Shown here: positions 1 through 64,000 of the stretch, piece by piece
Layout of the letters: each line of letters begins with the position of its first letter
How positions within the stretch are numbered: the first letter of the stretch is position 1
NCBI GenBank assembly: GCA_034780895.1
Contig: JAUZTB010000066.1
Span: 1,024,127-1,088,126, forward strand
Length of the DNA: 64,000 nt
Reading direction: 5' to 3'
Source of the DNA: Rhynchobatus australiae
Lineage: Eukaryota
Translations under genes and position numbers: made by a program
The notes under the pieces: model-generated
What the model saw: only the letters and a program-made list of their open reading frames with translations
What the model was told of the DNA's origin: nothing
Databases searched by the model: none

Positions 1-50
1 TGCCATGACCAGCCTCTCGAAGCACTTCATGGTGGTGGATGTCAGAGTCA
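1..50 (-). mobile_element. Rex1/Babar-like LINE RT fragment truncated by the window edge
   Basis: Reverse complement resembles 36660-36710 (ctctgacatccaccaNcatgaagtgcttcgagaggctggtca). Confidence 0.6.
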
Positions 51-339
51 CATGGTTGTGCATACCCTGATGCTGTTATTACTGAGACTTACTGCTTCCA
101 CTTCTCCAGAACGTTCAAACATAATAAGAGGTAACTGCCATACCTCTCCCCGTTTTACCTCTGGCCCCTTGAAACTGGCTACTTTCCTACTCATCAATTA
201 CTGTATTGCCAAGTTGGAATTGTCTACAAACTCTGAAATTGTACTCATCAAACCCAGTCTAGATCATTTATATACCATTGCCAAAGGCTGCTTCTTCCAG
301 AATGTGAGAGCTGGTACTTTTTGTAGAGATCACATTGTC

Positions 340-1240
340 CTTGGAGAACACGATTCAAAATGGGGACATGGATCAAAGGATCTGGGAATACTTGTAAAAT
401 CAGTAATTGCAGCTTAATAAGGAAAGGTGTTAAACTTGCACAGAACCTTAGACCATACAGAATACTCGGCACAATTTTGACATCCTTAATGTAAAAGAAG
501 TTAAAAGTACTGGTGAAAGTTTAAAAAGTTTCACAAGGATGATACTGGAACAGACTGACTACACTTTGCCAGAAAGATTGAACAGGCTGGGCCGTTCTCC
601 TCTACAGAAGACCTGAGGTCTGCCTGCAGTATCACTTCCCTCCTCTTGGTCTTCCCAGACCATTGAAATTAAGGCCAATGTTCCACAAGCTGTTTGATTA
701 CTTCCTCATTTCAGTAATTTATGTGCGTGGACACCCAAATTCCTCTACTTTTCCACATTTACCAGTCTGCAGCCATTAAGAAAAATTTTGATTCATCTGT
801 TCTGGATCCACGAAGGATGAACTCCGTCTTTGGCATGTCAAACACTGTTGCACGATTTTCCCTATTCACTTGTCTCAGTCTCTTGGTAGCTTCCTCTCCC
901 AAAATGTGCCTCTTTACAGCGGTATCTGCAATTTTAGATATATATCTCTCTGTTCCTTCAACTGCCATTTATAAATACAGTAAAATCCCAAGGCTCCAGC
1001 ACAGATCCCTGGGGAGCACCATTCTGCCAGTCAGAGAACCTTCCTTGCTCCCCTATTCTCTGCCTCTTACAACCAGATCAATCACCGAATAAGCTCCCTT
1101 CAATTTCCACTGACAGATGACCAGTGCCAGTCAGGGATTTACCAAAACCACTCAGCTTCAGACTTCACAGCCTTTGTTCAAACATAGTCAAAAGAGCTGA
1201 CTTCCAGAGATGCAGTGGAGAGGAGTGTCTGCTCTTGGTA
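340..1240. mobile_element. Decayed CR1/L2-like LINE fragments (plus strand ~340-620, minus strand ~630-1240)
   Basis: The minus-strand frame gives 'YISKIADTA', a degenerate RT xADD motif. The plus-strand part resembles CR1 ORF2 C-terminal sequence seen elsewhere in the window. Confidence 0.55.
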
Positions 1241-1769
1241 TCAACNNNNNNNNNNNNNNNNNNNNNNNNNNNNNNNNNNNNNNNNNNNNNNNNNNNNNNN
1301 NNNNNNNNNNNNNNNNNNNNNNNNNNNNNNNNNNNNNNNNNNNNNNNNNNNNNNNNNNNNNNNNNNNNNNNNNNNNNNNNNNNNNNNNNNNNNNNNNNNN
1401 NNNNNNNNNNNNNNNNNNNNNNNNNNNNNNNNNNNNNNNNNNNNNNNNNNNNNNNNNNNNNNNNNNNNNNNNNNNNNNNNNNNNNNNNNNNNNNNNNNNN
1501 NNNNNNNNNNNNNNNNNNNNNNNNNNNNNNNNNNNNNNNNNNNNNNNNNNNNNNNNNNNNNNNNNNNNNNNNNNNNNNNNNNNNNNNNNNNNNNNNNNNN
1601 NNNNNNNNNNNNNNNNNNNNNNNNNNNNNNNNNNNNNNNNNNNNNNNNNNNNNNNNNNNNNNNNNNNNNNNNNNNNNNNNNNNNNNNNNNNNNNNNNNNN
1701 NNNNNNNNNNNNNNNNNNNNNNNNNNNNNNNNATTGTAAACACCTACTTAACTGGATCAGTCATATACT

Positions 1770-2310
1770 GTAGATATTGTGCTACAGGGGCAGGTCAGGG
1801 GTTAGGTATCCCGCAATGAATGACTCACCTCCCCATTCCCCAAACCCTTTTCTCCATTTACTGGGCAGAAAGCGAGTGTGATGGACCACTCTCCACTTGC
1901 CTGGATGAGTGCAGCGTCAACAGCTGTCATGAGGCTCACCACCATTCAGAATGAAGCACCCTGCTTAACTGACACACACTCCTCCACCTGAAACAAAAAT
2001 CAGTGCAGCCACTGTGCCTGCAGTGTGTACAATCCACAAGAGGACAAGAGGCACTGGAGCAACTCAGGAAAATTCCTTTGGCAGCCTCTCCCAAACCCAT
2101 GATCTTTACCACTCGGAAGCACAGGGTAGGTAGACACACCCTGACTTGCCAGCTCCCCTCTAACTTGGAAATACATGGTTTATCCTTCTTCATCAATGGA
2201 TTAGAATTCTGGAAGTCCCAGCCTAACAGCACTGCATCACACACACAGCTGTGGCCCAAGGCAGCTCACCGTTACCTTCTGCAGATTTCGGGGTGAGCAT
2301 CAAATGCTGG
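1770..2310 (+). mobile_element. Decayed LINE 3' region (CR1/L2 group)
   Basis: Degenerate 'VMDHSPLAWMSAA' coding motif at ~1875-1920, followed by a 3' UTR-like tail ending ...caaatgctggcct. Confidence 0.5.
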
Positions 2311-2349
2311 CCTGCTATTGATATCCTTTCTCATTTCTCTTAGATGACT

Positions 2350-2840
2350 CCTTGAAATCTCCACTGTGGTTGGCAAAGTTCTGGGATGACTGACGAGGCC
2401 AATGTGGAAAGCATTGACCCTTCCAGGAGATGCCTGACGAGGTTGGGGCGGGTAGTTTGTACGGTGCTCTATGTCTTCTGCCACTGCATGGCTTCTATTT
2501 GCTCTCGATGCAAAGACTTCAGATTCATTTAAATGGTCCTTCCCCATTCTGAGTCTCTAGGGGGTCAGGGGTCTCCAGGAGTTATTGGGATATGGCATTT
2601 TTTCCAAATTAGCTTTGAGCACATTCTTGAATCTTCTTTCCCTGTTTGCCTGGTAACCTTGTGACAGAGTTAGGAACAGTGCTTATATTTTGAGAGTTGA
2701 GAACGTAAATGACGTGGTCTATCCAATGGAGCTGACCGAGTAGAATTAGTGCCTCAGTGCCGGGGACGTTGGCCCGGGAGAGGCCACTGATGTTGGTTTG
2801 CTTATCCTTCTAATGAATTTGGAGAATTCTGCGGAGATTG
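2350..2840 (-). mobile_element. RTE-clade LINE fragment
   Basis: Reverse-complement similarity to the RTE fragment at 12670-13110 (LRRILQIH...QANVP...QLHW). Confidence 0.55.
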
Positions 2841-4919
2841 ACTTGAGTCGAGTTTATTGCCATGTGCACAAGTACAGTGAAAAACTTGCAGAACATCACA
2901 GGCATGTAGGTTCCTGTTGCGTTGGTGATATATTCCCAATGGCTTGTCCAGTACCCACAAACATGTAGGAGAGTAGGGATTAACATTGCCTGTTAGATCA
3001 CGAGTTCTGTGCCAGGCTTGAGGACTGAGGATTACTCCAAAGAACATAAGAAATCTCTAAAACATTTGCTAAATTGGATTTTTTGTGAATTTACAATGGG
3101 TAAGGTTTGAATGGGTGACAATAATGAGGGCAGCAGGCTTGTAGGAGTGAAGTAAATTGGATGAATGGTTCCTACCAGGTGAGAGGCCAGGATACAGTGT
3201 TGCCTTGAAGTTTCTCTAGCCACTAGGTTCCAGCACCAGGCAAAGGCAGCACAACATCACAGTCAAGTACAGGGAAATTCTCCAGCAGCCAAATGTTCAT
3301 TGCAAGCACAGCAGTGTAATGAAGCCCACATGTTGCAGATTCAGGCAATGTGGTGCTGTAACCACTTCAGAATACTGTCCAGATTAGATTTCGGACTATC
3401 TTGCAGGTGTTCCTGTTACACCTGCAACTAATTTCAAGGAGTCGCTGCTCAGCAGCAGTTTAAAGTCTTTTATGTTGGGGTCTGGCGGGTGGGGNNNNNN
3501 NNNNNNNNNNNNNNNNNNNNNNNNNNNNNNNNNNNNNNNNNNNNNNNNNNNNNNNNNNNNNNNNNNNNNNNNNNNNNNNNNNNNNNNNNNNNNNNNNNNN
3601 NNNNNNNNNNNNNNNNNNNNNNNNNNNNNNNNNNNNNNNNNNNNNNNNNNNNNNNNNNNNNNNNNNNNNNNNNNNNNNNNNNNNNNNNNNNNNNNNNNNN
3701 NNNNNNNNNNNNNNNNNNNNNNNNNNNNNNNNNNNNNNNNNNNNNNNNNNNNNNNNNNNNNNNNNNNNNNNACTGGAGGCTGAGAATGGGGCCATGTAAC
3801 AGGGCAGTCAACTCCACGCAACACTCTGTGTGTCTCTCACTGCCCTCTGCATGGGCTGCTTAATCCCACACTGTCAATAAACAACAGCTATGAAAGGCAA
3901 CCGATGGATATTAAAACCACCTAGCTGGAGTTAATCAGTGCCGATAGTGGCAAATGACAATTGGTGTAAGGGTTTAATTTGCCCTTCGCGCTAAGTTATG
4001 GCAGAAGTGCCTGTCCTAACAGCCACTGGAATTGTCCAACCCAGTCACAGACATACAATCCGATTTGATGAGCTGGGGCTGAAGCACTACTGACTGCCCC
4101 ACAACAGTAACTGCATTCTACTGGCTGTGCTGCATTTTGGAGCATTCTGAAAGAGACATGAGGATGTTATATAAATGCAAGTCTTTTTTTCTTTCACTGC
4201 TGTACTATTAGGTGAGATTACGAACTGAATTACCGCCATCTGCTTGATCCAATAATTCTTGATAGACCATCAGCATCCTAATTTCCTGTAAATATATTCA
4301 CTGTCCCATGTTGTTCTGTTTATAGGACAGTTGCCTACTTAACCACTTCAAAGGGCAAAAAGAACCAACCGCACTATATGGGGCTGGAATCATGTAGGTC
4401 AGACCAACTAAGGGCTCCTGGTTCCCATCTCTGAACACCCTGAGCAGGTTGCCTTTGTAAGTACAGTGGGATAGTAGTTCAATCACTGTATTGGTTTCCA
4501 GACACCTGAACTGTTGTTCTGGATACAGTAGTGCAAATCCCACTCTGGCAGCTACAGAATTTAAATTCAAGTAATTAAATAAATCTGGAATGAAAAAGCT
4601 AGCATCTTGTTTAATGTCCTTACCTGGTCAGGCCTATATGCAACTCCAGACCCCAGCAACGTGGTTGACTGTGAACTGCCCTCTGCAAGCACTCAGTTCA
4701 GGGTCAATGAGGAACAGGCAGTACAAGCTGGCTCAGCTAGTACTGTGTGCATCCTACAGAGAAATACTTGTGTGCAAAATGGATAACCACATTTCCTTAC
4801 ATAACATTTGTAAGTAACCCAGTGGTACTAGATTAATAACCCTAACAGTAAGACAATGGATGGGTGACTTCATTTTATGTAGACTGATTCCAAGGTTGGG
4901 TTTTCCCCAGTAAGGGAGC

Positions 4920-5320
4920 AGACTTAGCCTATGCTCTGTAAAGGTAAAATGAGAGCTAATCTTGTTGAAACCAAAAAGATTTTCTGGGGCTGGACAGGAT
5001 AGCTGCAGGGTTGATGCTTCCTTGTGCTGAAGGTCTAGAACCAAGGGTCTCAAAGTAAGGGGTGGGCCATTCTGGACAGAGATGAGAAGAAATTTCCTCA
5101 CCCAGGTAATGAATCTTTAGAACTCTTTACCCAAGAGAGTGGCAGTGGCTCAGTCACCGAGTATACTGTATTCAATAGATTGTTGAATATTAAGAAATCA
5201 AGAGATATGGGGTTAGCACTGGAAAGTGGTTCTGAAATAAAAATATCAGCCATGATCTTATTAAATAGCAGAGCAGGCACTTTGGGCTGAATGGCTTCAC
5301 CTTACTTCTGTTTCTTACAT
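4920..5320 (+). mobile_element. CR1-like LINE 3' end
   Basis: 'gagatgagaagaaatttcctcacccag...' (EMRRNF motif) and tail 'cagccatgatcttattaaatagcagagcaggc...gggctgaatggc'. Confidence 0.7.
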
Positions 5321-6030
5321 TATATTCTTAACAGAATCTCCTTCCTGGTGCTGGTGTTGCAGAACCACTCTGAGGCATGATGCCTCTTGGCCCTTGGTTG
5401 AGCTTCTTGCCCTGTTGTTTGCATGTTCCCTGACCTGTTACACTCCCAGAGTTGGATTAAATTCTTTTAAAATGCCTTAATCAGTTTAAAATTTGCTTAA
5501 ATCTGCCTGCTGTAATCTGAACCGAGTGAATTGTTACTCAATGTGCAGCACCAGGCTTTGATTCACTCACCATTGACATCCCCACTGGCTGCAATAGGAG
5601 GCTGCCCAGCGATATTCCTCTTCCAGCTCTGTGACTTTCTTGCCCAGAGAACAAGAACTTGATATAAAAGATTTAAAAGATCTCTGCCTTGGTTTCAGGA
5701 CTCTGCACGGTCTCACCCCCAGCTCTGTCACTTCACCCTCCACAACACTGTCAATCTCAGCCCGCTTGGTCTCTTGAGCTGGCTGAACCTAACTCTTCTC
5801 CCATTGACTGCCATGCCTTCTGTTTTTGAGGCTAAGTTCTGCATTTCTTGATTCCCTCCCTCCACCTCCTCTAAACCCATCAGTTGGCCCAAGCTTTTGG
5901 TGGCCTGCCCTAACATCTTCTGTGGTTCAATGTCAGATTTCTGGCAGGTCTGCTGGAATGTACCGCTATGTTAAAGATGACATCTAATACAAGTTGCTGC
6001 TTTTCAACTCCATTGTTCCCTGCAGCAACC

Positions 6031-6332
6031 ACTCCTGGAGACACAAGAGACTGCAGATGCTGAAATCTGCAGCAAAAAACAAACTGCTGGAGGAACTCAG
6101 TGGGTCAAGGCAGCATCTGTTGAGGCAAAGGGATAGTCAATGTTTTGTGTTGAGACCCTGCATCAGGACTGAGAGTAAAGAGGGGAGGTAACCGGTCACT
6201 TCTTTATACTGGCTATCTTCCCTCCACAGTCTCAGCTCTGATACAGGGTCTCCACCTGAAACACTGACCACACCTTTACCTCCACAGATGCTGCCTGACC
6301 CACTGAGCTCCCCCAGCAGTCTGATCTTTGCA
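6031..6332. mobile_element. Penelope-derived non-autonomous element made of two inverted terminal-repeat copies
   Basis: The left arm 'ctgctggaggaactcagtgggtcaaggcagcatctg...gagaccctgcatcagga' is the reverse complement of the right arm 'tctgatacagggtctc...cagatgctgcctgacccactgagctcccccagcag'. Confidence 0.7.
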
Positions 6333-7950
6333 ACCACTCCTGGAATTATCTTGTACCTCAGCACAGCTCTCAAATATCTTAATGTGCCTTGGTAATGATC
6401 ACAGCATCCACAACCTTTAAAGAGAAGAGCCCAGGTTTGAATGCCTTTTATGTGAATCAGTGATTCCTGATTTTATTCCCGATTAGCCTGGCCACAATTT
6501 TAGGATTGTGCCTCTTGGCCCAGGTTCTCCTATCAGAGGAAATTGTTTCCCTATTCTGCCTGTGAATGTGTATATTGTTTAAAGAATACTGTCAGATGAA
6601 AGTGGGCTCAGAATAACTCAACGTCCAGAGTGATTTTCCTTTGAAGAATGAAATAAGGACAATTGTTTTTCAAAGTCTCTCTGAAGCTGTTTTTCACAAA
6701 ACCCGTCCATACCTGATACAGGCTGGGACATAGCTACATAACAGGATTAAGCAATTCATCAAACCCCTTGCACTGCCACCTCCCAAATCTTGATGAACAG
6801 AAATTCATAAAGTTACAAAAAAACACACAAAGTTTTTTTAAGAAAAGGTAATTTATCTTGTGTCTGGAGGGCAGCATTTCTGGATCACATTGCTCTAGAC
6901 TTGATCATGCAGGCTCTGAGGGCATCAGGGGAACAAAACTGGAGGATTGAGCCAGTACCAACAAGGAAACTTTCTGCAACTACTCACACAAAAAGGCAGC
7001 TGTCTTGATGTGAATAAGAGCTTCAGATTTCATGAGATATCGAACAGCCTTCCTGCTCCTTTCCATGTAACCAAAAATTGCCAATATTTATCATTAGAGA
7101 CAAGATGTGAAGCCCAAAACCCTTAGTGCTTAGACTAACCCACCCGCGAAGGAACACAGAGAGTGAATAGGAGAGCATCAAACTCTTTGTGTTTCTGCCT
7201 CACACCCAACTGTGTGGTCTTGCATGATTACAGTGACTGGGTATGACAGGCTTTAGAAGTTTTAACCGACAATGCAGTAGAAGAGACTTAGAGACAGGCA
7301 ATTATTGTTCACCCCGNNNNNNNNNNNNNNNNNNNNNNNNNNNNNNNNNNNNNNNNNNNNNNNNNNNNNNNNNNNNNNNNNNNNNNNNNNNNNNNNNNNN
7401 NNNNNNNNNNNNNNNNCACCCCGCTCATGGTAGACTGATTTGCTTGGCCATTTTGACTGAGTAAGAAGTTGTGCAGAAGTCAGAGCAGTGGGAGTTTACA
7501 GGACGTTGGAGGACTGGTTTGGTCTTTATGATAATCCAGAAGCCTGTTCACAAAAGAGCAAACTTAGTGAATTCAGGTTTGAAAGCACTGTGGAATAGGA
7601 ACTCCTGAACTCTGGATTGAGTACTACATAACAACCTAAATTGTCAGTCTGTGGACAGAAACATGTAGAAACCAGACAACAGACCTGTTGATCTATTGTT
7701 GATGATGTTGGTTGAAGTGGGAATATTGGTCAGGTACTGTTTCTCTTTGAGGAGCACCAATGGCATCTTTAAAACCCAGCTGAACAAGCAGAAGATGCAG
7801 CTGGTTTGATGACCATGCAGCATCGGTATGTGATGAACTGAAGCTTCGGCTTCCCCTAATTGCTCAACTCCTTGATGACAAACTGATGAGGAACACTAGA
7901 CCGTAAAGGAGGAGGAAGGAGAGAGGGTGGAGGAGGGTTGTGTCAGTTAC

Positions 7951-8162
7951 CTGCTGTCCTGTTGTGTCTTCACTCCTGAATGCAATCGACTCCAGCTCAT
8001 TACCTCTGCTGGTTAGAGCCCTCAGACATGAGTCACGGGATTCAAACTTTTGTTCCAGGAAGTCAATGGCTTTCTTGGCTCTCTCCTGCACCAATTTGGC
8101 ATGGTTTGCACCGTGGTAGTCTGTGTCCTGGCCTTTTGCCAGACCATCCAACTCATTAATCA
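7951..8162 (-). CDS. SMG6: SMG6 coding exon (212 nt, phase 1-0), PIN domain
   Basis: tttcag|TGATTAAT to CAGCAG|gtaact. Translation (V)INELDGLAKGQDTDYHGANHAKLVQERAKKAIDFLEQKFESRDSCLRALTSRGNELESIAFRSEDTTGQQ. The split codon G+TG gives Val and joins the 28.5 kb exon. Confidence 0.96.
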
Positions 8163-9589
8163 CTGAAACATTAAACAGCACAGATAGTCTGTCAATTCTA
8201 CATCCAGTATTTGAAAAAGCAGGAAATTATCCAAAATTTCATTATATTAACACTTCCACTATGAGATTGCACAGGCACAGTGAAATCTTCCTAAAATATA
8301 TATATAAGCACCCAACACAAGTGAGTGCAGAAATGCAGTGTCCAGTGAAGTGATGGCTGTGCTTCATCACAGGACTACAGCAAGGTGCTGCCTAGGTACC
8401 AAAGCTCTTGCTCATCCTGTCTGCTTAGCCCATCGACTGAATTAATCATTGAAATGCCAAACCCACTGAGGATCAAAAAACCAACCTCCAGTGAATCCAT
8501 GTACGAAGGAGCAAAACACAACAGGCTGACAGGTGAGACACCATCAGAACCGACAATGGTCCCACCAGACAACAGCCCATTCACCTTCTTTCAGATGCTG
8601 AACTGACTGCTACTTCTCCTGATTTTTCTGCAAGTTTCTGAATCATTTTACTGTATCTCCTGGAATTAGTTAACGACACGAATGGATCATCAGGACACAG
8701 GCATTATATCTGGCATTAACAGCAAGTCAAGGATGACTGGGAGTTTGCCCACCCAGCCTGCAGTCAATCCCCACACCCCATCACACGTCTCGTTGTTTAT
8801 ATCATTCCCACATGGTGGTGGTGAAATCTGGAGTGAGACTGATGTCAAAGGAGGATAATGGGAATTCTTAGACAGCATTTGGCACCACATCAGGTGACAC
8901 CAATGAGGGATAGTGGGAGCATTGTCTCTTCCGTGGCTGTTCTTGGGAGTAATTGTGACCCAAAGTCATCATGCTCAACAGTCTGGGTGATGACTGATCA
9001 TTTCATGCAGGAATCCCTCTAAAACACCTCAACCAGAGACCCCAGGCATAGATACCCTGAACAGAGAAAACATCAACTCTCCGTCTACAGCCATAACTCC
9101 CCCCGATACCAGAAAAACTACAGATACACATCGCTGCGTGTCAATAAAACCTGTGCTCTAGACAAGGACTGATGCATGGTGCATCACCTCTACTACTTGT
9201 GCTAGGTCCTCCAACTGTGCTGTTACCGGAATTCTAGTGCAGTCTGCAGAAACAAAACCGGAACTTGTCAAAAGAGGAGCTTCTTGGCCTGCAAAGGTTT
9301 GCTTACAGGAATTCCCAGCCTTTCTCATCACACCGTTATTTCCACAATATTCCAGGAAAATTGCAACCAGTCAGGCATTTGTACTCATGCCTATCATCCT
9401 TGTCAGAAATCCAATGTATTCCTTCTGCCCCCCCGCCCCCAACACACACACAGACAAAACTGGTCCCCAAAAATATAATTATATTAAAAGACTGCAATTA
9501 GTCGGGCAGAAGCAGTTGGTGATGCTGTTACTGGCACTGATTTCTGTAGCACCCCACTTGTTACAGCTTGACAAGCTAAAATAACTCAT

Positions 9590-10090
9590 TTACCTTTAAT
9601 CTCCATTTTCAGTCCTTGATCTGCTGATATAATACTACGCCCTTATCTTTGCTGTCACCTTCTACCTGCATATCATTTGGTAATTAAATTACATAACATC
9701 AACTTATTTCCATTGTCTAGTTACATCCTCAAAGAATTTAATATATTCGGAAAACAATTTCACTTTCATAAAACCTTGTTGACTTTGCCTAATCATATTA
9801 GAATCTTTTAGGTGTCCAGTCATCACTCCTTAATAATAGATTCCAGCAGTTTTCCTCAAAACAGACTAACATGCCTGTGGTTTCTTGTTTTCTGTCTCCC
9901 TCCCTTCTTAAACACTGGTGCACCATTTGTGTTCTCCAATTTGCTGCAATTTTTCCAGAATATAGGGGAGTTTGGAAGTTTGCAAATGTATCTACTAACT
10001 TTGCAACCATCTCCTAAGAACCCTAGGATGCACACCATCTGATTCAGGGGACTTGTCAATTTTAGGTTCATTAATTTGTCCAACAAGATT
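9590..10090 (-). mobile_element. CR1-like LINE RT fragment
   Basis: The minus frames give 'APVFKKGGRQKTRNHRHVSL' and 'FQTPLYSGKIAANWR', which are typical of the CR1 RT N-terminus. Confidence 0.7.
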
Positions 10091-10242
10091 TCTATGATGA
10101 TAGCATTACTTTAAGTTCCTTGCTCTCTTTTGTTCACTTATTTCAATGATTTGGATGAGGGGATGAAACGCAACATGTCCAAGTTAGGTGATGACATAAA
10201 GCTAAGTCAGGGCATAGGATGATAAAGGCAGATTAAATGAAT

Positions 10243-10467
10243 GATAGATAGATAGATAGATTTCTTTATTAGTCACATGTACATCAAAACACACTGTGAA
10301 ATACAACTTTTGCGTAGTGTTCTGGGGACAGCCCACAAGTGTCGCCACACTTCCGGTGCCAACATAGCATCCCCACAGCTTCCTACCCATACGTCTTTGG
10401 AATGTGGGAGGAAACCGGAGCACCTGGAGGAAACCCACACAGACATGGGGAGAACGTACAAACTCCT
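10243..10467 (-). mobile_element. V-domain SINE (HE1-like), left copy of an inverted pair, with (GATA)n tail
   Basis: Reverse complement of the V-SINE core GTTCTCCCC..TGTCTG.GTGGGTTTCCTCC.GGTGCTCCGGTTTCCTCCCACA. The 5' end runs into an N gap. Confidence 0.75.
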
Positions 10468-10567
10468 NNNNNNNNNNNNNNNNNNNNNNNNNNNNNNNNN
10501 NNNNNNNNNNNNNNNNNNNNNNNNNNNNNNNNNNNNNNNNNNNNNNNNNNNNNNNNNNNNNNNNNNN

Positions 10568-10842
10568 GGTTAGCATAATGCTATTACAGCACCACCGCCC
10601 CAGGTTCAATTCCTGCTGCCATCTGTAAGGAGTTTGTATGTTCTCCCTGTGTCTGCGTGGGTTTCCTCTGGGTGCTCCAGCTTCCTCCCACATTCCAAAG
10701 ACATACAGCTTAGGAGCTGTGGGCATGCTGTGTTGGCACCGGAAGAGTGGCGACACTTGCAGGCTGCGCCCAGCACATTCTCAGAAACGCAAAAAGACTC
10801 ATTTCACTGTGTGTTTCAATGTACATGTGACTAATAAATTAT
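10568..10842 (+). mobile_element. tRNA-derived V-domain SINE, right copy of the inverted pair
   Basis: Pol III B-box-like GGTTCAATTCC at ~10603, V-domain core, and 3' end 'gtacatgtgactaataaa'. Confidence 0.78.
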
Positions 10843-10849
10843 CTTCTGA

Positions 10850-11215
10850 TTGACTTGACAGGGTAGGTTGAGAGTTGATGCTTCCTCTGCTGGGTGATGA
10901 ACCCACCAGGGTTCTAGATACCCCAGGGGGTTACAGAATAAGGAGCTTGCCATTCAATACAGAAATGAAAAGTAATTTCTTCACATAAAGGATGGCAAAC
11001 CTTTAGAATTCTCTACCCAAGTGGTGTGTGGAGGCTCAGTTTCTGAGTACATTCAAGAGTGCAATTGATAGATATTTAAATTCAAAGTGAATCAAGGAAT
11101 ACAAAATTGGTGCAGAAAAATGTCACTGAGGTAAAAGATCAGTTATGATATTACTGAAAAACAGAGCAGGCACATGGAGTTGAATGGCCTATTCTTGTTC
11201 CTATTATGCTTTGAT
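10850..11215 (+). mobile_element. CR1-like LINE 3' end
   Basis: Same family as 4920-5320 ('gaaatgaaaagtaatttcttcac', tail 'agagcaggc...gaatggcctattcttgttcctat'). Confidence 0.65.
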
Positions 11216-12669
11216 TTCCTATTATTTATGTAACAACACCCCCCCACCCCCATTTTTGAAAATGGGCACAAAGCATTAAATACTTTTTGTTATTCTCCAA
11301 TACTAATTTCCCATCTCAGCTTCTGAGGGACCAATCTGTCTCTGTTCCCATGCTGTATAACTCTGTGACTCTAATATAAATATATAAGTTCTTCCAGTTA
11401 GTTTTCTCAAAAACTTCTCACTAGTTTGCTCTCCTTTCATTTTCTTCCTCTGTCAACCTTTGCTGATCACTACAATTTTCCCAATCCTCAGGACCACCAC
11501 AAGCTTTTCCTCCCATCCAATTCTACACCTAAACTCCACAATGCCCATCAGATCTATTTGTACCATGTGTTCGCATACCTAGTCACAAATACTTTGTGGA
11601 TTCAGATAAAGAAACTTTAATTTTGCCTTTATACCATCAGTCCCTACTTTGACTCTTTGTTTCTGCACAGTTACTACACACTCACTGTGTCCATTCCCAC
11701 CACATTCTGGTAATTAGAACAACCCATATATTACCATGCTGTAGATCTTTTTGTTTTAACTTTCTGAATACCCCCTCAGTTGAATCCTCCCCTTCAACAG
11801 CTAATTTAAAGTCCTCTCAACACCATCAGTTAAGATTCACCAGGACCTTGGTTCCAACACTAAGGAAAGGTTTCCCAACAGATTGGCTCCCTCTTTCCCC
11901 ACTACGGGCTGTGCCCCTTCTCCCACACCGTTCTTTCAGCCACATATTCTATTCTCTACCTGCCTAACATCTGCATGCAACAATCGAGAGATTAATTACC
12001 CTTGTGGCTCAGCTCCTTAACCTAAACCTCAGCATCCTTCAGCAAATTCTCTTTTTAACCCGACTCATGTGGTTGATCCACAACAACTGGATCCTCCCCT
12101 TCACATTTCTCCATTCCATAGTAGGTAGCAATCCTGGGACCAGGCGAACAACAGTTTTTGCACTGCAAAAACTCATCGTCTATCCCTTAACTTTACTGTC
12201 CCCTACCACATCCTTCCACACTCCTCCCACTCACAAAGGTGCTGTGGTGAGCTTGCTCACCCTCCCTGTAGTACATGCTCTCAGCTATACAGGTTGATTC
12301 CCCACAATTTCTGCAATGGTTTTTGTGTCACTGCACAGGAGATTTAACACCTCTGCCACTTCCTTATTCCCCCTATGATTTCCCTTCATTTCTGTACAAA
12401 CCTCTGAAAGATTATACAATGTTTTGTGCCTTTGCTGGTTTACCCTTTAGTATTTTCTCTCTATCTATGAGTTGGTCATTATTTGCTGAATTCTAGAAGC
12501 CTCCCAATCTTCAGGCTAACTTCTTTCTTTGGGCAATATTATAAGCCTCTTTTAATTTAGACCTGCGTTTGTTAGCCACGATTGGACCACTTTTCCTGTA
12601 GGGATTGAATAATTGCTACTTTGGGAGAGTGTAGAGAGAACTTAACTCAGCATCTTCTAACTATACAAC

Positions 12670-13115
12670 TTATAGCAGGAGCAGAACTGCCAAGGCACTC
12701 TCTGCAAAATCCTTCAAGTTGATTGGCAGGACAGGTGGTCTAATGTCAACATCTCCTTCTAGGCCAACAGCCCCAGCATCGAGGCTCTGGTCACACTCAA
12801 CTAACTCCAATGGGCAGGCCACATCGTCCATATGTCCAGACTCTGAAAAAGGATACACTACCCCAAGCACTATCTTAACAGGAAGGCAGAAAACATTTCA
12901 AGGAGGCTTTCAAAGCCTCTTAAAACATGTAAATATCCTCACTACCTCATGAGAATTGCTGGTCCTCGATTGCTCAAACTGCTGGAGATCACCTGGGAAG
13001 TCCTGAGTGCTTCAAGGTCCAGTGGGATCATGAGGAGATCAAACAACAGAAGGAGCGTACAACATTCCCAACAGTCCACCCTCCCACTGCATCAAACTCC
13101 ACCTGTCCCATCACA
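12670..13115 (+). mobile_element. RTE-clade LINE ORF C-terminal fragment
   Basis: Translates as degenerate 'LCKILQVDWQDRWSNVNISF*ANSPSIEALVTLN*LQWAGHIVHMS', the RTE-type LRWAGHV motif. Confidence 0.7.
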
Positions 13116-13119
13116 TAGA

Positions 13120-13430
13120 TAAGGTAGTCAGTGGTAAACTTGTCCCCATAGCAGATATATCTATAACCAGAGGGAAGGTGTAAGAGGTTTAGAGGGGATA
13201 GAAAGAAGAATGTCTTCATCCAGAGGTGATTGGAATCTGGAACGCACAGCCTGGGAGGCTGGTGGAGGCAGAGATCCTCACAATATTTAAGAGGTACTTG
13301 GATGAGCACTTGAATTGCCAAGGGATAGAGGGCTATGGACCACGTGTTGGTAAATGGGATTAGTTTGGGTGATGAACAGTATGGACAGGGTGGACAAAAG
13401 GGCCTGTTCTGTGTTGTATGACTCTATTAA
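13120..13430 (+). mobile_element. CR1-like LINE 3' end
   Basis: 'ggaatctggaacgcacagcctgggaggctggtggaggcag...gggcctgttctgtgttgtatgactcta' tail. Confidence 0.65.
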
Positions 13431-16129
13431 TTCCAATAATCCTCACTGAATAACATATGGTATAGTGCTCAGGATGGCAAACAAGGTGGCTGAAGCCAAG
13501 CTCAGTACACTCCTCGAGGGACCAATTTAACTCTCCAGATTCTGTGATATCATATAATTCGAACATTAATCACTGATGTACCATGAGGGAAAATTAAAAA
13601 ATCTCTCCCATCAATTTGATTTGGGTTTGTTCTATAAAGGTTTAAGTGAGGCAGATAGGGAGACAGGATCCTGCTACAGTGCCCTGATTGAATCCATTTA
13701 ACTGCCTGTAGTTATAGTTTTCTTGTTGCTAATTTGAAACAGGTGAACAATTTGTTAGAAGTATGGTCTAAAGAGTTAGGGCAAGGGCAGTACTTTACAA
13801 AAATGGCACATTGTTTGCAGGGAATTAGACTGACCTTTGTCAATGTCAGATTAGAGCCAGATCAAACTCCAACATGAGCAGGTATTCTACCACACTTTGA
13901 AGTATTCATTATTGGTCAAAATCCAGCAGCAGCATCCAGTGGGCACCTCATGTTCAGTGAGATTCTCCAAGTCAGTTTCATATCTGACCAAGGTTCAGCC
14001 AAGTATTTTCCAAAAAAAAAGGGAATCAGATTCCATCTCCAGGGGTATCCCTGAATGTAGAACGAGGTGTTTGAAATATGTAGCACTCTTGGATTTTAGT
14101 TCAAAGGAAGAACAATTCAGCTGTTAAGGAAATGTCTCCAAATCTTCTCTTTAAGGAAGAGTAGCTAACATGATAACTGATAGAGAGAGAAACTTGGAAT
14201 GGCAGTTTTCTGCAAAGACTGGTAAAGGTATTGGGAGGGGTTCCTTGNNNNNNNNNNNNNNNNNNNNNNNNNNNNNNNNNNNNNNNNNNNNNNNNNNNNN
14301 NNNNNNNNNNNNNNNNNNNNNNNNNNNNNNNNNNNNNNNNNNNNNNNTTGGGAGGGGTTCATTGAGGGAAGTGTGGAGGTTGAAGCACTCACTCCTTCCA
14401 ATCAGGATTTCCAAACAAACTCCAACCTGATATAGAAAATAAGAATACTAATTTCTTCTTGGTTACAGAGATTAATGTTTCCCAGTTCCACGGCTTGCAC
14501 ATGCCACAGTCCTTTTTGTAAATGAATCACAGGCAGATAGCTTGCAAGAGCAGTAAGTGATAAGGGAGAACATTAACCGTTATAGCAAACGTCTTACTAC
14601 AAATGTACAGCCTACTCCTAACTAGGATCTTACAGATGAATGATAGGTCATTAGTTAAAACTGAATCCAGAGGGACGGAGGTAAAAGGGTAGTTATGCAA
14701 ATTGGAGCAAGTTAGAACATGGTGTTCACAGTTTACATGAATGGTTCAGAGTTGCAAGCCTGATTCTGCAACGTAGAAGGGCTGGGCCAAGTGGCAGCTG
14801 ATGAAGCCAACACTTAAGAAGAACGTAGCACATGTGAAAAGACTTAAGCTGAATTTCAGGAAATTGAACTTTAACACCATTGATGATGAGCTGATGTACT
14901 TCGATAGGAAATACAGGAAAATGCATCCACCTTAGAACATGGTACAGTGAATAAATCAACAGAATCATTATTGCAGGCTAGCAGAGGGATTGAAATATTC
15001 ACAAGGTACTGGGATATCTCGAGTATAGAATTCAAATGGAATGAAGTTTGATAGATAATTAATATTTCACCTAGTCAGGTCGCAGTGCAAGTTCTGGTCT
15101 TCCCACAATAAGGACAGAGATACTTTGGAGAGCAAACAGGATGTTAGCAGAACAGTGTGATTAAAGGTATCAGGAAGGGCCAAGCACCTGGGGCCTTTTT
15201 CCATTTGAAGAGATGACTGACAGGCAACCTGACAGAGATCTTTAGGTTGGCAGGGCAGATGTGGAGGACGCAGGACGTGAACACAAATTCAATAGGGAAC
15301 TAAGGAGACAAGGAACCTGCTACCACAGGCTGCGGTTTAGTTTAGAGGCTTTCAAAAGAACAGGTCCACAAGGGAAAGATGGGAACAGAAAGATGTGGTG
15401 AAAGGTGGAAATGAGGCAGATGGACTGGGGGCAGCTCATGGAGCGTAAACACCAGCACAGAGGAGATGAACTGTTCTTGTGTTTTGTGTGTGTGCAAGGT
15501 AATTCTATGAAATAAAATTAGAGAGCCTTCTGTATTTCCTATCAGGCATACTGTTATCCTCTGGAGCAGCCAATTGTTTCATTTTATAATAATATCTTAT
15601 CTTACTTTCAACTAATTCAGGAAATGCCTCCATCTTAAATCCTCTTCTGTAAACAAGAATGGAACCAGATATTGAACATCCCTGCTGATTCCCAAGAATT
15701 CTCCAACAGCTCATGTGACAGAGGTGCCAGTACTGTATGTGGAACCGCACTGTTGGGACAGGCACCACCTGAACTGGGCTGGCACTGGTGTCCACATGGA
15801 AATGATAAACACAGTGGGCACAAGGACTTTACACGAGTGAGAAGGCATTAATAATTCTTTCACAAATGAAAGGGAAGAGAGCAGAAATAAAAAAAAACAG
15901 GTATCATGGAAATCAAGAAATGCAAATTAAATCATAGAGAGACATGAGAAGTGAGATAAGACGTTTACAGCAGTACAGGCTGGTGTGTGGGTCCAAATAA
16001 TTGTCCCTAACACAAATGCAGGATATGCAAGGGACAAGTTGACTGAACTGCTGCTGCAAATTCAATTTATGGCATGTCATGGTGGTTATTACTGAAACAC
16101 AGGGACAGACAGTCAGAGCTAGAAACTAA

Positions 16130-16655
16130 ATAAAAACAGGAAATGCTGTTGATGCTTAGCAGATCAGGCAGTATCTGTGGAGAGAGAAACAGAGCTGACG
16201 TTCCAGGTCAATGACCTTTCATCACAACAGGGAATAAAAACAAGAGTGTTTCAAGCTGTAGAGAAGGAGGGTATGGAGACAACAAAGGGACTGTTTGCAA
16301 TGGGAGGAGGCTTGATGTCCAGGTGACACAAATGCACCTGATCGGTCTAAGGAGTGTCAACAGAGGGAGAGAACGAGGACAGAGCGGGATAAAATACAAG
16401 CTGGAACTGTGAGGTGCAGAACAGAGCAGATGGTATGCCCTGCATCATTAAAGTGGTCTCCTTTACTCTGGAGAAGCCAAAGATGGATTGTGTGACCACT
16501 TTGCAGAACATCTTTGTTCACCCCACAAGGGTGACCTGAGCTTCCAGTTGCCTCTCACTTAACTTTCCATCCCACTCTGTCTTTGGCTTTCTATATTGTT
16601 TGAACAAGGTCCAATGTTTGCTTGAGGAACAGCCCCCTCATCTTCTACCTAGTGT
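16130..16655 (+). mobile_element. Penelope-like retroelement relic: inverted terminal repeat (16130-16230) plus GIY-YIG endonuclease pseudogene (16455-16652)
   Basis: The plus frame from 16455 reads GLLYSGEAKDGLCDHFAEHLCSPHKGD, then after frameshifts ELPVASH and LEEQP/LIFYL. This fits the PLE GIY-YIG consensus 'LYIGETKRxLxDRFAEHL...LPVAxHFN...EQHLIFRL'. Confidence 0.7.
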
Positions 16656-16989
16656 TACGGACTAGGACTATTAGTTTTACTCACATTTCACCTTATGGCT
16701 TGCTGTACTGAACTTTAAGAACCATTCTTGGATGTGGAGTTTGGGAACTTGCCACACACACATGATAAGTTTAGTTAGTTTTTGGGAGTTAATGTTCGGG
16801 GTTTAACATTTTTACTTCTAACATTCTAACATTTTTACTTTTANNNNNNNNNNNNNNNNNNNNNNNNNNNNNNNNNNNNNNNNNNNNNNNNNNNNNNNNN
16901 NNNNNNNNNNNNNNNNNNNNNNNNNNNNNNNNNNNNNNNNNNNTATACATGTCTCGGTGTGTTTCTTGTGTTGCTGGTTCGTAACACTA

Positions 16990-17340
16990 GGCTGCTGTAG
17001 GTGGCCCCAATTCGTCCACACCAACCAGTGGACACCCATAGAATAGTCCCATCTCCCAGCACTTGGCCCACAGCCCTCTGTGCCTGGGTGGTTCAAGTGT
17101 TCATCCAGATACCTTAACTGCCATCAGTGAGCCAGCTTCAACCACTCTCTCAGGCATGCATTCCAGGTATTCATCACATATCCTCTCTAGATTTCTTCGC
17201 CATTACTAGTTTTTTTCTACCTCTGATATGGGGAAATGTTTCCTGCAGTTGACCCTATCTATATCCCTATTCATTTCATATTCTTCAATCCCATCCCCCC
17301 TAACCTTCTCCACTCCTGGGGGAAACAGACCTAGCCTGAG
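16990..17340 (-). mobile_element. CR1-like LINE 3' end
   Basis: Reverse complement of the tail family at 13120-13430 and 30000-30300. Confidence 0.6.
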
Positions 17341-18514
17341 ATTACAGATGATCTGTTACTGTTCATCATTCTATGTCCCCTCAGTCTTTATCCTTCTGCC
17401 CAAAGGACCTTTCTCTATCTACTCTGTCCAGACCCTCTATAATTGTAGGTCCCTCTGTCAGAGGCACCCCCCCCCCCCCCCAGCCTAGCTGCTTGACCAA
17501 GAACGTAACTTCTCCAGTCCCTCATCCCTGGAATCAGTCAGAAATCTTCCCTCTGACCACTGGACCCATTCAGTTCAATTGTAAGGAAATGTTGTGGAGG
17601 GAAGGCTCAGGACAAAGTGAATCTTTTATACTCCAGTTGATTTGAATGTATTTAATTATCCAAAATTGCTTCCTAGTGTTTGAAAGTGGCTTAATTTTGT
17701 TTATGTTTTAAACTTAAAATATTTAATAGTATTTTCAATAGTCTTTAAATGTTTTGAATGTTTATCAGTACCACACACCTGTAAGCCTAGTGGCAAGAAT
17801 TAACTAGGTCCTGAAGCATTGCTGGTGGCTGGGCCTGTTACTTATCCAGTGGAAAAGTCCTGTGCTTGGCTGGGCCTTGAGCAGCGGGGAGCTGGCTTCC
17901 AGGTGGAAGATGGTGCCTAGAGACCAACACCAGGTAAGCGTGGGTTTTGTGGGCAGCTTGTCAGTCAGCAGAAGTTCTGGGTCAATGGGTGGAATATAAT
18001 TGAACTTGTTGTTCAAGGGAGGAGACTTGGGGATGCTGGTTGATTAAACCAGATCAGCACATTGTGCAGCAGTGGTGCCCCAAGTCATCAGGCAAAGAAT
18101 ACAAATTAGGGGACAGGTTCCTCAGCATTCCAACAAAACCTGCACTGTCAAGATCACCTTGTAAGCAATCCTATCCACTGAAGAGAGGCATGACATGCGT
18201 ACTTGCACAAATCCAGGAAAACAGCTGCATCATTCATGTAGACTGGAACAATGCAACAACTCTGGTACGAAAGTGTTAGACAGCTCTTTGGAAAGCAGAG
18301 AGATCCTGCACTGCAATCAATTAATTAATTGATAATTTGTTTGTGAGATTGTTAGCCAGGATACAGAGACCATTTCTTGCTATTTAAATATTGCTTTGGG
18401 AACTTGAATGGAATGCAGAGCTTGGTTCATGTCATATTCAAAGAAGAGTGCACCTAACAACACAGTATCCCCTGAACACTGCCTTGGTCTACAGATTGGA
18501 CTGTGACTTGATCT

Positions 18515-19350
18515 CAGAGAGCACTACAGCACAGGAACAGACCCTCTGACCCATCATATCTGTTCCAACCATGGTGCCAATCTAACTAATCCTATCTGCC
18601 TGCACATCATCCGTATCCCTCTATTCTCTACCTGTCCATGTATCTGTCTAAACATTGCTACTGCATCTGCTTCCATCACCTCCCCTGGCAGTGCATTCCA
18701 GGCATCTACTACTCTCTATACAACACAAAACTTTCCCTGCACATTTCATTTAAACTTCCCCCCTCTCACCTTAAATCTATGCCCTCTAGTATTTGACATT
18801 TGCACCCTGGGAAAAATACTATCCAGCCTCTTATGCACTCGTTGCCCCTCAACCTCTGATGCTCCAGAGAAAACGATCCAAGTTTGTCCAACCTCTCCTT
18901 ATAGCTAATACACTCCAACCCAAGCAATGTCCTGCCGAACCTCTTCTGCAACCTCTCCAAACCCTCCACATAGTTCCTATAGTGTGGCGACTGAAAATGC
19001 ATCATCTTACACTTGTCCAGATTAAACTCCATCTGCCATTTCTCTGCCCACATTTCCAACTGATCTATATTCTGCTGAATCCTTTGACAACCTTCCTTGC
19101 TATCCACAACTCCACCAATTTTTGTGTCGTCTGCAAACTTGCTAATCAGATCACCTACATTTTCATCCAAATATTTTAGAAACAACAGAGATCCTAGCAC
19201 TGCTCCTTGCAGAAAACCACTGGTAACAGACCTCTAGTCAGACAACCAACCTTCCACCACTACCCTCTGTTTTATATGATCAAACTGATTTTGTATCCAA
19301 CTTACCAACTCACTGTGCATCTCATGTGACTTGGTCTTCTGGTCCAGCTT
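18515..19350 (-). mobile_element. CR1-like LINE RT and 3' end with internal deletions
   Basis: ORF 18766-19200 contains 'ISKFADDTKIGGVVDS...WAEKWQMEFN...LERLQKRF'. Confidence 0.85.
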
Positions 19351-21784
19351 ATTGTAGAGTCACCACCTATTGATCCTGAGTTGCTGACACTACCAAGAAT
19401 GCAATGACACAAGAATAATGGGACATTTTCATTGATAAATGAAGTAGTTGTATCTTTAGAAAAGGTTCCATCTTGATTTGGTCTGGTGCTCTATACTCAT
19501 AAGTTTCCCCAAGCAGAAAAAATTATTTTCAGGATGAGATGGTCATATACGATTGGAAACTACAGGAATGATACCACCATAGCTCCTATCTCCAATCTCG
19601 CCAACTCCCCGTCTCATCTCAGGTAATGTTTTACTCCACTCCTAGTCTTTTTACCAAATATATCCTCAGTTTCAGTTTAACCCAGCTTCCACTCTATTTT
19701 CATCTCAGATCAGGCCTCCCAATTATGCCATAGTCTCACTTCACTTTACTTTTAATCTCATCCCACAATTCTATTCCAACCTTAGCTCAGCCCATATGCT
19801 AACTTTACTCCCAATCTAATTCCACGACTCTTCATGCTGTTCTGGATCTCACCTCAGTCTCTCTATTCAGTATTTGAGCACAAACGAGGAATATCACATA
19901 CATCAGGTATCCTCAGACATTTCAGTCTACTGGGTTAATTACTAACAAAAATATGCTCATTACATTGCTGTTTGCAGACACTTGCTTTTGCAAATTGACC
20001 ATTGCATTTCCTCAATATGAGGCTGGATTACAGTTCAAAAAGTACTTTATTAGCTGTGATATGCAGTGGGATATGCTGAAGTTGTTACAAAAATGCAAGC
20101 TTGATATTACCCAGCGTTTTGTCTCCACTGGCCACTTAGGACTATATTGTGGAACCTTGAGGTCATACATACACTGCATTAAAGCCACGTTCCGACTCAA
20201 TTACAATTTCTATATAGAGTTGACAGTGCTACCAGAACCCCTTTCCAAACTTCCTGACACAAAATTCAAATACGACAAATCAGTGAGGAAGAAATACAAG
20301 AGTAAATAGGGCTGATGGATCATAGTTTGGACATCTAGGATTAAGTGAAAATTTCTCTCTAGTGTATCGGTTGCTCAACAATAAATCAGACAAGCAACAA
20401 CCATGCTTTGAAGCTTTCACACAGTTCCTGTATTGGGTTTCATACTCTTGCTGAAGGAAGTTCATAGTTTAAAACTGGTTTGTCCCTGAAAACAATTAAT
20501 GAATCAAGATAGATTTCTGATACTTTTGAGCATTTTAAAGACAAACTGAGATCATGCTTAACACAAATTGACAGCACTGAACTCGCTTCAAGAATTTCTG
20601 GCGTGCAACAAGTAAAATCCTGGCAACAGCACTCTCAATAAATTCTACACTGCAAGTTCAAAAGAATACATAGGAAGAAGGTAATTTGGAGTGAAGCTCT
20701 GTGCCATAATCACTGATGGGGCTGCCTTGCCAGTGCTTTGGGGCTGTCTGAGTACATCTCTCTCTCATCACCNNNNNNNNNNNNNNNNNNNNNNNNNNNN
20801 NNNNNNNNNNNNNNNNNNNNNNNNNNNNNNNNNNNNNNNNNNNNNNNNNNNNNNNNNNNNNNNNNNNNNNNNTTGTACACTGGCCCTTGTACACCGACAA
20901 ACACATGATTTTGTTTTCACTAAAATATGCTCAAGGGATGTCAAACAATTTCAAAAAAGGAAACAACACTGTTAACTAAAAGTTCAAGATTAAAGTTAAC
21001 AGGCAAGAAAAACACATGTACAATTATTCCCCAGTGGAACCCAAAGCACCCAACTACCTGAATAGCACCCAAACCAGTTAAATACAAAGACAGAGAAGAT
21101 ATCCCCTCATTAGATCACCGTTCAAGAGTAGCAAGTTAACCATCTACTGGTTGCTAGCTCAGTTTTATTGCATCTCTGCCTGGGCGCCTCAACCTTTCTA
21201 GGACTGGCTAATGCTTTTCAAACACCAGCAACTCCCTGAAGCACTCTCAATGTTTTGTAGATTACACAAACCCAAAAAAAAAGCTTTTGTTGCCTTTTTC
21301 AATGGTGCTCTGCTTCCAAATTAATCCTGGGAGCTGACATTCTGAAGGGTAACACAAGACTCTGAATCTCTCTAAAAAAGCCTGGCTTATTCAGCATCAC
21401 CATGTGATGTCCAACAGCTGCTCTTCTCCAGGAAGCCCCACCTGCCCCACTCTAAGCACAGCTCAAGCAATGTTCTTCACTGGGACTGGGTGGTGCAGTG
21501 GGTTAGATGAGGCCTTTCATCTCTTGGGCCTGCTGTTGAATCAAGCCCAGACAGATGAAGGAAAGGCCTCCCCCTATCCAAGTGGCAGGGTGGGTGGCAG
21601 GGCCTGACCTCTCTTTGAATCCAGGGTTCAGAAGCATCTGAAGGCAGCCAGACAGCTGGTCTGTAGACCACCCCTCACTTTCCCACCTGTGGGCTATGCA
21701 ATTAATTCTGCCATTTCCATATAAAATGGGAGGCTGTTTCAGCCTAGTGAGTATCTGCTGCCTCTCAGTCATCCAATTGCCCCA

Positions 21785-22020
21785 CTACTTTTTCCTATAA
21801 CCTATTCTCCCAAGTTACCATCAACTCCCAAGGGGCGATTTACAGCAGCTAATTAACCAACCAACCAACCCACATGCCTTTGGAAAGTGGGAGGAAACTG
21901 GAGGAATCCCATACGGGAATGAAAACAACATGTAAGCTACACACAGACAGCACCAGAGGTCAGGATTGAACCTGGATCACTGGAGCTGTGAGGCAGCAGC
22001 TCTACCAGCTGCACCATGGT
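21785..22020 (-). mobile_element. tRNA-derived SINE with V-like domain
   Basis: Minus strand has A-box-like TGGTGCAGCTGG and B-box GGTTCAATCC, followed by TTTCCTCCCAC.TTCCAAAG. Confidence 0.7.
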
Positions 22021-22564
22021 GTAGCATTTTGTAACAATCCATAGGCACATATCAATAAGCACGTTGTAAATGAAGGCTAGATAGTCAAGGAATCTGGAAC
22101 ACACACTGCTTGGGTAAAATAAAGGAACATTCTGCTGTGCCGTGCCGTGCTCGATTACACAGGAGATGGAAACAATCTGGGCTGGGGAGAAAGGAGTCCA
22201 GACAAAGAGCAAAATCATAAAATTAGAGCCAGAGGTGAAGTCAGGAAGCAGTCATTCCCCCTCCCCCACATCTCCGAAGAATGGTGCATGTTGTCGAGGG
22301 ATAAAGGAGCAAAGGCAGGAAGAGATGGTGAGACAAACCACCCAGGTTTTACCTGAATGACAGCAGGTTTGAGGAGCTAAAAAGCAATGGTATCCAGTGA
22401 GATGCCTCAGGGGTCATCTGGTCCAGGACCTGGTCAGTTGGTAGCCTTTCTCTCACTCTTGATCATAAGGTATTTGACAGGGTGGATCACCAAGAACTTT
22501 ACAGGAATCCATTCGTGCTTGACTTGGGCCACGCTTTGTAGCCCAAGTCCAACCTTTGAAGGCC

Positions 22565-22810
22565 AAGTGACAGCCAAGTCTCTGTAATGGTCACAACGTT
22601 GTAGTTCCATGTACTCACCCACATTCTAAGCTCATTAGCCTTGTTCTTGATACTTCTCACATTAAAGTGGACACACTTCAGCCCATCCAACTGACTGTAA
22701 TTTTGCCCATTCAACTGCCTATCCTTCCTCACAGTCTCTCTACACTCTGTATCTACTTGTACACTAAATGCACCAACCTCTGACCTATCTCTCAGGTTCC
22801 CATCCCCCCG
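22565..22810 (-). mobile_element. CR1-like LINE ORF2 AP-endonuclease N-terminus fragment
   Basis: 'LKCVHFNVRSIKNKANELRMWVSTWNYNVVTITETWL' is the APE motif NxRS...ETWL. Confidence 0.8.
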
Positions 22811-24329
22811 TTCCTGAATTGGTATAGCAACTACAAGAACAGAGTAGTAATCCCTTTCTGTCTTCCCCTCCTCTAAGAGCTGTTAATGTCACTCTCCTCC
22901 CTCCCTTTACTTATTCGAAGAGATGCGAATCTCTACATCCGAATCCCCCACACTCCTTGTTTGTTCCTCAAGCTCTTGGAATCTAATCTATCAATCTGTA
23001 CGTGACCCGATCCAGCACAGCCCATTTCTCTCCTAATTACAACTGGTAGATGATCCCACCCCCTTCACCCAGCTCCCGTTCAGCTCTGGGCTGATTGCTT
23101 ACCATCACCGACAGAAGACTGATTTCAGTCCAAATGTCTCCTGTCTCAGAGCAAGATCACTCAATTACCAATACTTTCTGCAGCAAGGCTGTATTCAAAC
23201 CAATTCCACTTAGCTTTAATTAAAAATATTCCATTCTAAGACTCACATGTGGTGTGCCAAATCTTTGTGAATGGCACTGCTGACTGTGGTGCTGCACCAG
23301 TGACAAGCTATTGCTCAGACCACACAGGCTGCTTTGTGCACCCTTAGAACATAAAATTAGAGCTGAATTTTGTGGTCAGGACTTGATTGTCTTGGCACAA
23401 GCACACAGTGGTTGCTGCCATCTACCTTGGAACTGAAACGAGTCCTGGGGACATTAGCCCATTCAGATTCCTTGTAAACACACACAACATTGAGGATTGG
23501 TTTACATGATTCACCTCAAGAACCATTTCAAACAGGGTACTGTTTAAGTTCATGTAACATGTGGGTGTTAGAAACACACCGCCAGACCCACTGCAAGTGC
23601 TCTGATCCTCCATCTAAACCAGGAAGAGGCTGAGAAACAGGGGGAAACTTGACTGCTCCACACATCATTCTTAAGCCAAGTATCAAGACTGCTGTTAGCA
23701 AAGGGTGAGAGACGCTTTTTCTTTTCAGGCACTAAATATTGGCTGAGACAAGATGCCCATGAGTCCCTTCTCCAGCCCCTACACCCTATCCCCATCTTCA
23801 AATGGCCACCATGTGTGAGCTGGGCAGAGGGTGGGACCTTGCCCCTGAACACGCAAACCGGACAAATGGATGCTGAGTGGATTGTTATTGTTCTGAAAGG
23901 CTTAGATGCAAAGGCTCGGGGTATTTCCATTACCCACATACAGCTCTGGACAACAGCCGGACAAAATATCCGATCAATGGAATCAGTTAATGGACAGTAA
24001 TTCCTCAAGTGAAGAGTGAAACCTCCCCTGTTTGAAATGCAAACACAGGGAGGTTACTGGCCCCATCACAAGCCCTAGTAACACACAGGGCTATTAGAGT
24101 CATAGGGTTACGCAGCAGGAGAATAGGCCCTTTGGCCCAACTGTCCATGCCAAGCAAGTTGTCTACCTGAACTAGTCTCACTTGCCTGCATTTGGCCCAT
24201 ATTGCTCCAGAACCTTTCCTCTACATCTTATAGACGCTGCCATTGTACCTGCCTCCACCACCTACCGAGGCAGCTTGCCCCACACACCTCAGTCACAAGT
24301 CTGGTACCCCATAGGAAGGCTACTACCTA

Positions 24330-24612
24330 TCACCCACTCCTGAAACCCACAGGCAGGCTAACTGCTCATTTTCACCCATTCTAAAACCCCCACAGCGAGG
24401 TCAAATGTCCATTCACACCCACTCCAGAACACAGCGAATTGCCCCCCTTCACTCCTTCTCATTCTGGAACCCAGAGAGAGGTTAACTACCCCTTTCACCC
24501 ATTCTAGAACCCCACAGAGATTAACGACTCCCTTCACCCATTCTAGACCACATAGATACTACCCCTTCACCCATTCTAGAATCCCACAGAGAGGGTAACT
24601 GCCCCCTTCACA
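24330..24612. repeat. Degenerate minisatellite, ~40-44 bp unit (cccttcacccattctagaacccacagagaggttaact)
   Basis: About 6-7 visible copies of 'ttcacccattctaga'-like cores. Confidence 0.75.
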
Positions 24613-24649
24613 GATAACGAAGGATGACACAGCAACAGGTGTGAGAAAT

Positions 24650-27385
24650 AATGCTGACTCACAAAATCAGGAGATCGAATGATCTCTGGACAGAGAAAAC
24701 TGACAAATGAAATAAGTTAATGTTGGCAGTAGTTTCTGGGCCCCTTAACGCTGGCCATTGGACAAAGTATTGATCAAGAAATAAAAGAAAGTTATATCAA
24801 ACATTATGAATATTAGTGGCAACTTTAATCTTCACACAGTTTGGATAAATTAAATTGCCAAAGGTAACCTTGAAGATGAAGTCATGGATGCATTCAAGAC
24901 TGTTTCCTGNNNNNNNNNNGAACAAAATCTTGAGGACCTGACCCAGGTACCAACTATTTCAGATTAGTTCATGTATAATGAAAGAAGTTTAATTAGTAAT
25001 CTTGGTGATCTAGATGAAGGGATCTTCATATGGTAGAATTTCACAAGATGAGAGTGATGAACTTGAGTCTGAAACGAAGGTACTAAACCAAAGGAAAGGC
25101 ACTTATACAGATTTGAGTTCACTGAAGTGATTTGGGAAATTAGGTTATAAGGGCAGTGTAGATAAGCAGATATTTAAATAAATATTTCATAATTGTCAAC
25201 AGAGATTACCACTGAGAAACAAAGACTCAATGGGAAAGGAAGTCATCTGTGGCTATCTTAAGTAATCAAGAATGGTATTAGATGGAAATTAAAGGCTTAA
25301 AGAGTAGCACAAGCCTAACGACTGAGAGGACAAAGGATGGCTAAACATTCTACAAAACAGGGAGGAAACAGAGTAAACTGATGAGGAATGTTACGACAGA
25401 TTGCAAGAGTTTCTACATTTAGAAAGGGGATACAGCAAACGTAACTGCTGGTCTCTTAGAAGTTGAAGCAGGGGAATTAATTATGGGAAATAAGGAAATT
25501 GCGAGACATTACACAAATATTTTGCATCTGTTTTCTTGGTAGATGACAAGTATACCAAAAATAAGCAGAGGCAATGGGGAAAATAGGGGAGAGGAATAGT
25601 CCCCATTACAGAAAAAGTATGAGGTAAATTTACAGCACTAAAGACTGACAAATCGCCTGAACTTGACAGCCTTAAATCTTGGGTTCTGAAGAAAGTGGCC
25701 ACAGAGATAGTTGGTGAATTTGTTATGATCTTCCAAAACTCCTTGATTGTGGTAAGGTTCCAGTAGATTGGAAAATCACAAGTGTAACACCACAATTCCA
25801 AATAGAGTGAGGAAAAGCAGGCAACTATTGGCCAGTTCGTCTAATATTTGTTATCAGCAAAATGGTGGAGGCCAATATTACAGCAGCAATAGGATAATCA
25901 GAAAAACATAATAGAATTAGGCAGAATCAACAGGAATTTATAGAGGGAAATCAGGCTCCCCAAATTCTTTAGAGTTCTTTTAAGGATGTAACTTGCAAGG
26001 TAGTTGAGGGAACCAGTAGGTATGGCACATTTTGATTTCCAAGAGGCATTTGATAAAGAGCCACATACAAGGTTACTGCATAAGGTAAGTGTTGAAGGTG
26101 ATAGATTAGCAGAGGTGGAGGGCAGGTTAACTGGAAGTAAACAGAATCGGGATAAATGGGTTATTTTCAGTTTGGCAAACTGTACCTAGTGGAGTGTTAC
26201 AGGGAATAGTGCTGGGTCTTAGCTATTTACCATTTATACTAATGACTCAGATGATGAGATCACCTTCCCTACTTGATTCCAGCATCTGCAGCCTTGTGTC
26301 TTCACTTATCACCTTCCAGTCTCTAACTCCTCCCTCCCTCCCTCTCCCTCACCTGGCCCCATCTGCGCATCATCCCCCTCCTCACCTGGTTCCACCTATC
26401 ACCTGCCAGTCCCTGTCTCACCCCTCACTCTTACCTCAGTCTACTGCCTATCTCCCCTCCATACTCTGTCCTGATGCAGGGTCTTGACCTGAAATGTCAA
26501 CTATCCCTCCGCCTCCACAGATGCTGCCTGACCTGCTGAGTTCTGGCACAGGTTTATTTTTTGCTCCAGATTACAGCATCTGCAATCTCCCTTGTGTCAT
26601 GTGTATTACATCCAGATTCGCTAATTATACAAAGATATGGGAAAGTAAATTGTGAAGGAGTGCAGAGAGACTCCAAATAGAAATAAACAAGGAAGTAAGT
26701 GGGTAAAATGACGAGATGATACATTATGAAGGGAAATGTGAGAGTTTCTGATGGAGAGAATAGAAAAGCAGATTATTTAAGTGGCATGAAACCAATGGAT
26801 GCTGGTGTTCCAGAAAGATCTGGGTGTCCAGGTACAACAAGTGAATTATCATGTTGCTACAACAAGTAATTAGGAATGTGTTGGCCTTTATTGCAAGGGG
26901 GTGAAGAGCAGGAAAGTGTTGCCACAACTGTAAAAGGCATTGAGACCACTACATACTTTCAATCCCCTTCTTTAAGGACAGATATACCTGCATCAGAGGC
27001 AGTGCAGAGGTGATTCACTGGGATGAAGGTGTTGTGCTCTTAGAAAACATAACAGACCTAAATCTCTGAAGTTTAGTCACATGAGAGGCTGGGCAGGGTG
27101 GCTTTTGTGAGGATGGTTGGGGAATATAAGACTAGGAAGCTGTGCCTTAAGGTAAAGGGCTGCCATTTAAAATGGGAAGGAAGAGACATTTGTTTTCCCA
27201 GAATGCTATGAAGTTTTGGAATTCTCTTTCCTGGAGAGTCATGGAGACTGTCATTAAGTATTGTTCAAGGATGGGATGGAAAGACTAGGAACAGGGACCT
27301 GAGTTATAATACAAACCAAAATGTGGGTCTGAGGCCAAGGTCAGATCAGTCACTATCTTATTGAGTGGAAGAGCAGCTTGAGAAG
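24650..27385 (+). mobile_element. Long decayed CR1-like LINE (EN through RT to 3' end) interrupted by a Penelope-derived insert
   Basis: Degenerate motifs in collinear order: 'GNFNL' (EN), 'LKTDKSPELD', 'HFDFQEAFDKEPHTRLLHK', 'GVLQGIVLG', 'SRFANYTK'. Confidence 0.75.
26270..26600 (+). mobile_element. Penelope-derived insert with terminal repeat and hammerhead-like motif
   Basis: 'cacctggttccacctatcacctgccag...gtcctgatgcagggtcttgacctgaaatgtcaact...cagatgctgcctgacctgctgagtt...ccagattacagcatctgca'. Confidence 0.7.
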
Positions 27386-27389
27386 CCAA

Positions 27390-27850
27390 ACGTCGACTGA
27401 ATTGCAGTGCATCAGCTATAAGGTGAGGTTGGACAAACTTGGATCGCTTTCTCTGGAGCATCAGAGGCTGAGGGCCAATCTGATAGAAGTACATAAAATT
27501 ATGAGAAACATGGATATGGTAGATAGTCTTTTTTCTAGGGTGGAAATGTCAAATATCAGAGGGTATAGTTTTTAAGGCGAGAGGGAGAAAGTTTAAGGAG
27601 ATTTATATGGCAGGTTGTTTTTACACAGAGTGGTAGGTACCTGGAACATGCTGCCAGGGCAGATATGATGGCAACAGATAAGAGACATTTAGACAGTCAA
27701 ATGACTGGGCAGAGAATAGAGGGATACGGACCATGTACAGGGGGATGGGATTAGTTTAGGTTGGCACCATGACTGGCGTAGACAATGTGGGCTGAAGGGC
27801 CCGTTCATGTGCTGTGCTGGTCCATGTTCTACGCTCCTATTTCCTATGTT
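27390..27850 (+). mobile_element. CR1-like LINE 3' end (younger subfamily)
   Basis: 'LQCISYKVRLDKLGSLSLEHQRLRANLIEVHKIM' and tail 'gggctgaagggcccgttcatgtgctgt'. Confidence 0.8.
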
Positions 27851-28490
27851 CTGGTCTGTACTTTATGACAGATAGTCTACACACAGCAGTAATTTCTGTT
27901 CCTCGCTCTGCTCTACCGATATAGCAGGCTCTCAGCACATGCAACCCCATCAAAGACGGACTCATTTTTATACAGTGGTTAAAAGGCAAGCCGTGACACC
28001 AAGTGGAGGAAGTGGAGAGAGCAGACTAGGGCGTGGAGAGACCGACTAGCTTAGAGTTAGAAAAATGCAAGTAGCTGGCTCTGAATTCTGAGATATTTTA
28101 CAATTCTGGGCTTGGCTGATGGTACAAATTGTTGGAGTTTTGTTCCTGTGGTTGGTGACATAAACTGAGATGCTTTGTGATGCACTTCCACCCAGTGCTA
28201 ATCTGGATTTATTTTTGCTGTCCTGAACTCTCACATCACTGGGGAGTGATATTATCAACAATGACCGGGGACTTGAGTTCGTTTTGTTTCTGAAGGCACT
28301 CTCTCACATTCCTAGTAGTTTACTGTGACACGCACTTTAAAGGAGACCCTTAAAAAGAAAACACCAGATGTAACCTGGTGCAACCACTCAGCTAAAGGCA
28401 ACTCATCAATTTACTGCACGCAGTGTTTCTGCCAGACCACACACAGACAATACACAGCTTGGACCAGAGGGTAGTAAAGAATATGTTTAC

Positions 28491-28644
28491 CAATAAGTGG
28501 GACCACGATGATGTACAGCCTAGTATCCAGCAGCTTGACCAGACCTGGGAGGTGATCAATAAATCCATTGGTGTCTGGCACAAGAAAGACAGGTGTTATC
28601 TCAATCTCGATCTGTCTCTTGAAAGTTTGATCTTCTAATAGTGC
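28491..28644 (-). CDS. SMG6: SMG6 coding exon (154 nt, phase 0-1), start of the PIN nuclease domain
   Basis: ctaacag|GCACTATTA to CTTATTG|gtaaac. Translated by hand as ALLEDQTFKRQIEIEITPVFLVPDTNGFIDHLPGLVKLLDTRLYIIVVPLI(V), which contains the PIN first-aspartate motif VPDTN. Not in the ORF track. Confidence 0.95.
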
Positions 28645-29999
28645 CTGTTAGAGAAAGAAAGAAAAATAAGGATCACCTCAGAATAATCTTTCATCTAAAC
28701 ACCAACTATGCTNNNNNNNNNNNNNNNNNNNNNNNNNNNNNNNNNNNNNNNNNNNNNNNNNNNNNNNNNNNNNNNNNNNNNNNNNNNNNNNNNNNNNNNN
28801 NNNNNNNNNNNNATGCTGCAGGATATGTGAGGGGAAGTGTGGCTTGTTTGTGAGGACTAATTAGGGATGTGTAAATGGTCAATGCCAGGGATTAATGTAT
28901 GTATGAAGGATCAGTGCCAGGGATTGTTGACGGCATCAGTTTGGGTAATTATCAGAGGTGTGGACAAGTTTAGTGTCAGGCTGCAGGAGTCTGGCTCCAT
29001 CAACGGGATGAGCGGTTCAGTTCGGTATCTCAAAACAACCAATCAAGCTTTGGCATCCAGCCTCCTGCTCTGTGCCCAGACAAGAATTGCCTCAATCCTG
29101 GATCCAGACCAGGAATACTCAAGTACTCTCTCAATCCTGGATCCTGCATAGCAACACGTGTCCTCTCTCAATCCTGGACCCAGAGCTGGGATCTGGGTGC
29201 CAAAGCAATTTAAAGGCAAAGCAGGTACAGCTTCCTTGTTGGCTGCCCCTCTACAGTCACAGACTGGAGGTGCTCAGCCTAATGACACATCTTCTCCCAG
29301 AAGTGACACTTTCCTTCAAACAATCCCTGCAAAGGAGGCCTGCCAACTCTGTTGTGCATTTGCCCCGACCACTGCTTGCCCCACACACGCATGTTTTACT
29401 CCATTACCCTTGCGTGTCATTTTCAACCAGTGAAGCAGTACTTTTTTCCATTTAGATTGTACCAGAGGTTTTGGTAATAATCTGTGAACAAAGAGCAAAT
29501 GTCCAGAGGCAGAACAGCTGCAGGGATAATCAGTCATCCCTCAGTGCCAGCAACTGCCCAGTCAGCTGAATATTTGGAAAACGTCTGACTGCTGAAGATT
29601 TACCTCATGTAACAAAACAGATATGCTGCACAGCAAATGATATAATCATCACGAGGCCCCACATACACTCCATCACTACTTCCAACTCATCCTCTGGCAT
29701 GGACTCTCTGACTTGGACTATTCTGCATATGTTCATTATTTTGTGACAAGCTGCCTAAATCGCCTCTCACTGATTTGTGTTCACATGTTCCAATGCAATG
29801 GTTCAACCGGAGATGCCACAAATTCAAGCTTCTATTCCCCTTTATAACTATTTATTTGTTGAAGTCCAGGTGTGCACTTGCAAAGACCTTGCTTCTACCT
29901 ATCATAATCTGTGATCACAAATTTCCACCAATGGTGACAATTAACTTCCCAACAATACTGCTGTATCAAAAGTAACAATGTAGATGAATGTCCCATGCA

Positions 30000-30305
30000 C
30001 CTCCCATTTCCCAAGATCAGAGGTGAATAAAACTGGAGGACACAGACCTAGGGGGAGGAGGTAGACAGAATCTGAGGAGGACCTTCTTCACACAGGGAGT
30101 GGTCAATACCTGGAATGCACTGCCTTAGGGAGTGCTGGAAACAGAGTCGCTGACTGCATTCAAGAGATTCCTAGACGAATACTTCACTTGCCTACGGACC
30201 AAGTGCTGGAAAATGGGATTAATAAGGATGGGTGCCCGCTGGTCAGTGTGGACACGGTGGGACAATTGGTCAATTTCCATCATGTATGACTATGACTCCA
30301 TGACA
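30000..30305 (+). mobile_element. CR1-like LINE 3' end
   Basis: 'tacctggaatgcactgcctt...gcattcaagagattcctagac' and tail (tatgac)2. Confidence 0.6.
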
Positions 30306-30649
30306 TTACTGCCTCTGTGAAGCATGACCTTCTGGTTCTGCAAATACATTGGGAACTTACGTAACAAATAAATATTAATCACCTTTTATGATAATTATCT
30401 TTGAATTAGCGTGTTGCTGATGGAAGATGAATGTAACAGAAGAGAGGTGACTTTAACAAGGNNNNNNNNNNNNNNNNNNNNNNNNNNNNNNNNNNNNNNN
30501 NNNNNNNNNNNNNNNNNNNNNNNNNNNNNNNNNNNNNNNNNNNNNNNNNNNNNNNNNNNNNNNNNNNNNNNNNNNNNNNNNNNNNNNNNNNNNNNNNNNN
30601 NNNNNNNNNNNNNNNNNNNNNNNNNNNNNNNNNNNNNNNNNNNNNNNNN

Positions 30650-31030
30650 CCAGGGAGAATCGGTACCTTGGGGACCATACCCCAGGGAGAGTCGGTACCA
30701 CAGGGATCGCACTCCAGGGAGAGTTGGTACCCGGGGATTGTACCCCGGGGACAGTGGGTAACTCAGGGACTGCATCCTGGGAAGAGTCGGTACCTTGGGG
30801 ACTGTACCTGGGGAGAAGTTGGTACCTCGGGGACAGTACCCTGGGGAGAGTTGGTACCTTGGGACTGTACCCCGGGGAGAGTTGGTACCTCAGGGACTGT
30901 ACCCCAGGGAGAGTTGGTACCTCAGGGACTGTACCCCGTGGAGAGTCGGTTCCTTGGGGACCGTACCCCGAGGAGAGTTGGTACCCTAGGGACAGTCGGT
31001 ACCTCGGGGACTGTACCCTGGGGAGAGTCA
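30650..31030. repeat. GC-rich minisatellite, 32-33 bp unit (GGGAGAGTTGGTACCTCAGGGACTGTACCCCA), about 11-12 copies, running into an N gap
   Basis: Direct tandem periodicity is visible in the sequence and gives repetitive spurious ORFs in several frames. Confidence 0.92.
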
Positions 31031-31914
31031 GTATCTTCAGGAAATGGGAATTGCAGGAAAGCAGCAAACTATATTATCATAAAAATGTAACCTTTGGCTG
31101 GCATCTCAGTCAGGGCATTGACACTGCCCAAACATCCTAATAAGAAGCCATCTGTACCATCAAAATAACATCTTCAAGAACAATCAGTGTCTTTAGCTTA
31201 GAGTCATGAATGTAATCTTGTGACTGTGTGCAACCATTAACGTTAGATTAGCATTATTTCTATAATTTAATTTTTGTCATTCATTTTGTGGCAAAATGAC
31301 TGGGTGCTTCCAGTCACTATATTTCTTGGCACTCAGTATCATGGAAGTATTAGGCCATGCTTCAACAGAAAAACCTGACTGTTTAAATGCCAGCAGTCCT
31401 TTAAAATGGCACTTTGCTCTCCATGTGGAAAGCACTGGCTTTGCAGGCTGCTAGCTCACCTTTATTTCATCTTTTATAATTTGAGCTACTGGCAGTCCTG
31501 ATAAGCACCGTGACTCTGCTCCTGTCTGAGCCATGTCCACATTCAACATGTTTGTCTAATCTTTGTGCAACTTGCTGCTTGCTCCCAGGGTAGGTCTTCC
31601 AGAACTGTGTACTCTTTAGAACACCCAATGTAAGAGATTAAATAGCCTAGACTCATTGACAAAGTTGTCACATGCCCAGGATTAGATCATCAGCTCAACC
31701 AGCCAGCTTCACCGTTGCAAGGTTGAGTCAGGTGCAGCTCTGGCTCAGTGTGGTTTCTGAGGAGTTCTATACTGAGAGAGGAAACCTTTCAAATAAGATG
31801 ACGAACTGAAGCTGTGTTCTTAGGCGGACATAAAACAATAAAGAGGAGCAGCAAAGGTCTCTCAGTGACCGAGCCAACATTCACCCCTTAAACAACATCA
31901 CCATAAGCTACGGT

Positions 31915-32175
31915 GACACAAGTGACTACAAATGCTGGAATCTGGAGCAACAAACAAAAGTGATAGGTGTCTCCACAAATTACCTCCCAGCCTCTGCTAT
32001 TTCCACTCTTCCCTCTGCCTATCACCCCTCATCACCTCGATCCACCTATCACCTGCCAGCTCTTGCTCCACCCCTTCCCCTCACCTCTTCATACTGGCTC
32101 TCTCCCCTCTATCTTTAGGTCCAGATGAAGGGTCTTGACCTGAAATGTCAACTGTCCATTTGCCTCCACAGATGT
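31915..32175 (+). mobile_element. Penelope-derived element: short inverted terminus plus terminal repeat with hammerhead-like motif
   Basis: Same family as 26270-26600: 'gtccagatgaagggtcttgacctgaaatgtcaactgtccatttgcctccacagatg'. Confidence 0.7.
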
Positions 32176-33055
32176 GACCATAATCTGTGAATTGGTGATC
32201 TATTTCAGTGNNNNNNNNNNNNNNNNNNNNNNNNNNNNNNNNNNNNNNNNNNNNNNNNNNNNNNNNNNNNNNNNNNNNNNNNNNNNNNNNNNNNNNNNNN
32301 NNNNNNNNNNNNNNNNNNNNNNNNNNNNNNNNNNNNNNNNNNNNNNNNNNNNNNNNNNNNNNNNNNNNNNNNNNNNNNNNNNNNNNNNNNNNNNNNNNNN
32401 NNNNNNNNNNNNNNNNNNNNNNNNNNNNNNNNNNNNNNNNNNNNNNNNNNNNNNNNNNNNNNNNNNNNNNNNNNNNNNNNNNNNNNNNNNNNNNNNNNNN
32501 NNNNNNNNNNNNNNNNNNNNNNNNNNNNNNNNNNNNNNNNNNNNNNNNNNNNNNNNNNNNNNNNNNNNNNNNNNNNNNNNNNNNNNNNNNNNNNNNNNNN
32601 NNNNNNNNNNNNNNNNNNNNNNNNNNNNNNNNNNNNNNNNNNNNNNNNNNNNNNNNNNNNNNNNNNNNNNNNNNNNNNNNNNNNNNNNNNNNNNNNNNNN
32701 NNNNNNNNNNNNNNNNNNNNNNNNNNNNNNNNNNNNNNNNNNNNNNNNNNNNNNNNNNNNNNNNNNNNNNNNNNNNNNNNNNNNNNNNNNNNNNNNNNNN
32801 NNNNNNNNNNNNNNNNNNNNNNNNNNNNNNNNNNNNNNNNNNNNNNNNNNNNNNNNNNNNNNNNNNNNNNNNNNNNNNNNNNNNNNNNNNNNNNNNNNNN
32901 NNNNNNNNNNNNNNNNNNNNNNNNNNNNNNNNNNNNNNNNNNNNNNNNNNNNNNNNNNNNNNNNNNNNNNNNNNNNNNNNNNNNNNNNNNNNNNNNNNNN
33001 NNNNNNNNNNNNNNNNNNNNNNNNNNNNNNNNNNNNNNNNNNNNNNNNNNNNNNN

Positions 33056-33325
33056 CCTATGACCACCTTCTACACTATCCACAACACCTTCAACCTTCGT
33101 GTTATCTGCAAACTTACCCATTCCTCCACTTTCTTATCCAAGTCATTTACAAAAATCATAAAGAATGGGGGCCCCAGAACAGATCCCTGCAGAACACTAC
33201 TAGTCACCAGCCTCCAGGCAGAATACTCTCCATCTACTATGACCCTGTCTTCTGTGTGCAAGCCAATTCCAAATCCATGCAGCCAAATCTCCACGGATCC
33301 AATGCCTCATGACTTTCTGGATGAC
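33056..33325 (-). mobile_element. CR1-like LINE RT fragment
   Basis: 'VTSSVLQGSVLGPPFFMIFVNDLD' and 'KFADNTKV'. Confidence 0.85.
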
Positions 33326-34039
33326 ATTTTTGGGACATTGCAGTTTGCAAATTAATTTGCACAGCTACCTCATTACAACACTAATGGCAAATCACTTTGG
33401 TATTGTCAAAGGAACGCCATTTCAATTCTACTTCCTTGCTCTTTCTCAACTTCCCTCCTAAAGTATTCCTCATCACTTGTCAATTAACTCTACATCGTTG
33501 TCTCTGGGCAACTCAGTGCCTCTCAGTGTTCACAAACCTTTAGTATTGAGGCAGTTGCACTGGATTAACTTCTAACTTTAAAATTATATCCCCAGAATAC
33601 AAAATTGTCCAGTAACACTTAGCCTTAATTTATTTCAATTTTTCACTTCCTGGTTTCTGTGCTAATGTCAAACCAATAATCAGACTTACATCGACAAATA
33701 TTTTGACATTTTATATAAAGGCACAGAGCAGCTAAGTTTCTTTAAGGATGTAGGAAACAGGTGAACTTAGCCTATCCTGGAGAGTTGGTTTAAAATATTA
33801 CCATTGGAAAGACTCGGCCCTCCTAGTTTACGTATGTTTCCCCAGCTCTGCAACTCTCCATGATCTGCACTCTTCCAGTCTCCCTCTTGCTTCACCTTTA
33901 TGTACCTTTAAATCTACTATTTAAAAAAAAAACTTCTCATCACCTGCCTTAATATCTCCTAGCATTGTGTAAATGTAAAAGTTTTGCTGACACTCCTGGA
34001 GACATTTTACTACATTAAAGAAGGCTTTACGTGAGCAGA

Positions 34040-34360
34040 GAAATCTGGGCTGACACTCCAGTGCAGCAATGGGTAACTGTTACTCTGACAGAGGAACTGC
34101 CTCTAAAGCAAGGCTCTGTCTGCTCTTGCAGGTGGATGCAAAAGATTCACGAGTTATTAGTTCAAGGAGGAATAAAGTGGTCACCCCTGTCAACTTTATC
34201 CCCAAAACGATACTAGTAAAAACCGTTCTCGAGTACGTTGCACTTTGTGCCACTGGCCTCCTTTACAACAGTGAATTTACTTCAGAAGCACCTTATTGAC
34301 TGTACATTGCATTGAAACATCATTACAGGTGCATGAAAGGTGATAAGCAAATGCAATTCT
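34040..34360 (+). mobile_element. Degenerate Deu-domain SINE (SacSINE1/AmnSINE1-like)
   Basis: 'gctgacactccagtgcag...caggtggatgcaaaagat' resembles the Deu core, followed by an L2-type tail 'tgaaaggtgataagcaaatgcaa'. Confidence 0.55.
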
Positions 34361-34499
34361 AATTCATAAAAATAGAAGCTGTTGCTATGGACTTAGGACT
34401 TGCCTCTCACGATCCACATTGTCACATCTTGGCTGAAAACTGGTCAATCATGGTCACTCAAGGAAAGCATCAGTGTTCTCAGGAAATTGTTCCTCAATT

Positions 34500-34675
34500 G
34501 GGGTACCTTTAGGGACTGTACCCCAGGGAGAGTCTGTACCTCAGGGGACCGTACCCTGGGGAGAGCGGGTGCCTTCAGGGAATGTATCCCGGGGAGAGCG
34601 GGTGCCTTCAGGGAATGTATCCCGGGGAGAGCGGGTGCCTTCAGGGAATGTATCCCGGGGAGACTATATCCCAGA
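34500..34675. repeat. Minisatellite, 33 bp unit (GAGAGCGGGTGCCTTCAGGGAATGTATCCCGGG), related to the 30650-31030 array
   Basis: Units start at 34561, 34594 and 34627. The first two units (34500-34560) match the 30.7 kb unit type. Confidence 0.9.
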
Positions 34676-35227
34676 AGAGGTGGGGAGAAAACTGAAACAA
34701 AACAAGTGTTCTATCAGAGATTAAAGCGACTGGGTAGAATTGTATTTTATTTACACACACACAGTGGATACATACTGGGGAGCACAGGAAGCTCCCAGCA
34801 GGGATGGAAGTTGCTACTTCAAGTCCAAATGTCACGTCCTACTTTGGGGCAATCTGTCAATTCTCAGCCAGGCCACTAGATGGAGTGCCACGTTGAAGGA
34901 AGGGGGTCCACTGTCAGGACTGGGGGCAGGGGACATCTGGCTAGGATCACTCCGTTTATACTTCCTGCCAGCCTCTTGTGCAGAGAGTCATTGCCGAGAA
35001 GTGCAGCAACGTGCGATCCAGACCTATCACAGCTGGTGCGGAGTAGGGACAGGGCATGAGACAGAGTGAAAACTTTGGATCAAGGGGACAATGTTGGAAA
35101 ACAACTACCTGGAACTTAATTTCATTTTAGGAACTTTGATTATACATTTGTGCCTGAAGAGAATTAGCTGACAACCTGAGCCATCACTCTTCACTATCAA
35201 GAGAGACTAAGTAGCATTCCTTGGTGT

Positions 35228-35555
35228 TTAGGAGGAGGGGTGACCTTGTTAATATACAAGGTCCCAAGGGGACTTGACAGAGTAGATGTTGAGATGATTT
35301 CACTCGTTAAAGAGTCTTGAACAAGGGGACCTAACTACAGAACACGACCAGTCATTTGAAACTGAGGTGTGTAGAAATTTCTTCTCTCAGAGGGTGCTGG
35401 ATCTCTGGAATTCTCTGCCCCAAGGGTGGTGGAGCCCAGATCAACACAAATATTTAAGGTGGAGATGGATAAATATTTGAAAGATTGAAGAATTAGGGTT
35501 ATGGGAACTGGCAGAGAAGAGGACCATGATCATTCTGAATGGTGGGGCAGGCGAG
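35228..35555 (+). mobile_element. CR1-like LINE 3' end
   Basis: 'agaaatttcttctctcagagggtgctggatctctggaattctctgcccc' and tail 'ccatgatcattctgaatggtggggcagg'. Confidence 0.7.
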
Positions 35556-36194
35556 TACACGTGCTTCTCCATGGCAGATGGAGACTCCTACACAGGTGGC
35601 TGGAGTTCCAGGTAACCCTCTTTACCTGAGTGCTCTGTTTTTGGACTGCACTGTGCCCCAGCCCTGTGGCACAGTGAATTCCACTCACAGATTGACACTG
35701 GCACAGGTTCAGGACTGCACTGTTCACACCGGCACCCAACTTATAAAGACTTACAGAATTTTTAAAGGTGTGCAGAGAAATAAAATGCCACACCCTTTGC
35801 CCAATGCTCTTCCTCGCTGTACCAGTAGCACGAGGGCCACGGTCACATGGTCCATGAGATCCCCATACAACACAGGTGATCTCATTGGGCCGGGTGCACA
35901 GCACTACATTGAGCTGTGTCCTTGCATTAGAGAGAGAGCAGCATCAGCCAGCACCTCCCTTCTCCCTCCCAGTAATGCTGCAGAAACTCTTGCTGGAAGA
36001 GAGCTCGTCTTTGCCAGGGGTCTCCTGCATAAGAGGCAACATGGCAGAGCCCACTGCTCAGGTTCCCAGAGGTAGCCCCAGTTACTTGGGCAAGACAACC
36101 GTGTGCTGTCAATAGTGTCCTCATGAAAGCAATAGGAATCAGAAGAAGTTGGCTTGATGCAGAGTTGTACAGGTAAGATCAGAATTTAGTGTAG

Positions 36195-37043
36195 GTGAGG
36201 TGCCAAGAGACAATACCAGTCCAAAATCGAGTCCCAGACCAGCCGTCATTTGTGGCAGGGCTTTCATGCTATAACAGGCTACCAAACAAAGTCAGGCAGC
36301 ATCACTGACAGCCGCGCATTCCTTCCTGATGAGCTTAATGCATTCTCTGCACGTTTTGGACAGGAGGAGAGTGGTTTGTCACCACCCACCCTGAGAGCCT
36401 CCAATGCAACTGAACCCATGGTCACCATTGAGGACATAAGATCAGTCTTCTGGGGAGTGAATCCACAGAAAGCATCTGGCCGAATGGTGTCCCTGGCCAT
36501 GTCCTTAGACCCCGTGCAGATCAGCTGGTGGGGGTATTTGCAGACATTTTTAACCTCTCCCTCCTTCAATCTGAGGTACCCACCTGCTTTAAGAAGACTA
36601 CGGTCATCATGGTACCTAAGAAAAACAAGGTAACGTGCCTTAATGACTACTGACCGGTGGCTCTGACATCCACCAACATGAAGTGCTTCGAGAGGCTGGT
36701 CAGGAGCACACATCAACTCCAGCCTCCCAGACAACCTCGACCCACTGCAATTTACCTACCACCAAAACAGGTTTACAGCGGACGCCATCTCCCTGGCCCT
36801 ACACTTAGCTCTGGAGCATATGGACAGTAAAGACACATATGTTAAGATTATAGTTTATTGACTACAGCTCTGCCTTCAATACTATAATTCCAAGCCAAAC
36901 TCATCACCAAAAACTCCGAGACCTGGGACTCAACACCTCCCTCTGCAACTGGATCCTTGACTTTCTAACCAACAGACTGCAATCAGTGAGGATAGGCAGC
37001 AATACCTCCGGCATGATTATTCTCAACACTGGTGCCCCACAAG
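36195..37043 (+). mobile_element. Rex1/Babar-like LINE RT region with frameshifts, running into a gap
   Basis: 'LWQGFHAIT...LPDELNAF', 'LVGVFADIFNLSL...PTCFKK', '[21 protein letters not shown]', 'DPLQF', '[12 protein letters not shown]', 'LNTGAPQ'. Confidence 0.85.
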
Positions 37044-37554
37044 NNNNNNNNNNNNNNNNNNNNNNNNNNNNNNNNNNNNNNNNNNNNNNNNNNNNNNNNN
37101 NNNNNNNNNNNNNNNNNNNNNNNNNNNNNNNNNNNNNNNNNNNCTGTTTATAATGAATGATTCAAGTAAGCTTCCTGGTTCTGTTCCTCCACCACTCCTC
37201 CATTCCTCTTTCACTCTTTCTCCCTGTCCCACCAATGCCACGCAGACTCAAACACACACGGTTCTTGTGTTGCTGCTGTTGAACAGGATTCTGAATTCAT
37301 TAATATGGTGGTGTCTAATGACACTCTTGCTAATTTGATGCACTGTTAAAAACCATGTAAATTGTTATTTGGATTGATTTGTTATGTATTTTCAAGTTGA
37401 TTTAGCAGCTGTAAAAGGTCAGTGTTTAATTTTCAAACATATCTAAAATATTTTTAGAAAAATGGAGGTAGCCATGCAGTTCTGTTCTGTGATGTTTACT
37501 CTCGCAATTTCACTCAGAGTAGAACATTATGGATCCAATTACCATCCCTGAGAT

Positions 37555-37912
37555 GCAAGAAGACTCCAGCATAGTACTGAGGAAGTGCTGTCTGACTGGA
37601 GGGCCTTCCATTTAAACATTAAAGTGGGCCCTCAGGTGGTTGTAAAATTACAGTATTTTGAAAAGCAGCAGGAGAGTTATCCCACTTCCCTGTCCAAAAC
37701 TTATTTCTCAATCAGCATTACTTGGGGGGAGGGAAACAGATGATTTGGTCATTACCATGTTGCTGTTTGTGGGGGCTTGCTATGTACAAATGTGATGTTT
37801 CATTTCCTTTATTACAACAGTGACTACACATCAGAAGTATTTATTTGCTTTTAAAGTGCTTTGGAATTTCCTGAGCTCGTGAAAGGTGTCACACAAATGC
37901 AGGTCTTCTTTT
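37555..37912 (+). mobile_element. Deu-domain SINE (SacSINE1/AmnSINE1-like) with L2-type tail
   Basis: 'actccagcatagtactgaggaagtgctg...ccctcaggtgg...gcaggagagttatccc...ttgctgtttgtgggggcttgct...attacaacagtgactacac...gtgaaaggtgtcacacaaatgcagg'. Confidence 0.65.
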
Positions 37913-38249
37913 GGGGAAACCAACTAGAAAAAGAATCGATGCACTCTCATAATATACATTTTTAATGATCCAGTCTATGTACCACAGGTGAACTTTGTTT
38001 ATTAATTGCATATTACAATAATTTCTAGGATTAGAATGATTTATAGATCAAATAATTGTTTATCTTATGTAAAAGTTAATCAGGAAATATGATGTCTCAT
38101 TATCCACCTTTTACGTGTAACATGAGGTTTACCTAAACTGACGGGTGAAATATTGATATGGTTATTTATTACAAGCAAGATTAAATGTTATAATTAAGAC
38201 AACAAGGTAGCACAAAATGGAACATTAACCCAGGTAAATAATTTAATAA

Positions 38250-39335
38250 TAAAGAGAAAATTCTGGAAATTCTCAGCAGGACAGGCAGCATCTATGGAGT
38301 GAGAAACAGTTGATATTTCAGATTACAGAGACATAAGGGAGACTGTAGTTGCTGGAAATCTGGAGCAACACACACAAAATGCTGGAGGAACTCAGCAGGT
38401 CAGGCAGTATTTATTGAGGGAAATGAACAGTCAACGTTTCGGGCCGAGACCCTTCATCTGGACTCAACATCAAAAGTCCTCAAAAGGACTTCATCAGCAT
38501 ATTTCAGATTGATGACTTCCATCAGAACAGTTCTAATTATGGCAGTTTTGATCAAAGGGCATTGGTCTACAACATGAACTTTGCTGCTCATGCCATTGAT
38601 GTTGCTTGATCTCACAGAGCCATAAATTCATACAGCATAGAAACAAGCCATTCAGTCCAACCTGTCCATGCTGACCATCCAGTACCTGTCTTTGCTAATT
38701 CCTTTCACCAGCACTTGGTCTGCATCCTTTTATACCTTGGTGACTCAAGGGCTCCTCTAGATACTACTTCAATGTTTAGAGAATCTCTATCTCCACCTCC
38801 CCCTCAGGCGGTGCTTTCCAGATTGCAACAACCCTCTGGGTAGAAACGTTCTTCCTCAGAAACCTGCTAAACCTCCTACCCTAAACCTATGCCCTTTTTC
38901 TCTTTAGACTCCTCTGCGATGGGGGAAAAATGTCCTTTTCTATCCAATCGATGCCCTTTATAATTTTGTTCCTCTGTCAGGTTCCCTCCCCAACCCCCAC
39001 CCCTCGTCTCCTGTTCTCCAAGAAAGACAAAACCAACCAATCAAGTCTCCTCATAATAGAAATTCACCATTCATGGCAATATCTTGGTGAATCTCCTCTG
39101 CACCTCCTGTGCAATCACGTTTTTCTTGTAGTGTAGTGACCAGAACTGTACACAGTATTCCATCTGTGGCCTAACTAATATTTTATGTAGTTATACAATA
39201 ACCTCCCTGCTCTTATATTCCATGCCCTGGCTAATGAAGCAAGTATCCCATATGCCGCCTTCACCTGCTGAGTATTTTCAGCATTTTCTGTTCTTATTTT
39301 AGATTCTAGCTTCCTCAGTTTTTTTTTTGCTTTTC
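38250..39335. mobile_element. Nested cluster: two Penelope-derived terminal repeats plus an inserted CR1 3' fragment (minus, ~38617-39262)
   Basis: The outer arms 'agaaaattctggaaattctcagcagg' (38254) and 'cctgctgagtattttcagcattttct' (39264) are reverse complements. An inner copy lies at 38328-38465. Confidence 0.65.
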
Positions 39336-40169
39336 AAATGATTTATTATCCTTGCATTTCAAATGAATACAAAAAGCATTGATGGTTATTTTGATTCTCC
39401 ATGAGTTTTGATAAAATTGGACATGCTAGAATGGTTTTGTAAATTAGCATTGATCCGAAAAGAATGTCCACTTTGTTGTTTTTAATTCTCTGAACATGGT
39501 AGGTTCGCTTTGCATGGAAATGATTACTCAGCCATCAGATGAGGGAAACCTTTTGGGCCATGGCCTATTTCTGATCTTGAGTCTGTCGTCATCAGGCTGT
39601 CGTCTTGCTTTGTGTGAGGGCTGATTGTGAGAAAAAAACATTTGATTGGAGGCAACCAGGGTATAATAATTATAACACATTAGGGAGGCTTCAAAATGCA
39701 TCAGATCAGAATAAGTGGTGGGTGGGGGGGGGAAAGAAAAATTTGCACAACAAAAACTGAACTGTCCTTCAAAGATAGAAGAGCACCATTATGAAGTTGA
39801 GTTTTAACTTCCGCGTATAATCAATTACAACAAATTGCTTCAAAGCCTAATGTTTGAGCCAGCACGAACATGGTAAAATTGAAATGGGCTGGGCTATCTG
39901 AATGTCAGCATCTAAATTAATGCAAACAGTACACTTAAATTATTACATATTGTTGCAATAAGTGATGGCAATCATTTAAAGCTGGTATTTGCTGACACCC
40001 AATAAATATCAAAACCCCAGTTTGCTAATTTTTTGACATCAGACCAATAAGATTGTCCCTCCAATAAGCTTTGTGCATTGTTAATCAGAATTCTAACATT
40101 ATATACTCAAGACATTTCAATTACACTGTGTGACTTTAAGAATCATAAATGTGTTACTTTGGTTTAATA

Positions 40170-41140
40170 AGGACCATACGATCAAGGAGCAGAATAAGGC
40201 CATTCAGCCCATCAAGTCTGATGTGCTATTCAATCATGGCTGATTTATTTTTCAACTCCATTGCCTTGCCTTCTCCCCATAACCCTTAATCCCCTAACCA
40301 ATCAAAAACCAATCAATCTCTGCCTTAATACATCCAATGACTTGATCTCCGCAGCCCTCTGTGGCAATGAATTCCACAAATTCACCAGCTTCTGGCTGAA
40401 GAAATTCCTCCTCATCTCAGTTTTAAAGAGACATCCCTTTATTCTGAGGCTGTGCCCTTGGATTCTGGACTCTCCTACAAATGGAAGAATTCTCTCCACG
40501 TCCACTCTATCCAGTCCTTCTGATCTATCCTTCTGAACTCTATCGAGTGAAGGGCCAGAGACATCAAATGCTCCTCGTATGTTAAGCTTTTCATTCCCAA
40601 GATCATTCTTGTGAACCTCATGTGGACCCTTTCCAATGTCAGTACATTCATCCTTTGATTCAGGGCCCAAAACTGCTCTCAATACGCCAAATGTAGTCTG
40701 ACCAACGCCTAATAAAGCCTCAGCAGTACTCCATTGTTTTTATTATCTAGTCCTTTCGAAATGAATGCTAACATTGTATTTGCTGCCTTTACTACCGACT
40801 CAACCTGCAAATTAACCTTGGGGGAATCCTGCACAAGGACTCCCAAATCCCTTTGCAGCTCTGATTTCTGAATTTTTTTCCCCCTTTAGAAAATAGTCTA
40901 TGCTTTTTAATTCTTCCTACCAAAGTGCATTACTCCACACTTCCCTATGCTGTATTCCATCTGCCACCTATTTGCCCTTCTCCCAACCTGTCCAAGTTCT
41001 GCAGACTCCCTGCCTCCGTGACACCACCTGTTCCTCCACCGATCTTGGTATGTCTGCAAACTTGGCCAGATCATTAATGTATAAAGTGAAAAGCTGCAGT
41101 CCCAACACTGCTACCCGCGGAACTCCACTGGTGACCGGAC
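40170..41140 (-). mobile_element. CR1-like LINE RT and 3' end
   Basis: 'GLDRVDVERILPFVGESRIQGHSLRIKGCLFKTEMRRNFFSQKLVNLWNSLPQ' and 'AKFAD'. Confidence 0.85.
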
Positions 41141-41620
41141 ATCTCTGGCAAGGCCAGCATATATTATCAAGCCCAAAGTGCCCTTGTGAGCGAGTGTTGG
41201 TGAGTTACCGTGTTGAACTGCTGCATTCCTTCTGGTGAAAGTGCTTCCATGGTGCTGCTGGGCAGGGAGTTCCAGGACTGAGACCCAGTAACAATGATGG
41301 ATTAGCATCATATTTCCAAATCAGGATGGTGCACAAGTTGGGGAACCTGCAAGTGCTGGTGTTCTCATGTACCTACTGCTCATGTTCCTCTTGTGGGTTT
41401 GGCAGGTGCTATTGGACTAGACTGAGTGAGTAACTCATTTTGTAGATGGTGTACACAGAAGCCACTCTACACTGAAGATGGAGGAGATGAATATTTTGAG
41501 TGGTAGATGGGGTACCGTTCAAGCAGTTGAGCTTCTTGAGAGCTAGCTGGATTGGGCTTTTCCTTCTTCTTGTGAACAGGATGTGCGAGAAAGGTCAATA
41601 TCTGCATTTTTAGGTAGATG

Positions 41621-42237
41621 TATTGGTTTATTATTGTCACTTGTACCGAGGTACAGTGAAAAACTTGTCTTGCAAACCGATTGTACAGGTCAATCCATTA
41701 CACAGTGCAGTTACATTGAGTTAGTACAGAGTGCATTGATGCAGTACGGGTAAGAACAATAACAGTACAGAGTAAAGTGTCACAGCTACAGAGAAAGTGC
41801 AGTGCAATAAGGTGCAAGGTCACACAAGGTAGATCGTGAGGTCAGAGTCCATCTCACTGTATAAGGGAACTGTTCAATAGTCTTTTCACAGTGGGGTAGA
41901 AGCTGTCCTTGAGCCTGGTGGTACGTGCTCTCAGGCTCCTGTATCTTCTGCCTGATGGGAGAGGAGAGAAGAGAGAAGGACCCGGACTATTGACTGGTCC
42001 CCTAGTACGATATAGTGAACTCTTGACTTCACAATCCACCTCGTTATTGCCCTTGCACCTTATTGTCTGCCTGCACTGCACTTTCTCTGTAGCTGTTACA
42101 TTTTATTCTGCATTCTGTTATTGTTTTACCTTGTACTACCTCAATGCACTGTGTAATGAATTGATCTGTATGATTGATATACAAGTTTTTCACTGTACCT
42201 CAGTACAAGTGACAATAATAAACCAATTTCAATTTCA
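41621..42237. mobile_element. Two Rex1/Babar-like LINE 3' ends joined head-to-head (minus 41621-41985, plus 41986-42237)
   Basis: The left copy encodes 'SLFSPLPSGRRYRSLRARTTRLKDSFYP'. Termini 'attggtttattattgtcacttgtac' and 'gtacaagtgacaataataaaccaat' are exact reverse complements. Confidence 0.85.
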
Positions 42238-43294
42238 CCAATGCTTCACAGGGTCAGTTCCAAACCCTTGCCCTACTGTGTGCCTGTGCCGTGAACACTC
42301 TGCTCAATGTCCACATTAGACAGTTTGTTCACACCCACTTCATCTGTACCCAGAATTATTTTTTAAGAACTGGCAGATTAGATGGAGAGTTTAAAATCCA
42401 AGTTTTAAAAAAAATGATTCACAGCAGTTACTGAAGTACATCTGAATATTATTCCCTCAGTTGTTACTGACTGCCACTTCACATGGATTGGAACTTGCTG
42501 GGAAAACTGTGAATCTGCTCTTCTCTCCTACATTTAGACAATCCACATTCTCCTGGGACAAAATCATTTGTGTGTTTTTGTGTTCCACGTTAAAATTGGA
42601 GTGAAGTAGGGCTGCTAAACATGTCACAAGCTACACCTCAAGCATTTCCTTCCTGAGAGAATCAGATACCATCCCTCTGCTCAATACTTCCCCAGATGCT
42701 GCAACTGAATTTAAAACAAACCCTGTGAAAGGTGCAGTGTGTTTAATACAGTCCAGCTTCCCTGAGTGACATTTGTTCTTTGGGTAGGACTTTCAACCAT
42801 GTCCAAGGAAGGAGAGAAAGATCCCATGGAAAAAGTTGAAGAGTAGAGAATCCTCAACTTATAAGTTATATAGTGTGGCTGCAATTGGACACAATTTTGC
42901 CACCAAATTTTGATTAGATATGAAAGACAAAGCAGAAGAGATCTGCAGGATGGGGAACGAGAACTGTGGGCTGTGAAGGGGGGGGGACGGACAAGACAGA
43001 GTTATGAGAAGGGAAGCAGTGATCATTTTACTGGTTGGTGAGATGGCACCAATTCAAGAACTGGAGAGCAGCACTGGAAAACTTTCATCACAGAGGGCGG
43101 TCAGAATGTGTAAATCTCTCACACAAACCCAGTCAATATCAGAAAGACAGGAATGATCTGTGCTGGGAACATGCAGTTTCCAGACGTTGAGAGCAAGACT
43201 GCCAACTAGAAGGCAGAGTCTATAAATCATTATTAAATGAAATTAGCAGTTAAAATGGAGGAGCACTAGAATAAAGTGGGGGGTGTGATCAGGA

Positions 43295-43470
43295 GACTGA
43301 ATTGCACCTTATTGTCTACCTGTGCTGCACCTTCTGTTACTGTAACACAATATTCTACGTTCTGCTTTCCTTTTGTACATCTCCATACTTGGAATGATCA
43401 GTCTGGATGGCACACAGAAGTTTTTCCACTGTATCTCGGTACATGTGACAATAATAAACCAATTACCAAA
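43295..43470 (+). mobile_element. Rex1/Babar-like LINE 3' UTR fragment
   Basis: Ends 'cactgtatctcggtacatgtgacaataataaaccaattacc', the same tail as 42237 and 46115. Confidence 0.75.
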
Positions 43471-43874
43471 AGATAGACAACCACACCACAGTGGTTGTGC
43501 CTTTAAATAACCCATCACCCTGACAGTGCCTCCAATACCATCGCTATCAAACAATGGCTACAATCTTAGATTTCCCTCCTCCATTCCAAGAACAGTCGCT
43601 TCACCTTTAATTCCCTTCCACCCACAACTCCAAAGGGTGTTGGCTTTATGCTTCAATCTACACTGTCCAGATGTTTTAAGTTGAGCTGCAAATGTATACC
43701 CTGTGTTACAACTCCAGCTCCTGAGAGCCTAGTGAAGATCCAATGGGCGCAAACTAGAATCACAACTAAAGCATTGCTTTTTTAATTGTGAGAAATTGTT
43801 ATTGGTCAAATTGAAGAAATTTTTGTTCTATTGAAAATCAATGATTTTAGGAAAGTTTAGTGTGAAAGTTACAC

Positions 43875-44640
43875 ACAGGCATGAATTAGTAGCAGGAGGA
43901 GGCCACTTCATTGTCATGGCTGATCTGATTGTATCTTCACTCTGCATCCTGTCAACACCTTAAAGATATTCAAAGACTCTGCTTTTCTCACCCTTTGAGA
44001 AGGAGAGTTGAAAAGAGTAATTACCTCAGAGAAAATAAATTGGCGACCTCTTACTTTTAAACAGTGATCCTTAATTCAAGATACTCAGACAAGAGGAAAC
44101 ATCCTCTCCACATCCACCTCGGGATCTTATATGTTTCGATCAAGACTGCACTCACTCTTCTAAACTCCAGCAGATACAAGCCTCACCTGTCCAATCTTTC
44201 CTCATGAGACAGCCTGCCCAATCCAAGTATTAGTAAAGATTTTCTGATTATGCATTAATATTAATGCTTAAACACCTACCAGTTCTCCAGATGTACTTAC
44301 CAATGCCTGAAGCATAACCTCTCTACTTTTGTATTCAATTCTTCTCACAATAAGCAATAACATTCTACCAGCTCTCTTACATATGTAGTGTACCTACACA
44401 CTCACCTTTCTTGAACGCGCTCAGACACCCAGATCTTTTAGCACCTCCAAGATCTACAATCTCTCACCATTGAGATAACATGCATCTTTCTATGTTTTCT
44501 GCCATTATCAGTTTCCCACATTCTATGCCATTTATAAGATCTTTTCTCACTCACTTAACCCATCTATTTTCCCCTGCAGCTTCCTTATGCCCTCTTCACA
44601 ACTTACTTTCCTACTTTTTTTGGCAAAGTCTACATTGCAG
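43875..44640 (-). mobile_element. Decayed CR1-like LINE
   Basis: Starts with the tail 'attagtagcaggaggaggcca...catggctgatctg' and shows RT-region similarity. Confidence 0.6.
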
Positions 44641-45902
44641 AAAGTTTGATCCCTATTTTCGGTGACTGATCCACTGCATATTCCAACGTTGGCAGTAAAA
44701 TCATGCCATGTCCTACTGCTCAGAGAGCGAATAGTTAACTTTCTCAAGCTCCACTCGATGCTCTACGACACACCATATTGTTTAGTGTTTGACCATTTTT
44801 CTCTGAAACCTTTGCATTGTAACGGAGAACAAACTGCAAACAGGAGTTTGAGCGGGGAAGATTTCCAATGCTGGAGTCATTTTATTGAAGACAGGGTGGA
44901 CACATCCTCCAGCAGGGAAAGGGTTAAACGGCAGGCAGCAGTGGAAATGTCATGAAGCCGGTCTGCTGAGTTGCTGCCTACCCATTTTCTCAGCTTCACC
45001 CCATCGCAGTCTGGCAGCCAAGAGGCTGCTGTGCAGCTTGTCACGTCCCATTAGCAGTCTGCACCGTGTGGTGCGCAGGACACAGGATGCACACAGCAAG
45101 GCCAAGGGGAAGGTGTGCCAAGTCGCACACAGCGGCTGGTGGAAGTGAACTCCAGCTTTCGACTGATTTATATGGAGCTGTAGGGTTCACAAGCCGGAGA
45201 GATTTATTTGTGTTTGTATATGAAGAGTCTGTAGAAGCTCCTCTTGGGGTTGCTCTGTGCTTCATAAAGCTTTACTGGCAGGATGCCCACACAGAAACCC
45301 TCCCGAGGTTATAGAGGGTGTCAGCTAAACTTGAAACTTTCTTCCTCTCTCTCTCTCACTGGAGCTGTGACCACCTGTTTTTGATCCTATCGATGTAAGC
45401 CTCCAGGCCAGATGCAGGTCACAATTGCCATAGGAAAGGAAACACTGATGAGGAAAAGGGGGGAGCCTGCAACTACCACCCATTATTCTAAGCATGGCCT
45501 CCCTGCCCCATCCTCTGGCTGCTTTATTCAGGGATTGACTTACTCACATCCTATACTGGACGTGACCCTCTAATTCAATTCAAAACTGAATGAACTGGTG
45601 TGCATTTCCCATCTAATCCTAGATCCAGCCATCTCTTCCTTTGCTTTGTGTATTTTTAGCAAAGGACTACAAAACAAAAAAGAATTTAATTTATAAATAA
45701 CTTTTGCAGTCAGAAAACAACTTAGCGCTGTCACCTGGACTTCACACATTGACTGAAGGCTGCTAAATAACAGTTTTGACTTCCTGCACAGTCATCAGGT
45801 TGGGTTTGCCGTGATCTCTGTACATAGAATGCAGGTGATTTCTTGTCAGCTTACACTGTACACACAGCCCAAATTCATTTCAGTGTAAATGAAAATTTAA
45901 AA

Positions 45903-46080
45903 AAACTGCAGATGCTGGAAATCTGGAACAAAAACAGAAAATGCTGGAAATACTCATCAGGTCAGGCAGCATCTGAGGGAAGAGGAACAGAATCTCTTCT
46001 ACCTGAAACATTGAGTCTGTTTCTCTTCCCAGAGATGTGGCCTGACCTGCAGAATATTTCCAGCATTTTCAGTTTTTATT
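45903..46080. mobile_element. Penelope-derived hairpin element (inverted terminal repeats)
   Basis: 'aaaaacagaaaatgctggaaatactc..caggtcaggc.gcatctg' versus 'gagatgtggcctgacctgcagaatatttccagcattttcagttttt'. Confidence 0.72.
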
Positions 46081-46114
46081 CTCTTTGGTGTGTTGCCCAT
46101 GGGTAATGAATTTG

Positions 46115-46585
46115 CCAATTGGTAATTGGTTTATTATTGTCACATGTACTGAGATACAGTGAAAAACTTTTGTGTGCCATCCAGACAAATCATTCCAGAC
46201 ACAAGTCTACCGAGGGAGTACGAAATGAAAAAAGAACAGAGTGCAGAATATAGTGTTACAGTTACAGAGAACGTACAGTGCAGGCAGACAAACACAGTGC
46301 AAGGGCCACCATGAGGTAGACTGAGAGATCAAGGAGTTCATCTTTATTGTATAAGAGGTCCATTTAAGAGTCTTATAACAGCGGGACAGAAACTGTCCTT
46401 GAGCCCGGTGTATGCATTCTCAAGATTTTGTTACCTTCTGCCTGATGGGATGGGGGAGAAGAGAGAGTGACCGGGGTGGGAGGGGTCCATGATTATGCTG
46501 GCTGCTTTCCTGAGGTAGTGGGAAGTGTAGATGGAGTCAAAGGAGGGGAGGCTGGTTTTCGTGCTGGACTAGGCTGCGTTCACAT
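46115..46585 (-). mobile_element. Rex1/Babar-like LINE 3' end
   Basis: Tail 'attggtaattggtttattattgtcacatgtac', and reverse-strand 'PTPVTLSSPPSHQAE' / 'HSLFSP.PSGRR' region. Confidence 0.8.
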
Positions 46586-49500
46586 CTGTCATCCTAAGTT
46601 AACTGCTTATTAATGCTGAAAAGAAGATTATTTAAAATCTATATTCTGAGTAAATGATAAACATGTGGAGTGTGTTCCTTACCATCCAGCCCTGCCCTGC
46701 CTCTGGCCCACTGCTTCACTGCTCAAGGTGCAGCCAGCAATTTCCCTACCTCTGGCCATCAATGCACCAATTGGTAGGACCCCTGAGTAATGCAAGGGGT
46801 AAATTCTGACCACTGTGAGGGTTCAGAGATAAGATACTGGCCTGGTGAACTAAGCTTTGGTGGAGAACAAACCTGTCCACCGCTCAGTAGGAAGCTGGAG
46901 ACACTGTAGAAGGGAGGGATAGGCTGGTTACACACAAGAGTGGGACAAACCAGGGTCTATCTCTGATCCAGTGGGGTGTGTGGATAGGCGCGTATAGGCC
47001 AACAGCAGAGACACCTAAAATCAAGGTAACAACCTGAAGCTGCAACAGAAGATTTCAGGACATCAAGAACTGAGGAACTGCACAACCAGAGGATCAGATC
47101 ATTACTCTCCAATCCCAGCACTGACGGGTAGTGAACAATGAAAAGGTATTAGGAGGCAGTGGCTTCCAGAACGCAGTACACTCAACAAGTTACCGCTAGG
47201 CCCAGGCTGAAGCAGAAGTGGCTTAATGTGGTTGGAAAGACTTCAGCCTCCAGCCAAGGTCTGCGCTACAGAAGCTAGCCTTCAGCCAACACAGTCACTC
47301 CATGCACACTGGGTACATCAAGAACTATGGGATCAGACAACATTCCAGCTGTACTACTGAAGATCTATTCCCCAGAACTAGCTGCACCTCAAAACAAGCT
47401 GTTCCACCACAGTTACACCACTGGCATCTACCCAACAATGTGGAAAATTGTTCAGGTACAAAAAGGACAAATCCATCCCAGCTAACTAACACTGTCTCTT
47501 CTCAACAATCAAATAAAGTGACGAAAGGCTTTCTAAACAGTACGATCAAGCAGCAACATTCCAACCTTGCTCCTGTGTATGCCATCATTTCAGAGTTTTA
47601 TTTCCTCATGCTCTCGCTCTCTGTTAAGTTCAAGTTCCCCTGGAACTTTGCTGTTTTTGTCCGACTGGACAGAACTTCAATACACTCAATTCTCGACTGC
47701 ATTGGGTCTTACTTCCCACATTTTCAGATCCCAGCTCTCTCTCTCTAATCTTTAACAGTATGTTCTCCAACACGTCTGCTCTGTCTTGTTTACATCCCCT
47801 CTTATGTTTTCACTATGGGCGTGGGTCCTTAAGTGCCCCTTGAGAAGGTGGTGCTGAGGTAATCAGTGAACTAAGGGGGTTTGTGGAGCCCTGTGATCAC
47901 GGAACCACTGAGGAAATGCAGGAGGTTATTTGGCCAACACATCCTTCACCACCTCTTCCCATAAACCCCTAAATTTACAGCTCAGCTACTGGCAATGTAA
48001 CATTCCATCCAGGAAGAATCCATTTATAAAGGAGACAGTCTCCTGGGCAGTGACAGATCTCTCCACCTTGCAGTTCGCCAACCTTGCACAGCCCACTTCC
48101 TTCACCAACTCACTGTACAAATCTTCAACCTGGACAAAGGAATCAACTGGAAATCTAAGGTGCTGAATGGAAGCAAACTGAAGTAGGTTTCAAAGATTAA
48201 AAATGCCATTCAAAATTGTTCAACTTGTGCCAACCCAGGGAAGAACTGGGAACAAACTCCTGGAAACTGAAGGCTCCCAAACACTGGTTGCGCCAACCTC
48301 TTAGAAAGTGGTTCTCACGTATATACTCCTTCTTAAAATAGCGTTTTACATGGATTTCACAGAAGAGATTATAAACAGCTCAGTACCAGCAATAACTTGT
48401 ATTTATATAGTACCTTTAGCACTGCAAAACATCAAAGATTTAAACTACCACCAGTACTTTAATGAGGACATTTTTCACACTGTGAGTAGTCATTACTCAA
48501 TGCCTGAAGTTAATGACGGGAGACGCAACTCTGGTTTTCAAACATTGCAGGGCTATGGGAAGGAGCTGGGAAGGCAGCTTGGGATTGTTCCTGCAGAAGG
48601 CTGGTGCAAACTCAGTGGGCTGCAGCGCCTCCTCCATTATTTCATACCACTGAATAAGAGGATACTGATGACTCATCCTTAATGCAGAACGATGAACCAG
48701 CTAGCTTTGTGGAATCTTAGTTTCATTTCAGAGACCTTCAGCCACAAATTGCCTCTACTTTGAATTGGCTTCCAAGGCTTCTGGATAATTGTTTAGGTCT
48801 CCATAAATGTACAACTGAATTCAAAATTAGATGCTGAGGAAAAACAACCACTGCATAATGTATAAAATCAGTCTCGGTAATACCTCATTGGCCCCGAACT
48901 ACTGAACCTGACAGAGCGTCGACCAGTCTTTCACTCAATTTTCCAGTCAAAAAGGAATCTGCCACAGGGCAGGATGGATGTGCTTATATTGTAATAAAAC
49001 CAATAGTTTCAAATCACACTTTATTGCTTGAGGGCACTCCCTCTTCTAAATTCTTTTGCACTCCAGAATTGCTCATGAATTTTACAACTCGGAAGGCCAT
49101 TTGGTCCATCTTGTCTGTGCTCATTCTTTGAAAAAGCTATCCAATTAGTGCCACTCCCCTTCCCTTCCCTGTCGCCCTTTGATTTACTTCCCCTCCAGTA
49201 TTTATCTAATTCCCTTTCAGAAGCTCCTATTGCATTGCTGCCAACACTCTTCCAGAGCACAACGTGCCATTTCAAGAACCGAGTGCCCCTGGATATGAGA
49301 CTTGTGTGCTAAAAGTTGTAGTGTAGAACATTAAATCAAATTACAGTAAAAGGGGAAGCGACGAGCAAGACAACAGGAAAACATTTGAGTGGACGAATGA
49401 GCGTGTATGAGAGGCCCACGCCACGTGCGGACTGTTACACAATATTCTAGCTCTCTGTAACGATTAGTGCCAGCACTGGTGTTTACTGCTTGGGAGGGGG

Positions 49501-51479
49501 ACAGCCGAAATCACACTTGTCATTCTCAAACTGAGGTGAAGACTGAGCCGGCACATTGGCCGGAATGAATACGGCTGTAAGGTGCTAAAGAGGCCAGGGT
49601 GGAAGCAATTCTCCACAGAAACTGTGTGACGTTCTTTATAAACCAAGGCTGGGGTTGTTAGGGAATGTTGTGTTTCCAGTTCCTGTCGGGAGCCAATAAA
49701 ATGAGCAGGTGGATCACAAACACTGGGTGTTGTCTCCAGTGTCCTTACATCTGTCTCGTACCACTGACAGAAGCCAACAAGCTAGCTGCTTACAGGTGCC
49801 AGGGGAGATACAAGCCACACAGAAAATGGAAAATGTAGGTGGACAGTTTTAATTCACACCAATGAGATTGCAAGGAAGGCTGGCAGGACAGACTGCCAGA
49901 TTCAGAGCATTTGATGTACAGTAATATAGATAAAGGTAATTTGCACCTGATCCCCAGACTACCTGTCCAGTTTAGAATTACTCCCTTGTACTGCATGACC
50001 CTGGGTTGTGTATGGCAAGAACAGACCAGTCCCCCTTCAAGGCAGTGATTCAGGAGACAGAGAACAAGACCAATATATTGGCCTTGAAAATAAAAGGACC
50101 TGCAGATGTTGGAAATCTGAAATAAAAACAGAAGATGCTGGAGACAGGTCAGGCAGCATTTGTGGAGAGAGAAACAGAGTTAAAATCTGAAGATTGAATT
50201 GGAGGAGAAAGGTGGAATAGCTTGATGCAAGGGCCAAGTTAGGGGTTGTTAGGCGTGTGTCTGGATTTTCAGAAAGCATTTGTTAAGGCCCCTCAATGGC
50301 TAAAAGAAAGAATCATGGAATTAAACAGACCTCCATAAACTGGGAAACTACTTGACCTGTTAACTAGGAAACAGAATATTCCCAATACAAGGTCTCAGTG
50401 ACTCACTAAGAGGCAACCATTGTTTTAACAAATGAAGATTGTTCGGATCTGCTAAAGGTTCACTTTAACGGAGAAAGGTGCACTCGTGGTTTACTTCACT
50501 GAATCGCTGTTGTACATTTGTGCTTTACAAGTCCTATGTTGTTCAACATCATGATGATTGTGTTAAGGTGGCACTGTGNNNNNNNNNNNNNNNNNNNNNN
50601 NNNNNNNNNNNNNNNNNNNNNNNNNNNNNNNNNNNNNNNNNNNNNNNNNNNNNGCACCCAAATCTAGAGCAGCGTTACTGTTCCAGGGGCAACTCCTTAC
50701 AGAGGCAACTGCTTCCAGGGGCACATCTAGCAGACACAGGTTTCGAGCTCTTTCTACTGCCATTTCATTGGGTGGCCACCGTTATAACCAATGGCTAACT
50801 ATCCAGCTTCAGGCTCAGGTACCAGGTCAGCTCACAAGAAGAATGCACTGATTTACAGTGTGCAAGAGCTGGCTGCATTATGAAGGCATTTACATTGCTG
50901 ATGGAAGCAGAATTATTAGGGAATCAAGAACAGTGCACTGCCACATCATGCCAGCTCATACGATAGATTAAGCCTTTTTGTAGTCAGCTGGATGCCTGAT
51001 TCACAGAGAAACCAATTCCCATATTTATTAACATCTGAACTAAATTATTGTGAAATTCACACAAGGAGAGTTCCACTTTGCCCAATATAGAATGCAACAC
51101 ATCATATACATCGGGACAAACCACATTTACACAAATCCACAGAGCTTTGGTATTTCTTGGCAATAGCTAATGCACAGGCAGTAACGACACACTGAACTTG
51201 TGGGAGTTTGACCAGCTTCCAACAGCAGATCTGTACCACTGACTCTCATCGATGATCAACAGTACCCTGAGTCAACCTTCCCGGATGGCTGTCAGATTAT
51301 CCAATCTGCTCTGGAGAGTTGACTTCGATCCAATCTTCAATTGCTAGTCTGTTGCCTTGAGCCAGCTCAACCCAGAGACATAAATTCACCTTCAGGGGAG
51401 ATGGTGGCCGGGTTGCTTGGGCTGACTTAGTGACTACTCGAAACTGATTTCAGGAAGTTGTTTAACAAGGCCATGATGG

Positions 51480-52300
51480 CCCCAGAGGAGGGGAAATTGG
51501 GAGTCAGAGAGAACTGGCAGGGGACTGGGAAGTGAAGAGTATCACTGATTGGTAGGCAAGGGCGTGTTGATGCTGAAGACTGAAGGAGTGGTGGTGGAAG
51601 GTTAGGCGAGGTTAAAGATGGGGAGGGAGGAGAATCGATGCATGGGCTGAGTCAGGTCATCTCAGTAATGAGGGTGGCAGACTGCTGAGATGAAAAGGAG
51701 TGAAGAAATGCCCCAAGAACAAACAGGGATGTGAGACTTAGCAATGAAGATCTTTGAAAGAGACGCACAACAAAACAGGCATCCCAGTGAAGAGACAAGG
51801 ACGTGCGACTGTTATCAGTAGTGTATCAAAGGCTCCACAAGTAGATGGTGAGGGTGTCACCTGCAAAGTGTTGGATGCCAGTGGATAACCTTTGATGACC
51901 TCTGCTGGCTATTAAGGGAGGTGCTGGCAACCGACAGCAGGAAGGTGGAACTTGATGAACAAGAGGGAAGCTGGTCAGGGTCAGGGAACAGGCCAGAGCC
52001 TGTGCCAGGTACTTGGATGAGAAGAGAATTCCAAAGGTGATACATATTGAAGGTGGGCTCATCCATGAGAATCTGAAGGCTGTTCCAGCAACAAGAGGAG
52101 CAAAGCTCAGCTGGATAACTTAGTGGAATGTTGCTAGAAGAAAAAAAAAGATGCAAAGAGCATAAATGGGGTCCAAGGAAGAAGTGGGCGTGGAAGAGAG
52201 TGTAAAGCAAGGCTTGTCAAAGGGACACTAGGATCTGGACAGCAGCTAACGTGTGCTGAGCCTAGATACAGGCAAACCTTTGGTAAACAGAGAGTTAGGA
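51480..52300 (-). mobile_element. Ancient LINE relic (L2-like, EN/RT region)
   Basis: Purine-rich plus strand with reverse-strand, stop-ridden LINE-like coding bias. The family is uncertain. Confidence 0.35.
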
Positions 52301-53184
52301 AAAGCAAAGAAGTCTGCTCATCACTTCACGTTTGCAGAAACCCTCCCCAGCACCATCCTATTGAGGTCTACACCTTAGAAATTTTGTTCATCTCAGTTAG
52401 GATCATCAAGTATTTGAATAAACTGTTGTGGCTTGGCTGTTGAATAATCTACAACTATTTCAGGTCACTTAGGATTATCCCCAATTGTTATAGCTGGGAG
52501 GTGTCCCATATCCATTCACCACATCTCTTTCTTTGATTTGGAGTTGTTACAGTGGTCAATGGGACTGATAGAGGCAGTTTCCCATACACATACAAGAACA
52601 AATGAAGGATCTGAACCAAATCCCTCATCTTCCAGCTCAGGGGAAAAAAGCCACAAGGAGTCTGCATCAAAAACACCCAGGTTTTTGGCAGCAACATTAA
52701 TTTAGCTCTAATGCCTTGTGTCTTAATTAGCATTTGAACCACACTCACCAGAACTAAATAGATCAATTTCTTGCCATCATCATAATCAACACTGATCACT
52801 AGTACACTTCAGCGCACCATTTTGTGTCTGTTATGTGATGAACTGTCACGTGACACATCCACAGCATGCATCCAGCAACTGCTTGTGTAATTCATTCAAA
52901 TAGTGACCATCTGTACAGAATTATATAGCACACAGGGTCAAGCAAGTAAATCCAGGTCAGAGAGACATCAATTATTTGCATTCAGTTCTAACACCAGCGC
53001 CCTATGCTTTTCTCTCTAAGGACTATCAGTAACATCAAGGCCAGAATTCCTGAGGGCTGGAGGGGAAGGCTGGAGTCATCGAGGGCAGAGGGGAGGGGGA
53101 GCAGGAGGCTGGAATCCCCGGCTGCATGAGGACACTGGAATCCCTGAGGGCTGGAGGGGGAGGCTGAAATTCTGGACGGTTGGA

Positions 53185-53880
53185 GGACATCCCCTTGGCA
53201 TCACAGGTAGACAGGGTGGTGAAAAAGGCGTTTAGCACGCTGGCCTTCATCATTCAGGGCACTGAGTACAGGAATTGGGACATCATGTTGCAGTTGTGTA
53301 TGTCGTTGCTGAGGCCTCACTTGGAATCCTGTGTACAGTTCTGGTCACCCTGTTATAGGAGAGACGTGGTTAAACTGGAAAAAGTGCAGAAAAGATTTAC
53401 GAGGTTGTTGCCAGGACTAGAGGGCTTGTGATACAGGGAGAGATTGGCCATGCTAGGTCTTTATTCCTTGGAGCGGAGGAGAATGAGGGGTGACCTTACA
53501 GAGGTTTATGAAATCATGAGGAGCATAGGTAAGGTGGACAGNNNNNNNNNNNNNNNNNNNNNNNNNNNNNNNNNNNNNNNNNNNNNNNNNNNNNNNNNNN
53601 NNNNNNNNNNNNNNNNNNNNNNNNNNNNNNNNNNNNNNNNNNNNNNNNNNNNNNNNNNNNNNNNNNNNNNNNNNNNNNNNNNNNNNNNNNNNNNNNNNNN
53701 NNNNNNNNNNNNNNNNNNNNNNNNNNNNNNNNNNNNNNNNNNNNNNNNNNNNNNNNNNNNNNNNNNNNNNNNNNNNNNNNNNNNNNNNNNNNNNNNNNNN
53801 NNNNNNNNNNNNNNNNNNNNNNGTCGGCATGGACTGGTTGGGCCGAAGGGCCTGTATCCATGTCGCATTGCTCTATGAAC
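53185..53880 (+). mobile_element. CR1-like LINE ORF2 C-terminus and 3' end, with internal N gap
   Basis: 'QVDRVVKKAFSTLAFI...LLRPHLESCVQFWSPCYRRDVVKLEKVQKRFTRLLPGL'. Confidence 0.9.
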
Positions 53881-54471
53881 TTATCCTTAGGAGAAATGGA
53901 TAGAGTCAGAGGGAATGTCAGAGACCAGTAAAGGAAGGGATGGTGAGATTGGGAAAAGCCTTCACAAATGCATGTTCTGCCAATCAGAAAATGTGGGAAT
54001 GTACAGGAATGTGTGAAAGGATCAACCAGTCAAGTCAAGGTAATGAGCTGCCTGGCTTCATAACATCATCATCACGGTAAATGTGTTTTGATGCAAAATA
54101 CTATCCATTTCATGGGCTAACTTACTTCCCAAAAGACAAGCAAATAAAAACTAAGGCCAGGTTATCCATCCCAATGCCTTTCAGACAACATGGGCCAATG
54201 GGTACTGGCTGCAGCTGATGGCTCTGAAAGGAAAAGCTGGTGTTCAGCCACTCCCTGGTAAGCAGAGCCCAGACTCACATGAGCCTGCTGTAAATCTGGG
54301 ATGAGTTGGCAGCCAGATCTGGTGTGGGACCATATTCCCCAACCTGATGGATGGGGGTTCCCTACCTGGAGATGTGGAGAAGCAAGATTATTCTTCAGTT
54401 ATTTTAATGATTTTCATTATCTCTTAGCATTTTAATTGATTTTATTTTAAAAGAAATGCTTAATTGTATTA

Positions 54472-55338
54472 CAGAAGGTTGTCATAGGTCACAATGGGAT
54501 GTAGACAGGATGCAGAGTTGGGCAGAGAAGTGGCAGATGGAGTTCAATCCAGAAAAGTGTGGATTGATTCACTTTGGAAGAACAAACTTGAAGACAGAGT
54601 ACAAGGTTAATGGCAGGGTTCTGAGCAGTCTGGAGGAACAGAGGGATCTTGGGGTCCAAGATACCTCAAGGTTGTCATGCAAGTTGATAGGGTGGTTAAG
54701 AAGACATACGGTGTACTGACCTTCATTAGTTACGGGATTGAGTTAAGAGCAATGACGTAATGTTGCAGCTCTATAAAACTCTTGTTAGACTACACTTTGA
54801 GAATTGTGTTTAGTTCTGGTCGCCTCATTATAGGAAGGATGTGGAAGCTTTAGAGAGGGTGCAGAGGAGATTTACCAGGGTGCTACCTGGATTAGAGAGC
54901 ATGTATTATGAGGAAAGGCTGAGCGAGCTAGGGCTTTTCTCTTTGGAGCAATGGAAGATGAGAGGTGACTCGATAGAGGTGTACCAGATTATGAGGGGCA
55001 TCGATAGAGTGGACAGCTAGCACCTTTATCCCAGGACGGCAATGGCCAATACCAGAGGACATCTGTTTAAGGTCAGAGGAGGAAAGTTTAACGGAAATGT
55101 CAGTGATAGATGTTTTACACAGAGAATGGTGGGTGCATGGAACGCACTGCCAGGGGTGGTGGTCGAGGCTGATACAACAGGGACATTTAAAAGACTGTTA
55201 GATTGGTGCATGGATGGAAGAAAAACGGAGGGCTGTGCAGGAGGGAAGGGTTAGATTGATCAAGGAGTAGGTTTTTATACAAGTCGGCACAACATTGTGG
55301 GCCGAAGGGCCCGTACTGTACTGTTCTATGTTCTATGA
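54472..55338 (+). mobile_element. CR1-like LINE, 5'-truncated, relatively young
   Basis: 'WAEKWQMEFNPEKC...IHFGRTN', 'TRGHLFKVRGGKF...VGAWNALPG', and tail (tgttcta)2. Confidence 0.9.
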
Positions 55339-55487
55339 ATTGTTTCTGAACATGAGAAACATTTCAAAGCTTGGAAAAGCCTCACAGGTTTTGACTGAAG
55401 GTTGGGCTCAGTCCCCAGCCTGCCTATGGCAGGGCCTCAGACTGCACCAGCTGAGCCCCACTCCTCCTCGCCCAACCTCCAGGATGG

Positions 55488-55830
55488 AGACAAAAGAGAC
55501 TGCAGATTCTGGAATTTAGAACAAAAACAGAACAATGGAAGAACTCAGCAGGACAAGCCGCATCTGTGGAGGCAAAAGGTGAAAGTTGACATTTCGAGTC
55601 CCGACCTGTATTGGGAATGAGAGGGAACAGGAAAGATTGCCAGTGTACAGTAGGATGTAGATGTGGGATGGAGGCTGGTAGATGATAGATGGAACATCCA
55701 TCTGGTTCCACGTATCACCTCGCAACTTCTAGCCCAACCCCCTTATGTACTGGCAATCTGTCTGATGCAAGGTCTCAACCAGAAGCCTCGACTTTCACCT
55801 TGTGCCTCCTAGGATGGACAGCCAACTCAC
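55488..55830. mobile_element. Penelope-derived element with inverted arms
   Basis: Same terminal family ('gagacaaaagagactgcagattctggaatttagaacaaaaac...gaactcagc'), with a degenerate inverted copy at 55700-55830. Confidence 0.62.
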
Positions 55831-57767
55831 TTGTCCCTCCACATACTGCCCAGACAAGTTTAATGGGCTGGGACTGGGGCAGTGGGCCTAATCCAGCCCA
55901 GTGAAATTCACCTGAGGGGGTCCCATTAGAAGATGGGATGAGAAGGTAAGGCATTTTGGAATGGATCCATAAGAGACAATTACCAAGAAAGGAACCAGGT
56001 AATGGTACTGTCGGTCAGGTCTGGTTGTACCAGACCTTGGTGGGAAACAGATGCACTGGTGTTCAGAGATAATTTTGCAGAATGGGCCCAGCAATGAGGG
56101 GCTTTAGTTCAGCAGGTGACTGGAAAAGTTACAGCGATTCTCTTTACAGGGGAGGAGGGTGGGAAGAGATCCAATAAAAATCACGAGGGGACTAGGTAAG
56201 GTGAATAAAACCAAAAAGTGCTTCCAGTGGTGGAAGGGAGTTATTGTGGAGTGATGCGTTCCTCATAATCTGAGCATCAGAGCTTACCAGTGTGAATCTA
56301 ACAAAGTACCAGCAACAACTTCAGGAACACTGTGATTTACTCTTCTTTATTTACTGCATTCAACAAAGTACACTGAAGCTGTAGAGAAGGGTACTGCCAG
56401 TCTGATATTACTGACACATTCAGAAGATGAAGCTTCAGTGGAAATAAGGGGAAAAGAAAGACTGCCTTGACATAACATCACTTGAGCTCCAGCTGTAAGG
56501 TGCTCTGGGACAGCCCGTCTCTGAGGTATTTCATTGTTGCTATGTAATACGAGTGTGTGACTGAATGAATGAGCCCAAGAGTGAGTGAGCCGAAGAAATG
56601 GACTGCCAGAGAGCACTGCATCCAGGAGCTGGAAAGCCTTGGCGCTGGAACCTGTCCTCTGTTGGGAAGTGCTGAGTCAGACTTCCCTTTGAGAATAACA
56701 TGAGGTAGAAATGGCAAACTCCTCTGTTTGGATCTTATCCTAGCCCTGCCAGCCTGTCATCTCCCTCTCAGCCCTGGACATCTTCTGTTGAATTACAAAC
56801 CTGCTCAGTTCCTTTCTGATACTTTGACAGACTTCTCATTCACTGTGCTGGCAACATCCTGTTATAAAAATTAATTCCAATGTGTGAAGTAGTTACACCT
56901 AGTTTGTGGTTTCTTTTATCAATAATCACACACCACTGTACTGTAGTCAAAGTAAAACAGTAATACTTGCAAATTGTCCTGTTGAGAAATGTTTAACTGG
57001 GACCTGAAAGAATGGACTCCTGTATGACCGAATCTGTGAGATTCCTTGCTACCCAGGTAACACAGAAGGTTAAGACAAAACACAAAGTGTTCCAAGCAAT
57101 ACTACCCAAAATCCTACAGCACTCTTTCCAAGACCTCCAAGTTTCGTAGCTTGGTGATTAAGATATGTCTAAAGTGAATTATGTTAAGGAAACATAGCAG
57201 AGAGCTTGCTTGTAAGTAATGGGAATGATGGTTCAGCACTCAAAGAGTTAATGGAGCTAAAGCAGGAGTCATTCCTGCCAAAAATAAGAAATCAGTTCTA
57301 GCTGGTGCACAGGTTAACTAAGTCAGTGATCGATTTTAATGATCTTAATATGAGCTGCCGGGTCCTAGGCAGAGAGCTAGTTGTAAAAATACATGAAACT
57401 AACTTTAACAAATGAGTCTTTGGGAGAAGCTGTCTGAAAACATGCTTTTTCTGAATGGATAAATCGAGAAGAAAACATCAGACCCTGTTGATATTAACAT
57501 TTTAAAACATTTATCTTACTTTTAAAAGGTTAAGCTGGGTTTGGAAAAATAACTTGAGTCTGTTCAGGAGGAAAGCCAAAGCCTCGAGGGCACACATGTG
57601 CATTTTCCCAAAAGGGTCTTTGGTTTGCCTATTTTATAACCAGCCCTGCATAGCACAAGAGTTTGAAGCATATGGCTAGACAGATGCTTCTGGCTCCAAT
57701 TCAAGGCTGACAGAAATGAAAGAAAAAAAAGATGGAAAGTTTTCCCCCAGTGAAGAGCCTTGGGTAC

Positions 57768-57917
57768 CTGGATCTTTTCCTGTCTGCGCTGCTGCTCGGC
57801 AAATTTTTTAGTCAGTGCTTGCTTTTTTGCCCTCAGCTCCTTTATATCATCTTCCCCTCCGCTGCCTTCAGGCTCAGTGTCCTGTCCCTCGTATTCTTCA
57901 ATGATGACATCTTCTTC
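57768..57917 (-). CDS. SMG6: SMG6 internal coding exon (150 nt, phase 0-0), acidic linker/coiled coil
   Basis: gcacag|GAAGAAGAT to ATCCAG|gtaccc. Translation EEDVIIEEYEGQDTEPEGSGGEDDIKELRAKKQALTKKFAEQQRRQEKIQ is in frame with both neighbouring exons. Confidence 0.95.
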
Positions 57918-59982
57918 CTGTGCACAAATGGTTGGCAACAGAACTGAAGTGAGGAACAGTGAAAAATGAGAGTGCTACTAACAAGATGCAGCAAGGCGCT
58001 GCCATCTTCAATATTCAGCCCCATACATTAAACAAAAGTTCAGGAACACAGACTTGAGCTATGTCATATTCATGCCTTGGTGATTAATAATGCCTTGATA
58101 AGGACAGATGCTGCCAAAAATCTAGATAAACATGGATTACCAAGCCGGTCTGGTAGCTCTAGTGGACTCCAAACCCAGAGTTCTGAAGTTAAATTCTAAC
58201 ACTGACGGATATTTGAAAACACCAAGCCTCCTGGAATACCTCCATAAGTCCCGCATCATGCTATTGGCAGAGTCCTGCCGCAGCACAGCTCACCTCTGGC
58301 CACAGAGGCAAAGCTGCACGATTGGGCAGCCAACCAAAGATACAAATGGCAGGCACTGCCCTGCTAGGGAAGGAGGTCACATCTGCTCCACTGTCACCCC
58401 ACCACTTATTGGCATCATAGGCTGGAAGTAGCGATTCCAAGTATCTCACCTGATTCCACATAACCCAGCTTGCCTGTATGAAAAGCCAGCACTCAGTCGT
58501 CACACCCTTCACTTCATAAGTGGAAAAAACAGTCTTGCTAATGCTTCACACTACTGCACAGCTGAAAACCATTCACTCCAGAGAATTCAGAGCACTGGTA
58601 GTGTCTGTGTGCTCTTTGCTGGCCAGGAAGGCAGGCCTCTGGCTCCCGCTCTGCACCACAGCATGCAAGTTTGAGAACAGCAACTCATGGAATATTAATT
58701 GCACTGCTAGGTGTCAATAGCTTGGCCAGTGCTGCAACTACAAGTGTTACTGACAGCTGGGGTGGGAGACGGTGGTGCAAAGATGACAGAAGACCCATGA
58801 GACTTCAATAATTTTGAGGTAATTTGGTTCAAAAGTTCACAGGATAAATAAACACACTTGCCACTCTAAGTGCCACAGCCTTAGGACTGCTTGTAATTCC
58901 TGGCATTCACTTGGACAGCTCCAACTCTTTAAAAGGAGTGGCCTGTGATGTCATCGGGGGTTTATGGGGTGAGGGAGGTGTATGAACAATGAGGCTTTCA
59001 GTAAAAAAGTTGGGGACCACTATGATCTCAATCAGGGATTCATTACCAGACAGAATTTAAATCATTTATCACTACTGATTTAGGTTTGGGACTTACTGCA
59101 TTATCAGCCCACTGTTGTACGGAAGACAGTTTGAACTCAAATCACTGAACAGCAGACTCACTGGTGTCTGCCCACAGCCATGTGTATATTCTGCTATAAC
59201 AGACAGTATAAAGCCTGGCTATGGAGGTACCAGCCGGCTCCGAGACTGAGTTTATTCTGCAAGTATCACATGAGTTGGTGCTGGATGGTGTCGACCAGGG
59301 AGAAGAGAGCTTCCAAGTCCCACTGAAGCACTGACAACTACACCAGCCACACCTGCCTGTGATCACTAGGCTGAGTATCTTGGAACACTGCTACTTCCTA
59401 GATGTTTTGGTTTGAGAGTAAAATGAGCTGGAAAAGAGGCAAGGATTTCATGGCATGGAACAGAATGCAGAGGCTTTACACTGAGTGAAGCAGGCTGGTG
59501 GGACAGAGCACTGAGTAGGCCTACAACTACTCACAGCCTCTGGAACCCATACTCAGCAAAAGGCAGCAGTTTTAAGGGAGAAAGAAAACTGGCAAGCTGA
59601 GGCAGCCAACAGTTTCTCATCCCTATGCAATCAGAGAAAATAGGTAGTTCAGGTAACTTTCAGATGAGTGTGTAGCACCCAATGGGATGTCAAGTGTGGT
59701 ACCCCAACGACATGGGTTAGGCCCTTTGAAGAGGGCCAGGCGCCACTGCTTTATGAGAACCACAAACTGAGAATAAACGACTTTTGCCTCCAGTGTCATC
59801 TCCAGATCGTTGAGACATTTTTTCCTTGCAGCACAGGGAGATCCATGCCTCTAGTGAGAGTGATGTTTGAGACACTGTGCCCCATGGATCTGTGAGCCAT
59901 TAGCCAAGCAACAAGCTGTAGCAGAATCCAGCTGGCACCACACCTTTGTGCTGACTACAAACTGTGGCATCTCAGCTATGTT

Positions 59983-60125
59983 AGACCATAAGATATGGGA
60001 GCAGAATTAGGCCATTTGGCCCATCAGGTCAGTCTGCTCTGCCACTCAATCATGGCTGATATTTTTTCAAGCCCCATTTTCCTGCCTTCTCCCCATAACC
60101 TTAAACATCCTGACCAACCGAGAAC
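59983..60125 (-). mobile_element. CR1-like LINE 3' tail
   Basis: 'agaccataagatatgggagcagaattaggccatttggcccatc...caatcatggctgat'. Confidence 0.7.
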
Positions 60126-61632
60126 CCGTACTTTTTTCTTTAAATTGTAAAAATGCTTAGTACTTGAATTAGATGTTGAGCATTTGCTGGCAAGCCAGTA
60201 AATGAAAGAATGCTCCCTTGGTAACGTGGTACATTCCAGTCTCCTCTTTGCCAACTGGTCAAATTACTGGATCCAATGCCTTTCCACTTTATCTTTAAGG
60301 TACTGACTTCGGCTGGGGCAGTTTTAGAGGCACCTGATAGGTTCCTTTCGTGCCCCTCTTCATGTCACAAGCAGTGATGTCAGGTGCTCACCATGAGGGA
60401 CCTCAATAGCTAGCTTCTCGTCTTCCAATGACTCGAGAGGGAGGAGTAGGAACTCTACTTCATATGTCTGGGGATAGGGAACCCAACCTCTGTTATTCCA
60501 TGGACTGATCCAACAGGAATGGGAAGGGCATGTTCAAAGTGCAATTTTTTGAGAGTGCCAAAGTGGTTGATCATTCAGTAACACAGAGAAGTTGCTCCAT
60601 AAGGGCTGGGCAGGGACAGAGACTGTGGGTGGGTTGGAGAGCTGAACAGGGTAAGACACAAATTTACACCCAGAGAGATCTGAAGCATGTAACATTTGCA
60701 ATGAAATTGAAGTGGTTCACTGATACAGACGTCTTTGTTGCTCAGCTCACCCGTTTCCACACCTTGCTGCGATCCATATGGTAAACTAAGGAAAGAGCAA
60801 TGGGAGGTAAAAAAAAACCCACTGATGCTGAGGTCAAATTGGAGATTTCAGGATGGAGGATGGCTAATATTGTTGAGTAAGAGTAGCCAGAGGTATGGCA
60901 CAAAGGTCAAGAGATGAAGCTCAGAAGTAGCCAATGATTAAGCTGAATGACCTCCTCTTCGATATTCCCTCATATTACCACATTCAATTGTTACATATTT
61001 TATCTCTGTATAAAAACATTTACCTGCAAGGGGTGGGGGAGGTGAGAGTGCAGTTGGTGGGTGGCACGTGTTAGCAAGTGACAAGCAGTCTGATAATTGG
61101 TGATTAAAATTAAACGATATGGCAGCTGATCAACCAAGGATGTCATCAAAAAGGCACAGATTCAGTGGGAACTTGGTTNNNNNNNNNNNNNNNNNNNNNN
61201 NNNNNNNNNNNNNNNNNNNNNNNTCATTGTCCAATCTACGTGAGGGACACATGTGCATTCACAAGATGAACTGATTCAGAGTGAAACGAGCATTTAGTGA
61301 ACAAAGAGCTAGAGACGGTGCAGCTTTAAGGGAGTATATGAAAAAGCAGGAACACCAGCAAAATCCCTAATCATATCAGGATGTGGGCTGCTGTTCAATT
61401 TTCCACACAAACCAATGAGTTTGTCTCTTCCTGTATCAGTGCTCCAAGCAAGGCCCCCTGTGAAATCAGTGCCACAGCTATAAACTTTATCCTACTCCTG
61501 AACCTTGACCTTGCCGAGGTTAGCTCCATTAAATCATCCATTAAAAAGTGAAATAGAAAACAGCATGTGGATCTCGTAGCAGCAGTGGAATTTCAGGAAA
61601 TGGAATAAAAAAAACCCTCTGGTGTGCTGTAC

Positions 61633-61809
61633 CTGATCCTCCAGTTGTTTTCCCTGCTGGCCTCCATCTTCCTTTCCCAGGCTGTCTGGGATGGGTGCCA
61701 TTGACACATATTTTCCACCCTTGAATGCCAACAGAGGTTCTTCTTGGCCGCACAGAGCTTCCAGGAAGTACTTTAGCACTGTGACCCTCTTGCAGTCAGC
61801 CGCTATTAC
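61633..61809 (-). CDS. SMG6: SMG6 internal coding exon (177 nt, phase 0-0)
   Basis: Minus strand reads ...cactag|GTAATAGCG to CAG|gtacag. Translation VIAADCKRVTVLKYFLEALCGQEEPLLAFKGGKYVSMAPIPDSLGKEDGGQQGKQLEDQ matches vertebrate SMG6 as I recall it. A branch-point-like CTAAT and a pyrimidine tract lie upstream. Confidence 0.95.
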
Positions 61810-62759
61810 CTAGTGTTTTGGGGAGGAAACCAGAACATTAGCAGAGGAAAAAAAAACACATTGTTGGTCAAATGCCAAAAGGCTCATGAGAAACGTGTCA
61901 AACGGCATTGAGGCTACCAGGAGGACAGCTAAGGCTGGGCTGAGGAAAGGATCAGAAGCCACAGGGATGGTCACAAGCGGAACCAAAAACACACAGCAGA
62001 GTCGTCGCTACGTGCCACCGACATCACGAGAGGAACATAAAAAGACCAGCAGGGCGTTTGAAAGATGGTTTAAGTCACAAAAAGGAAACTAAAAGCATTT
62101 CCACAATAGCATCAACTTCCTCCTTTCTTTAATTTTAACTACCCATTATCATATTGCTCGTCAGCCACTTGACATTGGTATGACCTGTGACCACAAAACC
62201 AGAATCTCAGGCTTGACCTTAAACCGGGGGGTACAGACATGAAGTCATCTGGAGTGCGCTGTTTCAGGTCGGGTGCTGACACAGATTCATGCACACTTCT
62301 ACAAACTGCTGACTGCACAGAGCATCAATTCTGAAAAAAATAATGTGATCCTTTCCAATTATTGTTAAGTAATCAAGGGGAATTTTTTTCCCACAAAAGT
62401 ATAAAATGAAAAATTTTTGCGTTCAGTGGCTGTGGGAATGTGTATTCCTCACACTGTACTGGCAACAACTGCAGAAAGGGCTGCTCCCGGTTCAGTTAAA
62501 ACTTACTGAAATGGGGTCATTACATACATCAAAATAAAAAACTGAGCAGCTAATTTCCAAAGAAGGCAAACTAATAGTTAATAAATTACAAGATTAGGAA
62601 TAGAAACTCAGGTTATTCTAAAGGAAAGTCTTCATTATCCGTGATGCACTGTGAGAGTCACACCCAGCTGCTGAAGACCACAGCCCCATTACTGCAAGGG
62701 ATGGTATGTGGGACTGGGGCACCCATCACACGATGGAAGAGACCTGACCAGTCATTGAC

Positions 62760-63370
62760 CTAGGAGGGAGAAGTGGAGGGGGGTGTAGAAAGAAGTGTGG
62801 TGGGTGTTTGGGAGAACTGTTGGGTGTGGTGGGTTGGGAGAGCAAGGGGTGGGAGGGAGAAGAGGGCTGGGAAGGGTTTGGGCAAAGAAGTGCAGGGNNN
62901 NNNNNNNNNNNNNNNNNNNNNNNNNNNNNNNNNNNNNNNNNNNNNNNNNNNNNNNNNNNNNNNNNNNNNNNNNNNNNNNNNNNNNNNNNNNNNNNNNNNN
63001 NNNNNNNNNNNNNNNNNNNNNNNNNNNNNNNNNNNNNNNNNNNNNNNNNNNNNNNNNNNNNNNNNNNNNNNNNNNNNNNNNNNNNNNNNNNNNNNNNNNN
63101 NNNNNNNNNNNNNNNNNNNNNNNNNNNNNNNNNNNNNNNNNNNNNNNNNNNNNNNNNNNNNNNNNNNNNNNNNNNNNNNAAGGTGCTGGGGGTGAGAGGG
63201 AGAAGAGGCGTGGGGTGTGAGGGAGGAGGGGGCGGGCTATGAGCTGGGTGGAGAGCAGACAAGAGAGATGGGTGGAGTTGGGGCGGAGAGAGGGAAAAGA
63301 GCCAGAGTACAGAGCCGGAAAGAGGGGCAGGAGGGTGTGGGAGGGAGATGGGTGCGGGGTGGGGTCAGGA
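62760..63370. repeat. G/A-rich low-complexity tract spanning an N gap
   Basis: Dense GG/GGG runs on the plus strand. Confidence 0.7.
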
Positions 63371-63454
63371 TCAGCGGCTTTCTCAGTGAGCCAGTGTGGA
63401 CATGAGGGATGTGGTGGCCAGCACTGCGTGAGTGAGAGAGTCTGAGGAAGCAGT

Positions 63455-64000
63455 AAGTTGGGCAGGCCAATGGCAAACAGAATTTAATCCTAATAAGTGT
63501 GAGGTGATAGAGTTTGGGGAGATGTAATTAAGAGTTGGACAGACACCAAGAATGGTGGGGCCTTAGGGAGTACTGAGGAACAGAGGGACCTTGGTGAACA
63601 AGTCTAAATATACCTACAGGTGGCAGCACAGCTAGAAAGGGTGATGAACCAGGAGATCCGTAACCTGCTGGGGGCTCGATCTGTGGCAGTTAGGGCTGGT
63701 AACACAGTCACATATGAAGTCCACGTACGACCTCCAGAAGTCACCGTGAGCACAAAAAGGCAATTTCGGACTAAACTGGAATCATGGACGCACGGTCGAC
63801 AGCCGTGGCAGGGCTTGCACAATATTAGTTCCTACAATGAGCTCAATGCCCGTTATGCATGCTTTGAGAGGGAGAGCTATGACACACCCACACAAGCTCC
63901 TACATCTCCAGATGACCCTGTAATCTCAGAATGCAGGAATGTAAGAAGCTGCAGAAAGTAGTGGACTCTGCCCAATTCATCACTTCCACACCCCTCCCCA
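63455..64000 (+). mobile_element. CR1 fragment (~63455-63645) fused to a Rex1/Babar-like fragment (~63645-64000)
   Basis: 'WQTEFNPNKCEV..FGR' is followed by 'MNQEIRNLL...KRQFRTKLE...WQGLHNI...NELNARYACFE'. Confidence 0.7.

Follow-up and report, generated by a model that had tools for sequence, protein, structure and literature searches.

An intron of SMG6 in Rhynchobatus australiae carries, sense to the pre-mRNA, a short sequence that reads as a minimal type I hammerhead ribozyme (HHR) with one substituted core position. The locus thus raises the questions of whether the motif is real, which element brought it there and whether it could still cut the transcript in which it lies. The architecture of an HHR within the terminal repeat (pLTR) of a Penelope-like element (PLE) is already published (Cervera and de la Pena 2014, PMC4209133). 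From an analysis of the window, i.e., the whole 64-kb stretch of DNA, together with searches of the genome assembly, we consider it very probable that the SMG6-intron copy is a solo, 5'-truncated pLTR fragment of a very abundant PLE, with the minimal HHR at its start, and a likely catalytically dead fossil.

A minimal hammerhead motif within an SMG6 intron

The hammerhead motif at 38429-38464 is not a chance occurrence. A strict minimal-HHR descriptor, allowing one core mismatch, matched the window once, at this site, and had no matches in 20 first-order Markov windows. Read on the minus strand, helix I comprises 4 bp (5' strand at 38464-38461, 3' strand at 38432-38429) and is followed by a core of CAGAUGA (38460-38454), an extra A after A9 (38453) and a helix II of likewise 4 bp (38452-38449 with 38444-38441), which includes one U-G wobble and carries a 4-nt loop. 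GAAA lies at 38440-38437, C15.2-G16.2-U16.1 at 38436-38434 and U17 at 38433, the NUH triplet being GUU and the predicted cut falling between 38433 and 38432; many young copies of the family have C17 instead. Because of the U4A substitution, the copy lacks an intact core of CUGANGA, one nucleotide, helix II and GAAA. The initial annotation had read helix I, core, extra A, helix II and GAAA from the minus strand exactly as they stand. Its palindrome, AACGUU, is also present, but the working one is the 4-nt A15.1-C-G-U16.1, in which 15.2 and 16.2 form a C-G pair followed by U-U, whereas the outer A and U are core residues.

Rfam hammerhead scans returned no match at E<=10 for the SMG6-intron motif and likewise none for a canonical copy (L027); because the canonical copy is missed as well, this null is uninformative about motif or function. 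The folding z-score is 0.05 for the 46-nt stretch, and helix probabilities are <=0.01 for the copy folded in its own flanks. Folding was dropped as a sign of inactivity, since only 4 of 24 copies of the mainly canonical subfamily to which this copy belongs fold both helices at >0.3.

By tblastn with sawfish EST1A/SMG6, four SMG6 exons were located, all on the minus strand; one of them matches sawfish SMG6 at 100% identity across 59 residues, and the PIN exon matches PDB 2HWW (E 2e-32). The host intron, between 57735 and 28647, is ~29 kb long. Motif and exons share the minus strand, and the description of the motif as sense to the SMG6 pre-mRNA is thus upheld. The 14 family copies in the window are divided equally between the two orientations relative to SMG6 (7 sense, 7 antisense), and no second intact sense HHR was found within the 64 kb.

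The motif heads a 140-bp pLTR fragment, and the insertion as a whole (38325-38498) breaks an older copy of the family at that copy's GAAA (Table 1). The 34-bp junction sequence contains a second CUGAUGA, without GAAA, and in part resembles the adjacent target sequence. A single contig of a related organism, at depth 6, extends across the 5' junction; within 466 nt it shows 13 differing letters and 19 gap letters. The insertion therefore likely predates the split from that organism, with which it appears to be shared, and hence has persisted. Elsewhere in the window we noted arrays of a 32-33-nt minisatellite unit (30645-31042 and 34501-34665), two decayed LINE-type RT fragments (18766-19233 on the minus strand, RVT_1 E 3e-7, and 36199-37153, recognised by eye only) and a long inverted repeat (10265-10838) with 150-nt arms of 85% flanking an assembly gap.

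Table 1. Coordinates of the SMG6-intron motif, its surroundings and related core-variant subfamilies (window positions unless otherwise given).
Feature	Position	Strand	Basis
Minimal type I hammerhead motif	38429..38464	-	sequence; descriptor match with 1 core mismatch
U4A core substitution	38459..38459	-	sequence; A4/G4/C4/U4 counts in pattern searches
pLTR tail (5' UTR sequence of the element), stopping ~30 nt before the ORF start of longer copies	38325..38428	-	comparison with longer copies
34-bp extra sequence at 5' junction, with 8-bp hairpin	38465..38498	-	sequence, folding
Direct repeat of 12 bp 5' of the element, probable target-site duplication	38499..38510	.	only two occurrences in window
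Direct repeat of 12 bp 3' of the element, probable target-site duplication	38313..38324	.	only two occurrences in window
Older pLTR/HHR copy, 3' half, split by the insertion	38251..38324	-	aligns to natural copy 16120-16240
Older pLTR/HHR copy, 5' half, with decayed core and helix II	38499..38530	-	separate alignment to natural copy 16120-16240
Decayed pLTR copy in head-to-head arrangement with the older one	38543..38612	+	family-copy annotation
SMG6 coding exon upstream of host intron	57735..57920	-	tblastn limits, not exact splice sites
SMG6 coding exon downstream of host intron	28492..28647	-	tblastn limits, not exact splice sites
U4A lineage subfamily	genome-wide; L080-L109; window 32118-32176	+	linked flanking letters
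Subfamily with C at position 9 (or C bulged before A9)	L230-L254; window 6173-6077; 26464-26549	-; +	pattern and tail cluster

Linkage of the repeat to a Penelope-like element

Longer copies have the order pLTR(HHR)-ORF(RT, CxxC linker, GIY-YIG)-pLTR(HHR), with the pLTR being found on both sides of the ORF. On the 3' side, endonuclease-like coding sequence lies upstream, in the sense orientation, at four of the loci most similar to the SMG6-intron copy. Among 29 loci chosen solely by endonuclease DNA, the motif repeat follows 170-810 nt downstream, sense in 19 and antisense in 1; of the 10 loci other than these 19, 7 are interrupted by N gaps and 2 stop at a contig end. RT, endonuclease, pLTR and HHR are collinear in 4 of 20 long loci, most others breaking at gaps. 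On the 5' side, an HHR lies directly upstream in 13 of the 25 loci chosen by tail and ORF start, ~140 nt before an ORF start that is homologous to that of full-length relatives; locus L279 is a partial tandem. An ATG located 25 nt past the cut site was rejected as the ORF start, the homologous start lying ~140 nt after the cut site.

By RT, the nearest relatives come from Mobula (70%) and Chiloscyllium (64%), and these proteins carry RVT_1, PF26215 and often GIY-YIG (PF01541). A CX2-5CxxC linker between RT and endonuclease (EN) is present in L049 and in every one of the long homologs that contain a GIY-YIG-like motif (48/48). For the family itself, Pfam found RVT_1 below the cut-off in the RT pieces (E 8e-4 and 1e-3) and called no GIY-YIG in the C-terminal pieces, although it did call GIY-YIG in the related decayed copy L034. 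None of the 150 RT matches listed holds an intact ORF, and a single ORF with RT and C-terminal GIY-YIG is represented by broken but collinear pieces together with the full-length relatives. Judged from the sequence, the repeat is the pLTR of an EN+ PLE, assigned to the Neptune/Nematis type because of the CxxC linker between RT and EN, which according to Craig et al. 2021 (10.1101/2021.04.23.441226) marks Neptune/Nematis, not Penelope/Poseidon. Of the earlier designation as a ribozyme-bearing PLE derivative, the PLE origin and the ORF linkage stand, but the copy derives from a protein-coding PLE, as a pLTR truncated at its 5' end, and does not belong to a separate derivative family.

A second PLE family, without the CxxC linker, is present on small contigs (L032 1-1785 and 2944, L033 1-1785, and L031) and accounted for most of what a genome search with Pfam GIY-YIG returned. 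It has long open RT and GIY-YIG frames (688 and 735 aa), and its L032 carries an intact minimal HHR of its own, with the same layout and different helix letters. This family may be young, or it may not be native to the assembly.

Abundance, decay and helix pairing

A search of 100 evenly spaced 10-kb segments (826 kb after exclusion of N) with a family profile built from natural copies yielded 198 matches, versus 0 in the reversed control. Extrapolation gives ~4x10^5 copies in the genome, a rough estimate in which large scaffolds were sampled and inverted pairs are counted twice, and which agrees with the earlier description of the repeat as abundant. The initial annotation had also proposed counting the copies with an intact core: a degenerate intact-core pattern has 2,335 genome matches (reversed pattern, 0), a count that leaves out subfamilies with a longer loop and, like the other pattern counts, may be slightly inflated by assembly duplicates. 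One canonical 34-mer alone has 186 exact matches. The SMG6-intron copy is thus the best preserved, as had been claimed, insofar as it is the sole descriptor match among the family copies of the window, but not in comparison with the intact-core matches across the genome.

The 113 of 198 profile matches that cover both motif and tail constitute an unselected sample. Its copies are mostly decayed, with an intact core in 11 of 113 and core plus palindrome in 0 of 113. At every core column of the family alignment, the canonical letter is the commonest, in agreement with the hammerhead reading that a family consensus was proposed to check. Across the sample, 638 of 825 helix cells pair (77%), compared with 18-46% when partners are slid by 1-3, and a value as high arose in 1 of 2000 permutations. 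Furthermore, tail-defined clusters switch pair 2.1-1.1 (C-G versus U-A) and pair 10.1-11.1 (G-C versus A-U), with Fisher p values of 3e-4 and 8e-5 that ignore relatedness and are confounded by CpG decay; corrected mutual information places these two no higher than 740th and 148th among 3741 column pairs. The apparent covariation rests on few independent events and may be regarded as supportive, not strong.

Element ends, inversions and splice-like signals

For a survey of 5' ends, 92 of 142 tail matches were kept after score and gap filters. In this set, 30 of 92 copies start at -12..+5 relative to C3 and only 5 of 92 at +24..+29, with the reservations that local alignment blurs ends and that the reference panel is thin for old subfamilies; none of the 25 ORF-start loci begins at +28. 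Cleavage as the maker of the 5' ends is therefore unsupported, as the starts pile up at the 5' foot of the motif, not at the cut site.

Adjacent family copies in a random sample (L130-L229) are arranged head-to-head in 25 pairs and tail-to-tail in 2, an excess in line with known PLE inversions. Such head-to-head pairs are joined in or near the hammerhead, examples in the window being 6077-6322 and 45934-46070, and the junction of L094 shares helix I letters, as expected from fold-back priming. Tandem HHR pairs at L280, L281 and L110 were rejected as natural dimers: they span N gaps and appear to be duplicates introduced by the assembly.

In 51 of 82 copies, a polypyrimidine tract with YAG terminates at the 5' strand of helix I (alignment columns 6-8; ~1470-1502 in L027). 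This arrangement resembles a splice acceptor and would parallel the intron of D. virilis Penelope, which ends at helix I (PMC4209133). Another polypyrimidine-YAG is found ~20 nt past the cut site. In the SMG6-intron copy, tail substitutions at 38411-38416 on the minus strand remove this second YAG and create an AATAAA sense to SMG6, probably by chance.

Core variants and the origin of U4A

In the exact background of the SMG6-intron copy, A4 has 3 matches, G4 1 and C4 26, whereas U4 under a near-identical pattern has at least 186. In a tail tree, the copy falls among canonical ones, although the set was chosen by similarity to that copy, with copies containing N left out, and the tree is poorly resolved. 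By these comparisons, U4A looks private to the SMG6-intron copy.

The substitution could instead have been inherited, with the copy belonging to a U4A subfamily, and such a subfamily does exist: it has 283 exact matches, as against 882 with U, C or G at position 4 (G4 accounting for 1 of the first 100 listed), a linked loop letter in 93 of the first 100 and upstream and tail letters of its own; moreover, one copy similar to that in SMG6 (L008) has A4. Nonetheless, we consider inheritance unlikely. Loci chosen by U4A carry the linked diagnostic letters A/C in 24 of 30 cases and the G/T pair of the SMG6-intron copy in 0 of 30, and the scarcity of A4 within the copy's own background and its position in the tail tree, with the limits given above, likewise point to a substitution private to the SMG6-intron copy.

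A further subfamily, A9C, has 464 matches to a more degenerate pattern. In the unselected sample, position 4 is A in 17 of 110 copies and G in 3, and position 9 is C in 26 of 113, G in 5 and U in 7; in one tail-defined cluster, 22 of 26 copies have C9. Both variants also occur behind endonuclease-coding sequence, U4A at 2 of 30 loci and A9C at at least 2 of 25. We hold evenly balanced the proposal that U4A and A9C sources each gave rise to tens of thousands of copies in which helices I and II were retained along with GAAA and the palindrome, and that, thus, either cleavage would be dispensable for PLE retrotransposition in vivo, with the fold kept for another role, or these would be new active core variants. 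Variant-core elements could also have been mobilised or complemented in trans. In the open literature, searched mainly by titles and abstracts and with thin coverage of subscription journals, we found no paper on variant-core PLE subfamilies.

Discussion

The motif shares with the minimal HHRs of PMC4209133 the type I topology, a short helix I, an extra nucleotide between 9 and 10.1, the pair G10.1-C11.1, the palindromic 15.2-16.2 and the lack of loop 3, as well as presence in both pLTRs and dispersal mostly as solo copies. It differs from those described there in the U4A of the SMG6-intron copy and in whole subfamilies with U4A or A9C. The extrapolated copy number of ~4x10^5 compares with ~4,000-9,000 motifs in coelacanth and Xenopus (PMC4209133), although the counting methods differ. 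In a term search, shark, skate and chimaera were absent from supplement file 2 of that paper.

Unlike the Neptune/Nematis EN+ PLEs described by Craig et al. (10.1101/2021.04.23.441226), the present family has no intact ORF among the matches examined. PAc, a Poseidon element of the lizard Anolis carolinensis (Frangieh et al. 2024, PMC11167929), similarly has an HHR in its pLTR and 3' ends in the tail just past the pLTR, and inserts into its own pLTR at AT-rich DNA, as one nested site suggests for the family described here. However, PAc belongs to the Penelope/Poseidon clade without the CxxC linker, which is present here, and its ORF starts inside stem II rather than ~140 nt after the predicted cut. 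Animal non-LTR retrozymes, reported from one chondrichthyan (Li et al. 2026, 10.64898/2026.07.22.740005), likewise consist of repeats that carry a type I HHR and are related to PLE pLTRs, but form tandem arrays, whereas the SMG6-intron copy is solo.

By analogy with the published systems, two motifs of the parent element would pair via the ACGU palindrome, probably with the help of the element's own protein, and would be cut after position 17. Single minimal HHRs show no cleavage and dimers only low cleavage (PMC4209133), and the PAc hammerhead cuts only with the element's protein and is not needed for insertion in vitro (PMC11167929). In PAc, reverse transcription begins inside the tail (PMC11167929); for the SMG6-intron copy, it would have started in the pLTR tail and stopped at the 5' foot of the hammerhead, with U4A presumably being acquired after insertion. 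Since its U-turn is damaged, and neither an intact sense partner in the vicinity nor an intact ORF was seen, the copy would not be expected to cut the SMG6 pre-mRNA to any useful extent. The copy is likely inert, because it carries U4A, is solo and lacks an intact sense neighbour, and in view of the published mutagenesis and dimer results.

Against the view that the substitution is lethal, a separate subfamily has spread with U4A, which is therefore not proven lethal in this context. The copy might accordingly be thought weakly active in trans or when helped by protein, occasionally cutting the SMG6 pre-mRNA or being co-opted as an intronic regulator. Its sense orientation, the retention of both helices and the palindrome, the thousands of intact-core matches as possible partners, the lineage status of U4A elsewhere in the family and the contig bridging the 5' junction in a related organism would all fit such a role. 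We nevertheless regard it as very unlikely. Single mutants in the CUGA turn, U4 mutants among them, have generally low activity (Roberts et al., PMC9901934), and the tolerated viroid variant in the relevant parts of Perreault et al. (PMC3088659) is U4C, U4A not being named there. In addition, no other copy in the window passes the descriptor, the family shows no strand bias within the gene, the tail has decayed like that of a neutral copy and the lizard element yields no RNA-seq ends at the cut site (PMC11167929). Finally, that the hammerhead likeness is coincidental or the repeat an unrelated SINE, as the lack of an Rfam match and the folding z-score might suggest, has next to no probability, since the canonical copy is also missed by Rfam, the descriptor found nothing in any of the control windows, the repeat is linked to an RT/endonuclease ORF at both ends and the published minimal-HHR layout (PMC4209133) is matched.

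The SMG6-intron copy, most plausibly an inert fragment, matters little in itself, being one damaged fragment among hundreds of thousands and belonging to a published class of motifs. Real cleavage of the SMG6 pre-mRNA would, if true, be of more interest, but finds no support here. The family as a whole, in which a single element has canonical, U4A and A9C subfamilies, offers a convenient natural test set for the role of the HHR in EN+ PLEs, and it is in the variant-core subfamilies, rather than in the copy within SMG6, that most of the interest lies.
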